From positions 1 through 44,409 of the IMG/VR virus record IMGVR_UViG_3300033417_000017: DNA of 44,409 nucleotides; one strand, written 5' to 3'. This DNA is from a virus. Numbering within the stretch: the first letter of the stretch is position 1; each line of letters begins with the position of its first letter. The notes beneath the pieces were generated by a model. It was not told where the DNA came from, searched no databases, and worked only from the letters and a program-made list of their open reading frames with translations. Positions 1 to 44,409 of the stretch are shown here, piece by piece. The translations under genes and the position numbers were made by a program.

Positions 1-12
1 CCCCCCCCCCCC
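1..12 (-). repeat. C12 homopolymer (G12 on the coding minus strand); second copy at 44283..44294
   Basis: Twelve consecutive C counted at the window start and again after GA at 44281-44282. Confidence 0.95.
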
Positions 13-127
13 ACCAAACCCCCGTCCAGCGGGGGTGGCTTGGCCATCTTGCGGATCGCTTCCATCTGCTCATCGCTGATTTCGTCGTTGTAGTCGGGAA
101 GGTCATGCTCCATAGATTTGCGGTTCG
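1..127. repeat. Terminal overlap identical to 44283..44409; circular closure of the assembly (unique length 44282 bp)
   Basis: Read directly: bases 1-127 (C12-ACCAAACCCCCGTCCAGC...CATAGATTTGCGGTTCG) recur exactly at 44283-44409. Confidence 0.95.
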
Positions 128-521
128 CCGTATCCCCACAGCTTGCAGCCGAAAGGTGGGTTAGCATGGCGGCGGCTTCATGCGGTGTGTTATCTAGCGT
201 GAAGAACGCAGGGCCATCGGCGGTGCTATCGTGGTGGGTTCTGTACCAACTTTGCGGCGTTTCCAGTCGTTCCACCAGTCCCCCAACCTCTGCCGTGGGT
301 GGAGAAGGGAAGTCGGCGATGTTGCAAGGCTCCGCGCCACAATGAGGACATGCGGTTGCGATCCTTCCTCCACAGTCGGGGCAATTTACGCCCGGCCCCT
401 CTGCCGTGGGTGGAGAGAGGCGAGCGGCGATGCGGGCAGCAGTTTCGGCGCAGGAATCGCACCCGCTATGAAGCAGCCCTTCCTCCTCAAGCGCCTCTCT
501 CACTTGTTCAGCGGTCGGCAT
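1..521 (-). CDS. N-terminal part of a junction-spanning Cys-rich ORF (runs off the window start and continues at 44282 in the circular genome)
   Basis: ATG at 521 with GGAGG 7 nt upstream. Hand translation is open from 521 to 1: MPTAEQVREALEEEGLLHSGCDSCAETAARIAARLSPPTAEGPGVNCPDCGGRIATACPHCGAEPCNIADFPSPPTAEVGG...MEHDLPDYNDEISDEQMEAIRKMAKPPPLDGGLV, then the G12 tract. Absent from the ORF track because there is no stop inside the window. Confidence 0.7.
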   Translation of the reverse strand, partial: MPTAEQVREALEEEGLLHSGCDSCAETAARIAARLSPPTAEGPGVNCPDCGGRIATACPHCGAEPCNIADFPSPPTAEVGGLVERLETPQSWYRTHHDSTADGPAFFTLDNTPHEAAAMLTHLSAASCGDTANRKSMEHDLPDYNDEISDEQMEAIRKMAKPPPLDGGLVGGG

Positions 522-795
522 CGGAAGCCTCCAGTTCTGCGCGCTGGTTCCATGCAGCGATGGCCGAAGCCGTTGCTTGAGCAATTGTTGGCTTGCCATT
601 AGCCCGGCCCCAAGGTGTTTCATCGCACTGAGTTCTGGGAAAGGCGTAATTGCAGAACCGACATCCAATGCGCGGGCAAGGGGTTTCCATGCCGCTCGCC
701 GCCGTTCCATGATATCGGACATAGTCCAGTTCAGCCACCCCGCCGCAAAACGGACACGCTTTCAGCTCCGCCGCGATCTGCTTAGCGTCCTTCAT
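508..795 (-). CDS. Lar-family restriction alleviation-like zinc-ribbon protein
   Basis: 95 aa with an N-terminal LKACPFCGG zinc-ribbon start, a second Cys pair (CRFC) and a C-terminal AIAAWNQRA motif, as I remember for Lar-like proteins. Confidence 0.7.
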   Translation of the reverse strand: MKDAKQIAAELKACPFCGGVAELDYVRYHGTAASGMETPCPRIGCRFCNYAFPRTQCDETPWGRANGKPTIAQATASAIAAWNQRAELEASDADR

Positions 796-964
796 CGTTC
801 GGCTCCTTAGGCCGGTGTTCGCCGCAGTGATCGTTCTTGTGGTGGAGAATAAACTCAGGAAAGCGCGTGCAGTATTTGGCTTTGGGTGGTGTGATTACGT
901 CGCCGAATGGCGGCTCGTCGTTGTCTAAGCCCCAAAACCGGCAATTCTCGCATCGTGCGCTCAC
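782..964 (-). CDS. Small Cys-rich hypothetical protein (60 aa)
   Basis: In-frame GTG at 964 forms a GTGA start/stop overlap with the upstream gene (stop 961-963). Reads VSARCENCRFWGLDNDEPPFGDV...CTRF...HCGEH. The longer track ORF N-terminus overlaps the upstream gene and is R-rich junk. Confidence 0.55.
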   Translation of the reverse strand: MSARCENCRFWGLDNDEPPFGDVITPPKAKYCTRFPEFILHHKNDHCGEHRPKEPNDEGR

Positions 965-1392
965 TTGCCACCCCCTGCGAGGGCTTGGAGCGGAGGGCAC
1001 ACGATTTCGTCGAATATTTCGTTCAGCGCCTCTTCGGCTGCTTTCTCTCCTGCCTTCCACTTAAGCCAGTTGCCGCAAACGATTTTCCGCAGTTCCGCAT
1101 TCTCGACCCGAAGCGTTTCAGTGCTGGAGATGCGGTGGCGATGCTCGGTTAGCAAGGCGAGCCACATAACGCGCGCCAGATCAGCCACATCGCTGCTGTG
1201 TTTGTATCGCGTTGGGATGCCGTCGCCCCTGTGCGAATACATTTCACAAAGCGCCATTTTCGCAGCGCTCGCTTCGAGCAAGGTTGCGGTGCGCAGATCG
1301 TTGGCTATTCCCAGGTCGAGGTTCTCTTGTGCGAACGGTGTCACCTCGACAGGATCGGTTTCGGGGCGGGTGAGGGTAGCTAGTTTGGCCAT
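961..1392 (-). CDS. Hypothetical early protein carrying the MYSHRGDGIPT motif
   Basis: 143-aa ORF; GGAACGGAAG upstream of the ATG; a TGA lies immediately before the ATG in the same frame; shares an 11-aa motif with the 2118..2453 product. Confidence 0.75.
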   Translation of the reverse strand: MAKLATLTRPETDPVEVTPFAQENLDLGIANDLRTATLLEASAAKMALCEMYSHRGDGIPTRYKHSSDVADLARVMWLALLTEHRHRISSTETLRVENAELRKIVCGNWLKWKAGEKAAEEALNEIFDEIVCPPLQALAGGGK

Positions 1393-1612
1393 TCACTTCC
1401 GTTCCACCGACACCTGCGGGGCACCATTTTTCAATGGTATAGATGGCTGCCTTCGCCACCTCGCTAACCCGCTGCATATAAGCTTCGTGGTCGGCATTGG
1501 CTTGGGCGAGCTTGTAGGCGGTATTATCGCGGGCGGCGAGGGAGTGAAACCAAGTACTATTCAGCGCCGCTTTCGCCCGCGCGATCTGGGCTTCGGTTGG
1601 TTCAATGGTCAT
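1244..1612 (-). CDS. Hypothetical protein; the 3' ~150 nt overlap the next gene and read as R-rich junk (possible frameshift at GGGG 1418-1421)
   Basis: ATG at 1612 in an ATGA overlap with the upstream stop (1609-1611). MTIEPTEAQIARAKAALNSTWFHSLAARDN... looks protein-like up to ...IEKWCP. Confidence 0.5.
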   Translation of the reverse strand: MTIEPTEAQIARAKAALNSTWFHSLAARDNTAYKLAQANADHEAYMQRVSEVAKAAIYTIEKWCPAGVGGTEVNGQTSYPHPPRNRSCRGDTVRTREPRPGNSQRSAHRNLARSERCENGAL

Positions 1613-1905
1613 TGGTTCATCCCTCCTGCTCCACCATGAGCCAGCCATTTCGCAACATATTCGGGAGAGCCTTTGCAGCTACCGGGGACGTAGTCGTAAA
1701 GAAACGCGGCCCAATTCCAAAACGCCTGCTTGTTTTCTTCGTCCATTCGACCAGCGGCCCCCATGAAATCGTTTTCGAGCAGTAGGCGCAATCCACCTCC
1801 CGGCGGGATGCCATTGAGAACGTATAGCGTAATGCCGTCGTGCATATGGGACGGGATCAGGTGTAAGCCTTGTTCCAGTCTGGATTTGATATATTCTTCA
1901 CTCAC
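1609..1905 (-). CDS. Hypothetical protein (98 aa)
   Basis: GTG start in a GTGA overlap with the upstream small ORF stop; coherent sequence MSEEYIKSRLEQGLHLIPSHMHDGITLYVLNGIPPGG... Confidence 0.75.
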   Translation of the reverse strand: MSEEYIKSRLEQGLHLIPSHMHDGITLYVLNGIPPGGGLRLLLENDFMGAAGRMDEENKQAFWNWAAFLYDYVPGSCKGSPEYVAKWLAHGGAGGMNQ

Positions 1906-2063
1906 CTCATCCTCCTATCCGCCAGCTTTGTGACGGGTGTTGCTGCGTGCCATACCGGAAGGGCGCGGCGGGTTGTGGTCTGCTCGACCAGTTCCAGCCG
2001 GACACCTTTGGCCCGCTGCCGTTCGGCATAGGCCCGCGCCAGATCGGGGCAATCGAACGTCAT
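1902..2063 (-). CDS. Small hypothetical protein (53 aa, below the track cut-off)
   Basis: Hand translation MTFDCPDLARAYAERQRAKGVRLELVEQTTTRRALPVWHAATPVTKLADRRMR. The stop overlaps the next GTG start. The frame is also open, in frame, back to the upstream TGA at 2118-2120. Confidence 0.5.
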   Translation of the reverse strand: MTFDCPDLARAYAERQRAKGVRLELVEQTTTRRALPVWHAATPVTKLADRRMR

Positions 2064-2117
2064 CACAACGCGACCGCCGGGCGATTGGGCGAAGTAGATG
2101 GTGGCAATTGAGGGGGG

Positions 2118-2453
2118 TCAATCTTGCTTCCCCCGAAAGGCGCGGAAGGCGGCGAGGACGCGTCCACCAGCCTTCAAATCCTCAGCTACCATTTTCTCGA
2201 TGCCCGCCGCGCGCGGGCTATTAGGGTAGAAAGCATGACCTTCTGCAATATCGGTTTGGCAGTCGCGGGCTGTTTCCAGCGCCCCAGCCATCCCCTCCGC
2301 CAGCCCCATCAGCTCGGCATAGCGGGCTTCGAGGGTTTCGATTGCGGCGAGAGCTTCCTGTCCATCAGGGTTGACCGGCTGTGTCGGGATGCCATCGCCA
2401 CGGTGCGAATACATCGCCAGCAACCTCTCCTTCAGCCCTTCAAACTCGCTCAT
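2118..2453 (-). CDS. Hypothetical early protein carrying the MYSHRGDGIPT motif
   Basis: 111-aa ORF; start overlaps the stop of the upstream gene; motif shared with 961..1392. Confidence 0.75.
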   Translation of the reverse strand: MSEFEGLKERLLAMYSHRGDGIPTQPVNPDGQEALAAIETLEARYAELMGLAEGMAGALETARDCQTDIAEGHAFYPNSPRAAGIEKMVAEDLKAGGRVLAAFRAFRGKQD

Positions 2454-2617
2454 TGTTCGCGCTCCGCAAAGCGGCAGTTCTCCGCATGTTGCCGCACCAA
2501 TTTTGCAGCGGCTTCCAAGCGGTCAGCGGCAGTGAAGAACGCGCCGTCCTCGGCATACGTGATTGCCACGTCGATTTTCTCGCGGGCATCTTCCATCAAA
2601 TAGCTTTGCTTGCTCAT
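2450..2617 (-). CDS. Small hypothetical protein (55 aa)
   Basis: Internal ATG at 2617 in an ATGA overlap with the upstream small ORF stop; MSKQSYLMEDAREKIDVAITYAEDGAFFTAADRLEAAAKL... Confidence 0.6.
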   Translation of the reverse strand: MSKQSYLMEDAREKIDVAITYAEDGAFFTAADRLEAAAKLVRQHAENCRFAEREQ

Positions 2618-2757
2618 TCCATTTCTCCCGGACAACGCGCCAGTCGTTCGCTCGCGCAGGTTTCAAGGCCCTTGATGATACCCTGCCCGAACACCGCCAG
2701 AGCAAGGCCAGCGAGGCACAGGAGAGCGGTGCGGGCTGAGGGGCGGGTCATTCCCAT
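2614..2757 (-). CDS. Small hydrophobic / signal-peptide-like protein (45-47 aa)
   Basis: Hand translation M(GM)TRPSARTALLCLAGLALAVFGQGIIKGLETCASERLARCPGEME; the stop overlaps the next ATG; below the track cut-off. Confidence 0.35.
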   Translation of the reverse strand: MGMTRPSARTALLCLAGLALAVFGQGIIKGLETCASERLARCPGEME

Positions 2758-2927
2758 ACCCCAAGAAACCAGCTTGCGGCTGCATACCACCCAGCCACTA
2801 AAGTAAGTCCCCCGACAACCTTGCCCGCCGCGACCAGACCAAAATCATGGACGAGGAGGAACAAAATAACCGAACAAAACAGCCACTGGGAGCGCCAGCA
2901 TCGCCCACCCGATTGTTTCGCCGTCCA

Positions 2928-3701
2928 TCACCCCAACTCCTCTCGCTTGGCCGCGATCAACCCTGCCGGGACAATCCCCAGCCCATAGTCTTCTGGGCGG
3001 GCGGGGATTTCATCGGGAGCCGCCCAACCGAACATCGGCAGGAAGAAAAGCGGCTTACCCTGGTCGAACAAGATGGCGGAGCCTTGAATTTCCCCCGCAG
3101 CATCCCCCGCAGCATCCCGCGCAGCAGCCCGCGCAGCAGCCCGCGCAGCATCCCCCGCAGCATCCCGCGCAGCAGCCCGCGCAGCATCCCCCGCAGCATC
3201 CCCCGCAGCAGCCCGCGCAGCCCACGCAGCAGCCCGCGCAGCATCCCCCGCAGCCCACGCAGCAGCCCGCGCAGCATCCCCCGCAGCCCACGCAGCATCC
3301 CGCGCAGCAGCGACTTCCTTCCACCGGGCAGCATCAAGCTGGTCGAACGCCCACCAGAAATCGAGCAGGCGGCTCCACTGGTCGCCCAGCACCTTGCCGG
3401 GGTCGGTCAGGACAACCGAAGGCGCGCCATCCATGCTGTCGTTGATGTTGCGCAAGAGCACGGCGTGGGCGCGGCTGATGTTGAGCAGCCCGGCCGTCTC
3501 AAGATCGGCTTTAGCCTGATCAGCTTTGCGGAGATCGTCGAAGCTCCAACCACCGCTCAAGTGAAGGATTTGCCCCTGCGCGCACATGCAGCCGATGTTT
3601 TCCGGGTCTGCCTGATACGCGGACCAGTCTATCAGCGATCCCTTATAGGGCTTGCCCTCACCGCTATCCCAGCGGGTGATAATTTCTCGAATGTCGGTCA
3701 T
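2928..3701 (-). CDS. Ala-rich tandem-repeat protein (globular N-domain, ~19 short A-rich repeats, short C-domain)
   Basis: ATG at 3701 (MTDIREIITRWDSGEGKPYKG...). The central part reads AARDAAWAAGDAARAAAWAAGDAARAAAWAARAAAGDAAGDAARAAARDAAGD...; only this frame is coherent on both sides of the repeat. Confidence 0.85.
   Translation of the reverse strand: MTDIREIITRWDSGEGKPYKGSLIDWSAYQADPENIGCMCAQGQILHLSGGWSFDDLRKADQAKADLETAGLLNISRAHAVLLRNINDSMDGAPSVVLTDPGKVLGDQWSRLLDFWWAFDQLDAARWKEVAAARDAAWAAGDAARAAAWAAGDAARAAAWAARAAAGDAAGDAARAAARDAAGDAARAAARAAARDAAGDAAGEIQGSAILFDQGKPLFFLPMFGWAAPDEIPARPEDYGLGIVPAGLIAAKREELG
3098..3310. repeat. Tandem array of 12-nt (GCAGCATCCCCC / GCAGCATCCCGC / GCAGCAGCCCGC) and 9-nt (GCAGCCCAC) units inside the CDS
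   Basis: About 19 contiguous units read directly. All are multiples of 3 nt and encode GDAA/RDAA/RAAA/WAA on the minus strand. Confidence 0.9.
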
Positions 3702-3705
3702 CGTG

Positions 3706-3849
3706 TCACCCTCCCACCTTGTCGCGCAGCTTGTCTTGTTCGCTGCGGCTAAGTTCAAGATACTCACGCACGGACAAGAAGCCGCTGCGGTGCGCCGGAA
3801 CTACATTGTTTAGCGCAGAGCGGAATATACGAATTCGCAGGCCTGTCAT
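3706..3849 (-). CDS. Small hypothetical protein (47 aa)
   Basis: AAGGAG 8 nt upstream of the ATG at 3849; MTGLRIRIFRSALNNVVPAHRSGFLSVREYLELSRSEQDKLRDKVGG; below the track cut-off. Confidence 0.5.
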   Translation of the reverse strand: MTGLRIRIFRSALNNVVPAHRSGFLSVREYLELSRSEQDKLRDKVGG

Positions 3850-3870
3850 TGTCGTCACTCCTTATAAAGA

Positions 3871-3894
3871 GCGCCCCCTTATACCATAGGGCGC
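3871..3894 (-). terminator. Putative intrinsic terminator after gene 3913..4074
   Basis: On the minus strand GCGCCC-(12-nt loop)-GGGCGC is followed by TCTTTAT. The loop contains TGGTATAAG, which resembles an extended -10 element. Confidence 0.5.
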
Positions 3895-3912
3895 ATGGAC
3901 TGGCCAGCGCGA

Positions 3913-4074
3913 TTAGCGCCGCGCCGCCGTAAACCGGACGTGAAGGACTTCCTCAGCGTCCGCCAACGTGCGCGAAACGTCGCTGAGCCAATCTTCGCTT
4001 TTGTACTCCTCAGTAAGTGTAAGTACCAACGGCTTAGGTTTCGCCTTGAGATAGATTTCGATCTTAGCTTTCAT
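3913..4074 (-). CDS. Small hypothetical protein (53 aa)
   Basis: ATG at 4074 preceded by AAGAAGGAGACTCGAA; MKAKIEIYLKAKPKPLVLTLTEEYKSEDWLSDVSRTLADAEEVLHVRF... Confidence 0.65.
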   Translation of the reverse strand: MKAKIEIYLKAKPKPLVLTLTEEYKSEDWLSDVSRTLADAEEVLHVRFTAARR

Positions 4075-4108
4075 TTCGAGTCTCCTTCTTGACAATGCTG
4101 CCATCGTT

Positions 4109-4145
4109 GCCGCCATAGCCCAGACTAACGCCGGGCTATGGCGGC
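4109..4145 (-). promoter_or_regulatory. Perfect 13-bp GC-rich hairpin (member 1 of a 3-member intergenic hairpin family)
   Basis: GCCGCCATAGCCC (4109-4121) pairs with GGGCTATGGCGGC (4133-4145) around an 11-nt loop holding the stop of gene 4125..4307. It is followed on the minus strand by GATGGCAG (4098-4105) and then the SD. Confidence 0.7.
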
Positions 4146-4307
4146 GCGGCTCTGTTGCATTCTGCGGCTGAGCCGCATCTGTTCGTAGAACGCGTCGACA
4201 TGTGCGTCATAGTGGCGGACTTCTGCTATGGGAGCCGCTTCTCCGCGTTCGATAGCGCCGGTCACGTGGTAACGCAGCGCTTCGCGTGGACTATTGAATT
4301 GTCTCAT
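4125..4307 (-). CDS. Small hypothetical protein (60 aa)
   Basis: ATG at 4307 preceded by CAGGAGGAGACTTGAG; MRQFNSPREALRYHVTGAIERGEAAPIAEVRHYDAHVDAFYEQMRL... Confidence 0.65.
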   Translation of the reverse strand: MRQFNSPREALRYHVTGAIERGEAAPIAEVRHYDAHVDAFYEQMRLSRRMQQSRAAIARR

Positions 4308-4333
4308 CTCAAGTCTCCTCCTGTAGCGGGCCG

Positions 4334-4567
4334 CTATAGATAGGTTTGGCAGTCCGCCCATAGCGGCGGCTTGTTCATACAAGAACGAATTCCATCAGAG
4401 TGTCTGACCGCGACGGACACGCCAACAGGCAGACATTGAAGATACTGCGCGCATTCATCGCCGGTCCCCTCGAATACTTGTGTCTCCTGTTCGCCGATAA
4501 CGACCAGCCGCGCGCCATCACTGCACGGCGCGGAACGGCGCACCGATTGAACATATAATTTCACCAT
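4334..4567 (-). CDS. Small hypothetical protein (77 aa)
   Basis: ATG preceded by AGAGGAGACAAGAA; ORF taken from the track. Confidence 0.65.
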   Translation of the reverse strand: MVKLYVQSVRRSAPCSDGARLVVIGEQETQVFEGTGDECAQYLQCLPVGVSVAVRHSDGIRSCMNKPPLWADCQTYL

Positions 4568-4579
4568 TTCTTGTCTCCT

Positions 4580-4850
4580 CTATTGCAGCGCAGTTTCTAT
4601 GTTGGAAAGGACGGACTCCAGCGAGTCCACAGCGTCGTCGAGCTCACTTGCCGCTTGTTCGGCGGCTTGGCCACGCTCCGATTGCTGAAGGCCGTCTGGC
4701 ATGTTGTCAAAGGCTTCCTGTTCCTCGTCGCGAACGGGCTCAACAATGGCCAGCGCCTCTTCCACGAAGACGCGCGCCTCTTCCACGAAGGCGCGCGTCT
4801 TCGTGGAAGAGGCGCGCCTTCTCTAACAGTTTACGTCGTGCGTTGTTCAT
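4580..4850 (-). pseudogene. Acidic DEEQEAFDN-motif protein gene interrupted by a 40-nt palindromic insertion (frameshift)
   Basis: ATG at 4850 (AGGAG 7 nt upstream) gives MNNARRKLLEKARLFHEDAR, then junk and a stop. The remainder (VEEALAIVEPVRDEEQEAFDNMPDGLQQSERG...ETALQ) is in the +1 frame. Removing 4772-4811 restores one ORF, MNNARRKLLEKARVFVEEALAIV... Confidence 0.65.
4772..4817. repeat. Perfect 19-bp inverted repeat with 8-nt spacer, plus an adjacent 21-nt-period direct repeat
   Basis: GCGCGCCTCTTCCACGAAG (4772-4790) and CTTCGTGGAAGAGGCGCGC (4799-4817). GCGCCTCTTCCACGAAG also occurs at 4753-4769. Confidence 0.9.
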
Positions 4851-4889
4851 CTCAGTTACTCCTGTAGTCGGCAATGATCTGCCATCTTC

Positions 4890-4926
4890 GCCGCCAAGCC
4901 CGGACTAGCGGAACAGGCTTGGCGGC
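4890..4926 (-). promoter_or_regulatory. Perfect 11-bp GC-rich hairpin (family member 2)
   Basis: GCCGCCAAGCC (4890-4900) pairs with GGCTTGGCGGC (4916-4926). It lies 13 nt downstream of the stop of gene 4939..5091 and is followed on the minus strand by GATGGCAG (4879-4886). Confidence 0.7.
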
Positions 4927-4938
4927 TAAAGGGGCGGG

Positions 4939-5091
4939 TCAGGGGTGCGGCGGCCAGACTTGACGATCGAGCGTTCGCGGGACCGGCTTGTCCAGAATTT
5001 CAGCGCGCCTTGCGGCGGTGATCTTCGGATTGGCAAGCTCTTCGTAATAGCCCCTGGCGATGTAATCGCCGACGCTTTCTCCGTTCTTCAT
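4939..5091 (-). CDS. Small hypothetical protein (50 aa)
   Basis: ATG at 5091 preceded by TCAAGAAGGAGAC; MKNGESVGDYIARGYYEELANPKITAARRAEILDKPVPRTLDRQVWPPHP; below the track cut-off. Confidence 0.6.
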   Translation of the reverse strand: MKNGESVGDYIARGYYEELANPKITAARRAEILDKPVPRTLDRQVWPPHP

Positions 5092-5133
5092 AGGCGTATT
5101 GTGTCTCCTTCTTGACAGAATTGGCCTGTCATC

Positions 5134-5176
5134 GTAACCATGGGCTGCCCATTATTTCAGGGTAGCCCATGGTTAC
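5134..5176 (-). promoter_or_regulatory. Perfect 13-bp hairpin (family member 3)
   Basis: GTAACCATGGGCT (5134-5146) pairs with AGCCCATGGTTAC (5164-5176). It is downstream of the stop of gene 5202..5819 and is followed on the minus strand by GATGACAG (5126-5133). Confidence 0.7.
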
Positions 5177-5201
5177 AGGACGGGCCAGAGGTAGAAGCAC
5201 A

Positions 5202-5819
5202 TCAGTCTGTGAACTGAATGAACTTCTTCACGTTCGCGCTCCAATTGAAGTCCAGCGCCTTCACGTTGCCGTTGGGGTGCCGGTAATGGCGCTCGCGGTC
5301 CGCCAACGTGGCGGCGCTGGCCTTGGCCGTGCTGGTATGCGCCAGCACCTGCTGGACCATGTAATAGGTCCACGTTCCCTCGCGCAGCCCAAGGTCTCCG
5401 AACTTGACCAGCGCCTTGTATGGCCGGTCAGGATTCGCCACCTTGGCCTTGGCCTGCGCGCGCGCCGCCTTCTTTGCGGCTGCGGGCTTGGCCTTGGCAT
5501 TGGCGTCCGCAATGGCCTTGCTGGCATTGGGCGCATCACGTCCGGTGATACCCCTGGCCAGCTTGGGCCGCGCGGCTGGCTTGGCCAGTTCCTTTTCCAA
5601 GGCGGCAAAGCTTGCGCCGATAACGCTGGCCTTGCGGACGCCGTTGACCCAGCGATCCGTGGAAAATGTAACGGCCTTGCCGCCAGCGCTGGCAACGTAA
5701 TGGCTTGCGCCATTGCTGGTTGCCTTGCTGGTGACAATCTTGTCCAGATCGGTAGCGCGCATGGCGGCGTCCAGCTGCCTGACGATAGGATGCTTGGCGG
5801 CTTTCGTGGTCTTGCTCAT
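5202..5819 (-). CDS. AK-rich (histone H1 / AlgP-like linker) protein, paralog of 32362..32970
   Basis: ATG at 5819 with GGAG 8 nt upstream. Contains ANAKAKPAAAKKAARAQAKAKVANP, then a C-terminal domain DRPYKALVKFGDLGLREGTWTYYMVQQVLAHTSTAKASAATLA... that aligns by eye with the C-terminus of the 32362..32970 product. Confidence 0.8.
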   Translation of the reverse strand: MSKTTKAAKHPIVRQLDAAMRATDLDKIVTSKATSNGASHYVASAGGKAVTFSTDRWVNGVRKASVIGASFAALEKELAKPAARPKLARGITGRDAPNASKAIADANAKAKPAAAKKAARAQAKAKVANPDRPYKALVKFGDLGLREGTWTYYMVQQVLAHTSTAKASAATLADRERHYRHPNGNVKALDFNWSANVKKFIQFTD

Positions 5820-5874
5820 GTTAGTCACTCCATTAACGCAGCAATTGCGCTGCTATGGCTCCTGTCGTACTCTG

Positions 5875-6153
5875 TTATTCGGCCAGTAGGTGGCTGGCGC
5901 GCGCCATAAGCGCATCGTAGTCGTTACGGATGGCAAGCGGCACGGGGCAGCGTTCGTCGCCCGGTTCGCTTATGCCAAGGTGGCTACCGATCGCGTATTG
6001 CAGCGCTTCGTCGGCGGCCGACCAATGCGCTTCGGCCCTTAGGGCTTCGGCGGGGCAGTCGGCGCGCAACGCAGCTTGCAGCCACGCGGCGGTTGCGGGG
6101 CAGTCAGCGCCAGTAAGCGCCGTAGCGAATTCGTTGTAAAGGTTGTTTGTCAC
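5875..6153 (-). CDS. Hypothetical protein (92 aa)
   Basis: GTG start with AGGAG 7 nt upstream; ORF from the track; flanked by 18-bp inverted repeats. Confidence 0.65.
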   Translation of the reverse strand: MTNNLYNEFATALTGADCPATAAWLQAALRADCPAEALRAEAHWSAADEALQYAIGSHLGISEPGDERCPVPLAIRNDYDALMARASHLLAE

Positions 6154-6380
6154 GGTGTAACTCCTGTCCTAGTAAGGCGCGCCAAGCTGGCAGGCCAATG
6201 TAGGACAGGAGCCATGGCAGCGGCGGGCACAAAGCCCGCGCGCCGTAAATGGTAGTGACCCACCATGCGCTGTCGCACATGGGCGCTGGCTATTGCCAGC
6301 ACTTGCGCCAGTTTAACTTGGCGACGCCTTAAGCCCAGCGCTACAGGGGTCCACTGCCCAGCGCCATGCCCGTATTCCAA
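6150..6380 (-). CDS. Doubtful basic ORF (76 aa, TTG start)
   Basis: Its only support is a GTGA stop/start overlap with the next gene and the fact that it reads through the SD-sequestering hairpin. The composition is R-rich and there is no clear SD. Confidence 0.3.
   Translation of the reverse strand: MEYGHGAGQWTPVALGLRRRQVKLAQVLAIASAHVRQRMVGHYHLRRAGFVPAAAMAPVLHWPASLARLTRTGVTP
6161..6211 (-). promoter_or_regulatory. SD-sequestering hairpin upstream of gene 5875..6153
   Basis: CTCCTGTCCTA (6161-6171) and TAGGACAGGAG (6201-6211) are perfect reverse complements with a 29-nt loop. On the minus-strand RNA the 3' arm contains the AGGAG SD of the GTG at 6153. Confidence 0.6.
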
Positions 6381-6613
6381 CCGCTACTGGCACTTAGCCG
6401 TTCCTAGCGGGCAGCGCCTACCTTCTCTAAATAACCGCGCCACCTTGGCGCACTGCCTGTATAGCGCAGAAATCTTTAACAAACAGTTAAGAATTCCAAA
6501 CTTTATTTCGTGTGCCACAATGGGGCGAAAATGCGAAAACGACTCCGCGGCAGGGCAGGTACCACTTGGCGCATTTCGCTTCCCACGGGGCTTAAAATCG
6601 GCCTGCGTCGGCT

Positions 6614-7078
6614 TCAGGTATTTTGGGCTGCCAGCAGCGCGGCCAGTTCTTTGTCGGTTACGTTGCGCGCGGCTATGCTTACCGTGCCGTTAAGAGTCTC
6701 GGCCAGTGTATGCCACCCGCCCCGGCTAAAGTTCACCGCAAGGCTGGCAGCGGTAGGCACGAATTTATTACCATATTCCATAACAGCCTTGGTTAATTCC
6801 ACATGCGCGGCTTTGGCCCCAAGGCAGTACGTTACGCCACCCGGTTCAATTTCAATTGCGTAGTATCTGGCTGGCCTGCCGCCGCGTCCGGTTTCTGCGC
6901 GGCTGCGGTTTGCGGCGCTTACGGCGGCGCGCTGGGCCGCGCCAGCCATTAGTTCCGCGTTAACTTCTTCTGCTAACTGCGTCTCTTTATGGCTACGTAA
7001 CGCAGTTTCTACACACATAAATAGTAACACTTGGCTTGCGGATAACATGTGTATTCTCCTAAGTGTTTGTAAACCCAC
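6614..7078 (-). CDS. First leftward gene; hypothetical protein (start 7078 or 7048)
   Basis: 154-aa track ORF directly flanking the divergent control region. Contains RGGRPARYYAIEIEPGGVTYCLGAKAAHVELTKAVMEYGNKF; no motif recognised. Confidence 0.7.
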   Translation of the reverse strand: MGLQTLRRIHMLSASQVLLFMCVETALRSHKETQLAEEVNAELMAGAAQRAAVSAANRSRAETGRGGRPARYYAIEIEPGGVTYCLGAKAAHVELTKAVMEYGNKFVPTAASLAVNFSRGGWHTLAETLNGTVSIAARNVTDKELAALLAAQNT

Positions 7079-7438
7079 AATTATACAGATGTACAGTTGC
7101 GCGGCCTATAACCCCCCTAACCTAATTTGTAACCAAAGACCATAACCATTTATTAATCCTACTTAAATATACTTACAAACTTTTAATTCCCCCTTAGGGT
7201 AGTATATTAAGTGTTATGTGTACAGTCTTACCTGTTTTGGCCAATGTTTACAGCGCATTAGACGAATTAACAGATGGGCGGCTTTATGCACATATCTGTT
7301 TAATTGTTTATTTACAATGGGTTGCCCGTTGCGTGGCTGCTCCGATGCTGCGTGTGTTGTCAGCGGCTGGCCGGGCTGCTAGGGCTACGGCCTCGGAGCA
7401 CCGGAGCAGCCAAGACTTAAAGAACAGATAAAGACCAC

Positions 7439-7642
7439 GGTTAAGAGACGAAGTTACGAAGTCTTTAACGACCGTGGTTACGAAGTCGCTAAGAGACGTG
7501 GTTGCTACGACGCTACGATATCTGGTTAAGAGATCATTAATGCTCGTGGTTACGGAGATGCTAAGAGACTTCGTTACTACGACACTAAGATACTTGGTAA
7601 AGATTTCGCTAAGGAGCTTCGTTGGTGAGTGTGGTTAATTTC
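7439..7642. repeat. Array of ~8 degenerate 24-nt units, each two 12-mers (TGGTTACGAAGT + CGCTAAGAGACG type)
   Basis: Phasing the sequence from 7439 in 12-nt steps gives ggTTAAGAGAcg, aaGTTACGAAgt, ctTTAACGACcg, tgGTTACGAAgt, cgCTAAGAGAcg, tgGTTGCTACga, cgCTACGATAtc, tgGTTAAGAGat, caTTAATGCTcg, tgGTTACGGAga, tgCTAAGAGAct, tcGTTACTACga, caCTAAGATAct, tgGTAAAGATtt, cgCTAAGGAGct, tcGTTGGTGAgt. Confidence 0.85.
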
Positions 7643-7743
7643 TTTGCGACTTCTGTTAACCACGTTGCTTGGGGGCGGGGGTAGGTTGCGGCTCGGGGGT
7701 GTGTGCGCCTTGATGAAGCTACCCCGGAGCAACGGAGCGACTG

Positions 7744-7800
7744 AGTAATCATAAAGACCAAGAATTCAAGAAGCTAAGTAATACTAAAGACCAAGAATTC
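7744..7800. repeat. Two 24-nt direct repeats, 33-nt period (AGTAATCATAAAGACCAAGAATTC / AGTAATACTAAAGACCAAGAATTC)
   Basis: 7744-7767 and 7777-7800, 22/24 identical, each ending in GAATTC. A related ATAAAGACCA occurs at 7428-7437. Confidence 0.9.
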
Positions 7801-7836
7801 GAGGAACCATTCAAACTGAAAGACAAGGACAGTCAT

Positions 7837-7947
7837 ATGTTCAAGAATTTCATACGCAGGTTCGAGAATGAAGTAGTGATCCACCCAAGCCTAAGCGTCG
7901 CAGTCGGCTTTGTAGTCGGCGCTATTATAGGAGCTATGGTCTTCTAA
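7837..7947 (+). CDS. Small membrane protein (36 aa)
   Basis: MFKNFIRRFENEVVIHPSLSVAVGFVVGAIIGAMVF with a C-terminal TM helix; TAATG stop/start overlap with the next gene; below the track cut-off. Confidence 0.4.
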   Translation: MFKNFIRRFENEVVIHPSLSVAVGFVVGAIIGAMVF

Positions 7948-8492
7948 TGCCCCGCCAAAGGAGAAAATTCCTCACGAAGGAGCGGGAGCAGGCCCATGAG
8001 CGCGCTCTGGCCAAGCGCCGCGCCGCGCACCGCGATGCAGCCACTCTGCGCATGGCCAAAAAGGCCGCCGAACAGGGGGCGGAGGGCGAAGCGGACTTTG
8101 AAATGCTGGTAGAAGCCGAGAAGCAGCGCATCGAAACAAAGAAGCAGACAGACAAGCGCAAAGGCGGACAGGCCAGCCCCAAAGTAATCGTCGCAGCGAG
8201 AGACAGTCTTTCGCGCGCGTTCGACCTTATGGGCGGCGTGGCCGCGCTGGTCGTGTGGGGACGCGCGAACCCCACTGAGTTCTATCGTATCTGGGCGAGG
8301 TTGATCCCAAGAGAGGCGGCGGACTCTTCAGCGGCCCTGCCGTTGGAAACCTTGCTGGAGAAGCTCGCCACCCGCGAAGCGATGTCCGTTGGACAGGCCG
8401 CCATGGCGATTGGCCAAGAGCTGATCGATGAAGGGCGACGTAACGCAGAGATCGAAGACATTGCGTCTTTGCGCCCAGAGAAGATTAACTGA
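7947..8492 (+). CDS. Basic hypothetical protein (possible terminase small subunit / DNA-binding)
   Basis: 181 aa with a K/R/E-rich N-terminus (MPRQRRKFLTKEREQAHERALAKRRAAHR...). It is the first sizeable gene of the packaging/structural arm. Function is assigned by position only. Confidence 0.6.
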   Translation: MPRQRRKFLTKEREQAHERALAKRRAAHRDAATLRMAKKAAEQGAEGEADFEMLVEAEKQRIETKKQTDKRKGGQASPKVIVAARDSLSRAFDLMGGVAALVVWGRANPTEFYRIWARLIPREAADSSAALPLETLLEKLATREAMSVGQAAMAIGQELIDEGRRNAEIEDIASLRPEKIN

Positions 8493-8552
8493 TGCCACAG
8501 AATTTCGATCCTGTGAGCCTTTTCAAAATGCTGCGCGGCGCAGCAAAATGCC

Positions 8553-8825
8553 ATGCCCGCTGGAGAATTGGCGCGGCTGAACGGCAACTGGCGCGGCACG
8601 GTCTCGGTCAAGGGCGATGAGTGCCGGTTCAAGTTTGACGATGGCTCGGTGCTGACGGAAACGGACGGCAAATACCTGGCGCAGGCGGCGAACGACCTTG
8701 CCGGGATGACGCTTGAGGGTGTCGCTACAATCGACCCCAGCTGCAACGGGACGATCTACAAATGGCGGACGCAGGGCCACACGGTCGATCCGTTTGAAGA
8801 TACGATGGAATTGGTTCCAGCATAA
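8553..8825 (+). CDS. Hypothetical protein (90 aa)
   Basis: Track ORF with coherent sequence. Confidence 0.6.
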   Translation: MPAGELARLNGNWRGTVSVKGDECRFKFDDGSVLTETDGKYLAQAANDLAGMTLEGVATIDPSCNGTIYKWRTQGHTVDPFEDTMELVPA

Positions 8826-8837
8826 GGAGAAACGACG

Positions 8838-8984
8838 ATGGATAAAGAGTATGAATTAAAGCGATGCGCTGATGCGCTTGAGAGAATTGCGGAGTTGCTT
8901 GAGTCTGTTCTTAAGTCATACGACATCGAAACCAAGAGCGGTGGCACCGGCGATCCTCCGCCGCCGCCTCCTCCGCATCGCTAA
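8838..8984 (+). CDS. Small hypothetical protein with a poly-Pro C-terminus (48 aa)
   Basis: AAGGAG 8 nt upstream; MDKEYELKRCADALERIAELLESVLKSYDIETKSGGTGDPPPPPPPHR; TAATG overlap with the next gene. Confidence 0.5.
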   Translation: MDKEYELKRCADALERIAELLESVLKSYDIETKSGGTGDPPPPPPPHR

Positions 8985-9487
8985 TGTCTTTTACAGACTG
9001 GCCTTTCTACCTCGCGTCCATGTTGCTGGTCTTTGGGCTGGCAGCATGGACCGCGTGGAAGTATGAAGAAGAACGCGGAACGCTAGTATGGGTTATCTTC
9101 GCCATTGGGTTTAATTGGTGCGCGGGGCGCGCCTTTGTCTTAATGACTGAAGACTCGGCACCTTGGCAGTTCAACATATTCATCGACAGCATGGCCGCTT
9201 TTGCAATTCTATGGCCCCCGTCTTCCCGCTGGCAAAGTATAATTGCATGTTTCTACTTCGCACAATTAGCTTTTCACGCGGTTTATGGTAGCGAAAAGCT
9301 ATTAAATCTTTCAATAGGAGAAGTGCTTTACTATAAGACAATAACATGGATCGCGCTGGCACAACTAATCGCAGTAGGAGTGTGGTGCGGTGGAAGATGG
9401 CTTCGAAATCATGTGCATCACTTTCGCTATTTTGGCTATGCGCTGGATCGCGTTACGGGTGCTGCAAATATGGATGAGCAGACGTGA
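8984..9487 (+). CDS. Polytopic membrane protein (~5 TM)
   Basis: 167 aa with hydrophobic segments YLASMLLVFGLAAWTAW, LVWVIFAIGFNWCAGRAFVL, IFIDSMAAFAILW, IIACFYFAQLAFHAVY and ITWIALAQLIAVGVWCGG. Confidence 0.75.
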   Translation: MSFTDWPFYLASMLLVFGLAAWTAWKYEEERGTLVWVIFAIGFNWCAGRAFVLMTEDSAPWQFNIFIDSMAAFAILWPPSSRWQSIIACFYFAQLAFHAVYGSEKLLNLSIGEVLYYKTITWIALAQLIAVGVWCGGRWLRNHVHHFRYFGYALDRVTGAANMDEQT

Positions 9488-9708
9488 CCGCTCCCGTCCA
9501 GATAAAGATTAACTGGCGGATAGTTGGGCCATTTATGGCTCTATTTGGGGTAGGTAGTTCTATTGCCGCTGGTTGGATTAACTTTGAAATGCGCGTGAAT
9601 AGCATAGAAGTTAATTCCTTGAATGAAAAAGAATGGCGGGCCGATATGAAGAAGCAGCTAGATCGCGTAGAAGGTAAACTAGACGCTGGTATATTGGAAG
9701 CGAAATGA
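9484..9708 (+). CDS. Single-TM membrane protein (74 aa; holin/antiholin candidate)
   Basis: GTGA overlap start; TM segment WRIVGPFMALFGVGSSIAAGWINF followed by a charged tail. Confidence 0.6.
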   Translation: MTAPVQIKINWRIVGPFMALFGVGSSIAAGWINFEMRVNSIEVNSLNEKEWRADMKKQLDRVEGKLDAGILEAK

Positions 9709-10073
9709 CTGACGACTACGATCCGCAAGATCCGCTGCCCGAGAGTAACTGGCTCTGGCGACGGGTGTTTATCTACTCCACTATGGTGGTGTTGTTGGTG
9801 GGGCTGGGTTGGATTGTGTGGGGGATGACCGACGCGCTGCTTGAGATCGTCAAGGGTGATGCCGACGCCACTGCTACGGTCAATGCCCTGCGCGACGTGG
9901 CATATTACGCAATAGGCTTTGCCGCGTGGTTGGCGACGATCTACACCATCGCCCCTTCGGGTGAGCAGGTGGCTAAGATGGTACAAGCGGTGAAGCTTAG
10001 CATTGGCGCACCCGCAGACGCTTCGCCAGTTTCTCGCCATAAGTTAAGCGAAGAAGAGATTGAAGACAAATGA
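9705..10073 (+). CDS. Two-TM membrane protein (122 aa; holin candidate)
   Basis: ATGA overlap start; TM segments VFIYSTMVVLLVGLGWIVWGM and VAYYAIGFAAWLATIYTIA; acidic C-terminus. Confidence 0.65.
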   Translation: MTDDYDPQDPLPESNWLWRRVFIYSTMVVLLVGLGWIVWGMTDALLEIVKGDADATATVNALRDVAYYAIGFAAWLATIYTIAPSGEQVAKMVQAVKLSIGAPADASPVSRHKLSEEEIEDK

Positions 10074-11647
10074 CTGAAGAAGAACAAATCGAACTTCTGC
10101 AGAAGCTTAAGGCGGACTTTCCGTTCTATTCTTCGCGATGTCTGAAGATTAAGACAAAAGATGGTGCGGTTCTGCCGCTGGCGTTGAACAGGGCGCAGCA
10201 GTACGCGCACGACCTGCTTGAAGAGCAACGCGCCAAGACCGGCATGGTGCGCGCGCTGATCCTAAAGGCGCGGCAGCAGGGCTTCTCCACATACGTCGGG
10301 GCGCGGTTTTACCAAAGAGCCAGTCTGAACTACGGCGTGAGCGTGTTCATTCTAACCCACGAGCAGGCAGCTACGGATAATCTGTTCAATATGGTGGCTC
10401 GCTACCACGAGAATAATCCACTAAAGCCTCATACGGGCGCGGCGAACGCCAAAGAGCTTCTATTCGATAGACTCGACAGCGGTTACAGCGTCGCCACGGC
10501 AGGCCAGAAGGCGGTCGGAAGATCCAAAACCGTACAGCTCTTCCATGGATCGGAAGTAGCCTTCTGGCCGAACGCGGCGGACCACTTTGCGGGCGTTGGG
10601 CAGGCGATACCTGAGCTCCCGGGAACCGAAGTGATCTTAGAGTCTACTGGAAATGGTCTGTCGGGGGAGTTCTACGAGCGCTGGCAGCAGGCGGAAGCGG
10701 GTGTGGGTGACTATATTCCCATCTTCAGCCCGTGGTTCTGGGAACCGGGGTATTGCCGAAAAGTGCCCGACAACTTCAAGCTGCGCCAAGACAAAGTGGG
10801 TGACGAAGCTATCTCAGAGGCACAATATGCGGAGCTCCACGGCCTTTCCATGGGCCAGATGGTGTGGCGGCGAGGGAAGATAGCCGCGCTAGGCGAAACT
10901 CTCTTTATGCAGGAATACCCCGCGACGCCGGATGAAGCGTTTCAGGCTCCCGGCCACGACTCCTATATCAAGAGCGGCATCGTGCTTAAGGCGCGTAAGT
11001 TCGTGGTAGATAACCCCGTCGGTTCTTTGGTTATCGGCGTCGATCCTTCTCGCTTTGGTGACGACCTATTCGCTATTGTGTGGCGCAGAGGTCGTAAGAT
11101 TCTTAAGAAAGAAACCATTGCGAAGATTGACGTGGTTAGCGGAGCAAACCGCATAAAGCAGATAATTGACGCCGATGATCCGGCGCGGGTGTTCATCGAC
11201 GCGGGTGGCGTAGGCGCGGGTGTTTACGATTTACTGTGTTCATTCGGCGAAAAATATGATCGTGTCTGTGTCGGAGTCAACTTTGGTGGGGAGCCGCACG
11301 AACCCGTGGTCACTTTGGATGATGGTTCGGAGTGCCCCGGCCCTAAGAATCGTCGCGCTGAAATGTGGATGCGATCCAAGCTTTGGCTAGAGGATCCCCT
11401 TGGCGTGGATATACCGGACGAGAGTATATTCCAAAGCGACGCAGTGGGGCCAGCGTTCAAGTACGACTCTAGCCAGCGGCTTATTCTCGAGTCCAAGGAA
11501 TCCATGCGTAAGCGCGGTGTGCGGTCCCCCGACGTATGGGACGCCGTGGCCTTAACGTTCGCAGAGCCGGTGTACGAGAAGAAAGTACAGATAGTGTCCA
11601 CGCTTAAGGCGAATAGATCAGTTCCAACTGGATGGATGGGGTTATGA
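10070..11647 (+). CDS. terL: Terminase large subunit
   Basis: 525 aa. ATPase-like LILKARQQGFSTY (deviant Walker A) and VFILTHE. C-terminal RNase H-like nuclease acidic motifs VIGVDPSRFGDD, VFIDAGGVGAGVYD and DVWDAVAL. Located before the portal gene. Confidence 0.9.
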   Translation: MTEEEQIELLQKLKADFPFYSSRCLKIKTKDGAVLPLALNRAQQYAHDLLEEQRAKTGMVRALILKARQQGFSTYVGARFYQRASLNYGVSVFILTHEQAATDNLFNMVARYHENNPLKPHTGAANAKELLFDRLDSGYSVATAGQKAVGRSKTVQLFHGSEVAFWPNAADHFAGVGQAIPELPGTEVILESTGNGLSGEFYERWQQAEAGVGDYIPIFSPWFWEPGYCRKVPDNFKLRQDKVGDEAISEAQYAELHGLSMGQMVWRRGKIAALGETLFMQEYPATPDEAFQAPGHDSYIKSGIVLKARKFVVDNPVGSLVIGVDPSRFGDDLFAIVWRRGRKILKKETIAKIDVVSGANRIKQIIDADDPARVFIDAGGVGAGVYDLLCSFGEKYDRVCVGVNFGGEPHEPVVTLDDGSECPGPKNRRAEMWMRSKLWLEDPLGVDIPDESIFQSDAVGPAFKYDSSQRLILESKESMRKRGVRSPDVWDAVALTFAEPVYEKKVQIVSTLKANRSVPTGWMGL

Positions 11648-11808
11648 GCAGGGTCTTTGGAAGTCGCGCTGAGAAGCTGCAACAGTTGCTAAAGGCTCGT
11701 ACGCGCAACGACGGCACCGCGCGGCTGGGCTACGAGCAAAACGTGGCGGCTATCCGCGCCGAACTTACTTTAATTCAAGAGAGGATTGCCCGTGCCACCG
11801 AGCAGTGA
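11644..11808 (+). CDS. Small hypothetical protein (54 aa)
   Basis: ATGA overlap with the terL stop; MSRVFGSRAEKLQQLLKARTRNDGTARLGYEQNVAAIRAELTLIQERIARATEQ; overlaps the annotated portal start. Confidence 0.4.
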   Translation: MSRVFGSRAEKLQQLLKARTRNDGTARLGYEQNVAAIRAELTLIQERIARATEQ

Positions 11809-13963
11809 AATAGAGATCTTTGGCGAAGATGACCTTGGCACGGCCGAGGACTACGGCGTTGCGGAGAAGTATGTTCCTGAGGGTTGGGAAACTCAGGAGA
11901 AATTTCTTGAACACGCGACAAAGCTCTACGATAGCGATGTTAAGTACGACAAAGAAAACCGTGATTGGGCCATGGAGGATCTTCAGTTTCTCGCTGGTGA
12001 CCAGTGGGATGCAGACACAAAGAAAGATCGCCTAGATGCCCTTCGGCCTTGTCTTACCATTAACGTACTTCCGCAATTCGTTGGGCAGGTTGTCGGCGAT
12101 CGTAGGATCAACAAGACGACAATCAAGGTGCGGCCACTAAAGGACGGCACGAGTGACGTTGCTGAGGTTCGGTCTGGTCTTATAAAAAGCATAGAACTTT
12201 ACTCCCGCGCTGAGCGCGTGTACGACGCCGCGTGTGAAGATCAGGTGGCGTGCGGCATTTCTAACTTTCGCGTTGATCTGGAGTACGCGGGCAACGACGT
12301 GTTCGATCAGGATATTCTAATCAGGCACATACCAAACCCTCTGTCTGTAGTGTGGGATCGCATGAGCGTTGACCCTACTGGTCGTGACGCGCGGCATTGC
12401 TTCGTCGCCGATTACATACCCAAAGATATCTACGATAAGCAATTTCCAGATTACCCATGCCCGACCGGGTTTTCAGACGATCGTGCGAAGCGCGGCGACT
12501 GGTGGGATGGAGAGGCCGTCAGGCTAACTGAGTTCTGGGAACTTGTGGATAAGCCTGCCACCTTCGCAATGATGGCTGACGGCGATGTTAAAGACGTAAC
12601 AGATATAGATCCCGAGGAGTATATGGCTGAGCTGTGGAGAAATCCACAGACCGGAGAAACAAAGATTCGGCAGAGTTTTCGCACTTACGCGCGGATGCAC
12701 TTAGTGACCAGCTTTGCTATCCTCACCAAGGCGTACGAAATTCCGGTTGCTCGCCTGCCTATTATCAGGGTGGAGGGCCGCGTGGTCCGCGTCGGCGATG
12801 ACCGCGTGCGGTTTGGCCTAGTCCGGTTTGCCAAGGATAGTCAGCGGCTGAAGAACTACTGGCGGTCCGTAGCGGCGGAAGTACTGGCACTGGCCCCCAA
12901 GGCCACGTGGATTGCGCCGTCGGACGCGATTGAGGGGCGTGAGGATGAATGGGACCGCTCGCACATAAACGCTGGCGGAGTTCTGGTCTTCAACAAGAAC
13001 GCCTCGGAAAAGCCAGAGCGCGTAAACCCTCCCCTGGTGCCCGCCGCGCTGTTGCAGGAGGCCCAGCTAAACCAGCAGGACATAAAGGACACGACGGGTC
13101 TGCACGACGCTTCGCTGGGGATGCGTTCCAACGAAGTTTCCGGCGTAGCCATAGATGCCCGTAAGGCTGAGGGCGACGTGGCGACAGTTATCTATCACGA
13201 TAACCTTAACCACGCTATCCAAGAATGTGGCGACGTGATCAACCAACTTATCCCGATTGCGTACGACGCCACTAGGACAGTGCGCGTTATCGGCGATGAT
13301 GATAAACATAAGCTGATGCGGATCAACGATCCCGCGGATGAGAATTCGCCAGACATAACGCGCGGCAAGTACGACGTAACGCTAGAAACGGGTCCGTCGT
13401 TCAGCACGCAGCGCCACGAAGCGTTGGATGGAATGATGAAGCTCATCCAAACTTCGCCCGAGCTTATGGGCGTTATCGGTGACCTAGTTGCGAAGAACAT
13501 GGACTGGCCTGGAGCTTACGAGATTGCTGAGCGGATGCGCAAGATGCCGTCCATTCAGCAGTTTGTGCAGGACGAAGACGAGGAAGGCGGGCAGCCCACA
13601 GAAGAGCAGATGATGCAGATGCAGCAGATGGAACAGATGCGGCAGATGGAGCAGACGCAGCAGGAGGCGGCGGTTGAGGGCATGCGGCTAGAACTGGAGC
13701 AGCAGCGCTCCAAGGCGCAGCAAGCCGAGTCCAATGCCCGCGCCGCAGAGGCCAACGTGCGGCAGGCGGAAGCGAACGCAGACGCGGCGGAAGCCAAGGC
13801 AGTGCAGGCCCAGCACGAGGCCAATGCCGCCCCCGCCATTATATCCCAAAAAATTCGCTTGGCAGAGCGCTCCGCTAATGCTAAAGCGACACCCAATAAC
13901 CGCGGAGCCGGATCTCGCCCCGGAGGCGACCGTTCTAACAAGAACGCTCCACGGAAGGAATGA
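11786..13963 (+). CDS. Portal protein with a long C-terminal coiled-coil (barrel-like) extension
   Basis: 725 aa (TTG 11786 or GTG 11792 start), directly after terL. C-terminus reads EEQMMQMQQMEQMRQMEQTQQEAAVEGMRLELEQQRSKAQQAESNARAAEANVRQAEANADAAEAKAVQAQHEANAA. The size equals what I recall for P22 gp1. Confidence 0.85.
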   Translation: MPVPPSSEIEIFGEDDLGTAEDYGVAEKYVPEGWETQEKFLEHATKLYDSDVKYDKENRDWAMEDLQFLAGDQWDADTKKDRLDALRPCLTINVLPQFVGQVVGDRRINKTTIKVRPLKDGTSDVAEVRSGLIKSIELYSRAERVYDAACEDQVACGISNFRVDLEYAGNDVFDQDILIRHIPNPLSVVWDRMSVDPTGRDARHCFVADYIPKDIYDKQFPDYPCPTGFSDDRAKRGDWWDGEAVRLTEFWELVDKPATFAMMADGDVKDVTDIDPEEYMAELWRNPQTGETKIRQSFRTYARMHLVTSFAILTKAYEIPVARLPIIRVEGRVVRVGDDRVRFGLVRFAKDSQRLKNYWRSVAAEVLALAPKATWIAPSDAIEGREDEWDRSHINAGGVLVFNKNASEKPERVNPPLVPAALLQEAQLNQQDIKDTTGLHDASLGMRSNEVSGVAIDARKAEGDVATVIYHDNLNHAIQECGDVINQLIPIAYDATRTVRVIGDDDKHKLMRINDPADENSPDITRGKYDVTLETGPSFSTQRHEALDGMMKLIQTSPELMGVIGDLVAKNMDWPGAYEIAERMRKMPSIQQFVQDEDEEGGQPTEEQMMQMQQMEQMRQMEQTQQEAAVEGMRLELEQQRSKAQQAESNARAAEANVRQAEANADAAEAKAVQAQHEANAAPAIISQKIRLAERSANAKATPNNRGAGSRPGGDRSNKNAPRKE

Positions 13964-14949
13964 CAATGAAGACTCGCTTGATGATCACCTCCGCTATGAC
14001 GCCCGCCGAACAGCGGGTTGGGCGGTATATGCGCGCTCCTGATGCACACCCCGATGGCGGGGTTGCCGTAGCGGAACCACCCACTCCAGTAGAAGAGGCC
14101 GCCCCGGCTGCGCCCCCCGCCAAAAGCACCGACGACTTATATGATGAAGAGTTTGGCGGCGGTAGTGATGAAGACGGTGACGATGAAGACGGTGGCGAGG
14201 GCGACGAGGAGGATAACGAAGAGGATGAGGATGAGGCCGCAGAGCCGGTTAAAGAGCCGCCCGTCAAGCAACCTGCTCCGGTTGAGGAGCGCATTGGCGA
14301 ACTGACCGCGGAGTTGCGTGAGACGCAGCGACAGCTTGCAGAAGAGAAGAGACTGCGCGAAGACGCGGCAAAACCAAAAGATACTCCAGCGGAAGAGGCT
14401 AAGAAAGCTCCTGATCCTGCTGATTACGAATTCGGCGAAGCGGACGCTAAGTTCATCGCCGCTAGTGCCCGTTGGCACGCAGATCAACGCTTCGACGAAC
14501 GGCAGGAAATGGCCGACCGCGAAGCAATGATTGCGGAGATCGAAACGGGTTGGAAGGGAGCGATCAGCGAACCTTCCGTTGCAGAGCAGTATCCAGACTT
14601 TGAAGAGAAGGTTACGAAAGGGGCCGATCGCAAAGACTGGGCCTGTACTCCTGTGATGGCTGTGCTGATCAAGCGTTCCGACGTCGGTGTGCATGTCGCC
14701 TATGATTTGGCGTCGAATGCAGACGAGTCGCGACGCATAGCTGCGCTCAGCCCTGAGCAGCAGCTCTATGAGATCGGCCGCATTGAAGGTCGTGTCTCCG
14801 CTGCGCTCACCGCCAAAGGCGCTGAGCCTGCTCCCAAGCGCGCAACCAACGCGCCTAGCCCGCCCGAAGCCCGCAGCCGCGGAGCAGGAGGCAAGTTTGC
14901 GACCGACGGCGATGCTCTTTACGACAAGATGCTTCGTGAGTTCGATTAA
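13960..14949 (+). CDS. Scaffolding protein (start 13960 or 13966)
   Basis: Lies between portal and coat. Acidic run DEDGDDEDGGEGDEEDNEEDEDE and charged helical segments (LTAELRETQRQLAEEKRLRE). Confidence 0.7.
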   Translation: MTMKTRLMITSAMTPAEQRVGRYMRAPDAHPDGGVAVAEPPTPVEEAAPAAPPAKSTDDLYDEEFGGGSDEDGDDEDGGEGDEEDNEEDEDEAAEPVKEPPVKQPAPVEERIGELTAELRETQRQLAEEKRLREDAAKPKDTPAEEAKKAPDPADYEFGEADAKFIAASARWHADQRFDERQEMADREAMIAEIETGWKGAISEPSVAEQYPDFEEKVTKGADRKDWACTPVMAVLIKRSDVGVHVAYDLASNADESRRIAALSPEQQLYEIGRIEGRVSAALTAKGAEPAPKRATNAPSPPEARSRGAGGKFATDGDALYDKMLREFD

Positions 14950-14963
14950 CAAGGATTCTACCA

Positions 14964-16277
14964 ATGACTAACCAAGTCACCCAGCTCGCTCTCATCACCG
15001 CCGCCATTGCAGCGCGGATGGAGAACACGCTCGTCGCTTCCAAGATGATTACCTGGAACAAGAGCGAAAAGAAAATCAACCCCCTCAATGGCTTCAAGTA
15101 CATTGAACACGTTCCGCCGCGTTACAATCGGCGTCGTTGGACCGGCACAGTGTCTGATCTCAGCGGCGGAAAGCAGGACACGGTGTTCGGGTCCGAGATA
15201 TTCACTCTCAACCAAGGCGACACTCTCGACTTTACCTATGGCGACTTCGAGAACATCAAGGACTTCGACTCTGCCAAGAAGAACGCGCGCATTCGTTCAA
15301 TCGGTAACGACGAGGGCCATCTTGTCGATGCGGAGGTTCTCAGCACCGTCGCGCTTGCGGGGGCCAATTGGATCGGCACTCCCGGCGCGGCCATTACAGA
15401 CGTAGAGCCGTTGATCGAAGGCTATGTTCGGCTGAAGGAAGAAGGCGTTGCGGATAACGAGATTTTCGCCGTACTTCCCTACACCGATATGCCGGGGCTG
15501 GCCAAGTACCTGATGGAGCTACCCGCTCCTGACGCTCTTGCCACGGCTGTTGTAACACGGCTCAGCTTCAAGCAGTTGGCCGGTCTGCCGATTGTGTTTA
15601 CGCAGCAGCTTCCTGTACTGACTACGGGGTCTCGCGTCACTAGCTCTGGCCCGCAGGTCGACGGCGCGGCGCAGAACGTCAATTACCGCGATGTCTGTGC
15701 TTCGTCTACTACCAACGGCTACTTCTTGACTCAGACCATCGATCTGAAGGGTCTTGGCAACGCTGGCACCATTAAGGACGGTGAGATCTTCTCGATCGCC
15801 AGCGTGAACGACTACGATAACCGTAAGCAGGCCAGCAAGGGCCGCGTGCGGCAGTTCCGCGTTATCGGCAACTACACGGCAGAGGCCGACGGCACGCTGG
15901 CCAACGTGCGGATCTTCCCGGCTATTATCGTACCGGGCGGCGGCGTTACTGGCGACAATGGCGTCAACACCGCCCACGCTACGGTAGACGCGGCTCCTGC
16001 CGACAGCGCGGCTATCACGTTCCTTGGCGCGGCCAGTACGCAGTTCTTGCAGCGCGCTCTGGTGAAGAAGTCGGCATGTCGTGTCGAAACCGCGTCTCTG
16101 GAAGACCTGCCGTCTGGTGAGAACTCCAGTATCGAAATGAAGAGCATCCCGCTTTCGCTGCGTTCGTACCGCTACGCGGACGGCGACACGGCTGTTTCTT
16201 CGCTGCGTTTCGATATTCCGTGGCAGACTAACGTGAACCCGTATGGCCGCTACGAAATCGTTCGCATTAACGGTTGA
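14964..16277 (+). CDS. Major capsid (coat) protein
   Basis: 437 aa immediately after the scaffold and followed by a strong hairpin. Size and order resemble a P22-type head module; no alignment was done. Confidence 0.8.
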   Translation: MTNQVTQLALITAAIAARMENTLVASKMITWNKSEKKINPLNGFKYIEHVPPRYNRRRWTGTVSDLSGGKQDTVFGSEIFTLNQGDTLDFTYGDFENIKDFDSAKKNARIRSIGNDEGHLVDAEVLSTVALAGANWIGTPGAAITDVEPLIEGYVRLKEEGVADNEIFAVLPYTDMPGLAKYLMELPAPDALATAVVTRLSFKQLAGLPIVFTQQLPVLTTGSRVTSSGPQVDGAAQNVNYRDVCASSTTNGYFLTQTIDLKGLGNAGTIKDGEIFSIASVNDYDNRKQASKGRVRQFRVIGNYTAEADGTLANVRIFPAIIVPGGGVTGDNGVNTAHATVDAAPADSAAITFLGAASTQFLQRALVKKSACRVETASLEDLPSGENSSIEMKSIPLSLRSYRYADGDTAVSSLRFDIPWQTNVNPYGRYEIVRING

Positions 16278-16294
16278 TCTAGCGTAACTGTGTA

Positions 16295-16323
16295 GAGACC
16301 CTGCTCTTAGTGAGCGGGGTCTC
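16295..16323 (+). terminator. Hairpin immediately downstream of the coat gene (attenuator/terminator candidate)
   Basis: GAGACCCTGCTC (16295-16306) pairs with GAGCGGGGTCTC (16312-16323): 12 bp including one G-U, with a 5-nt loop and no clear U-tract. Confidence 0.5.
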
Positions 16324-16343
16324 GCACTACAGGAGATGCCGTC

Positions 16344-17354
16344 ATGGCCTACGAGACTCTTGACTTTCTTATTCGTCCTGAAGATGGCTGGGTAGAAGTA
16401 GCGGAGAACCCCGTAAATCTTATTGTCCGTCCGAGTGGGTTTCACCCGTGGTGGTTGGCCGTAACAGACGGCACCGCTCCCAACGTGGCTACGACGATCG
16501 GTGAGGGAACGCTCACCTTTACCGGACAGCCATCTAACACGCAGACCGTTACCATTAACGGCGTGGCGTACCGCGCGGTCACTGCGTACCATGAGGATAC
16601 ACCCGGCGCTCGCGATTTTCTGATTGGTGGTGACGCCGAAGGAACTATCGACAACCTAGTGGAGATAATCAACGGGCGCGCTATCGTGGCGGCGGGGGCT
16701 GCCACTGGCACGGTGACAATTAGCGGCGGCGTTCCTATTGCCGACGAAGAGGTTGTTATTGGGGACGACACTTACGTCTTCAAGGCGTTGGCGGCGGCTC
16801 CGTTCGAGGTTACGATTGGCGGTGACGCGGCTATCACGGCAACGAATATGATATCGGTAATTAACGACGACGACACATCTGGCGTCACAGCATCAGACGG
16901 CGGTTCGGGGGTGGCCGCGCTCACTGCTGATGTGGCGGGAGCCGTCGGGAATGACATCGTTCTTACAGAAGCGGCGACCAATACGGCGGTCTCTGGTGCA
17001 GGAACGCTCACGGGCGGCTATAACGCAATTCCGGCAGTTGCCGCCAACGCCGATGTCCGCGCGGTTAAGGAAGATACAGACAAGGCCGTCGTGTCTGCGC
17101 TTGCACCGGGCGGTGCAGCAAACAGTATAACGCTCGCCGAAACTTTAACCAACGCGGCGTGGGGAGCAACAGAGATAGCGGGCGGGGCTGATCCGCTGAT
17201 AGGGCTGGCGTTTGGGCGCGGCGCGGATAATGCCCGTGAGCATTTCGAGTCAAGCGGTGCCCTTACTGGAAAGGTGTTTATCCGAGTAAAAGAACCTCTC
17301 GCCAGCTACGCAAGTGAGAAGGCCCATTTCGGAGTCGTACGTAACGGCGCATAA
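16344..17354 (+). CDS. Virion protein with internally duplicated A/G/T-rich module (decoration/head-fibre candidate)
   Basis: 336 aa with GGAG upstream. Repeats are TVTINGVAYRAV...FLIGGDAEGTIDNLVEIIN and VVIGDDTYVFKAL...VTIGGDAAITATNMISVIN. The module is shared with the 18537..19814 product. Confidence 0.75.
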   Translation: MAYETLDFLIRPEDGWVEVAENPVNLIVRPSGFHPWWLAVTDGTAPNVATTIGEGTLTFTGQPSNTQTVTINGVAYRAVTAYHEDTPGARDFLIGGDAEGTIDNLVEIINGRAIVAAGAATGTVTISGGVPIADEEVVIGDDTYVFKALAAAPFEVTIGGDAAITATNMISVINDDDTSGVTASDGGSGVAALTADVAGAVGNDIVLTEAATNTAVSGAGTLTGGYNAIPAVAANADVRAVKEDTDKAVVSALAPGGAANSITLAETLTNAAWGATEIAGGADPLIGLAFGRGADNAREHFESSGALTGKVFIRVKEPLASYASEKAHFGVVRNGA

Positions 17355-17365
17355 GGAGACTACGC

Positions 17366-17752
17366 ATGTCTAAGAGCAAATTTCCCGGCTGGCGCTACGG
17401 TCCAGATGATCAAAGCAGCATCTTCAATAGTGAGGAGGAAGTACCAGAGGGCTGGGTAGCGGATATCGCAGAGGCGAATAAGCTCTATGCCTCCCCTGCG
17501 GTAAAGACTTCTGTGAAGGTCGACGTGGCGACGCTACCCGGTCCAGACAAGAACAGGGCCGACGAATTGGTTGTAGTCCATTCGCAGAAGGAGCTTGTTG
17601 ATATCCTCGAGGCTATGAATAAGTTTCGTGAAGGTACAGACAAGCCGCAAATTGAGTTTCTGGCGTCTTGGCCAAAGCTGCGCCTCGCCGCTACGATCTT
17701 AGCAAACGAGGAAGTGGATGCGGTAGAAGAGCTGGAAGAGGCGGAGGACTAG
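17366..17752 (+). CDS. Hypothetical virion-module protein (128 aa)
   Basis: AAGGAG upstream; track ORF; acidic C-terminus. Confidence 0.75.
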   Translation: MSKSKFPGWRYGPDDQSSIFNSEEEVPEGWVADIAEANKLYASPAVKTSVKVDVATLPGPDKNRADELVVVHSQKELVDILEAMNKFREGTDKPQIEFLASWPKLRLAATILANEEVDAVEELEEAED

Positions 17753-17753
17753 A

Positions 17754-18530
17754 GTGTCTCTCACGTCTGAAATTATTACCTTCGCTCACCGCGAAACCAA
17801 CTTGGTTGCCAAGGGACAGGCTCCCTCTGCCGAGCATGTGGCTGAGGCGCTGCCGCGTCTTAATTCGCTGGTCTCCGCCGCCTACGGGTACGAAGTTGGC
17901 CGACAGTTCATCGATTGGCCTGTTGGCCAACAGGGTATCTCCGCGGAAGACCAGACGTATTGGAGCGCTAACGAATGGCAGTTCCCGCCCGCCAATGTTC
18001 GCCTCATCGCAGCAAGCGATTCTGCCCAGACTATTTATCTGCACCCGCAACCCAGCGACGGCGCGCGAGTGGCTTTGATAGATCCGGCTGGGCTGCTAGC
18101 CTCCGCGCCCATTACTATTGACGGCAACGGGCGACGGATTGAAGGTGTGGCTTCGGTAGTTCCCACAGTTAATACGATCTGGTTCTACAGAGCCGATCAG
18201 GGAAATTGGGTTGTCCTTTCTGCGCTGACCGCAGTAGATCCAGAAGAGTTCCCGTTTCCTATAGAGTTCGACGATTACTTCGTAATCATGCTGGCGGCGC
18301 GCATTAACCCGCGCTACGGGCGTTCTTTGAGTGAAGCGTCGACCGCCATACTAGGGGCCACACTCGAAAAGCTGCGGGCGCGGTATAGGCAGGCGGCGCT
18401 TGTTCCGGGCGAGCGAGCGCTAGCGGCTCTAACGTCTGGGTTTGGCGACGGATGCTCGCAGAGCGCGAACGGCGATACGGGGCACCTTGGTCAGCGGCGG
18501 CTAGTGCGCCCGCCTCATTACGAGGGGTAG
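17754..18530 (+). CDS. Virion structural protein (adaptor/connector candidate)
   Basis: 258-aa track ORF, tightly packed in the structural module; no motif recognised. Confidence 0.7.
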   Translation: MSLTSEIITFAHRETNLVAKGQAPSAEHVAEALPRLNSLVSAAYGYEVGRQFIDWPVGQQGISAEDQTYWSANEWQFPPANVRLIAASDSAQTIYLHPQPSDGARVALIDPAGLLASAPITIDGNGRRIEGVASVVPTVNTIWFYRADQGNWVVLSALTAVDPEEFPFPIEFDDYFVIMLAARINPRYGRSLSEASTAILGATLEKLRARYRQAALVPGERALAALTSGFGDGCSQSANGDTGHLGQRRLVRPPHYEG

Positions 18531-18536
18531 CGGGTT

Positions 18537-19814
18537 GTGAAACTGCCCTACGCACGAGGAAGCTACTCCCGCCAAGTGGCAAAGACTCCGGTTGTGCCGT
18601 TCCACAACAGATATCCCGAAGAAATACCGACGCTCACCGATGGTCCGGTTTCCGCCATCGCGCGTCCTGCGCTGAAGTACTTTCTTAATGAGGGAGACGG
18701 CCCTGTGCGGAAAGTGTTCTCAGCACCGGGCATATTCGACGACGCGGCGTTTACCGTCCATGGTCTAGACCTTATGCGCGTTGGGGCCGCCGACGGTAGT
18801 GTTACGAATGTAGGCACTATCGGAACGTCTATTCTTGGCGACGTCAGCATGGCGGTTGTCGCGCATATAGAGGACACTATTCCCAGTCGTCTCTTCATCG
18901 CTGATGGCGGTGTTCTGTGGATGTACACAGAGAACAGCGGAGCTCTTGGGCATCTACAAGCCACGGGCGCGATTGCGAATGGTTACGTGGTAGAGATCAA
19001 CGGTGTCTATTACCACTGGACTAACGCTAGCGTGGATGCCAGCGCGCCAGCGGGCACTGTGGGCAACCCATGGCGCGTGGCGCTAGGCGCAAGTAACTCT
19101 GAGGCGTTGCGCAACCTGTATTGGGCGATAAATGCTGATGAGGGCGTGGCGGGCACAGACTACAGTACCGCAGCGACTCCGCATCCCAATGTCCGCGCAA
19201 CAGTCCACACTACGGCAGATCTTTATGTCGCCGCTAACGTAGCGGGCACCGCAGGCAACGCTTATACGACTACAGAGACCGGAGCGAACACGGCGTGGGG
19301 AGCGGCTACGTTAGAAGATGGCGGAACTACGCAAATAAGGCAGATAACCCTACCCGGTGACGTTGGCGCTATAAGCGTAGCCAGCATCAACAGCTACGTG
19401 ATCGTAATTCCGGTACAGAGCGAAGATCTATTTACCGTCGGCAAGTTCTACTGGATTGAACCGGGCGATGACTTTATAGATCCTTTGAACTTTGCCACGG
19501 CGGAGCGTAGCAGCGACGTTAATCATCAAGTTCTCGTCTATAGTGATCAGTTCTGGCTGTTCGGTAAGGAGACTACCGAAGCGTGGATTATGACTACTGA
19601 TCCAGACGCCCCCGTTCAGCGTTACCAAGGTGTTCTTTACGACCGAGGGTCGTGGGAAGGAACTGCCGTAAAGCTGCGCGACTCTATGATCGTAGTGGAC
19701 GAAGAAGGGGTAGTGTTTCAGCTAAGGGGCGGGCCGAGAGAAATTTCGCGCCCAGATATTTCAGAGAGAATTCGCAGAGCGATGCAGGCCGAGGGCCTGT
19801 CTCCTCTAGTTTAG
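18537..19814 (+). CDS. Virion/tail protein, beta-rich, with an inserted A/G/T-rich module
   Basis: 425 aa. The flanks (LFIADGGVLWMY ... FWLFGKETTEAWIMT...VQRYQGVLYDRGS) look like a beta-propeller-type tail or stabilisation protein. Residues ~141-263 match the 16344 module. Confidence 0.75.
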   Translation: MKLPYARGSYSRQVAKTPVVPFHNRYPEEIPTLTDGPVSAIARPALKYFLNEGDGPVRKVFSAPGIFDDAAFTVHGLDLMRVGAADGSVTNVGTIGTSILGDVSMAVVAHIEDTIPSRLFIADGGVLWMYTENSGALGHLQATGAIANGYVVEINGVYYHWTNASVDASAPAGTVGNPWRVALGASNSEALRNLYWAINADEGVAGTDYSTAATPHPNVRATVHTTADLYVAANVAGTAGNAYTTTETGANTAWGAATLEDGGTTQIRQITLPGDVGAISVASINSYVIVIPVQSEDLFTVGKFYWIEPGDDFIDPLNFATAERSSDVNHQVLVYSDQFWLFGKETTEAWIMTTDPDAPVQRYQGVLYDRGSWEGTAVKLRDSMIVVDEEGVVFQLRGGPREISRPDISERIRRAMQAEGLSPLV

Positions 19815-19824
19815 GAGAAGCAGC

Positions 19825-20925
19825 GTGAGCCTTCTGTGGTTTGATAACTTTCAGTACTACGGCACAGACGAAGCCAATATGCTTCTTGACAGTGTGTGGA
19901 CAAATATCGCCGTATCTGGTGCGAATGGCGGTCTGCAGACTGATCCTGATGGAGTCTCTGGAACAAAGGTACTGCAACTCTCTGGACAGGGTGGCGGCAG
20001 CGGGTCCAGCCGCTTTACGATACCCACGGCTGGCGATGTTCATAATCTGGGGTTCCGTCTCTGGTTGCCTTCCATGCCCGCCAACGACGGACAGAGCTTT
20101 GGTGTGGCGCTCAAGGACGTGAGCAATAATAACAAGTATCTTCTGCGGACGAACCCAAGCGGTTATCTAATTTTAGAGCGCACCGACGGGTGCGGAACTG
20201 ACATAAGCCAAACCGACGAAACCAACGGAGACGTTGTGCAAGTGGGCATAACTGCGTCTCCTGTTCTAGGGTCTGGTCAGTGGCTTCACATCGAATGGTT
20301 AATGAATCGGACTTCCGGGGATTACGAAATCCGCGTAGAAGGAGTAAACGTCTTATCCGGCACAGATGGTTCAGTGGCGACGGGGAACAGCGCAATCGTA
20401 GAGTGGCTGGCGGGCTACAACGCTTCTGCCGGACAGGGAACGTACCCGTATATAAAGGACGTCTTTATTGCTGACGACGCTGGGTCAGTTAACAATGCCT
20501 TTATCGGCCCGGTCACTATCGTAGCTCTGCAGATGACGTCCGACGTTTCTAGTGGTTGGGATCGTAGTTCCGGCGCTACTTGGTACACGCTTATTGACGA
20601 GCTTACGCCAAACGATAGCGATTACATAGAAGCCGACGATTCTCCGCCCGCTGCGTCTATCTTTGGGTTTGAGAATCTTGATGTAGATGTCGTTTCTGTC
20701 CGCGGGCTACGAATGATATCACGGGCATGGAAGACGGATGGCGGCGATGCGACGCTACAGAATAGTCTCATAAGCGGCGTTAGTGAAGACAACGGCGCTT
20801 CTCATGCGGTCGGCGTTTCTGCGCAGTTAAAGTGGGACGTTAGCGAAATAGATCCAGATACCGCAGGAGTTTGGTCCCCTGCCGCCGTTAATGCGGCAAC
20901 CTTAAAGATAGATAGGACCGCGTAG
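19825..20925 (+). CDS. Virion/tail structural protein
   Basis: 366-aa track ORF; beta-rich composition. Confidence 0.75.
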   Translation: MSLLWFDNFQYYGTDEANMLLDSVWTNIAVSGANGGLQTDPDGVSGTKVLQLSGQGGGSGSSRFTIPTAGDVHNLGFRLWLPSMPANDGQSFGVALKDVSNNNKYLLRTNPSGYLILERTDGCGTDISQTDETNGDVVQVGITASPVLGSGQWLHIEWLMNRTSGDYEIRVEGVNVLSGTDGSVATGNSAIVEWLAGYNASAGQGTYPYIKDVFIADDAGSVNNAFIGPVTIVALQMTSDVSSGWDRSSGATWYTLIDELTPNDSDYIEADDSPPAASIFGFENLDVDVVSVRGLRMISRAWKTDGGDATLQNSLISGVSEDNGASHAVGVSAQLKWDVSEIDPDTAGVWSPAAVNAATLKIDRTA

Positions 20926-20926
20926 C

Positions 20927-21712
20927 ATGGTCGCTTCTGTCGGAGTAAGAGTTTCTCAGGCCATTGTCTTGGCGGCAGTGGCGTTTCCTGCCGCTGGGCT
21001 GCGCGCGGGGCAAGCCGTCGTACTTGCGGCGGAGGACTCTAACGGCGGCGCTGTTCGAGCTTCGCAGGCGGTCGTGCTGGCTGCGGTGCTTGGCCGCACG
21101 GCTAATCCCAAGGTCCGCGCTTGGGGCTACGCGCAAGACGGGCATGAATTCTACGTTCTGCGTCTTGGCAACATTGAAACGCTGGTCTGCGATATAACGA
21201 CAGGGGAATGGTTTACGGTCGGTAGCGGGGGTGGCCCTATCTGGCGCGCACTCACCGGCACAAACTGGACCGGCACGGGCGCGTTGCCCGGTGCTTACGG
21301 CTCTAACGTTCTCGTCGGGGACGACACCACTGGAACTCTCTATTTTCTTAATCCAGATGGAGACTTTGATGACCACCCGATAGATGCGGGCGACGACTCG
21401 CGTCCGTTTACGCGCCAGCTAACGGCGCAGCATCTTGTCGACGCCGGGTACGACTCTGTGCCGTGTTATGGCGTCCAAGCGTTCGGCAGCGCGGGAGACA
21501 ACGCAGAAGGCGATGTCGAACTAGAGTATTCCGACGATCGTGGGAGGTCGTGGATCAGCGCCGGGGTGATCACCGTGGCCGAGGGGGATTACAGCGCGCG
21601 GCTGCACTGGCAGAGTCTTGGGCTGATGGACGCCCCCGGTCGTCTGTTTAGATTTACCGATGACGGCGCTATAAAGCGCTTTGATGATTTTGAAATAGAG
21701 GTTGGAGAGTGA
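20927..21712 (+). CDS. Virion/tail protein with an N-terminal triple repeat
   Basis: VRVSQAIVLAAV / LRAGQAVVLAAE / VRASQAVVLAAV occur within the first 55 aa. Confidence 0.75.
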   Translation: MVASVGVRVSQAIVLAAVAFPAAGLRAGQAVVLAAEDSNGGAVRASQAVVLAAVLGRTANPKVRAWGYAQDGHEFYVLRLGNIETLVCDITTGEWFTVGSGGGPIWRALTGTNWTGTGALPGAYGSNVLVGDDTTGTLYFLNPDGDFDDHPIDAGDDSRPFTRQLTAQHLVDAGYDSVPCYGVQAFGSAGDNAEGDVELEYSDDRGRSWISAGVITVAEGDYSARLHWQSLGLMDAPGRLFRFTDDGAIKRFDDFEIEVGE

Positions 21713-22494
21713 CTACCAGATTTCCATACCAGCACATTGACTGGAACACTCCGCTAGTCGACGCGGATGGTAAGGTGACGCCCTACTTCCAACGGCAGTT
21801 GTTCGGGCAGTTAGAAAATGCGCAGGAGATCGACGGAAGTGGAATAGTAGGCGGCAACGGCATTGATGCGACGGGCACGCTCGGCGGCGGCATTACGATA
21901 AGTGCCGATGAACAAGAAATTTTGGACGCTATTTCCGATGTCCACGGAACTGTGCTGTTTCGCGGCGCGACAGATTGGGAAGGTCTGCCTCCGGGGACGA
22001 ACGGACAGTTTTTCAGGACGCAAGGCGCGGGGGCGGACCCTGTTTGGGCGGGGGCGGGCTATAATTTCTCTGGGTGCCGACTCACGAAGACGACCAGCCT
22101 GACAGGCCTCGGTTTTACTGGCGGGGGCGCGGCGGTTACTTTCGACAACGAAGAATATGACACGGACAGTTTTCACAGCGGGAGCAATGCCTATCTGTCG
22201 GCTCCTGCCGATGGTTATTATGACGTTTCGGCTGCGGCTGTTCTACAGAGCATGACGAGCGCGACATGGGTTAGTGCTTTGATCTCGCAAACGAATAGCA
22301 GCGACGTGTTTATCCGTAATATTCGCGGCTCGGCTGTCGAACTCACCGCGACTTTCAATTTTCAAGTCAACGCGGTGGGTCTGGCTGTTCCAGCGTCCGC
22401 GGGTGACCGCTTCCGGTTTCTTGTTCGCTCCGAGAGCGACACCTCAATTGACTTCGGTGAAAATCCGTCATTCTCTGTTCATCGCGTAGGTTAG
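21709..22494 (+). CDS. Tail fibre / receptor-binding protein candidate
   Basis: The motif HGTVLFRGATDWEGLPPGTNGQFFRTQGAGADPVWA is one I recognise as common in phage tail fibres. The C-terminal beta-rich domain reads GYYDVSAAAVLQS... Confidence 0.65.
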   Translation: MTTRFPYQHIDWNTPLVDADGKVTPYFQRQLFGQLENAQEIDGSGIVGGNGIDATGTLGGGITISADEQEILDAISDVHGTVLFRGATDWEGLPPGTNGQFFRTQGAGADPVWAGAGYNFSGCRLTKTTSLTGLGFTGGGAAVTFDNEEYDTDSFHSGSNAYLSAPADGYYDVSAAAVLQSMTSATWVSALISQTNSSDVFIRNIRGSAVELTATFNFQVNAVGLAVPASAGDRFRFLVRSESDTSIDFGENPSFSVHRVG

Positions 22495-22548
22495 CCTTGT
22501 AATTTGCACCGGCCCGGTGTACTAGAGGGCCAGTACTGGAGACACACT

Positions 22549-23220
22549 ATGGGACTTCTCGGAACATTGTTCGGCAAGCCCGCCAAAAATCAGGCGTACG
22601 ACTACACAAAGGATAGTCTTAACCCCGCCGTGCAGGCGGGCGTAGGGGGCATTACTGACGCGGCTAATGCGCTCAATGGCGGATTTGGCAAGTACATGGA
22701 CGACTCAGGATTTAACTTTGCTCTTGGCGAGGGGCTGCGCGGCGTTACGGGCGCGGGCGCGGCCAAGGGCATGTTGCGCAGCGGCGCGACGCAGAAGGCG
22801 CTTCTGCGGTATGGTACGGGGCTGAAGCAACAATCCTACGATAACTTTCTAAACAAGCAACTTCAACTAGGCCAGCTAGGGCTTGGCGCGGCGGGCATTA
22901 CGGCGGGCGCGGGCAGCAAAGGCGCTACGGGCGGTGTTGTTGACGGGCTTACGAAACTCTTCAGCGATCCGCGCGTTAAGGTAGATATGCGGCCAGTCGG
23001 TAGACTTGACAATGGCCTCACGGTTTATGCTTTCTGCTACGAGGGTGCGCCGATGACCACCATTGGCCTGAACGCCGACGAAGTGGAGGAGCTTCATCCA
23101 GAAGCCGTCAGCGTTGCGAAGTGGTTCGGCCCCGGTAAGATGAACGGCGAACAGGTCAAGGTCGTTGACTACGCCTTGGCGGTTCTTCCGGTAGAAGAGA
23201 AGGAGGCAGACAATGCCTGA
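22549..23220 (+). CDS. Virion protein with a C-terminal S74-type intramolecular chaperone motif
   Basis: ATG 22549 with GGAG 9 nt upstream. Gly-rich N-part, then FSDPRVKVDMRPVGRLDNGLTVYAFCYEG...IGLNADEVEELHPEAV, resembling the SD(R/K)xxK autoproteolytic chaperone domain of tail fibres and spikes. Confidence 0.65.
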   Translation: MGLLGTLFGKPAKNQAYDYTKDSLNPAVQAGVGGITDAANALNGGFGKYMDDSGFNFALGEGLRGVTGAGAAKGMLRSGATQKALLRYGTGLKQQSYDNFLNKQLQLGQLGLGAAGITAGAGSKGATGGVVDGLTKLFSDPRVKVDMRPVGRLDNGLTVYAFCYEGAPMTTIGLNADEVEELHPEAVSVAKWFGPGKMNGEQVKVVDYALAVLPVEEKEADNA

Positions 23221-24937
23221 GGGCCTTCTTCCATCAGTCTTTGGGTTCGTTCGCGACATAAAAGATCGCCAGCGCACCGCTAAGGTCGATGATCAGCTCA
23301 AGAACTATCTAACGGACCCAGAGGGTACGGTGAAAGGTATTACGGAGATTGATCCACGTTTCGGCATACGACTGGAGCAGGACCGCGTTGCGCAGCAGCA
23401 AAGTGCTGAAGAATCTAGGCGGAAGCGCATGAAAGAAAATACCGGCTTTATCAGTCAGTATATGCGCGGCTTAGACCCTAAGACGACGGACATCGGGGCC
23501 GCAATCGATGAGCTGGCTCCGTTCTTCTCGGAAACGCTTGGGACAAGCCCTGAAGAAATGGCGCGCTTCCGCGCCGCCGTTACCGCGCACCCAGACATCT
23601 TGCAAGGGCTTGACGACGAAGCGTTCAAGGCCATGGCGGAAGATAGGTTTAGTGAGAAGATCGCCACTCCCGGAAGCTATGTGCGGCGCGGCGGAGAAAC
23701 TGTGGAGAAGGTTCCTTACGGAATGCAGGTGCAAGATACGGCGGCGGGAGCGTTGTCGCGTATCTTCGACCCGAACGTGGGTCGTTATGTTGATGAGCAG
23801 CCGGGGGCCGCAGCCCCAAGCGCAGCACCTTCTAGCGGCGGTCCTTCTCAACTGACAGTTGAGGCGCTGCTACCGCACATCGTAGCGCAGGAGTCTGGCG
23901 GCGACTACACGGCGCGGAACGCGGAAACGGGAGCGCTTGGCGCTTACCAAGTAATGCCAGAAACCGGGCGCGCGTTGGCAAGGCAGGTCGGCGTTGCGTG
24001 GCGACCCGATATGATGCAGAAGGACGATCCTGCAAGTCGTAAGTATCAGGACGCAATTGGCGGAGCCGCGATCCAAGAGGCGGTCAACGCCAGTGGTGGC
24101 GATCCGTCTGCGGCGTTTGCGTATTACTACGGTGGGCCAGATAAGAGCAGGCACGGGCCGAGAACACGCCAGTACGTAGAAGATATGACGCGCAGAATTG
24201 GTGGCGACGCTTCGCAGGTCTTTGGCCAGCAGGCAGTTATGACGCCGACATCAACATATAATCCTCCAAGGCCGTCTGCGGCTCCGGTGACTAGCAGATC
24301 TTTAACCCCGCAAGAAGTGGCTGAACGCGGCTATCGCCCCGGCACGGTTGTCCAAGTGGATAGCACCGGTAAGGAACAGGTTAGGCAAGCCCCAGCGGCT
24401 ACTAGTAAGACGGCTTCTCTTGTAGCAGGTGAAGAGCGCGCGAAGTTGCTTTCTGACATGACGACTCGTTATCTCACAGCGGTTGAGCGTCTTCGTGATC
24501 ACCCCGGATTGGAAACGGCGGTCGGGGTTGTGCAAGGTAGACTTCCGGGCTTGGTTCTTGGCCAAGATGCGCAGGACGCTATAAACCTTCTAGAGAATCT
24601 AGGAGATCAGACGGCGTTGACCAATATGCTGGCGTTCAAGTCATCCAGTGCGACCGGAGCAACCGGGTTCGGCAATATGTCTAACGCGGAAGGCACAAGG
24701 CTGGAGAACGCCTTCGGTTCTCTAAAGCGTACTAACTCTATTGAGCAGTTGAGAGATACGCTGGACTCGATATACACAGACATCAGCGCAATAAGCAAGA
24801 GACAGGCCGAAGGGTTTGCAAAATTAGAAGCTGAGAAAGCAAGTGGCGGAGGGGAAGTACCTGTCGGCGCGACGGCGACTAATCCGCAGACCGGTGAAAA
24901 GATTCGCTGGAACGGGACAGAGTGGGAGCCTATGTAG
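23213..24937 (+). CDS. Internal virion / ejection protein with a lytic transglycosylase (SLT) domain
   Basis: 574 aa; VAQESGGDYTARNAETGALGAYQVMPETG matches the SLT catalytic E-S ... GxxQ(V/I)M pattern. Confidence 0.8.
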   Translation: MPEGLLPSVFGFVRDIKDRQRTAKVDDQLKNYLTDPEGTVKGITEIDPRFGIRLEQDRVAQQQSAEESRRKRMKENTGFISQYMRGLDPKTTDIGAAIDELAPFFSETLGTSPEEMARFRAAVTAHPDILQGLDDEAFKAMAEDRFSEKIATPGSYVRRGGETVEKVPYGMQVQDTAAGALSRIFDPNVGRYVDEQPGAAAPSAAPSSGGPSQLTVEALLPHIVAQESGGDYTARNAETGALGAYQVMPETGRALARQVGVAWRPDMMQKDDPASRKYQDAIGGAAIQEAVNASGGDPSAAFAYYYGGPDKSRHGPRTRQYVEDMTRRIGGDASQVFGQQAVMTPTSTYNPPRPSAAPVTSRSLTPQEVAERGYRPGTVVQVDSTGKEQVRQAPAATSKTASLVAGEERAKLLSDMTTRYLTAVERLRDHPGLETAVGVVQGRLPGLVLGQDAQDAINLLENLGDQTALTNMLAFKSSSATGATGFGNMSNAEGTRLENAFGSLKRTNSIEQLRDTLDSIYTDISAISKRQAEGFAKLEAEKASGGGEVPVGATATNPQTGEKIRWNGTEWEPM

Positions 24938-27292
24938 ATGGCAACAGCGCCCCCTCCCGGCTTTGTTCTCGATGCCGCGCCGCCCGCTCCAGCGCAGCCC
25001 CCCGGCTTGCCGGAAGGATTTATGCTGGACGACGGCAGCATGTACGGCGGGCCTATAACTCAGACAGCGCCAAAGGCATCGTTCTCTACTCCGAAGCCCG
25101 CGAAGACTCCAGAGGAACTGAAGTTCGCGCTTTCTGAAATGACCAAGCGAAGGCTTCCAGTCGAAGACCTAGTGAGCTATGCAAGAGAAGCTGGGTACAG
25201 TTTTGACCAAGATACGCAAGACTGGCTACGCGGAGCATACACAGATAATTTGCTCGATCCTACGTACGATGATGGAACTCCGATAGACTCTCAGATCTCG
25301 GATTGGGATATCGAAGGCCCACCGCCAGAGCAGGGCGTTACAGAATCTGTGCTGCGCGGGGTTCAGGGCGGCGCGCTGCGCGGCTGGGCCGATGAGATTG
25401 CTGGGTTCAGCGGCGCGGTTGGAAACAAGCTGGGTACTGCGTTCGGTATGAACGAGAGCGATGCGGACTTTTGGGACATCTATCAACAGATCGCAGAACA
25501 GCAGCGCAGAGAAGCCGACGCCGCGTGGGAGCAGCACCCCGGCGCTTACGCAGCGGGCTTTGTCCCCGGCATGTTTACAGGGCCTTCTTTCATGGCGGCT
25601 GGTAAGGCAGGCGCGCCGTTAACCGGCTGGTCACGCGCGGGCCGCGCGGCAAGTATAGGCGCGACAGAGGGCGGAGTAAGCGCTGCCGGAGCCGCAGACC
25701 CTGGAGCCGATGAAAACTTTATGAACCGCTTACCAGACGCTGCATGGGGAACAGCGGCAGGCGCGGCACTAGGCCCCGTGGTTGACCGCGCAGCCGGGTT
25801 TGTCGGCCGCGAAGGGCGGCGCGCGTGGGAACGGTTTGGCCCCGCCAGTCGTTCGCCAGATAGCGGGCTCTTGGCGATGAGCAACCGTGTGGAGACAGAC
25901 CCTGCCGCTATGCGCGCAGAAGCTGAGCTTATGCAACAGGGAGGCGTAGAGCCGCGCCTTGCGGACGTAGTACCGGATGAGGGCCGTTCACTAATCCGCC
26001 AAGCGGCGCAGATGCAGACGCCAGCGCGCGCGGAAGTAGCACAACATGCGGAAAGTGTCTATGCTGATCTACCTGAGCGCGTGGCAGGGCAAGCGCGCAA
26101 GGGTATAACTGGTGAGAAGCAGACCGCGCGCCAAATTGCGGCGGTCGCTGAGAAAGAGCGCGACGCGGCTATCTCTAGAGCAATTGACCCTATCCGCCAA
26201 GAGCCGGTGCCTGTAACCATGCCGATGATGGAAGCATTCGGCACGCGCGCAGGGCGCAAGGCTCTACGCGACGCGGCGGAAATGGTAACGCCAGAGGGCC
26301 GCGCCGCCATAGCAGGCGTTAACGGCGCGCTCAACGCCATTGCCAAGCTGGACCCACGTCTACCTGCTCCGGCGCGTGAGAAAATAACCGCGCAGATTAT
26401 TGATGAGCTACAGATACCGCTTGACGTGGCTGATAAGTTCGCCGTAGCTGCGCGCGACGTTGGTCGCCTCCCCGGTATGAAGCGCGCCAGCAATGCCGCT
26501 GGAAAGACCGTACGAGACGAAGCGCGACAGCTCCACCCTGCGTACAATCAAGCGTTGGAGGAGTATAGCGCCGCAAGCCGCGTAATGGACGCGGCGACGG
26601 GCGCACGCGGCAGCCGGTTTGAGGGGACGGACTTCTTAAAGACGCCGCCGGATGACTTCGTCACGGGGGTACGGCAGGCTGGCGATGTACCGCTCGCAGA
26701 CCCGCCGCTTAGCGAAGCAGACGCTCTAGCTGTTCGCGCCCGCGATGAAGTTGTGGACGCCTCTCTCAAGGGCCGTGGACAAGGGGCGCTGCCCGTAGCG
26801 CGCCAAGTGGCCAGCGGTCCGCATCAGCAGGCGCGCAACGCCACGCTGCTAGGCGGGCGCAAGGCGCAGAACCTTGAGCGCGGCATGGGCGCGGAGGTTA
26901 AGCGCTACGAAACGACCAAGGCAATAGACCCGCGCGCTGGCAGTCAACCTATGACGCGTGGCAAGGACGCCATAGTGGACGGCTTTGCAGAAGCCGCTAG
27001 AGATGTTGCCACGGGCGGGCGCTGGCCGGTTATTCGCGTACTGGCCAAGTGGCTTGCCCAAGGCGGCATCCGCAATGTAGACGCGGAGCGCTTAAGCCGC
27101 GACGCTATAGACCCAACGCGCGTAGAAGCGGCGATCAGTTACCTTGAACAGCGCGGCATGGCGCGCGGGCGGGCGCAGCGGTTGACTACCACGTTGGGCA
27201 GCATACTCGGTGGCCGCGCCACTACTAACGACGAAAAGGAGCCGGTAAACAGCATCCGTGCTCTCATGAAGAACCAAGGAGTTGAACAGTGA
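24938..27292 (+). CDS. Large internal virion / ejection protein
   Basis: 784 aa, Ala/Arg-rich and helical; follows the SLT protein, as in podovirus ejection-protein sets. Confidence 0.7.
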   Translation: MATAPPPGFVLDAAPPAPAQPPGLPEGFMLDDGSMYGGPITQTAPKASFSTPKPAKTPEELKFALSEMTKRRLPVEDLVSYAREAGYSFDQDTQDWLRGAYTDNLLDPTYDDGTPIDSQISDWDIEGPPPEQGVTESVLRGVQGGALRGWADEIAGFSGAVGNKLGTAFGMNESDADFWDIYQQIAEQQRREADAAWEQHPGAYAAGFVPGMFTGPSFMAAGKAGAPLTGWSRAGRAASIGATEGGVSAAGAADPGADENFMNRLPDAAWGTAAGAALGPVVDRAAGFVGREGRRAWERFGPASRSPDSGLLAMSNRVETDPAAMRAEAELMQQGGVEPRLADVVPDEGRSLIRQAAQMQTPARAEVAQHAESVYADLPERVAGQARKGITGEKQTARQIAAVAEKERDAAISRAIDPIRQEPVPVTMPMMEAFGTRAGRKALRDAAEMVTPEGRAAIAGVNGALNAIAKLDPRLPAPAREKITAQIIDELQIPLDVADKFAVAARDVGRLPGMKRASNAAGKTVRDEARQLHPAYNQALEEYSAASRVMDAATGARGSRFEGTDFLKTPPDDFVTGVRQAGDVPLADPPLSEADALAVRARDEVVDASLKGRGQGALPVARQVASGPHQQARNATLLGGRKAQNLERGMGAEVKRYETTKAIDPRAGSQPMTRGKDAIVDGFAEAARDVATGGRWPVIRVLAKWLAQGGIRNVDAERLSRDAIDPTRVEAAISYLEQRGMARGRAQRLTTTLGSILGGRATTNDEKEPVNSIRALMKNQGVEQ

Positions 27293-27741
27293 CTTACGTT
27301 CTTGGAAAGCAATCTCTAAAGCGCCTTGAAGGCGTTCACCCAGATATGGTGGCCGTCGTAAAGAAGGCCATGGAAGTTATGAATGAATGGGACGACGAAG
27401 GCATCGTCAGCACAGACTTCATGGTGCTCGAGGGCGTGCGCACTCCTGCACGGCAGAAAGAGCTTTACGCGCAAGGCCGCACCAAGCCGGGTAACAAGGT
27501 AACGTGGACATTGAACAGCAACCACTTTGTCAATAAGACCACGGGCTTTGGCCACGCGGTTGACCTTGTGCCCTACCCCGTGGACTGGAATGACTTGAAG
27601 AAGTTTGACCGGCTGGCCCGCGCCATGTTTACTGCCGCTGAGGCCCTTGGTATAGAAATTCGCTGGGGAGCCGACTGGGACAGAGACGGTAAACCACGTG
27701 AACGCGGAGAGTCCGATTCTCCGCACTTTGAACTGATATAA
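27289..27741 (+). CDS. Endolysin, peptidase M15 family (L-Ala-D-Glu / D-Ala-D-Ala peptidase type)
   Basis: 150 aa; VLEGVRTPARQKELYAQGRT, SNHF...GHAVDLVP and SDSPHFEL fit the Zn-binding H/D/H pattern of M15 endolysins. No signal or SAR sequence. Confidence 0.85.
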   Translation: MTYVLGKQSLKRLEGVHPDMVAVVKKAMEVMNEWDDEGIVSTDFMVLEGVRTPARQKELYAQGRTKPGNKVTWTLNSNHFVNKTTGFGHAVDLVPYPVDWNDLKKFDRLARAMFTAAEALGIEIRWGADWDRDGKPRERGESDSPHFELI

Positions 27742-27754
27742 GGAGACTCTACTA

Positions 27755-27970
27755 ATGACGGCAGTTACTCAACTCGGCGATGAAGTTGTCGCCTTCGCTC
27801 CCCGTGGCCGCGCCAAGGTTCAAGAGATCGTTACCGCAATTGATCCAGAGGGCGCGCAGTTTGCGGCCAACATGATCCTTTGGCTGGACACGCTCCCCAC
27901 AAGTGAGCCCGCGACGGTTGGAGAGCCGTGGCTCAACAGCGGCGTGCTGACCGTGGGCAATGGGCCGTAG
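27755..27970 (+). CDS. Hypothetical protein (71 aa, no TM)
   Basis: AAGGAG upstream; track ORF. Confidence 0.6.
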   Translation: MTAVTQLGDEVVAFAPRGRAKVQEIVTAIDPEGAQFAANMILWLDTLPTSEPATVGEPWLNSGVLTVGNGP

Positions 27971-27984
27971 GACTTTAACCTCTA

Positions 27985-28011
27985 GCCGCTGGGGCGGTGT
28001 GCCCCGGCGGC
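27985..28011 (+). terminator. GC-rich hairpin between 27755..27970 and the spanin genes
   Basis: GCCGCTGGGGC (27985-27995) pairs with GCCCCGGCGGC (28001-28011): 11 bp including one G-U, with a 5-nt loop. Confidence 0.4.
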
Positions 28012-28034
28012 TATCAGGCACATAGGAACTGACC

Positions 28035-28403
28035 ATGTACAAGTTTGTTGCCGATAATATCGTACGAATTGTCATTGGGCTGGTCGTAGCGATTGCGCTA
28101 TTCTGGTTCGTCTCTAGTTGGTTTAGTGGGCAATCTGCTAAGACCGAAGCCCGCCTAGGCAAGAACACTACGGAAGCTGCTATAGAAAGCGGCAGAGACG
28201 CTGTCGGCACACTAGGCGCGCAGGGCGCGGCTGAAGATGCCTCCGATGAGCTCACAAGGGAAAACGCCGATGATATTCTCAATGCCGAAGGCGCAGACGC
28301 GCCTGTTTCTCCTGCCGCCGCTGATGCTGGCAAGCGCAGCTTGTGTAAGCGCGCCGTCTATCGTGAGCGCCCCGAGTGCTTGCAGTACGCTCCTGCCAGA
28401 TGA
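28035..28403 (+). CDS. i-spanin candidate (N-terminal TM, periplasmic charged/helical domain)
   Basis: MYKFVADNIVRIVIGLVVAIALFWFVSSWF, then a soluble A/E-rich domain. Contains the start of an out-of-frame lipoprotein gene. Confidence 0.65.
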   Translation: MYKFVADNIVRIVIGLVVAIALFWFVSSWFSGQSAKTEARLGKNTTEAAIESGRDAVGTLGAQGAAEDASDELTRENADDILNAEGADAPVSPAAADAGKRSLCKRAVYRERPECLQYAPAR

Positions 28404-28614
28404 GTGGAAAACAGGTGTGGCGGGCGCGCCCCTGCCCAGCGGGGACACGGTTGGCGACTGGATTGCGTTTGGCGATGCGCAGACTGGCCAGCTCGACAAG
28501 GCGAACGATCGCTACCGCGCGGGCGTGGGAATCGTAGGCCGATGCGAAGAGCGCGATCGCGAAGCGGTAGAACGCTCAAGGCGTGGGTTCTTCGGGCGGC
28601 TGTTCGGCCGCTAG
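28282..28614 (+). CDS. o-spanin candidate (lipoprotein), overlapped architecture; alternative starts at 28237 and 28270
   Basis: MPKAQTRLFLLPPLMLASAAC: positively charged n-region, hydrophobic core, and Cys after AA (lipobox-like). It starts inside the i-spanin gene in another frame and extends beyond it. Confidence 0.65.
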   Translation: MPKAQTRLFLLPPLMLASAACVSAPSIVSAPSACSTLLPDEWKTGVAGAPLPSGDTVGDWIAFGDAQTGQLDKANDRYRAGVGIVGRCEERDREAVERSRRGFFGRLFGR

Positions 28615-28956
28615 CAGCCGCGAGATACACCCAATAGCTTCGTCATAGTCGCCGATACACGCATAAGCTACGGCGAGGAAATCCACGAATGGCAGCGGAC
28701 GACAGAAACGATGCGTATCAGCGCTGTTAGCCCATTCGGGCTCGGCGTAGACGCTACGCTCCTTCGCCTTCTCAATATAGTGGATGGCCTTGCGTAAGTC
28801 TTCTGCGCCGTTCTTCTGCCGCCAGCGGACGACATACTTGGTAGCGCAAGCTAACAGATAGTGCAGCTTAATATCGCAGACCCAATCCCAGTGCTGGTAT
28901 TCAAGAGCGCCATAGTGATCTCCACCTACTTGCGTCTTGTTTGCTTCACTTTCCAT
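28576..28956 (-). CDS. DUF3310-family protein
   Basis: 126 aa; TQVGGDHYGALEYQHWDW...ACATKYVVRWRQKNGAEDLRKAIHYIEKA matches the GGxHY...KY..R...K.G.EDL.KA pattern I recall for DUF3310 (SaV-like). Confidence 0.75.
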   Translation of the reverse strand: MESEANKTQVGGDHYGALEYQHWDWVCDIKLHYLLACATKYVVRWRQKNGAEDLRKAIHYIEKAKERSVYAEPEWANSADTHRFCRPLPFVDFLAVAYACIGDYDEAIGCISRLLAAEQPPEEPTP

Positions 28957-29551
28957 GCGCGTTTCTCCAAAGATCTGTAATGTAGCGGTAGAACCAAACG
29001 TCTATTTTTTGCGCCGGGTCGTTTACGGCCAAGTGTAATTCGTCGATAGGCGCCCACGGTTCTCCATTATCAGTGCCGTATAGTAGCGCCGATAAATATT
29101 TTCTAAATTCATCGGCGCAGTAAACCAGACGCGGATGCGCGTTGCCCATGCGGCGTTCATCGACGCAGAAGCGGAATCCGTCAGCGGCGTCGGCGAATTT
29201 TAGAACCCACGTTTCGTGATCCTCCAGATCTTGCTCTAAGTCTATGCCGTGTTCCCGGGCAGTGTCTTCTTCGTGGCCGCCGAATACTTCGCGGAAGGTC
29301 GCGTGGTCGCCGTAGTCTGGCAACGCGCGCTTCGTCGGCGCGGGCATGTCGCCCACTATATGCTCAGCCATGTCGTGCTTCAAGGCGGCGCGGAGCAGCT
29401 TGGCGCTGGCCAGCGGGCGCAGCCGCATGATGATGCACGCCACGTTATAGCTATGATGACCCACGCGGTCAGTCAGCAGCGTTGGAATGCCGTGGAACCT
29501 GATAGTTCCGCCGCCGTGCCACATGAACTCCAGGTCTCTAAAGTCGCTCAT
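28946..29551 (-). CDS. HD-domain phosphohydrolase, YfbR-like 5'-deoxynucleotidase type
   Basis: ATG 29551 in an ATGA overlap with the upstream stop, with GGAGGA upstream. HSYNVACIIMRL...ALKHDMAEHIVGDMPAPTKR gives the H...HD...D signature. Confidence 0.8.
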   Translation of the reverse strand: MSDFRDLEFMWHGGGTIRFHGIPTLLTDRVGHHSYNVACIIMRLRPLASAKLLRAALKHDMAEHIVGDMPAPTKRALPDYGDHATFREVFGGHEEDTAREHGIDLEQDLEDHETWVLKFADAADGFRFCVDERRMGNAHPRLVYCADEFRKYLSALLYGTDNGEPWAPIDELHLAVNDPAQKIDVWFYRYITDLWRNAHGK

Positions 29552-30678
29552 CGCTCCGTTCCTCCGGGTGTGCTTAGCTCCGCCGCGCGGTGCATCCATT
29601 CAGCAGACGCCGCCCGCCAGTCACAGTTCATATCGCCGATCTTGTAGCACCTGTCTATGGCTGTCTCGTAGTCGTAAACCTTACGAGAATCCCATGCGCG
29701 GGCTATGGGGAAAGCCACATCGGCCAAGAAAGAGTGGTTCAGCGCTGTGGTTGGGCGTTCTCTTGCCCCGCCCCGCTTCCACGGTGTTTTGATTGGGTTA
29801 AGCACAGGGTCAAAGAAATCCATGAACCTTGGCAGTTCTTCTTCAAACAGGTCCATGGTGTTGTAATGAAACATGGGGGTCGCGTTGAGCAGCCCCTGCG
29901 TCACGCCGCGCGTGTAGCGGTCGCTCACCATGGCGTCGTGCGCTCTAGCACCGAGATCTTTAACAATGTCAGTGTAGATATGGTAGTCATTACTGATTTG
30001 CGTCATCGTGCCTACGCGGACGTTGAGCCGCGCCGCCATGTACTCCAGCAGAACACTGAAGTTGACCGCGTTGGCTCCATGCGCGCCCCACCACAGATCA
30101 TTGGAGCGACAACAGACAGTCATGTGCAGTGCGTCACCAATTATCCTAAAGTAGACGTGCGTATTGCAGGGGACGTCTTTGCTACTGCCTGCGCTCAGCA
30201 GGTCGCCGTTCATAACGAACTCTCGGTCGCTGGTTTGGTGGATACCCCATGCGTCCCACATGGTAAGCACGGCGCGACGGCTCGAAGGATCTCTGGCCAG
30301 AGCTTCGACTATTTCATCAAGCTGGTCATACCCGAAGTTCTTCCGCCACCTATACCCGTAGGCTCCCGGCTGCGTTTTGCCGCCGTCGTCAGAGTACTCG
30401 AGCATTCGCTTGTTGTACTGGCCCAGCCATGCCAAGTCATTGCGCCCAGCGAGCATCCATAGGGCTTCCATAAGGTGGAAGAAGGGGTTGGCGTTACGCA
30501 GCGGGCTGAACAGCACCCGTTCCAGCGGCTTGGCGGTTACAGTGGCAACGGGCACGCCACACGTAATAACGTGGCCATTGCGCGACTCTGTGCCGTAGGT
30601 CGGCGCATCTGGGTCGCACATAAGCTTAAGACCAAGGCTCAGCGCTTGGTTGACGTTGCGTGGGTTGAGCGTTATCAT
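29548..30678 (-). CDS. Thymidylate synthase (ThyA)-fold family enzyme; dUMP/dCMP methylase or hydroxymethylase
   Basis: 376 aa; RNANPFFHLMEALWMLAGRNDL, YGYRWR, DQLDEIV, DPSSRRAVLTMWD, the catalytic-Cys context VPCNTHVYF, and CRSNDLWWGAHGANAVNF (RSxD...N block). Confidence 0.8.
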   Translation of the reverse strand: MITLNPRNVNQALSLGLKLMCDPDAPTYGTESRNGHVITCGVPVATVTAKPLERVLFSPLRNANPFFHLMEALWMLAGRNDLAWLGQYNKRMLEYSDDGGKTQPGAYGYRWRKNFGYDQLDEIVEALARDPSSRRAVLTMWDAWGIHQTSDREFVMNGDLLSAGSSKDVPCNTHVYFRIIGDALHMTVCCRSNDLWWGAHGANAVNFSVLLEYMAARLNVRVGTMTQISNDYHIYTDIVKDLGARAHDAMVSDRYTRGVTQGLLNATPMFHYNTMDLFEEELPRFMDFFDPVLNPIKTPWKRGGARERPTTALNHSFLADVAFPIARAWDSRKVYDYETAIDRCYKIGDMNCDWRAASAEWMHRAAELSTPGGTER

Positions 30679-31514
30679 AGTATCACTCCTGTCTGTGGGT
30701 ATCTCTGCTTGGGTCTGCCTTCGCCCAGACGAACACGTTCGTACTTATCAAACTCACAGAGACAATTTTGCACGTCCTGCGCGGTGAGCGGCAACATGCT
30801 AAGGCGCTTGTTGACCGCGTCACGTAGAACGCTCAGCCGCTCCCTGAACGCAGCTTCTGACATAAGGGCGCTTATGGGCAGCCCCAGCACACGATTCATT
30901 CCTCTGCGGCTGCCGGGGCCACTTGCGGCGAAGGTGTTGAAGTCTTCCCACTTGTTTGGGTCGGCGTACTTCCAATCGGCTATAACTTGCGCCGCCATAA
31001 AGCTGCCCAGCCCATTTTGGTTGGATAGAACAAGGTAAACGTTCGCAAGCTGGCCAACGTCCATATCCCGCGCCAGCTTTTTGCGATTATCCCACAGGGG
31101 CTGAAGAACGTGGTCGATCACATAGTCTACTTTATTCATCGCGCGCCCGTTCGTACTAACGATGTACGCAGCATTGAAGTTCTTTAGTTTCTCAGCCGTT
31201 CGTTCATGCAAGTGCTCACGAATAGATTCCGGTTTGAACGGAAGAACAAGTGGCTTTATACGAGACAACGCGCCTTCGTTGTTGAACAGCCGCGCCATAA
31301 CAAGCGCAAACCACAGATACTTATGGTCGCGCCAGCGATCTAGATAGTTCTCAAAAATCCACTTAGTCACGCGGTCATCGTTGCGACGGACGTTGCAGAA
31401 GCGATACTGGCTGATTATAGGGTCAGGTCGGACTATCTTACCGCCGCGCTCCTTGGCTACGCGGTGGCGCTCGCGGGCTTTGATAAAGTTGACTAGATCA
31501 GCTACACGCATCAC
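30675..31514 (-). CDS. aGPT-Pplase-like protein (alpha-glutamyl/putrescinyl thymine pyrophosphorylase family candidate)
   Basis: 279 aa. The N-terminal block RPDPIISQYRFCNVRRNDDRVTKWIFENY resembles, from memory, the conserved block of the aGPT-Pplase family. All-helical composition; adjacent to the ThyA-like gene. Not verified by alignment. Confidence 0.5.
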   Translation of the reverse strand: MMRVADLVNFIKARERHRVAKERGGKIVRPDPIISQYRFCNVRRNDDRVTKWIFENYLDRWRDHKYLWFALVMARLFNNEGALSRIKPLVLPFKPESIREHLHERTAEKLKNFNAAYIVSTNGRAMNKVDYVIDHVLQPLWDNRKKLARDMDVGQLANVYLVLSNQNGLGSFMAAQVIADWKYADPNKWEDFNTFAASGPGSRRGMNRVLGLPISALMSEAAFRERLSVLRDAVNKRLSMLPLTAQDVQNCLCEFDKYERVRLGEGRPKQRYPQTGVIL

Positions 31515-32274
31515 AGCCCTCCTTGTACGCCTTCTTCCAAGAAATTACAACTTCAAAGCGTTGGCCCCATTCCCCGTTGCCTGACTTGTAGTCAGTTTCT
31601 CGCACACGGACAAACTCAGAGTGGCGCTCTTTCAATCGCATGACGCTGTTATTGTGGACCTCCAGCGTGCGATACGTATTCGCACCGCCGGGGGAGCCGT
31701 GCCCGCCGTGCTGATTGACCGCGTAGCCGCCCATGACGATATTTGGGAACCCCTTGCGCAGAAGTTGGAGCGTGATATCGAAGTCGTCTTGCACTAGCCC
31801 GGCGCAGTACTTCACGCCAGCAGCACGGAACTTCTCCACATTGAAGCCGAATACGTGCCACGGACGAGAGCAGAACATATCCCCGGTTACGCGGTTACCG
31901 CCCTGCCGCGCAATCGTAGACGCGTGGGCGTACTTACCAAGATGCTTCTCCAGCGTGTTGAACATGCGGCGCACGTCGGCGGGCTTGGCCTGCCTGAACT
32001 TCGTAGTATCGTCGGTGCGGCGCACGTGGAAGCTAAGGTCGTCATCCACCATGACCGCCGCGGCCTCGCTGGCGTGATCCATGATCCACTGGCGCGCACG
32101 GGCTATGCCAATGCCTTGCGGATGCTCGACGACCTCGACAGCGGGCAGGGCGGCGCGGTACGCCTTGGCTTCACCCTTGGGTACGACCATTATGGGCGTA
32201 AGCCCAGCGCCTGCTAGGTCTAGGGCGGTACGCACGTCGTGGCTGCGTTGCATGGAAGGTATGAATATCTGCAT
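31498..32274 (-). CDS. GT-A fold glycosyltransferase-like protein
   Basis: 258 aa. MQIFIPSMQRSHDV (beta1 plus Ser/Arg as in GT-A N-termini), AAVMVDDDLSF (DxD) and VQDDFDITLQLL. CDS confidence is high; function confidence is moderate. Confidence 0.55.
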   Translation of the reverse strand: MQIFIPSMQRSHDVRTALDLAGAGLTPIMVVPKGEAKAYRAALPAVEVVEHPQGIGIARARQWIMDHASEAAAVMVDDDLSFHVRRTDDTTKFRQAKPADVRRMFNTLEKHLGKYAHASTIARQGGNRVTGDMFCSRPWHVFGFNVEKFRAAGVKYCAGLVQDDFDITLQLLRKGFPNIVMGGYAVNQHGGHGSPGGANTYRTLEVHNNSVMRLKERHSEFVRVRETDYKSGNGEWGQRFEVVISWKKAYKEGCDACS

Positions 32275-32306
32275 TTAGCGTCTCCGCAAGATTGCTTCGA
32301 GGACTA

Positions 32307-32339
32307 AGAGACCCCGCCTTTTCAAGGGGCGGGGTCTCT
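32307..32339 (-). promoter_or_regulatory. Perfect 12-bp hairpin between the AK-rich gene and the modification island
   Basis: AGAGACCCCGCC (32307-32318) pairs with GGCGGGGTCTCT (32328-32339) around a 9-nt loop. There is no clear U-tract on the minus strand. It is preceded on the minus strand by GGAGCCATAG. Confidence 0.6.
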
Positions 32340-32361
32340 ATGGCTCCGGTTGCTGGGTCCG

Positions 32362-32970
32362 TTAGAAGGCGATGTACCCCTTCTTCTCAGCCCATGCAAA
32401 GTCGACGCGGCGATCACCGTAGGTCTTGTCAGCGGCGAGCGCGGCCTTCGCAGCGTAGGTGGACTTGTGCGCCATGATGATATCCACCATTGCAGCGGTC
32501 CAAGAACCTTCGCGGGCCTTGATGTCGGCGCGCTTGACGAGATGCTTGTAGGTTCGGTCGGCCTGCGGGGCCTTTGCAACCTTCGCCGCCTTGGGAGCGG
32601 CGGGCTTCGCCGCCTTGGGAGCGGCCTTCCTTGTGAGCTTTTCGGCCATGGTATTCAATTCTCCTTTCGTAAATGGGGACACTGCCCCGACTAGCTGCAC
32701 CGCTTCTGGGGAGGCCCCATGGTCCAACATGTCTTGCTTTAACTCCAGAAGAAGCGACTGTAAAGTTTCTTCTTCATGTTGCTGTTTACCATAAAGCGGC
32801 AGTTGCTGCTCGTGTATTACGCGATCGAACACGCCCAGCCCGCTCGACACGCTCGGCATCCGGTACACCGCCCTGGCCCCGCAGAATGTAGGGGCCATGA
32901 CAAAGAGCCTGCCAAACCTGCCGCCGAGCATACTTGCCGGGTCGGTGACGACATAAGGATACTTAGCCAC
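32362..32970 (-). CDS. AK-rich (H1/AlgP-like) protein, paralog of 5202..5819; possible internal start at 32649
   Basis: 202 aa. KAAPKAAKPAAPKAAKVAKAP linker, then ADRTYKHLVKRADIKAREGSWTAAMVDIIMAHKSTYAAKAALAADKTYGDRRVDFAWAEKKGYIAF. AAAGGAGA lies ~10 nt upstream of the in-frame ATG at 32649. Confidence 0.8.
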   Translation of the reverse strand: MAKYPYVVTDPASMLGGRFGRLFVMAPTFCGARAVYRMPSVSSGLGVFDRVIHEQQLPLYGKQQHEEETLQSLLLELKQDMLDHGASPEAVQLVGAVSPFTKGELNTMAEKLTRKAAPKAAKPAAPKAAKVAKAPQADRTYKHLVKRADIKAREGSWTAAMVDIIMAHKSTYAAKAALAADKTYGDRRVDFAWAEKKGYIAF

Positions 32971-34447
32971 GACGCTTTACCTCCAGCGCGTCTAACAGAG
33001 CATTCTGCGTTCTAGTCTTAGCGCGTTGAACGTGGAACACTGTTTCGTCTATGGTCCCCCGCGCCAGTATGTGATGGACGAACACACGCTGCGCCGTGTT
33101 CCCCTGCCTGCGGACGCGTTTGATAAACTGGTCATAAAGCTCTAAGTCCCAGAACAGGCTGAACCAGATAACGTGCTGCGCGCTGCCTTTCTGGAAGTTT
33201 AGCCCGTGCCCCATGCTGGCCGGATGGCCGAATAGGATAGGTATCTGGTTAGCGTTCCACGCATCCTCTATAGCCTTGGCCTTGGCCTGCGTTCTAGCGT
33301 CGGACATGAATACTGCGGTCGGGAACCTTTTCCGCAGCCGCGCCTCGTCGTGGTTGAACTCGTAGGCTACCAGCACGGGCGCGCCGTTAAGCTCGTCTAT
33401 CAACTCCTCTAGAGCGCCCAGCTTAAGGTCGTGTAGCTCCAACACGGCGCGCTTGCTGCCCATAACCTTAGAAGCCAAGTCATCATCCACATAGACCGCG
33501 CCGTTGGCAATCTGGCGGCATTTGGTGCTGGCGGCTGCGGCATTAGAAGCGACGATTTGTCGGTCTTCCAGCTTGGCCAGTAGTTCGTCCTCCAGCGTAT
33601 CATAGAGGCTGCGCACCTTGGGCGGTAGATCAATGAATATCTTTAGCGGCATAATTTCTGGTAATTCTAAGTGGTCCTCCGCGCTGGCGCGCATGGCCAG
33701 CGGGCGGATCGCAGCATATATGCGCTCCGCCGCGCCGGGTTGCAGCGCCCAATTCCACCCGTTGCGGTCCAACGCCACGAAATACTTCATGCGGTAGTGA
33801 GTCACGTACTGGCCCAGCGCGTTGCCAAGGTCTAGCACGTACATCTGCCCAAACAGGTCCATCAGCCCGTTAGGCGCGGGGGTGCCCGTCAATCCCCAGC
33901 GCCGCGTGAACGTGCGGAGAACCTGCTTTAGCATCTTAAACCTGACACCTTTGGTATGCTTGAACTTGGTAAGTTCGTCTATAACCAACGTATCAAAGCC
34001 CAGCGCCTTCCAGCGGCGCAGGTCCATCGCTCTTCCGCGCGACGGCCCGCCATAAAAGAGCCATTCAAGTCCTTCTGGGTTTATGACGAGAATATCGTAG
34101 TCCTCTACATTATCTAAAACATGCTGTTTCTGCGGGCCGTGGAGAAGGCCGATGCGGATATGTTCCAGGTCACTCCACTCTTTAGGCTCCTCCGGCCAGA
34201 CAAGTTGAGCTACGCGCAGCGGCGCGATAACTAAGGCGCGACGATTGGTCTTTGCCTTGTTCAGCGCATCTAGGGCCTTGAGGACTACGGCGGTTTTCCC
34301 CATTCCGGGGTCTAATAGCAGCGCCGCCGCGCCGTGGCTGAGCAGGAACTTTATGCCCTGCTTCTGGTAGTTATGCGCGAGCTTGCTGAACGCGAGCTTG
34401 GATTGCGGCAAGCGCGGCTTCTTCGTCGTCAGTCCACGCGACATCAT
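32963..34447 (-). CDS. SNF2-family helicase/translocase
   Basis: 494 aa; LLDPGMGKT (motif I), LVIDELTKFKH (DExx), C-terminal helicase lobe GHPASMGHGLNFQ and QFIKRVRRQGN (motif VI). Confidence 0.9.
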   Translation of the reverse strand: MMSRGLTTKKPRLPQSKLAFSKLAHNYQKQGIKFLLSHGAAALLLDPGMGKTAVVLKALDALNKAKTNRRALVIAPLRVAQLVWPEEPKEWSDLEHIRIGLLHGPQKQHVLDNVEDYDILVINPEGLEWLFYGGPSRGRAMDLRRWKALGFDTLVIDELTKFKHTKGVRFKMLKQVLRTFTRRWGLTGTPAPNGLMDLFGQMYVLDLGNALGQYVTHYRMKYFVALDRNGWNWALQPGAAERIYAAIRPLAMRASAEDHLELPEIMPLKIFIDLPPKVRSLYDTLEDELLAKLEDRQIVASNAAAASTKCRQIANGAVYVDDDLASKVMGSKRAVLELHDLKLGALEELIDELNGAPVLVAYEFNHDEARLRKRFPTAVFMSDARTQAKAKAIEDAWNANQIPILFGHPASMGHGLNFQKGSAQHVIWFSLFWDLELYDQFIKRVRRQGNTAQRVFVHHILARGTIDETVFHVQRAKTRTQNALLDALEVKRRG

Positions 34448-34673
34448 ATCCTAACCCTTCCAACATAGCGTGAATGTATTCTTGCTTTGCGTCGGGCGCG
34501 TACCCCACTTCCTTGAATTCCAACAAAAACGGCTTGCCGCCCGGTATGAAAAACAGCCTGTCTGGCCAGCCTGTCTCGCTGCCTTGGGGCGGCTCTAGCT
34601 TCAAGCTGGCCACCCCAAAGCGGCTGAGCGCCTTGGCCTTTACGCGTCCTTCTAAAGCAGACTCTCTACGCAA
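34371..34673 (-). CDS. VRR-NUC domain nuclease
   Basis: 100 aa (TTG start); GWPDRLFFIPGGKPFLLEFKEVG gives the PD...(E)xK core, followed by KQEYIHAMLEGLGY, typical of VRR-NUC. Confidence 0.75.
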   Translation of the reverse strand: MRRESALEGRVKAKALSRFGVASLKLEPPQGSETGWPDRLFFIPGGKPFLLEFKEVGYAPDAKQEYIHAMLEGLGYDVAWTDDEEAALAAIQARVQQARA

Positions 34674-34971
34674 GAGAGGAGAGGCGTCGAGCTTGATTTT
34701 CTAATGGAACCAGCGCGTTCTCTACGCTTCTTAATGCTTCGAAAGCACCGCCGATAGAACCTGCGTAGATAGGGGCAGCACGTACTTCGCCACGCGGTTC
34801 AGAGGGCACATTAGGTGATTCTCCCATAAGCATATCGGCGGCGGCAGCTACACGAGAAGTCATCTCGGCAATGCGGCCCGCTGTTTCTTCTAACCGATGC
34901 CGCATCTCTTCCATGGGAGACTCGGGGCGCGGTTGGCCCCCTGCATTATCAAACTTGGTTTCTGGGTACAT
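34666..34971 (-). CDS. Hypothetical protein (101 aa)
   Basis: Track ORF, tightly packed. Confidence 0.6.
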   Translation of the reverse strand: MYPETKFDNAGGQPRPESPMEEMRHRLEETAGRIAEMTSRVAAAADMLMGESPNVPSEPRGEVRAAPIYAGSIGGAFEALRSVENALVPLENQARRLSSLA

Positions 34972-34973
34972 TT

Positions 34974-35576
34974 CTAATCTCCTTGCTTAAGCTCGTCGCT
35001 GTGAGTGTTCCTAATGGCCGCGACAATTTCCATCAGGTGCGTTGCTTGCGACTTAGCATCGTCAAGCGCGTTGTGGTAAGTCCCCTGCCGCTCCAGCTTG
35101 GGCGCTGCGTAAGCATCCCCGAGTAGCTCGTGCAGGTTCTTCAGCGTGCGGTAGCAGCGCCCGCCCCAAGCGGGTAGAAAGGGACTGACGCCGCTGGCAT
35201 CGTACATACAAGCCAGTATGGGGTTATCAAAGTCTGCGCCGTTGCCGTATAGGCGGATATTGCGGCGGTCGTTAGTTAGACCGCGCAGCCAGTCGTCAAA
35301 CTGCACCATAGCGTTCACAAGGCGGAGGGCGTTGCCGCTTAGTGCGTGTTCCAAAGCTGTTCTCGCTTCCGGCGATTGCTTGGCCCACCATGTTTTAGTT
35401 CCTTCCTCTTCGCGAAGATAGTGATCACGGCAGGATTCTACGTCGATAACAACATAGAATTCACTACCAAGCTCGTTCCGCTCAGGATGGAACTCCACTG
35501 CTCCGATGCTGAACCCTACGCAACCGGGCACGACGCCCAGAGTTTCAAGGTCAAGCATTATGTGAACTAGTCTCAC
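34974..35576 (-). CDS. DEDDh 3'-5' exonuclease (RNase H-like fold)
   Basis: 200 aa; IMLDLETLG (Exo I D-x-E), NGADFDNPIL (Exo II) and YHNALDDAKSQA (Exo III H-x4-D). Confidence 0.85.
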   Translation of the reverse strand: MRLVHIMLDLETLGVVPGCVGFSIGAVEFHPERNELGSEFYVVIDVESCRDHYLREEEGTKTWWAKQSPEARTALEHALSGNALRLVNAMVQFDDWLRGLTNDRRNIRLYGNGADFDNPILACMYDASGVSPFLPAWGGRCYRTLKNLHELLGDAYAAPKLERQGTYHNALDDAKSQATHLMEIVAAIRNTHSDELKQGD

Positions 35577-35767
35577 TCTGGGTACTCCTGCGCTATAGTT
35601 TTCTGCAGAAGACTTATGTGCTCCTGCATCGCCTTGAACTCAGCGATCAGCTTACTGCGGTCGGGGGCGAAGTTCGGATCAGAAGACATAAGATCCATTT
35701 CAATAATACTCGTCGACTTCCTAATCCCGTCTATCTGTGAAGCGCCTACGACGAACTTTCTTCTCAT
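35573..35767 (-). CDS. Small hypothetical protein (64 aa)
   Basis: Internal ATG at 35767 with GGGAGAG upstream avoids the 74-nt overlap of the track ORF with the upstream nuclease gene. Confidence 0.55.
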   Translation of the reverse strand: MRRKFVVGASQIDGIRKSTSIIEMDLMSSDPNFAPDRSKLIAEFKAMQEHISLLQKTIAQEYPE

Positions 35768-35777
35768 ATTTCTCTCC

Positions 35778-36446
35778 CTAGAACTGGCACGGGCCACCCT
35801 TGGCTTTGCTGTAGTCACACCATCTGCATTTGTCGTTAGGAGTGGGAGCAAAGCGCTTGTCTTTAAACATGGCGACTATCTTGCTCTCCCACCCCGCCTT
35901 GATACCTTCGAATTCATCGCGCGTGTACTCGCGGATAACTTCGTTGTCATCTTTCTGGTCTAAGTACCAAAGCCGCGTCGTTACGTGGTTGACTTCCGGC
36001 CACTTTATGAAAGGGGCGCAGCTAAAGAGCTCAACCTGCTCTTCGTTAGTGTCGTACTTCCGCCCAGTCTTGAAGTCGATCAAGTCCACTGTGTGGTCGT
36101 CGTACTTCACCACAACGTCGCAGACTATGCGCAGCCACGTATCGCGCGCGAACCATTCAGTCGGCGTCCACTCGCGCGTAAATCCCCATTGCTGTTCAAC
36201 CATGGGGGCCAGCTTTAGCAGGTGCAGCATTTCATCGTTGAAGTGGCGGTAGTTCTCCGGAACTTTGGGCTTGCGCGCCTTGGCCGTTAGAAACCGCTCC
36301 CCTTCCTTGTGAATGTCCCCGCCGCGCTGCATCGCAGGATTAGGCTTCTCTGGCAGCTTGTCAATGTGCTTCAGTTTGAAGCGCAGCGGGCATTGCTTGT
36401 AATCGGCGTACCGACTGTAAGACCACGCGGTTATTCCGTTGCTCAC
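35778..36446 (-). CDS. PD-(D/E)XK nuclease, Cas4/RecB-like with C-terminal Cys cluster
   Basis: 222 aa; an N-terminal Cys (YKQCPLRF), CDVVVKYDDHTVDLIDFKTGRKY (D...D-x-K) and C-terminal CRWCDY...GGPC. Confidence 0.85.
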   Translation of the reverse strand: MSNGITAWSYSRYADYKQCPLRFKLKHIDKLPEKPNPAMQRGGDIHKEGERFLTAKARKPKVPENYRHFNDEMLHLLKLAPMVEQQWGFTREWTPTEWFARDTWLRIVCDVVVKYDDHTVDLIDFKTGRKYDTNEEQVELFSCAPFIKWPEVNHVTTRLWYLDQKDDNEVIREYTRDEFEGIKAGWESKIVAMFKDKRFAPTPNDKCRWCDYSKAKGGPCQF

Positions 36447-36562
36447 TTCTTATTCTCCTTGGTCTTACCAGTACCTTTGCAGTAGGGGCACGGTTCTTTA
36501 ACACTGTGCCAACGCTCTCTCCGCCAGCGCCAGCCTTTACCTAAGCAAGCGATGCACTTCAC
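36443..36562 (-). CDS. Mini zinc-finger protein (39 aa) with two CxxCxGxG motifs
   Basis: Hand translation VKCIACLGKGWRWRRERWHSVKEPCPYCKGTGKTKENKK. It has GTGA overlaps at both ends (with the stop at 36559-36561 and the start at 36446). Below the track cut-off. Confidence 0.5.
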   Translation of the reverse strand: MKCIACLGKGWRWRRERWHSVKEPCPYCKGTGKTKENKK

Positions 36563-36822
36563 TGCATTGTGTCCTTACTACTCACTTCCAGGTCGTATTG
36601 CTTGGCCCTGTGCGCTGCGGCCAGCATTTCTAACAGCTCCAGAACAAAAGGCTCTTCAAGATTGCATGAAGTCATCGCTTCGCCGGTATCCAAGTCGTTC
36701 ACCGTAATGAGAACCGCCGGGTTCTCCATCCCTGCGGCAATAAGCATCTGAACTATCTGTTCTCCAACTTCGCCAAGAGGAAACGAATTGAGCAGCGGAT
36801 CAGGATTAATGCTCTTACTCAT
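36559..36822 (-). CDS. Small acidic hypothetical protein (87 aa)
   Basis: ATG at 36822 overlaps the last codons of the polymerase gene; MSKSINPDPLLNSFPLGEVGEQIVQMLIAAGMENPAVLITVNDLDTGEAM... Confidence 0.6.
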   Translation of the reverse strand: MSKSINPDPLLNSFPLGEVGEQIVQMLIAAGMENPAVLITVNDLDTGEAMTSCNLEEPFVLELLEMLAAAHRAKQYDLEVSSKDTMQ

Positions 36823-38722
36823 ACTTACTCTTCCCTTCTGCGCACTTCTTAAGATCTCCCCAAGTCTTACCGGTCTTACCTTCGCTGAGCATGGCCACGT
36901 CCAAATCTTCACTAACAGCTTCCATGCTTTCGCGGAGAACCTGCATCTCTGCGGCTCTATCCGGGCCGGATGACGCGTTCATTTCATCATAGACCTGCAC
37001 GAGAAAGCGCCCGCGCCGCTTAGGGTGTTCGTGGTAGTTTATCATCGCCTGCTTCGTAACGTCCGCGGCAGAACCTTGGCACAGGTAATTCAACAGCTTA
37101 TACTCGTAGGTCATAGGTCTGCCGTATTTCTTGCTAAAGCTCGGCGGCTCTACGTAATACGCCCGCCCACCCCATGTATAGAGACAGTCCCCCGCCTTGC
37201 CAAGGCTCTTACAGGCGTCGGCCAGCCCGCCGCGCCCCGTAAGGCTGGGCAGCGCCCGCCTATGCGCTGTGAGAAGCTGCTTGGCCTCATCTATGGAGCA
37301 ACCTATGCCCTGCGCGGTAGCGGGCGCGCCGCCGCCGTAGATAAGGCGAAAGTTCGCAATCTTTACGTTCTTACGCTTAAAGATCAGCGTCGTCACCTTA
37401 GTAATTAGATCAGCGACGTATTGGTGAACGTCAAGCCACGGGTTGTCAATATACGCCCGCAACAACGGCCCATCTTCAAAGTGAGCCGCAAGGCGGAGCT
37501 CCTGACCGTTATAGTCACGGTGAAGCCAAGTTTCTCCTGCGTCTGGTTGGAGATATCTTCGCACAAGCGGTAACTCTTCCACAGATTGTAGAAATGCTGG
37601 ATGCTCATACCCGTCATCATTGTCGTCCCACTGTTTGCTTATATTCAAGAAGTTCGGGTTCTTGGTCGACGGCCTGCCGGTGCGCGTGCCCCCGGCCTCG
37701 CCGCGTATCTGGTTCCAGTTAGTGGAGATATGTTCGTCGCCACGGCGCTCCGCCTGTTCTAGCCACGGCTGCATGAACATCTTCAAGCAAGTAGAAAGGC
37801 GGTTGCGGTAGCCGAATGCGCTGGCCACGCGGGGGTCTTTGTACAGGTCTGGAGTAAGCGTCTTTTTGCTGATGCTGAACTTGCCCGTCGGCGTAAGCGC
37901 AAGCTGATCTTCCCGCACTATATTGGCCTTGAGCAGAGCTTCTAAAATCTGCGCATCGTTGTCAAAGCTTATGTCTGCCTTCAGTCGTTTGCGGAGCCAA
38001 GAGTCGGCGCTGAGCAGTGCCTGCTGATAGCCGCGCACATCGCGCCGCAGGCTCCTAACGTCAATACGAATACCCGTCCGTTCGTTATCAAGAAAGATCG
38101 GCATGACCTTTTGCTCGCGCCGGTACGCACCGAGCATATCGTGGTCATTAATAACATAGTTCCACGCCTCCTTGAACAAGCCTATGGCGCGGTCAGTATC
38201 TCCGCAGGCGTAGCGGCCCACAAGATCACCCGGAGCGTGGCATATGTGGCGTCCCCACTCAGATGGAGTGAACCTGCCATGCGCAGCCTCTAGTTCCCGC
38301 TTGCGCGCCATGACCCACGCCTTAAGCGCATCCTGCTCATCTGGCGGCTCACCTAGGAACCGCTCAGCCAAGCTCTTAAGGTCTAGCTCTCGCGAATGCG
38401 GATCGCGTAGGAACATGAGGAACATAGCGTCGTGGATTTCTTCGGCTGGCAGGCGGGGCAGGCCCAAGTGGGTTTCGCCTACGTCACAGTCGAACTTACC
38501 ATTGAAAAACAGAACGCCCTTACCCGGCTTCCACACTGTCTTCAATGCATTGATCGCGTCCTTTTTGGAGCAATTGTTTTCAGCAGGGTGATTCCATGCA
38601 AAGTAGCGGCTCTTCTTACCGGGCAGCTTTATACTCACTCCCACTGGCGCAGGCGGGTAATCCGGCCGCGCTTCTATGCCCTTCGTTTCGAAGTCAATTG
38701 TAGGGAGAACCGGACAGCGCAC
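36815..38722 (-). CDS. Family A DNA polymerase with N-terminal 3'-5' exonuclease domain
   Basis: 635 aa; IDFETKG (Exo I), FFNGKFD (Exo II), DYNGQELRLAAH (motif A), RKNVKIANFRLIYGG (motif B region) and LVQVYDEM (motif C). Confidence 0.95.
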   Translation of the reverse strand: MRCPVLPTIDFETKGIEARPDYPPAPVGVSIKLPGKKSRYFAWNHPAENNCSKKDAINALKTVWKPGKGVLFFNGKFDCDVGETHLGLPRLPAEEIHDAMFLMFLRDPHSRELDLKSLAERFLGEPPDEQDALKAWVMARKRELEAAHGRFTPSEWGRHICHAPGDLVGRYACGDTDRAIGLFKEAWNYVINDHDMLGAYRREQKVMPIFLDNERTGIRIDVRSLRRDVRGYQQALLSADSWLRKRLKADISFDNDAQILEALLKANIVREDQLALTPTGKFSISKKTLTPDLYKDPRVASAFGYRNRLSTCLKMFMQPWLEQAERRGDEHISTNWNQIRGEAGGTRTGRPSTKNPNFLNISKQWDDNDDGYEHPAFLQSVEELPLVRRYLQPDAGETWLHRDYNGQELRLAAHFEDGPLLRAYIDNPWLDVHQYVADLITKVTTLIFKRKNVKIANFRLIYGGGAPATAQGIGCSIDEAKQLLTAHRRALPSLTGRGGLADACKSLGKAGDCLYTWGGRAYYVEPPSFSKKYGRPMTYEYKLLNYLCQGSAADVTKQAMINYHEHPKRRGRFLVQVYDEMNASSGPDRAAEMQVLRESMEAVSEDLDVAMLSEGKTGKTWGDLKKCAEGKSKYE

Positions 38723-38742
38723 ATTAGATCCTTAGTAGAAGC

Positions 38743-38817
38743 GGCGACGTGCCGGAGTGACTCAGCACGCCGCCGCCCTGCGCCAGCCCCGGCGCTATGA
38801 GGGGGACGCCGGGGCTG
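38743..38817 (-). promoter_or_regulatory. Two tandem GC-rich hairpins between 38823..39656 and the polymerase gene
   Basis: CAGCCCCGGCG (38784-38794) pairs with CGCCGGGGCTG (38807-38817), a perfect 11 bp. GGCGACGTGC (38743-38752) pairs with GCACGCCGCC (38765-38774) with 1 mismatch. Confidence 0.55.
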
Positions 38818-38822
38818 AACAG

Positions 38823-39656
38823 TTAGCGCTTGCCGCGCGTGAGCTTTTTGCTGGACGCAGTAGGCTTGCGCGCCACGTCATCTTCCGCTTCAAACACGAC
38901 GTAAGGGAAGTCAATGCTTTCGTGCAATTTGCGGTAACGCTCCATAAGCGCCGGGATAAGTTCATCGCTTACTGGCTCGATCAGCTCGAAGTTTGTCTTG
39001 AACTGGCTCTTGGGATCGGGCGTCATATAAATGCGGGTATAGACCGCAAATAGCGGCTTGTTGAACTGCTCAGCAATATCGCGGACGTAAGCGTCAAAAC
39101 CCTTGCCACTCATAACCGGAACCTTGAGAAAAGCTTCTTCGCAGGTGCGGAAGTGTTCCGGGTCGTCGATAAGCGAAAGTTCAAAGCCGCCGCCGCGCCC
39201 CGCGCTGGTATAGGTGCCAGCAGGCAGGCAGGCCAGTCTGCGCCGGTTGCTACACGCTTTGCCGCGCCCGCGCTCAGCGCTACCCCACTCGTTTTGAGGA
39301 CAGGGCTTGCAAGTGTCTGACTGGCGCTCAAAAGCATCTTCCTTATCTACGGCCTCATGCGGAGCCATTTCATCTTTCTCTTCGGGGTTCTTGCAGAACG
39401 CGAAGCAAGTTGGCGGAGTGCGGTTGTCGGCGTCGAACGCTTCGGCATAGTACACGTTTTCAAGGCACCACGCGCCGATGATCACAGCCATCTGGTTGCC
39501 CGGTAGCGCCGCGTCGTCAAACTGCAACACGCCTGCCCGCGTACTGAAAAACCTGCCACCCCCGCCAGAGTCTGTAAGGGTAGCTGACTTGCCCGCCAGC
39601 TTGGCGAGCTCATCATCATAGTTGGCGACTTGCGTGCCGGGTTTCTTAGCTGCCAT
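38823..39656 (-). CDS. Hypothetical replication-module protein with a central Cys-rich motif
   Basis: 277 aa; ...PPTCFAFCKN...CKPCPQNEWGSAERGRGKACSNRRRLAC... Lies between the ligase and polymerase genes. An ssDNA-binding role is only a positional guess. Confidence 0.75.
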   Translation of the reverse strand: MAAKKPGTQVANYDDELAKLAGKSATLTDSGGGGRFFSTRAGVLQFDDAALPGNQMAVIIGAWCLENVYYAEAFDADNRTPPTCFAFCKNPEEKDEMAPHEAVDKEDAFERQSDTCKPCPQNEWGSAERGRGKACSNRRRLACLPAGTYTSAGRGGGFELSLIDDPEHFRTCEEAFLKVPVMSGKGFDAYVRDIAEQFNKPLFAVYTRIYMTPDPKSQFKTNFELIEPVSDELIPALMERYRKLHESIDFPYVVFEAEDDVARKPTASSKKLTRGKR

Positions 39657-39680
39657 GTTAATCGTCCTTATTAGTTGGAA

Positions 39681-40139
39681 TTAAACCTTCGTCACTGAGA
39701 GCTTCTTCGCCTGGAACGTTCCCACGCCGGGGACTACCTTACCCGCGTCAAAACGTTCCTTCACCGCGACGCGGTTGAGCGCGCGGTTCAACAGGTCAAA
39801 GCCGCTTGTTTTCTTAACGTGCGCGTACAGCGCATCCCAATCTTCGACGACTGGAATAGTTTCGCGAATGATAACGCCCTTGTAGCGCTTACCGACCACG
39901 CCACCCTCATTGGCGGAGACGCTTTCGATCACATGCCCGAGAATGGCTTTTTCGTAGGTCTCTATTTCGCTGGCCACCCTGTTAAGCGCAAGGCGCGCTT
40001 CGCGGACGTCGTGGTATTCATCCACGAGGCCGCCCAGCTTGGTTTTGGGGAATTTAGCCCTGAGCGTTGGGAGACCGAATATCTTCAGTCCCAGCACTCC
40101 TGCCGCCTTCACAGCGGCCTTCAACTTGTCACTCATCAC
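39681..40139 (-). CDS. Hypothetical protein (152 aa)
   Basis: Track ORF with AAGGAACAAG upstream. Confidence 0.75.
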   Translation of the reverse strand: MMSDKLKAAVKAAGVLGLKIFGLPTLRAKFPKTKLGGLVDEYHDVREARLALNRVASEIETYEKAILGHVIESVSANEGGVVGKRYKGVIIRETIPVVEDWDALYAHVKKTSGFDLLNRALNRVAVKERFDAGKVVPGVGTFQAKKLSVTKV

Positions 40140-40252
40140 TTGTTCCTTAGTTAACTTGTGAACTTGGAAGGCGCAGCCTGCCCGGGATCGCGGGGAAGCG
40201 GTTAAAGCAAGCTGCGCCCAACGGCCCTTGTACCATAGTAATGGCAGAGGCG

Positions 40253-41125
40253 CTATAGGTCAGTACGCGGCCCCTTGTACACCGGGAACCGGGGCTTGTC
40301 CTTAACTCCTACGGGCATGGACTTGTACTTCACAGTAGCGCCTATCCATTTATTGGCATCTTTCCAGATATCGATCCTCTCATCATCTGTGAACCCTGTA
40401 CCGATGTCGAATTCAACGCCGGTCTGCGTGTCGCGAACCTTCAACGCGCCAAGCGTACCCATGGGGATCATGTTCTCTTTGTGGGAAGAGCGCTCTGTTC
40501 TGCCGAGAGCATCCTTCTTAGCTTCGTTGGCGTTGTGCATCCGCTCTTCAAGGCTGAGTATCACCGCCTCGCCATCTACAAAGCGCTTCAGCTTCCACAA
40601 CCCACCCTCGCGCAAGGTGGAGCGCCCAGATTTGTAATAGCCCAGCGGGTCACGACCCATGATGCCCTCGTAACCTTCTTCGAACTTGGCTTCTTCGTAC
40701 GTCTGCACTTCGTCGACAGAACGCATTATATTGTGCGCGACGATCTTAATACGAGGATGATCCAGCTTCTTTAAGAACATGCCCGTCGTTAACAGACGCG
40801 GTTCAAATGGCGCTCGTTCATGGTACTGGTCAAACACCCAGAACGTCCAATCCGGCTCTCCATCGTGCGACATAATACCGGAGTTCGTCGCCCGGTAACA
40901 ATCTGGCGCAGTGGGGGAGCCGACAATTAACTCTCCGTCGAGCGGGGGCAGCTTCAACCCCCGCAGCGCATTGAACACGACCCGATTAGGAATGTGCTTG
41001 AAGTTGCGCGTAACGGGGACGCCGTTCAATATCAGGCATCTAATGCCGTCTAGCTTGGGGCTGAGCAGAACGGGAAACTTAATCGCGTCCATGTCCTCCA
41101 AGGTTGCTGATAGCATTGGTCTCAT
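40253..41125 (-). CDS. ATP-dependent DNA ligase
   Basis: 290 aa; SPKLDGIRCL (motif I KxDGxR), LDGELIV (motif III), YEGIMGR (motif IV) and GLWKLKR (motif V). Confidence 0.9.
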   Translation of the reverse strand: MRPMLSATLEDMDAIKFPVLLSPKLDGIRCLILNGVPVTRNFKHIPNRVVFNALRGLKLPPLDGELIVGSPTAPDCYRATNSGIMSHDGEPDWTFWVFDQYHERAPFEPRLLTTGMFLKKLDHPRIKIVAHNIMRSVDEVQTYEEAKFEEGYEGIMGRDPLGYYKSGRSTLREGGLWKLKRFVDGEAVILSLEERMHNANEAKKDALGRTERSSHKENMIPMGTLGALKVRDTQTGVEFDIGTGFTDDERIDIWKDANKWIGATVKYKSMPVGVKDKPRFPVYKGPRTDL

Positions 41126-41127
41126 AA

Positions 41128-41484
41128 CTACTCTCCTTTTTCGTGCTCACTATCTAAGTCACCAGTGCCCCGGCACGCGCCGCACTGTACGCGCAGCGCC
41201 CGCCACGCTCTCTGCTGCATGACGAAGCCCTTACCATCGCAGACAAGGCACTTTGTTCCCGCGCCGGGGCTGGGCTTGGGCTCTGGGTTGCGCTCTATCC
41301 ACGCCAGTAGGATGCACTTGGCGCGGTCGATGGCGACGAAGGCTTCTAAGCTTCCGCCTTGGTCTGGATGCGCTAACTTCGCAAGCTTCCGATACGCGCT
41401 GGCGACACCCTCGGCGTCAAACTCAGGAAACTTAAGATTAAGTTCCCGCGCAGCGTCGCGCGCCGTGTTCTCAGTGACAGTCAC
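41128..41484 (-). CDS. J-domain (DnaJ-like) protein with a CxxCxGxG zinc finger
   Basis: 118 aa; AYRKLAKLAHPDQGGS (HPD motif), CLVCDGKG and CGACRGTG. Confidence 0.85.
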   Translation of the reverse strand: MTVTENTARDAARELNLKFPEFDAEGVASAYRKLAKLAHPDQGGSLEAFVAIDRAKCILLAWIERNPEPKPSPGAGTKCLVCDGKGFVMQQRAWRALRVQCGACRGTGDLDSEHEKGE

Positions 41485-43520
41485 TTCTTAATGCCCACGG
41501 GCTTAAGCTTCAAGTTAGCCAGCATCTTCTTAGTGTCTTTGCAACGCCGCCACGTATCTACATTGCGAACAGCGAAGAAGCGTTCCATCTTGCCAGACGG
41601 CCCTAGCAGTGGCCTTCCGTCACTCACTTGCGCAAACCCAGAGTTGCTGAGCTGCCTACCCAATCCTACCGCCGTAACGCGGCTATTGGGGTGATCGCGC
41701 TCGTACATATTCAATAGCTCACGGCTACTGAACAGGTCGCGCGTATGGCGCATGTCCCCCATCACGAGAATTTGGTCAGGGAATTGTTTCAGTTCCGCTA
41801 CCCATGCTCCGGCATCACCTTTAGCGGCTGCGATCATGCGTTCTTTGGCGAACGTTCTGGGCGCGGGCGCGTTTGGATTAAACTTCTCGCTTATCTTTCG
41901 TTTGAGTAGCCAGTCCATAAGATGACTAGCCCCGTCTCCCTTGTACCAAGCGTCGTACTCTGCGTAGAACGCATCATCTAGTGGATCGCCGACAACTTCA
42001 ACAACCAAGAATCTGCGGTCCTTGTCCTCTAAGAAGAAGCTGTCTCCATGCTGCGATGTAAAGAGGAAGTTCATGCAATTAGGTAGAGAGTACTGCGGAA
42101 CGAACTTTATGTTTATGTCTATCTCTGACTTGGTAATCAGCCGCTTAAGAACGTTCATGTAGGCGCGGTTATCCTTGCCGGTTATTTCGTCGCCTAGAAT
42201 AAATTGCTTGTTCTCCGCCCAATATGATTCTTCAAGATCGGCATCTGCTATTTCCTTGAAGTTTTCGCCGTATATCTTGCCGAGTGTGTAGCCTACTAGC
42301 GTCTTGCCGGTGCCCTGCGCCAGCCCGTGAATAACTGGCGCGACGAACATTTTCGCGCCGGGGTTCTGTACAGGATAAGCGCACCAGTCATAGAAATACT
42401 CAAGAACGTCTTGTCCAGCATCTTCAAATATGAATTGCGTTAGTCTTAGCCACGGCTTTACGGGGCCGCGCAGTGGCGTTGTTCCCCATCCGGGCCATTG
42501 GTTTAGCTTGTTGTCCGCCGTCACCACTGGCAACCCCGGCGCGTAGGTAAGCTTGCGTACACTGCGGCGCAGCGGCCAGCGGAGCCACGCGGGGGCGGCA
42601 GGCGCTTTCTCGCGCACAAGGTCGCCCTTGGCCCCGACCGTGGTTTCTGTGGCGCTGGCGGTGGCCCAGCGGCTATGCCCCTTGAACATGTCGGCGTTCA
42701 TCTTCTGCCCCGTTTCCTCCACCACTATTAGACCGGGGTCTTCGACGTACACAACTTCTTTATTTATGTCCCATAGGGCGCGCGTCAGCCCTAACGACTC
42801 CGCGGTCGACAACAAGTCTCTTAGTTCATCGGCAGTGTGCGCCAGCAAGTAGTCGTCAAGGCCGACCTTTGCCCCTTCCTCCCCTTCCGGCAGCGCCAGA
42901 ATCCTTATGTGCGCTCCGCGCTCTTGTAGTTCCTCACAGAGCGCATTAATGGCGAGACACACGTTTGACTTACTTAGATAGTCACTGTCAAAACATACGA
43001 AGACAGTACGCTGCGGCCATTTGAACGCGGCCAGCTCTGGCAGAAACCACGTCCCATCTTTACTAGACCTAAAATTCCACACTCCGCCCAGCCCAATGGT
43101 CGGGAACCCGGCAGCGCAGGCGGCAGCCGCTTTTAGCTCACCTTCTGTTATGATTATGTCGTGACCCGGATCTTTGTGAATGGCTGGCCAGTTACCAGTT
43201 GTGGGAATGTAAGCGCATACACCTGAATTGAAAGGCTGCGCATAGCGCTGATCTTTTGCCCCCGCCGCTTCTGCGAAGCCGAAGTTCTTATCCAAGTACC
43301 TTACGCGGTAGAAGTTCGGCCAGTGTGGGTGACTAGCCATTGGCTTTTTGTCTATGCCAAAGTACGGTATTACCAACGCGCGCCGCGCTTGGAACGCCTT
43401 GTCGAGAACGGCGGCGCTAGGCACTTCGTACATGCCTAGCGCGGTCCCCTGTGAACTCGTCAGGCCGCTGCTGAGCAGCTTCTCCTTGCCTAACGTAGTC
43501 CACTCTCCGCGCTTTGTCAT
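41481..43520 (-). CDS. Bifunctional primase-helicase (Toprim N-domain + SF3/D5-like P-loop NTPase)
   Basis: 679 aa; IIITEGELKAAA (Toprim Glu), VFVCFDSDY (DxD), GLDDYL, Walker A HGLAQGTGKT and Walker B RFLVVEV. Confidence 0.9.
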   Translation of the reverse strand: MTKRGEWTTLGKEKLLSSGLTSSQGTALGMYEVPSAAVLDKAFQARRALVIPYFGIDKKPMASHPHWPNFYRVRYLDKNFGFAEAAGAKDQRYAQPFNSGVCAYIPTTGNWPAIHKDPGHDIIITEGELKAAAACAAGFPTIGLGGVWNFRSSKDGTWFLPELAAFKWPQRTVFVCFDSDYLSKSNVCLAINALCEELQERGAHIRILALPEGEEGAKVGLDDYLLAHTADELRDLLSTAESLGLTRALWDINKEVVYVEDPGLIVVEETGQKMNADMFKGHSRWATASATETTVGAKGDLVREKAPAAPAWLRWPLRRSVRKLTYAPGLPVVTADNKLNQWPGWGTTPLRGPVKPWLRLTQFIFEDAGQDVLEYFYDWCAYPVQNPGAKMFVAPVIHGLAQGTGKTLVGYTLGKIYGENFKEIADADLEESYWAENKQFILGDEITGKDNRAYMNVLKRLITKSEIDINIKFVPQYSLPNCMNFLFTSQHGDSFFLEDKDRRFLVVEVVGDPLDDAFYAEYDAWYKGDGASHLMDWLLKRKISEKFNPNAPAPRTFAKERMIAAAKGDAGAWVAELKQFPDQILVMGDMRHTRDLFSSRELLNMYERDHPNSRVTAVGLGRQLSNSGFAQVSDGRPLLGPSGKMERFFAVRNVDTWRRCKDTKKMLANLKLKPVGIKK

Positions 43521-43534
43521 GCTGTCCCGCCGTA

Positions 43535-43571
43535 TGAGAACAAGAACCGCCCACGCTTAATGCGTGGGCGG
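43535..43571 (-). terminator. Intrinsic terminator between the junction-spanning ORF and the primase-helicase gene
   Basis: On the minus strand CCGCCCACGC-ATTAA-GCGTGGGCGG (perfect 10-bp stem, 43547-43571) is followed by TTCTTGTTCTC. Confidence 0.7.
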
Positions 43572-43590
43572 GGCAGCCCTAAGCAGTAAC

Positions 43591-44280
43591 CTAACGCAGC
43601 GCTGATGGCAAGCCGTGCCTGCGCAGCGCATCGTAGGGCGCGCCGAGCAGGTCCGGGGCGTAGTGGGTTATACCAGCGGCGCTATGGTCTCTGTGATTAA
43701 TCCCCAGCCCCTCCTGAACACATTCGAACTGAGCGCAGTCGTCGCACCAGAACACGCGGCCCAGCATCCACACGCGCGTTTCTTCATTGAACTGCGCTCC
43801 TATGTAGATCTTGTGCGGCTCTACAGGAGAGCCGCTGAAAACTTCGCGCCACTGAGCAGTTCTCGTCTTCTCATGAACGCGGTAGTAGGATGGCTCCGTT
43901 AGCATTCTCTGGCCGCAATCCAAGCAATAGCGACGTCCACCTGTAGTCTCATCTTGGTTGTTGTGCAAGCAATCCATCTCACCCTCCCCTCGCCCAAGGC
44001 CGCGGATGGCAGCGGCGACGATCAAAGCGGCAGTAGCGAAGTTTTCAAAGCCGCCAGCATTTTGCCGCTTGGCCCGGTGGTTGTCCGCCACCTTCGCACA
44101 CCGCTCCCGCTCAGCCGCCAGCCTGCCGGGGAGATCGATGGCGGTGAGGGCGGAGATTGTCGCGCGAAGGGCGGTCGCCAGCTTCTCGGCCTGATAAACT
44201 ACCTCATCAGCTTGATCGTCGTTGTATTTCGTCCAATTGGCAAGCGCTAACTGGCCTTGGGTTACCTCTTCGCGCGCCAC
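43591..44280 (-). CDS. C-terminal part of the junction-spanning Cys-rich ORF (or an independent gene starting at GTG 44280)
   Basis: The protein-like reading VAREEVTQGQLALANWTKYNDDQADEVVYQAEKLA...CLDCGQRM...FWCDDCAQFEC starts directly after the G12 tract. Upstream of the tract, the track ORF (to 44388) reads W/R/T-rich junk. Confidence 0.7.
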   Translation of the reverse strand: MAREEVTQGQLALANWTKYNDDQADEVVYQAEKLATALRATISALTAIDLPGRLAAERERCAKVADNHRAKRQNAGGFENFATAALIVAAAIRGLGRGEGEMDCLHNNQDETTGGRRYCLDCGQRMLTEPSYYRVHEKTRTAQWREVFSGSPVEPHKIYIGAQFNEETRVWMLGRVFWCDDCAQFECVQEGLGINHRDHSAAGITHYAPDLLGAPYDALRRHGLPSALR

Positions 44281-44282
44281 GA

Positions 44283-44409
44283 CCCCCCCCCCCCACCAAA
44301 CCCCCGTCCAGCGGGGGTGGCTTGGCCATCTTGCGGATCGCTTCCATCTGCTCATCGCTGATTTCGTCGTTGTAGTCGGGAAGGTCATGCTCCATAGATT
44401 TGCGGTTCG
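44283..44409. repeat. Second copy of the terminal overlap (= 1..127)
   Basis: Exact identity read directly. Confidence 0.95.

Follow-up and report, generated by a model that had tools for sequence, protein, structure and literature searches.

The gene island

The leftward replication arm of the window (the whole 44,409-nucleotide stretch analysed, IMG/VR virus record IMGVR_UViG_3300033417_000017) ends with an island of five minus-strand genes at 28576-32274, where it converges on the rightward structural/lysis arm. The genes are co-directional and tightly packed; each overlaps the next by 4-17 nt, so that they are probably translationally coupled. A preliminary description had placed five overlapping or abutting genes at the close of this arm; the ORFs lie at the coordinates that it gave, and the motifs that it singled out (PCNTHVYF, RSND...GAN, VDDDL and VGGDHY) are found in their translations. 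The island and its upstream neighbor comprise:

32362..32970, minus strand: 202-aa flanking protein (homologs at the equivalent position in sibling phages)
31498..32274, minus strand: candidate TAGT-family GT-A DNA glycosyltransferase, 258 aa (Pfam, PHROG, AF2 model, conserved residues)
30675..31514, minus strand: HMUDK_hel / aGPT-Pplase clade 1 protein, 279 aa (PF18723, AF2 model, BFVD)
29548..30678, minus strand: candidate ThyA-fold dUMP hydroxymethylase, 376 aa (PF00303, phrog_5131, alignment)
28946..29551, minus strand: candidate YfbR-like HD 5'-deoxynucleotidase, 201 aa (PF12917, PF13023, PHROG, position)
28576..28956, minus strand: DUF3310 protein, 126 aa, last gene of the leftward arm (PF11753, PHROG)

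All five island proteins exceed the Pfam gathering scores, the curated cut-offs used for domain calls. The YfbR-like HD and DUF3310 assignments made earlier from motifs thus stand. The HD protein matches YfbR-like PF12917 (5.1e-08, 33.3 bits, cut-off 25.9), PF13023 (2.6e-07), phrog_6047 and phrog_7076, and its gene occupies the position of PaMx11 gp52 and of Pam3 gp53, a "5'-deoxynucleotidase". Its longest ORF spans 28946-29599; the public gene call begins at the ATG at 29551 (201 aa), which forms an ATGA overlap with the stop of the ThyA-like gene. The DUF3310 protein matches PF11753 (26.8 bits, cut-off 24), phrog_5839 (1.4e-24) and phrog_236, "nucleotide kinase" (3.1e-12). The nucleotide kinase gp1.7 of T7 scores as DUF3310 at 4.5e-23; in direct BLASTP the two proteins match at E = 1.3, their likeness being one common 60-residue domain. 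In one sibling phage the HD and DUF3310 proteins are fused.

The ThyA-like protein

The 376-aa protein matches Thymidylat_synt (PF00303) at 2.8e-19 and 69.7 bits (cut-off 24.3) and, over its full length, phrog_5131 at 3.8e-92. It is 44-45% identical to PaMx11 gp51, which is also in phrog_5131; E. coli ThyA and T4 gp42 are in phrog_160. Public annotations label its homologs "thymidylate synthase", and taken at face value they would reduce the island to a genuine thymidylate synthase and a nucleotidase that serve ordinary nucleotide metabolism and modify no bases. That reading is very improbable. The protein scores 63.9-74.6 bits with the two best NCBIfam thymidylate synthase equivalog models, whose cut-offs are 174-327, and it lies under the cut-off in all seven models matched. 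Its catalytic Cys sits in PCN instead of the PCH of thymidylate synthases, it has the long C-terminal extension of PaMx11 gp51, and its gene is constantly linked to genes of DNA-level modification. The separation from housekeeping thymidylate synthases is borne out by the phrog placement and by these scores.

The uracil-specifying Asn of the ThyA-like protein lies in RSNDLWWGAHGAN. Multiple alignment places it on Asn177 of E. coli ThyA and on an Asp of T4 gp42, so that the earlier, tentative reading of the RSND...GAN block as a mark of uracil specificity is upheld. The same Asn is present in 44/44 related loci whose ThyA-like ORF passed the motif scan.

The glycosyltransferase

The 258-aa protein belongs to the Pfam family TAGT (PF20691: 8.1e-23, 81.9 bits, cut-off 27.5) and to phrog_842 (1.3e-42). 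Its AF2 model (pLDDT 96.2) has the GT-A fold, and GT-A enzymes rank top among 176 PDB matches at E <= 0.001 in Foldseek. Among 63 homologs, R10, D78, D79, D164 and F165 are invariant and D77 is nearly so; the motif that they make up (R10...D77-D78-D79...D163-D164-F165) is an instance of the R...DDD...(E/D)DF pattern that this protein shares with the base J glucosyltransferase and with the DNA glycosyltransferases of phages. Fold, DDD motif and family membership agree with the original suggestion of a GT-A-like protein with a DxD.

The annotation of phrog_842 members in T-even-like phages gives glucosyl-hmC as their target; the glycosyltransferase family is therefore not base-specific. Members adjoin dCMP hydroxymethylases in T4-like Klebsiella phages, and the solved structure closest in sequence to the ThyA-like protein is the CMP hydroxymethylase MilA (4e-15). 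The last two facts would suit a T-even-like system, with hydroxymethylation of dCMP by the ThyA-like enzyme and glycosylation of 5-hmC by the glycosyltransferase. Cytosine is nonetheless a highly unlikely target: the specificity residue is Asp in both MilA and T4 gp42, the ThyA-like protein groups with PaMx11 gp51 and not with gp42, clade-1 aGPT-Pplase is known solely from hmU systems, and no dCTPase homolog is found in the window.

A variable slot and its occupants

The window contains no ORF with the Walker A motif of a kinase. Searching it by tblastn with PaMx11 gp46 (the amino acid:DNA transferase, AADT), gp49 (kinase) and gp47 (FAD), with the kinases of sibling phages and with a sibling radical-SAM enzyme yields only noise at E <= 1; the 27 ORFs scanned with Pfam include no PLP enzyme and no TET/JBP dioxygenase; NDP-sugar genes and a dCMP deaminase are likewise absent from the window. 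These searches confirm the earlier impression that the island lacks a P-loop kinase, radical-SAM or PLP partner.

What stands in the place of a kinase is evident from sibling phages of 42-45 kb, whose flanks are orthologous to the window's (SNF2, a homolog of the 202-aa protein, HMUDK_hel, ThyA-like and HD) and whose HMUDK_hel proteins are 58-67% identical to its own. In three siblings the slot holds homologs of the validated 5-HMUDK PaMx11 gp49 (E 6e-14 to 4e-19; PF18748, 29.5 bits); in the window and in L045-47 it holds a TAGT glycosyltransferase. The upstream boundary of this variable slot is the 202-aa protein, which has a Lys/Ala/Pro-rich stretch, has no match in Pfam, PHROG or NCBIfam, and matches sibling proteins at the equivalent position at E 1e-35 and 1e-20.

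A search of IMG/VR with glycosyltransferase peptides only retrieved 38 partly redundant loci; within 6 kb, the ThyA-like gene is present in 37 of them, HMUDK_hel in 36, and a kinase or AADT in none. The ThyA-like ORFs of these loci, pooled with those of three sibling loci, number 40 and fall into 16 clusters at 90% identity, 8 at 70% and 4 at 50%. The order HMUDK_hel - ThyA-like - HD - DUF3310 also exists in Pam3, RHph_TM26 and phiRSL1; MW202897.1 has glycosyltransferase - hydroxymethylase - HD - DUF3310, and the 9.7 kb examined there include no clade-1 gene. A metavirome survey had previously counted IMG/VR contigs in which GT-A hits lie beside ThyS homologs (bioRxiv 10.1101/2023.12.21.572611).

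The majority of GT-A contigs in that survey have no base-modification neighbor (bioRxiv 10.1101/2023.12.21.572611), GT-A enzymes are highly diverse, and the best Foldseek matches of the window's enzyme are protein and glycolipid glycosyltransferases. The glycosyltransferase might accordingly leave DNA alone and modify, for instance, a protein or a glycan on the host surface, with hmU merely substituting for T, as in SPO1. This is quite unlikely: TAGT is the top family, and the general GT2 family Glycos_transf_2 scores a sub-cut-off 16.3 bits; the glycosyltransferase and clade-1 genes have 14-17 nt in common; a ThyA-like gene is adjacent in nearly all of the independently retrieved loci; and the glycosyltransferase fills the exact slot of the siblings' DNA kinase.

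The clade-1 protein

HMUDK_hel is the family formerly called aGPT-Pplase clade 1.

The 279-aa protein matches PF18723 at 3.3e-33 and 115.7 bits (cut-off 25); its length is 279 aa from a GTG and 278 aa if the ATG at 31511 is used. Its AF2 model (pLDDT 94.4) is all-alpha, contains a GPG loop resembling HhH and has no fold match in the PDB. In BFVD it matches phiRSL1 (TM 0.89), PhiW-14 (0.82), the SP10 kinase fusion (0.74) and entries named "Pplase1 ... clade 1", and resembles AADT models more weakly (TM 0.5-0.6). The likeness to aGPT-Pplase that had been proposed earlier is thereby substantiated. The gene lies consistently between those of the DNA-level enzyme and the hydroxymethylase.

Cys253-Glu254 is invariant in 33 homologs down to 28% identity, and two hhalign runs placed Cys253 on Cys247, the catalytic residue of PaMx11 gp46 (PMC11472151), in a match that falls short of significance, with a probability of 1.6% and E 0.03. 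The clade-1 protein could thus be a Cys-dependent, AADT-like transferase that attacks C6 of glycosylated or free hmU and adds another group; glycosyl-hmU would then be an intermediate or side product, and the mature base not a simple glycoside, or two modifications would coexist. Sibling phages with a kinase and a clade-1 protein have no AADT across the replication arm, and SP10 has solely a kinase/clade-1 fusion (PMC5889632), which suggests that clade 1 can be a transferase. We regard this as unlikely in the window, where the phosphate leaving group is absent and a glycoside leaves poorly; the homolog gp55 of M6 is dispensable in the in vitro reaction (PMC8989533), and MW202897.1 dispenses with a clade-1 gene in the region examined.

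Proposed pathway

The reading that we favor, and consider rather probable, is that the island encodes a two-stage system in which thymine is replaced by 5-hydroxymethyluracil and a sugar is then attached in DNA. Homology and synteny suggest that, before replication, the ThyA-like enzyme turns dUMP into 5-hydroxymethyl-dUMP, with the HD nucleotidase and the DUF3310 protein shaping the nucleotide pool: the former probably removes competing dTMP or dUMP, and the latter may conceivably phosphorylate hmdUMP, as T7 gp1.7 does dTMP. The phage family A DNA polymerase would use hmdUTP instead of dTTP. On the DNA polymer, the TAGT GT-A enzyme would move the sugar of a host NDP-sugar onto the 5-CH2OH of hmU, generating a base J-like O-glycosyl-hydroxymethyluracil that would protect phage DNA against host nucleases. 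The glycosyltransferase would take over the role of the sibling phages' 5-hmdU DNA kinase; both enzymes would derivatize the same hydroxyl. The clade-1 protein most likely serves as a partner that binds DNA and recognizes or flips hmU, or else provides a second catalytic step through Cys253; in the second case the final base may differ from a simple glycoside. The acceptor and the sugar of the glycosyltransferase are not readable from sequence, and the pathway is a prediction. Every part of the earlier interpretation that could be tested in silico is supported. No bacterial virus has so far yielded chemical proof of a base J-like DNA modification, although many uncultured phages carry the gene set.

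Comparison with known systems

In T-even phages too, a ThyA-fold hydroxymethylase (gp42) acts before replication and a glycosyltransferase decorates hydroxymethylpyrimidine in DNA; phrog_842 holds the T2/T6-type "beta-glucosyl-HMC-alpha-glucosyltransferase" along with the window's enzyme. The window differs in its Asn (uracil) in place of Asp (cytosine), in the clade of its ThyA homolog, in having no dCTPase, and in its GT-A enzyme and clade-1 aGPT-Pplase; the alpha- and beta-glucosyltransferases of T4 are GT-B enzymes. The predicted product, O-glycosylated hmU, is of the base J type, but hmU would arise at the nucleotide level through a ThyA homolog, whereas the base J system oxidizes T in DNA, and a genome-wide protective substitution is expected instead of an epigenetic mark at ~1%. 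The GT-A enzymes associated with TET/5mYOX in phages (Burke 2021, Pyle 2024) have the TAGT family and fold in common with the window's; the substrate of the characterized ones is 5-hmC, which a methyltransferase and TET produce after replication, whereas the window has no methyltransferase or dioxygenase and its precursor enzyme is of the uracil type.

The Pseudomonas phages PaMx11, M6 and YuA, which have thymidine hypermodification clusters, similarly make hmU before replication and decorate it on the polymer, in a pathway leading from 5-hmdU through 5-HMUDK to AADT and tailoring enzymes; experiments have shown that the DNA of PaMx11 contains a base derived from 5-hmdU (PMC8989533). The PaMx11 core (HMUDK_hel gp50, ThyA-like gp51, YfbR-like HD gp52, DUF3310 gp53) has an order identical to the window's. 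The window lacks the 5-hmdU DNA kinase, AADT, PLP, radical-SAM, FAD and acetyltransferase genes, and has a single TAGT glycosyltransferase in their place. The preliminary description had considered the combination unlike the described pathways; the substitution of a glycosyltransferase for kinase and AADT is indeed non-canonical, but the remaining four genes correspond to the conserved core of those pathways, gp50-53 of PaMx11.

Two cultured phages, the Ralstonia jumbo phage phiRSL1 (ORF228-238) and the Brevibacterium phage LuckyBarnes (gp38-41), have glycosyltransferase, HMUDK_hel and ThyA-like (Asn) genes together; we found no report on the DNA chemistry of either in the literature. They have two or three glycosyltransferases to the window's one, three of them adjoining the core in phiRSL1, which, unlike the window, also has NDP-sugar pyrophosphorylase-like, nucleotidyltransferase, APS-kinase-like and sulfotransferase genes. 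These extra genes imply a larger, possibly sulfated glycan.

Layout of the island

The rightward structural/lysis arm of this 44.4-kb phage genome stops near 28.4 kb; the leftward replication arm runs from 44.4 kb to 28.6 kb and encodes a DUF3854/DUF5906 primase-helicase, a DnaJ-like protein, a ligase, a family A DNA polymerase, a PD-(D/E)XK nuclease, an Rv2179c-like exonuclease and an SNF2 helicase. Its last five genes make up the island:

31498-32274, minus strand: glycosyltransferase (Pfam TAGT, PF20691; 81.9 bits, cut-off 27.5)
30675-31514, minus strand: 279-aa protein (Pfam HMUDK_hel, PF18723; 115.7 bits, cut-off 25)
29548-30678, minus strand: ThyA-like protein (Pfam Thymidylat_synt, PF00303; 69.7 bits, cut-off 24.3)
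28946-29599, minus strand: HD nucleotidase candidate (Pfam YfbR-like HD; 33.3 bits, cut-off 25.9)
28576-28956, minus strand: DUF3310 protein (Pfam DUF3310; 26.8 bits, cut-off 24)

The five co-directional, overlapping genes of the preliminary description are thus borne out in full, with overlaps between neighbors of 4-17 nt and all five products scoring above their Pfam cut-offs; a search of NCBIfam added nothing for four of the five. Promoter and terminator scans of the island returned counts at the level expected from shuffled sequence, so that internal signals of either kind are without support. A nucleotide search of 50,697 phage records retrieved no relative covering more than 7% of the island, fragments of ThyA being the sole matches. 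ENA and JGI contain a contig identical to the window.

Immediately upstream lies p202 (32362-32970, minus strand), a 202-aa protein without a family match, whose Lys/Ala/Pro-rich stretch, KAAPKAAKPAAPKAAKVAKAP, recalls the DNA-binding tails of histone H1 or AlgP type. Elsewhere in the window, Pfam gives no match at E <= 0.01 for ten ORFs of 123-301 aa (positions 1-10040) or for a 265-aa ORF (43591-44388); the GC minimum, 0.456 at 7001-8000, also falls in the left 10 kb.

A probable hydroxymethyluracil-supply core

The DNA of phage PaMx11 is experimentally known to contain 5-acetylaminomethyl-dU derived from 5-hmdU (PMC8989533). The PaMx11 genes are ordered gp46 (amino acid:DNA transferase, AADT), gp47 (FAD lyase), gp48 (acetyltransferase), gp49 (5-hmdU DNA kinase), gp50 (HMUDK_hel), gp51 (ThyA-like), gp52 (YfbR-like HD) and gp53 (DUF3310). 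Counterparts of gp50-53 are present in the window in identical order, and the same four-gene core recurs in Rhizobium phage RHph_TM26, in phiRSL1 and in cyanophage Pam3, where its members are annotated as aGPT-Pplase1, thymidylate synthase, 5'-deoxynucleotidase and 'nucleotide modification'.

The ThyA-like protein is 44-45% identical to PaMx11 gp51 and Pam3 gp52; with E. coli ThyA and T4 gp42 it shares ~20% identity. Aligned with the latter two, it keeps C171, R191, S192 and D194 unchanged, in line with the catalytic Cys and the RSxD phosphate/folate motifs of the ThyA fold. A plain thymidylate synthase is a much less likely reading: placement among the housekeeping thymidylate synthases, which the preliminary description had named as an outcome that would count against its proposal, did not occur. 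The protein falls instead into phrog_5131 (310 bits, full length) together with PaMx11 gp51, E. coli ThyA and T4 gp42 belonging to phrog_160; PHROG assignment and an NJ tree alike group it with the enzymes of proven 5-hmdU phages; and it scores below every NCBIfam thymidylate synthase cut-off (63.9-74.6 bits, against cut-offs of 174-327 for the two best equivalog models). At the position that sets base specificity (Asn177 in E. coli ThyA, Asp179 in T4 gp42), the window protein has Asn, RSNDLWWGAHGAN, its GAN lying opposite PFN of E. coli and ND of T4 gp42, and Asn also occupies this position in all 44 linked ThyA-like homologues that were matched by motif scan. The earlier suggestion that Asn signifies uracil is thereby supported, and the comparison argues for a candidate enzyme of uracil specificity. 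A cytosine-type enzyme is what the top match, MilA, would suggest; the Asn and the placement by clade led to its rejection, and it is likewise much less likely.

The HD protein matches PF12917 (33.3 bits) and PF13023 (31.1 bits), and its translation contains the motifs HHSYN and KHDMAEHIVGD, which hold the H...HD...D metal ligands. Its score against the NCBIfam YfbR equivalog is 18.5, far under the cut-off of 122; it is therefore not a YfbR ortholog. The 126-aa DUF3310 protein carries its domain at the N-terminus, followed by a TPR-like tail. The T7 nucleotide kinase gp1.7 has its DUF3310 domain at the C-terminus (residues 122-184, 81.5 bits). The link between these two proteins is the Pfam domain only: BLASTP gives E = 1.3, and overall similarity extending to the N-terminal 120 residues of gp1.7 was not found. 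In one sibling phage (L052:6663-7736, equivalent to L055:12163-13236), a YfbR-like HD domain (residues 15-97) and DUF3310 (residues 238-288) are joined in a single 357-aa protein, a Rosetta-stone link between the last two genes of the island. The domain shared with gp1.7 and this fusion together point to work on the nucleotide pool.

The glycosyltransferase

An AF2 model of the glycosyltransferase (pLDDT 96.2) shows a GT-A fold and gives 176 matches in the PDB at E <= 0.001; a sequence search against solved structures returned only noise. An alignment of 63 homologues shows no variation at R10, D78, D79, D164 and F165 and hardly any at D77; position 163, E in the consensus, is D in the window (D163-D164-F165). 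These residues correspond to the R...DDD...EDY/F motif that Pyle et al. describe both in the base J glucosyltransferase of T. cruzi and in the GT-A enzymes that hypermodify phage DNA (bioRxiv 10.1101/2023.12.21.572611). All 91 homologues, bar two that are truncated, carry PF20691, and the PHROG is the one annotated 'beta-glucosyl-HMC-alpha-glucosyltransferase'. No TET/JBP (5mYOX) dioxygenase was found among the 27 ORFs scanned with Pfam, a set lying outside the structural arm; the island-mate of this glycosyltransferase is instead a ThyA homologue.

The 279-aa clade-1 protein

The HMUDK_hel match of the 279-aa protein covers profile positions 11-277 of 281. The preliminary description had pointed to a resemblance to the aGPT-Pplase family, and this was correct: homologues are labeled 'aGPT-Pplase1' in Pam3 and 'Pplase1 ... 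clade 1' in BFVD, so that HMUDK_hel is the former aGPT-Pplase clade 1. One search retrieved 2816 homologues of this clade-1 family.

The AF2 model (m3bf3ecca8a89, from a 50-sequence alignment; pLDDT 94.4) is all-alpha. Its BFVD matches include proteins of phiRSL1 (TM 0.89) and PhiW-14 (0.82) and the C-terminal part of the SP10 kinase fusion gp186 (0.74); AADT models match more weakly (TM 0.48-0.60, E 3e-3 to 2e-2). Foldseek comparison with 350,542 PDB chains yielded no match (best E 0.8), though the AADT structure 8z2m was among them; membership in neither the AADT nor the HhH-glycosylase families can therefore be claimed from solved structures, and the model comparison suggests that the HMUDK_hel family has no solved representative. 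The sequence matches nothing at E <= 10 among solved structures, and does not match PF18724 (AADT) at E <= 0.1.

A GPG...G loop (HhH-like) and Cys253-Glu254 are invariant in 33 homologues down to 28% identity. The catalytic residue of PaMx11 gp46 is Cys247 (PMC11472151). Two hhalign runs, one with the single sequence and one with a 120-sequence profile, place Cys253 opposite it, in alignments that are non-significant (probability 0.3-1.6%). The principal rival to the reading set out below starts from these residues: the clade-1 protein would itself be catalytic, and the final base something other than a plain glycoside. The M6 homologue, gp55, is dispensable for the in vitro reaction (PMC8989533), and we regard this rival as unlikely.

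A swapped slot in sibling phages

The strongest argument tying the glycosyltransferase to hydroxymethyluracil (hmU) in DNA comes from sibling phages. The closest relatives, on contigs of 42-48 kb, have HMUDK_hel proteins 55-73% identical to that of the window, and share a gene order: SNF2 helicase, p202 homologue, a variable slot, HMUDK_hel, ThyA-like, HD. The TAGT glycosyltransferase occupies the variable slot in the window and in the siblings L045-47. Its place is taken in three other siblings (contig sizes 42-44 kb, with one of 30 kb) by a 207-212-aa P-loop protein that is homologous to the validated kinase PaMx11 gp49 (E 6e-14 to 4e-19), with PF18748 at 29.5 bits in L054:

L052:3876-4514: 5-hmdU DNA kinase homologue
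L053:3878-4501: 5-hmdU DNA kinase homologue
L054:3876-4508: 5-hmdU DNA kinase homologue

The flanks are orthologous (p202 homologues, E 1e-35 and 1e-20), p202 keeping its position whether kinase or glycosyltransferase fills the slot. One slot can thus be filled by either of two enzymes, the kinase or the glycosyltransferase, each of which would be expected to derivatise the 5-CH2OH of hmU in DNA. From this context and from the linkage of the loci we infer that the glycosyltransferase would transfer a sugar to a 5-hydroxymethylpyrimidine in DNA; action on a non-DNA target is much less likely.

No AADT (PF18724) was found anywhere in the replication arm of the kinase-type siblings, of which L055 spans the whole arm. 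With no transferase candidate left in these phages other than the clade-1 protein, either this protein performs the transfer or phosphorylated hmU is the end product.

In L045, at 6825-7793, and also in L046 and L047, a radical-SAM/SPASM gene, absent from the window, lies between HMUDK_hel and the ThyA-like gene, an indication that the glycosylated base undergoes additional tailoring in this sub-lineage. Across the contig collection, 39 blocks index the HMUDK_hel protein of the L045 type. Judged by DNA polymerase (42% identity), Stenotrophomonas phage AXL3 is the nearest cultured relative, and its syntenic arm end (18374-22408) encodes a methyltransferase, a hydrolase, a 'thymidylate kinase', a ThyA homologue and a dCMP deaminase; this ThyA homologue has Asp at the specificity position, RSSDVWLGVPYD, and the module is possibly cytosine-directed. 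With a different island at the syntenic site, the arm end looks like a hot spot for the exchange of base-modification modules.

Recurrence of the association

With glycosyltransferase peptides as the sole query, a scan of IMG/VR retrieved 38 loci. A ThyA-like gene lies within 6 kb in 37 of them and HMUDK_hel in 36, usually adjoining; a kinase or AADT is present in none (0/38). The 40 ThyA-like ORFs of these loci and of three sibling loci fall into 16, 8 and 4 clusters at 90, 70 and 50% identity, and therefore represent several independent lineages. A survey of metaviromes had already counted GT-A matches adjoining ThyS homologues, leaving uracil and cytosine unresolved and the clade-1 partner unmentioned (bioRxiv 10.1101/2023.12.21.572611).

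Cultured phages have the association as well. LuckyBarnes encodes, in order, a ThyA-like protein, two glycosyltransferases and HMUDK_hel. The row in phiRSL1 reads APS-kinase-like, glycosyltransferase, NDP-sugar pyrophosphorylase-like, nucleotidyltransferase, two glycosyltransferases, sulfotransferase, HMUDK_hel and ThyA-like. It belongs to eleven consecutive genes (8265-17919) that include two small ORFs; the three glycosyltransferases are TAGT-like, the sulfotransferase is Gal-3-O-sulfotransferase-like and the ThyA-like protein is of the Asn type. The gene content of the row predicts that this jumbo phage, which is in culture, decorates hmU with a sulfated oligosaccharide; a literature search found nothing relevant on phiRSL1 DNA chemistry. 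The 40-kb circular freshwater phage genome MW202897.1 has a glycosyltransferase, a 'pyrimidine hmase' of the Asn type, HD and DUF3310 (6998-9688). HMUDK_hel is absent from the 9.7 kb examined there, and the clade-1 protein is thus not indispensable to an island of the glycosyltransferase type.

Proposed pathway and its significance

What is established directly are the identities and order of the genes, the conserved residues, the folds and the swap at the slot; the pathway is built on them as follows. The ThyA-like enzyme would convert dUMP to hm-dUMP, with the HD and DUF3310 proteins presumably editing the pool; the phage polymerase would incorporate hmdUTP; and the glycosyltransferase, drawing on a host NDP-sugar, would add a sugar to the hmU of the DNA, generating a base J-like base, with the clade-1 protein as a probable DNA-level partner. 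Taken as a whole, this reading (hmU made at the nucleotide level and glycosylated in DNA, the clade-1 protein assisting) is the one we favor, with reasonable though far from complete confidence.

A bolder proposal, and a shade less likely even than the catalytic rival in its general form, makes the clade-1 protein a kinase-independent, Cys253-dependent enzyme that acts on glycosyltransferase-derivatised hmU: the sugar or a sugar-linked group would serve as handle or leaving group for C6-thiolate/exocyclic-methylene chemistry, and the product would be a thymine hypermodification of undescribed chemical type. Were it true, a function would be assigned to the widespread aGPT-Pplase clade 1 (HMUDK_hel) family. 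The exchange of kinase and glycosyltransferase between identical flanks is a clean natural experiment: the clade-1 partner stays constant, without being bound to the kinase, and its role thereby becomes directly testable.

Base J, glycosylated hydroxymethyluracil, is regarded as a speciality of kinetoplastids and euglenids. If the favored glycosylation pathway is correct, a set of phages (this 44-kb lineage, those of many marine IMG/VR contigs, phiRSL1 and LuckyBarnes) makes base J-like DNA by a route distinct from the eukaryotic one, nucleotide-level hydroxymethylation preceding glycosylation. In the arms race with hosts, such a modification would be relevant to how phages resist restriction enzymes, CRISPR and type IV systems, and the enzymes behind it could serve for 5hmU labeling or sequencing. 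The glycosyltransferase-type island is well supported and widespread, and through it both the occurrence of a base J in phages and the role of aGPT-Pplase clade 1 can be tested directly.

Relation to known systems

Among the papers searched, none was found to report glycosylated hmU in a phage, and the island differs from each of three described systems. With the kinase/AADT pathway of M6, ViI, PhiW-14, SP10 and PaMx11 it shares the core cassette; it lies outside that pathway because two defining enzymes were tested for and are absent. The PF18748 kinase is missing: the window has no Walker A kinase ORF, the 27 ORFs scanned with Pfam match no kinase family, and tblastn of the window with PaMx11 gp49 and the three sibling kinases gives no match at E <= 1. 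For the AADT (PF18724, formerly aGPT-Pplase clade 2), tblastn with PaMx11 gp46 gives only noise (E 0.6). It is not the T-even hmC system, since its ThyA-like protein has Asn rather than Asp and a dCTPase is lacking, nor the kinetoplastid J pathway, since no dioxygenase was found among the 27 ORFs scanned. The island is an hmU core of the kinase/AADT type joined to a glycosyltransferase of the kind that is used in the T-even and base J systems.

Follow-up and report, generated by a model that had tools for sequence, protein, structure and literature searches.

In the contingency loci of bacteria such as Campylobacter, Neisseria and Haemophilus, G/C runs of approximately 8-13 nt are subject to slipped-strand mispairing, giving rise to three frame states. 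The contingency loci of bacteriophages are only beginning to gain recognition, and have been found in every functional gene class (bioRxiv 10.1101/2025.10.21.683753). In phages T2 and T4, contingency loci such as agt and rIIA contain slippage-prone coding homopolymers that undergo reversible frameshifts and make the population heterogeneous (Gomez, Barrick & Waters 2025, bioRxiv 10.1101/2025.10.21.683753). The runs at the T2/T4 loci are mostly 6-9 nt in length and lie in AT-rich genomes, with read-level mutants observed at frequencies of approximately 1e-4 to 1e-3 at runs of at least 6 nt (bioRxiv 10.1101/2025.10.21.683753). Other phage precedents are the poly-G tracts in the methylase gene of Bordetella phage BPP-1 and in a PB1-like baseplate gene (bioRxiv 10.1101/2025.10.21.683753). 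In addition, the receptor-binding genes of Fletchervirus, phages of Campylobacter, contain hypermutable poly-G tracts of 7-11 residues (Sorensen et al. 2021, Cell Rep 35:109214, as cited in bioRxiv 10.1101/2025.10.21.683753). As presented in that preprint, the Fletchervirus tracts are found in tail/receptor-binding genes, recur in related phages and have a demonstrated host-range phenotype.

The window analysed here, the whole 44,409-nt stretch of IMG/VR virus record IMGVR_UViG_3300033417_000017, carries a run of 12 G residues on its minus strand (Table 1) that can be compared with each of these systems. Like the Fletchervirus tracts, as far as they are described in the citing preprint, it is a stretch of G of comparable length (11-12, against 7-11 in Fletchervirus) within an ORF of a phage; gaining or losing a single nucleotide alters the reading frame and would make subpopulations with differing products. 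The Fletchervirus tracts of that account differ, however, in the genes that they occupy, whereas the present tract lies in an early-region gene beside Lar-like and primase genes, is private to its lineage and has a length heterogeneity that is deduced from assemblies. With the T2/T4 loci it shares a coding homopolymer of the slippage-prone kind and three frame states, but the run here consists of 11-12 G, is the single run longer than 6 nt in a GC-rich genome, and has a variant state frequent enough to become an assembly consensus. With the bacterial loci it shares a position near a domain boundary or in the 5' part of the ORF and its outlier status against the homopolymer background of the genome. 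Unlike those loci, it is viral, no surface or restriction-modification function has been identified for it, and its shifted states may still express the downstream modules.

Table 1. Position of the tract, of the ORF that it interrupts and of adjacent features (nucleotides of the window, or residues of the 403-aa ORF where so marked)
Feature	Position	Strand	Remarks
G12 homopolymer (C12 on + strand)	44283..44294 = window 1-12	-	encodes Gly-Gly-Gly(-Gly), ORF residues ~170-173
Terminal overlap, copy 1	1..127		identical to 44283-44409; k-mer overlap, not a physical genome end
Terminal overlap, copy 2	44283..44409		exact 127-nt match to window 1-127
Upstream part of ORF, residues 1 to ~170, modules A + B	13..521	-	ATG 521 preceded by GGAGG; scan favours frame 2 up to tract
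Downstream part of ORF, residues 174-403, modules C, D, E	43591..44282	-	in frame with upstream part only at G11 or G14
Out-of-frame tail, G12 state	44207..44282	-	25 codons (RGARRGNPRPVSACQLDEIQRRSS) + stop of truncated 198-aa product; codon-usage scan prefers other frame
Module A	residues ~19-76	-	zinc ribbon GVNCPDCGGRIATACPHCGAEP; homologues P0002, P0020, P0025, P0026, P0032
Module B	residues ~77-170	-	no homologues found
Module C	residues ~176-227	-	widespread motif LALANWxKYN..DEVVYQAEK; matches P0003, P0022, P0024 and others
Module D	residues ~212-271	-	matches C-terminus of 93-aa P0035
Module E	residues 276-403	-	family of stand-alone ~125-aa proteins, two CxxC pairs; matches P0004-P0019
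Candidate GTG start of independent downstream gene	44278..44280	-	G-run ends 2 nt upstream, possible Shine-Dalgarno-like element
Module E internal ATG (MDCLHNN...)	43975..43977	-	strong GGGGAGGG Shine-Dalgarno upstream
Lar-like restriction-alleviation gene, upstream neighbour	508..795	-	Pfam PF14354 (E = 5.5e-7), phrog_599; end overlaps ORF start by 14 nt
Primase-helicase (DUF3854 + DUF5906, D5-like), downstream neighbour	41481..43520	-	query for finding L010-L012

The window is a circular assembly with a k-mer overlap, since it begins and ends with the same 127 bases, and the contig starts at the first base of the C12 run, since the exact overlap begins there. The initial annotation, made from the sequence of the window, had likewise placed the contig ends exactly on a homopolymer at the assembly junction. 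On the minus strand the tract reads ...CTGGACGGGGGTTTGGTG-G12-TCGTGGCGCGCGAAGAGG..., with the run followed by TC and then by GTG. All other homopolymers in the 44,282-nt genome are of 6 nt or shorter, with none of 7-11 nt, and the number of G/C runs of at least 12 nt expected by chance is between 0.003 (first-order Markov) and 0.018 (independent bases). The G12 tract exceeds chance and is a strong outlier in this genome. An arbitrary contig start would coincide with the first base of the tract at only about 1 in 44,282 positions. Furthermore, GGG makes up only 20% of the Gly codons in the confident genes, and consecutive GGG codons are therefore not what coding sequence by itself would normally yield. 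A poly-G tail artefact of two-colour chemistry was considered and rejected: unique sequence bridges the run on both sides in two assemblies, and the length of the run restores a long ORF.

The tract divides an ORF into two parts that are read in different frames. On the upstream side, the frame ...MEHDLPDYNDEISDEQMEAIRKMAKPPPLDGGLV-G12 continues beyond the tract as RGARRGNPRPVSACQLDEIQRRSS and stops at 44207, while on the other side the frame encoding VAREEVTQGQLALANW... / VAREEVTQGQLALANWTKYNDDQ... reaches its stop at 43591. In a log-likelihood scan of codon usage, for which 16 confident genes were the training set, frame 2 is favoured before the tract (+10 to +15 over the last three 20-codon scan windows) and frame 0 after it, the latter from the first scan window past the run, so that the switch falls exactly at the tract. 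The coding signal abuts the tract on each side, so that coding sequence flanks it directly and there is no intergenic gap. The earlier statements about the sequence are all borne out, among them that the upstream frame becomes nonsensical after the tract, and that the downstream frame reads sensibly to 43591 but as nonsense upstream of the run.

The start proposed for the upstream ORF fared differently. The frame itself was correctly identified, but the Met of MEHDL is internal and lacks a Shine-Dalgarno sequence; followed back through the circular junction, the frame stays open as far as ATG 521, which has a GGAGG Shine-Dalgarno sequence, and the start of the ORF shares 14 nt with the end of the Lar-like gene. 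In silico variation of tract length gave products of 403 aa with G11, 404 aa with G14, 198 aa with G12 and 179 or 180 aa with G10 or G13, respectively, in agreement with the expectation that 11 or 14 G would fuse the halves into one protein of about 400 aa. In the G13 state, the upstream product ends 6 codons past the tract, at a TAA at 44262-44264. The fused G11 form would contain the tract-spanning sequence ...LDGGLVGGGVVAREEV... and the trans-junction peptide LDGGLVGGGVVAREEVTQGQ, and the tract lies in a Pro/Gly-rich stretch, PPPLDGGLVGGG, that forms a linker between two modules. The locus thus has the structure of a contingency locus, in which a homopolymer of at least 6-7 nt lies inside an ORF and a gain or loss of 1 nt changes both frame and product.

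The intact form of the gene is present in a public assembly. A search with the hypothetical G11 fusion recovered a 403-aa protein, P0001, with 100% identity over its full length, called as an intact gene on an independent 44,422-nt MEGAHIT contig, k141_4379197, from ENA analysis ERZ27256989. Comparison of this contig with the circularised window, in pieces jointly covering the whole genome, revealed 0 mismatches and a single 1-nt gap, located at the tract (G11 for ENA, G12 for the window); accordingly, the implied genome lengths (44,281 and 44,282 nt) differ by exactly one G. In k141_4379197 the tract lies well inside the contig, whose terminal overlap, of 141 nt, falls at window positions 31698-31838. 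In each assembly the overlap is equal to k, and it lies at a different position in the two: 127 nt at the tract in the window, 141 nt elsewhere in the ENA contig. It follows that each overlap arises from the k-mer assembly of a genome that is circular or circularly permuted, and that no physical end lies at the tract. The same observations led to rejection of the 127-nt repeat as a physical terminal repeat with a genome end at the tract.

L014, a fragment of 1,439 nt belonging to the sibling assembly ERZ27256991, matches window positions 80-1518 with 100% identity and shows that one clonal phage is present in at least two assemblies of a single study; it ends 68 nt before the tract and carries no information on tract length. 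The window and the ENA contig could share reads, or the window could come from a sibling sample. Neither of the G12-specific products (265 aa and 229 aa) had an exact match, which places the window's own assembly outside the collection searched. Moreover, the position of the contig start is informative. In a de Bruijn simulation with k=127 and mixtures of tract lengths, the first 127-mer of the window branches only if lengths of 12 and of more than 12 coexist, while an 11/12 mixture gives a branch at the k-mer beginning with C11. The most economical reading, which rests on assembler behaviour, is that the read set of the window would have held both 12 and 13 or more G. With G11 in the ENA contig, G12 in the window and the longer branch implied by its start, the lengths observed or implied number at least three.

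The split of the ORF is consequently judged not to be fixed, nor to mark a pseudogene or a site of recoding, but to reflect an unstable homopolymer caught in one of its length states or else miscalled. A homopolymer length error, or heterogeneity of the population that broke the assembly graph, had been the first explanation offered by the initial annotation, and this pair is favoured by the G11 and G12 assemblies and by a contig that begins on exactly C12. Slipped-strand phase variation, listed there separately, is the biological version of length heterogeneity, and is the version that we favour: real slipped-strand length heterogeneity in the phage population is the likeliest cause, with about an even chance of being correct. 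Slipped-strand mispairing during replication of the phage DNA would generate genomes with 11, 12 and probably 13 or more G. Those with G11 (or G14) would encode the single 403-aa (404-aa) multi-module protein; in those with G12, the state of the window, the N-terminal half would be truncated after the 25-codon out-of-frame tail, and in those with G13 the truncation would come after 6 codons. Even in the shifted states, translation from the internal starts GTG 44280 and ATG 43977 could yield the C-terminal modules. With such starts retained, the switch would therefore be between a fused protein and separate pieces, rather than a simple on/off switch. The same mixture of lengths would have branched the k=127 graph and split the two assemblers, and it is proposed that the contig begins exactly on the tract because of this branching.

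The alternative that survives best is technical, and is considered unlikely. The population would be clonal at G11 with the gene intact, and both the G12 call and the contig-breaking branch would result from PCR/sequencing stutter and its resolution by the assembler. Short-read chemistry is known to cope poorly with long G/C runs, and PCR-based Illumina libraries are prone to errors at runs of G11-12; a single noisy bubble could therefore have been resolved in different ways by the two assemblers, which counts against a real mixture. The locus also has the features of a homopolymer-induced graph break in short-read assembly, with an overlap equal to k (127 here, 141 for MEGAHIT), a break on the homopolymer and a 1-nt disagreement only there. 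In addition, the second assembly has G11 and the intact 403-aa ORF, the tract is the sole difference across 44.28 kb, and a contig break on the tract indicates that the graph was ambiguous at this point. Nevertheless, stutter from a clonal G11 template should leave G12 as a small minority and 13 or more as very rare, yet the assembler of the window picked G12, and the start node implies reads with more than 12. Technical stutter mostly shortens homopolymer runs, and a clonal G11 would therefore rarely give a G12 consensus together with a branch longer than 12; the direction of the disagreement also speaks against simple stutter at a single clonal length, as it is the window that carries the longer allele, with a yet longer one implied. 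Nor would a clonal G12 normally be recovered as G11 through depth-based bubble popping. A real mixture of lengths accounts for both assemblies most simply.

Comparison with homologues resolves the 403-aa ORF into a chain of modules, A-E (Table 1), of a kind encoded by small genes of their own in other phages, and so refines the earlier description of a single protein of about 400 aa: the length is confirmed, but the protein comprises at least five modules in series, at least one of which (module E, ATG 43977) has its own Shine-Dalgarno sequence and start. Module A is common to the multi-module Lar-domain proteins P0002, P0025 and P0032, and M1, C3 and H5 do not vary within the module E family; in this phage that Met is encoded by ATG 43977. 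The modules of the ORF gave no functional match in Pfam, PHROGs, NCBIfam or PDB sequences, and no function was assigned by NCBIfam, PHROGs and Pfam scans of their homologues. The AlphaFold single-sequence model of the 403-aa protein is unusable (pLDDT 36). The model of module E is confident (pLDDT 84) and had no match in the PDB; a DUF551-like identity of this module had no support from Pfam, which gave no hit, and Foldseek against BFVD showed only a weak resemblance to DUF551 proteins (E ~0.01, TM 0.33-0.40).

No relative of the gene was found in cultured phages by tblastn and blastn, or in IMG/VR by peptide-pattern search, and flank-anchored patterns allowing any tract length did not find the locus elsewhere in viral, metagenome and genome collections. 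An exhaustive HMMER search of 1.84 billion representative proteins gave, besides P0001 from the same phage, no protein covering more than one part of the ORF and no homologue spanning the junction of modules B and C. Three IMG/VR phages (L010-L012) have primases that are 77-79% identical to that of the window. In two of these (L010, L011) a stand-alone protein of 125 or 132 aa corresponding to module E is encoded directly before the primase gene, with unrelated sequence further upstream; in the primase relatives modules A-D are absent entirely and there is no G run of at least 7 nt within 5 kb. Likewise, the related loci L003-L005, L010-L012 and L014 contain no G/C run of at least 7 nt. A seeming second G-tract at the contig end in the module C homologue P0003 ("...DVGGGG") proved to be GGAGGGGGAGGG, the Shine-Dalgarno sequence of the next gene. 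The tract therefore does not recur at the same gene in relatives, and nothing shows it to be conserved or selected. The tract site lacks an orthologue and lies in a hypervariable region, and the tract is confined to its lineage, so that relatives offer no stop and start for the comparison called for by the initial annotation.

It was also suggested that two native genes meet at the tract. The true length would be G12 (or G13), the upstream gene would end a short distance past the run, the downstream gene would start at GTG 44280 with the G-run as its Shine-Dalgarno sequence, and the G11 of the ENA contig would be a contraction artefact. This possibility is somewhat less probable again than a miscall, but deserves some weight. 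The start is well placed in relation to module C, as several stand-alone homologues of this module begin 8-25 residues ahead of the LALANWxKYN motif, and the Trp of the motif, which is residue 17 in P0037 and P0039, would be residue 16 from GTG 44280. The succession of G-run, TC and GTG is a plausible ribosome-binding context, and in the G13 state the upstream stop would overlap the GTG-started ORF by only 19 nt, a layout typical of compact genomes. Modules B and C are joined in no homologue: an alignment of P0022 across the tract in the G11 frame, considered as support for the fusion, was rejected on the ground that its part upstream of the motif is not significant (shuffle p = 0.11). Moreover, the two frames differ, so that a change of -1 or +1 must restore the ORF, and a chance fusion at G11 is not improbable. 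Several observations nevertheless weigh against two genes. In the G12 state the upstream gene would carry an Arg-rich tail of 25 codons, overlapping the downstream gene by 74 nt (44207-44280) in a frame without coding signal. Module C also occurs inside longer proteins (P0003, P0030, P0034, P0036, P0038, P0040, P0041), multi-module fusions are common in this set of proteins (P0002, P0025, P0032), and modules C, D and E are themselves fused in frame here at any tract length.

Programmed recoding, in which a genome fixed at G12 would yield the fused protein by +1 (or -2) frameshifting or RNA-polymerase slippage in a set ratio of short to long product, ranks last and is very improbable: tRNA-Gly can re-pair in any frame on a G-run, long homopolymers can cause transcriptional slippage and a +1 shift from G12 would give the 403-aa-type product, but there is no stimulatory RNA structure downstream (z = -0.25) or around the tract (DNA folding z = +0.30), the zero-frame codons after the run are GGT CGT GGC, with no adjacent stop and no rare or hungry codon, neither the shift site nor its frames are conserved in any homologue or relative, and the G11 allele at the DNA level makes frameshifting or transcriptional slippage, both raised by the initial annotation, unnecessary.

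For the annotation of this genome and others like it, the frameshift calls for evidence from reads before it is recorded as a pseudogene, a pair of genes or a site of recoding; in a public assembly of this genome the gene is intact. The locus also points to a cheap flag for use in metagenomes, namely circular contigs with a k-mer overlap that starts on a homopolymer, and sibling assemblies that differ only at that position. If the mixture of tract lengths is real, an uncultured GC-rich phage would join the short list of phages with a poly-G switch, with an unusually long tract in an early gene. That such a mixture amounts to a true contingency locus, in an early region adjacent to anti-defence functions, where G11-13 would toggle a zinc-ribbon protein heritably and reversibly between the 403-aa fusion and separate pieces, is more doubtful than either the miscall or the two-gene explanation. 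The internal starts are kept, and the frameshift may therefore have little phenotypic effect, which weakens an adaptive reading of phase variation at this site. If the contingency reading is true, subpopulations of the phage would differ in the way in which they handle the defences of the host.

The C-terminal part of the modular minus-strand ORF, module E (residues 276-403), belongs to a family of stand-alone four-cysteine proteins of about 125 aa in which M1, C3 and H5 are invariant. Counterparts lie directly before the primase gene in the relatives L010 and L011. In the window phage, module E is joined in frame to the upstream modules, with its own Shine-Dalgarno sequence and ATG kept. The AlphaFold model of module E is confident (pLDDT 84) and had no match in the PDB, and resemblance to DUF551 is weak.

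In the N-terminal part of the ORF, a direct repeat of 35 nt encodes the peptide SPPTAE(G/V)xG twice, at about ORF residues 36-41 and 73-78 (minus strand), so placed that the two copies flank the zinc-ribbon module. In the multi-module homologues P0002, P0025 and P0032, the linkers from one module to the next also contain repeated peptides of a similar kind, LTPSALSGE and SHSLPGD[AV]GEGE. The repeats of the ORF and the linker peptides of its homologues may be module-boundary or recombination sequences.

Together with the nearby guanines, the homopolymeric tract within the ORF reads as a canonical G-quadruplex pattern; for three G3 blocks separated by 1-nt loops, the run must be at least G11. 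A quadruplex here, read from the sequence, could cause additional polymerase stalling or slippage, as well as sequencing trouble at this site. A 1.4-kb fragment from a sibling assembly (L014; ENA ERZ27256991, k141_1883683), of the same accession series as the first ENA assembly of the window phage, ends 68 nt short of the tract. It is 100% identical to window 80-1518, and the phage therefore recurs across sibling samples without any SNPs.

Features of the phage and its relatives, with coordinates
Feature	Position	Strand	Remarks
Module E	window 43591-43977	-	stand-alone four-Cys family
Module E counterparts	L010 4531-4908; L011 4488-4886		
GGGGG-TTTGGT-G11/12	window 44283-44305	-	candidate G-quadruplex
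35-nt direct repeat	window 287-321 and 398-432	+ (coordinates)	83% identical; spacing 111 nt
Lar-like restriction-alleviation gene	window 508-795	-	PF14354, phrog_599
Small neighbouring genes	window 782-2453	-	
Three-gene cluster	window 28946-31514	-	Pfam labels
HD/YfbR-like phosphohydrolase gene	window 28946-29599	-	Pfam label
Thymidylate-synthase-family gene	window 29548-30678	-	Pfam label
Gene with HMUDK helical domain	window 30675-31514	-	Pfam label

Elsewhere in the genome, the three-gene cluster, going by its Pfam labels, is a gene set of the type found in phages that hypermodify thymidine via 5-hydroxymethyl-dU.

The Lar-like gene lies directly upstream of the ORF, among small genes, and Lar domains are fused to several homologues of module A or module C (P0002, P0003 and P0032), which places the modular ORF in a Lar-associated early-gene set. 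This set, including the ORF, possibly has an anti-defence role.
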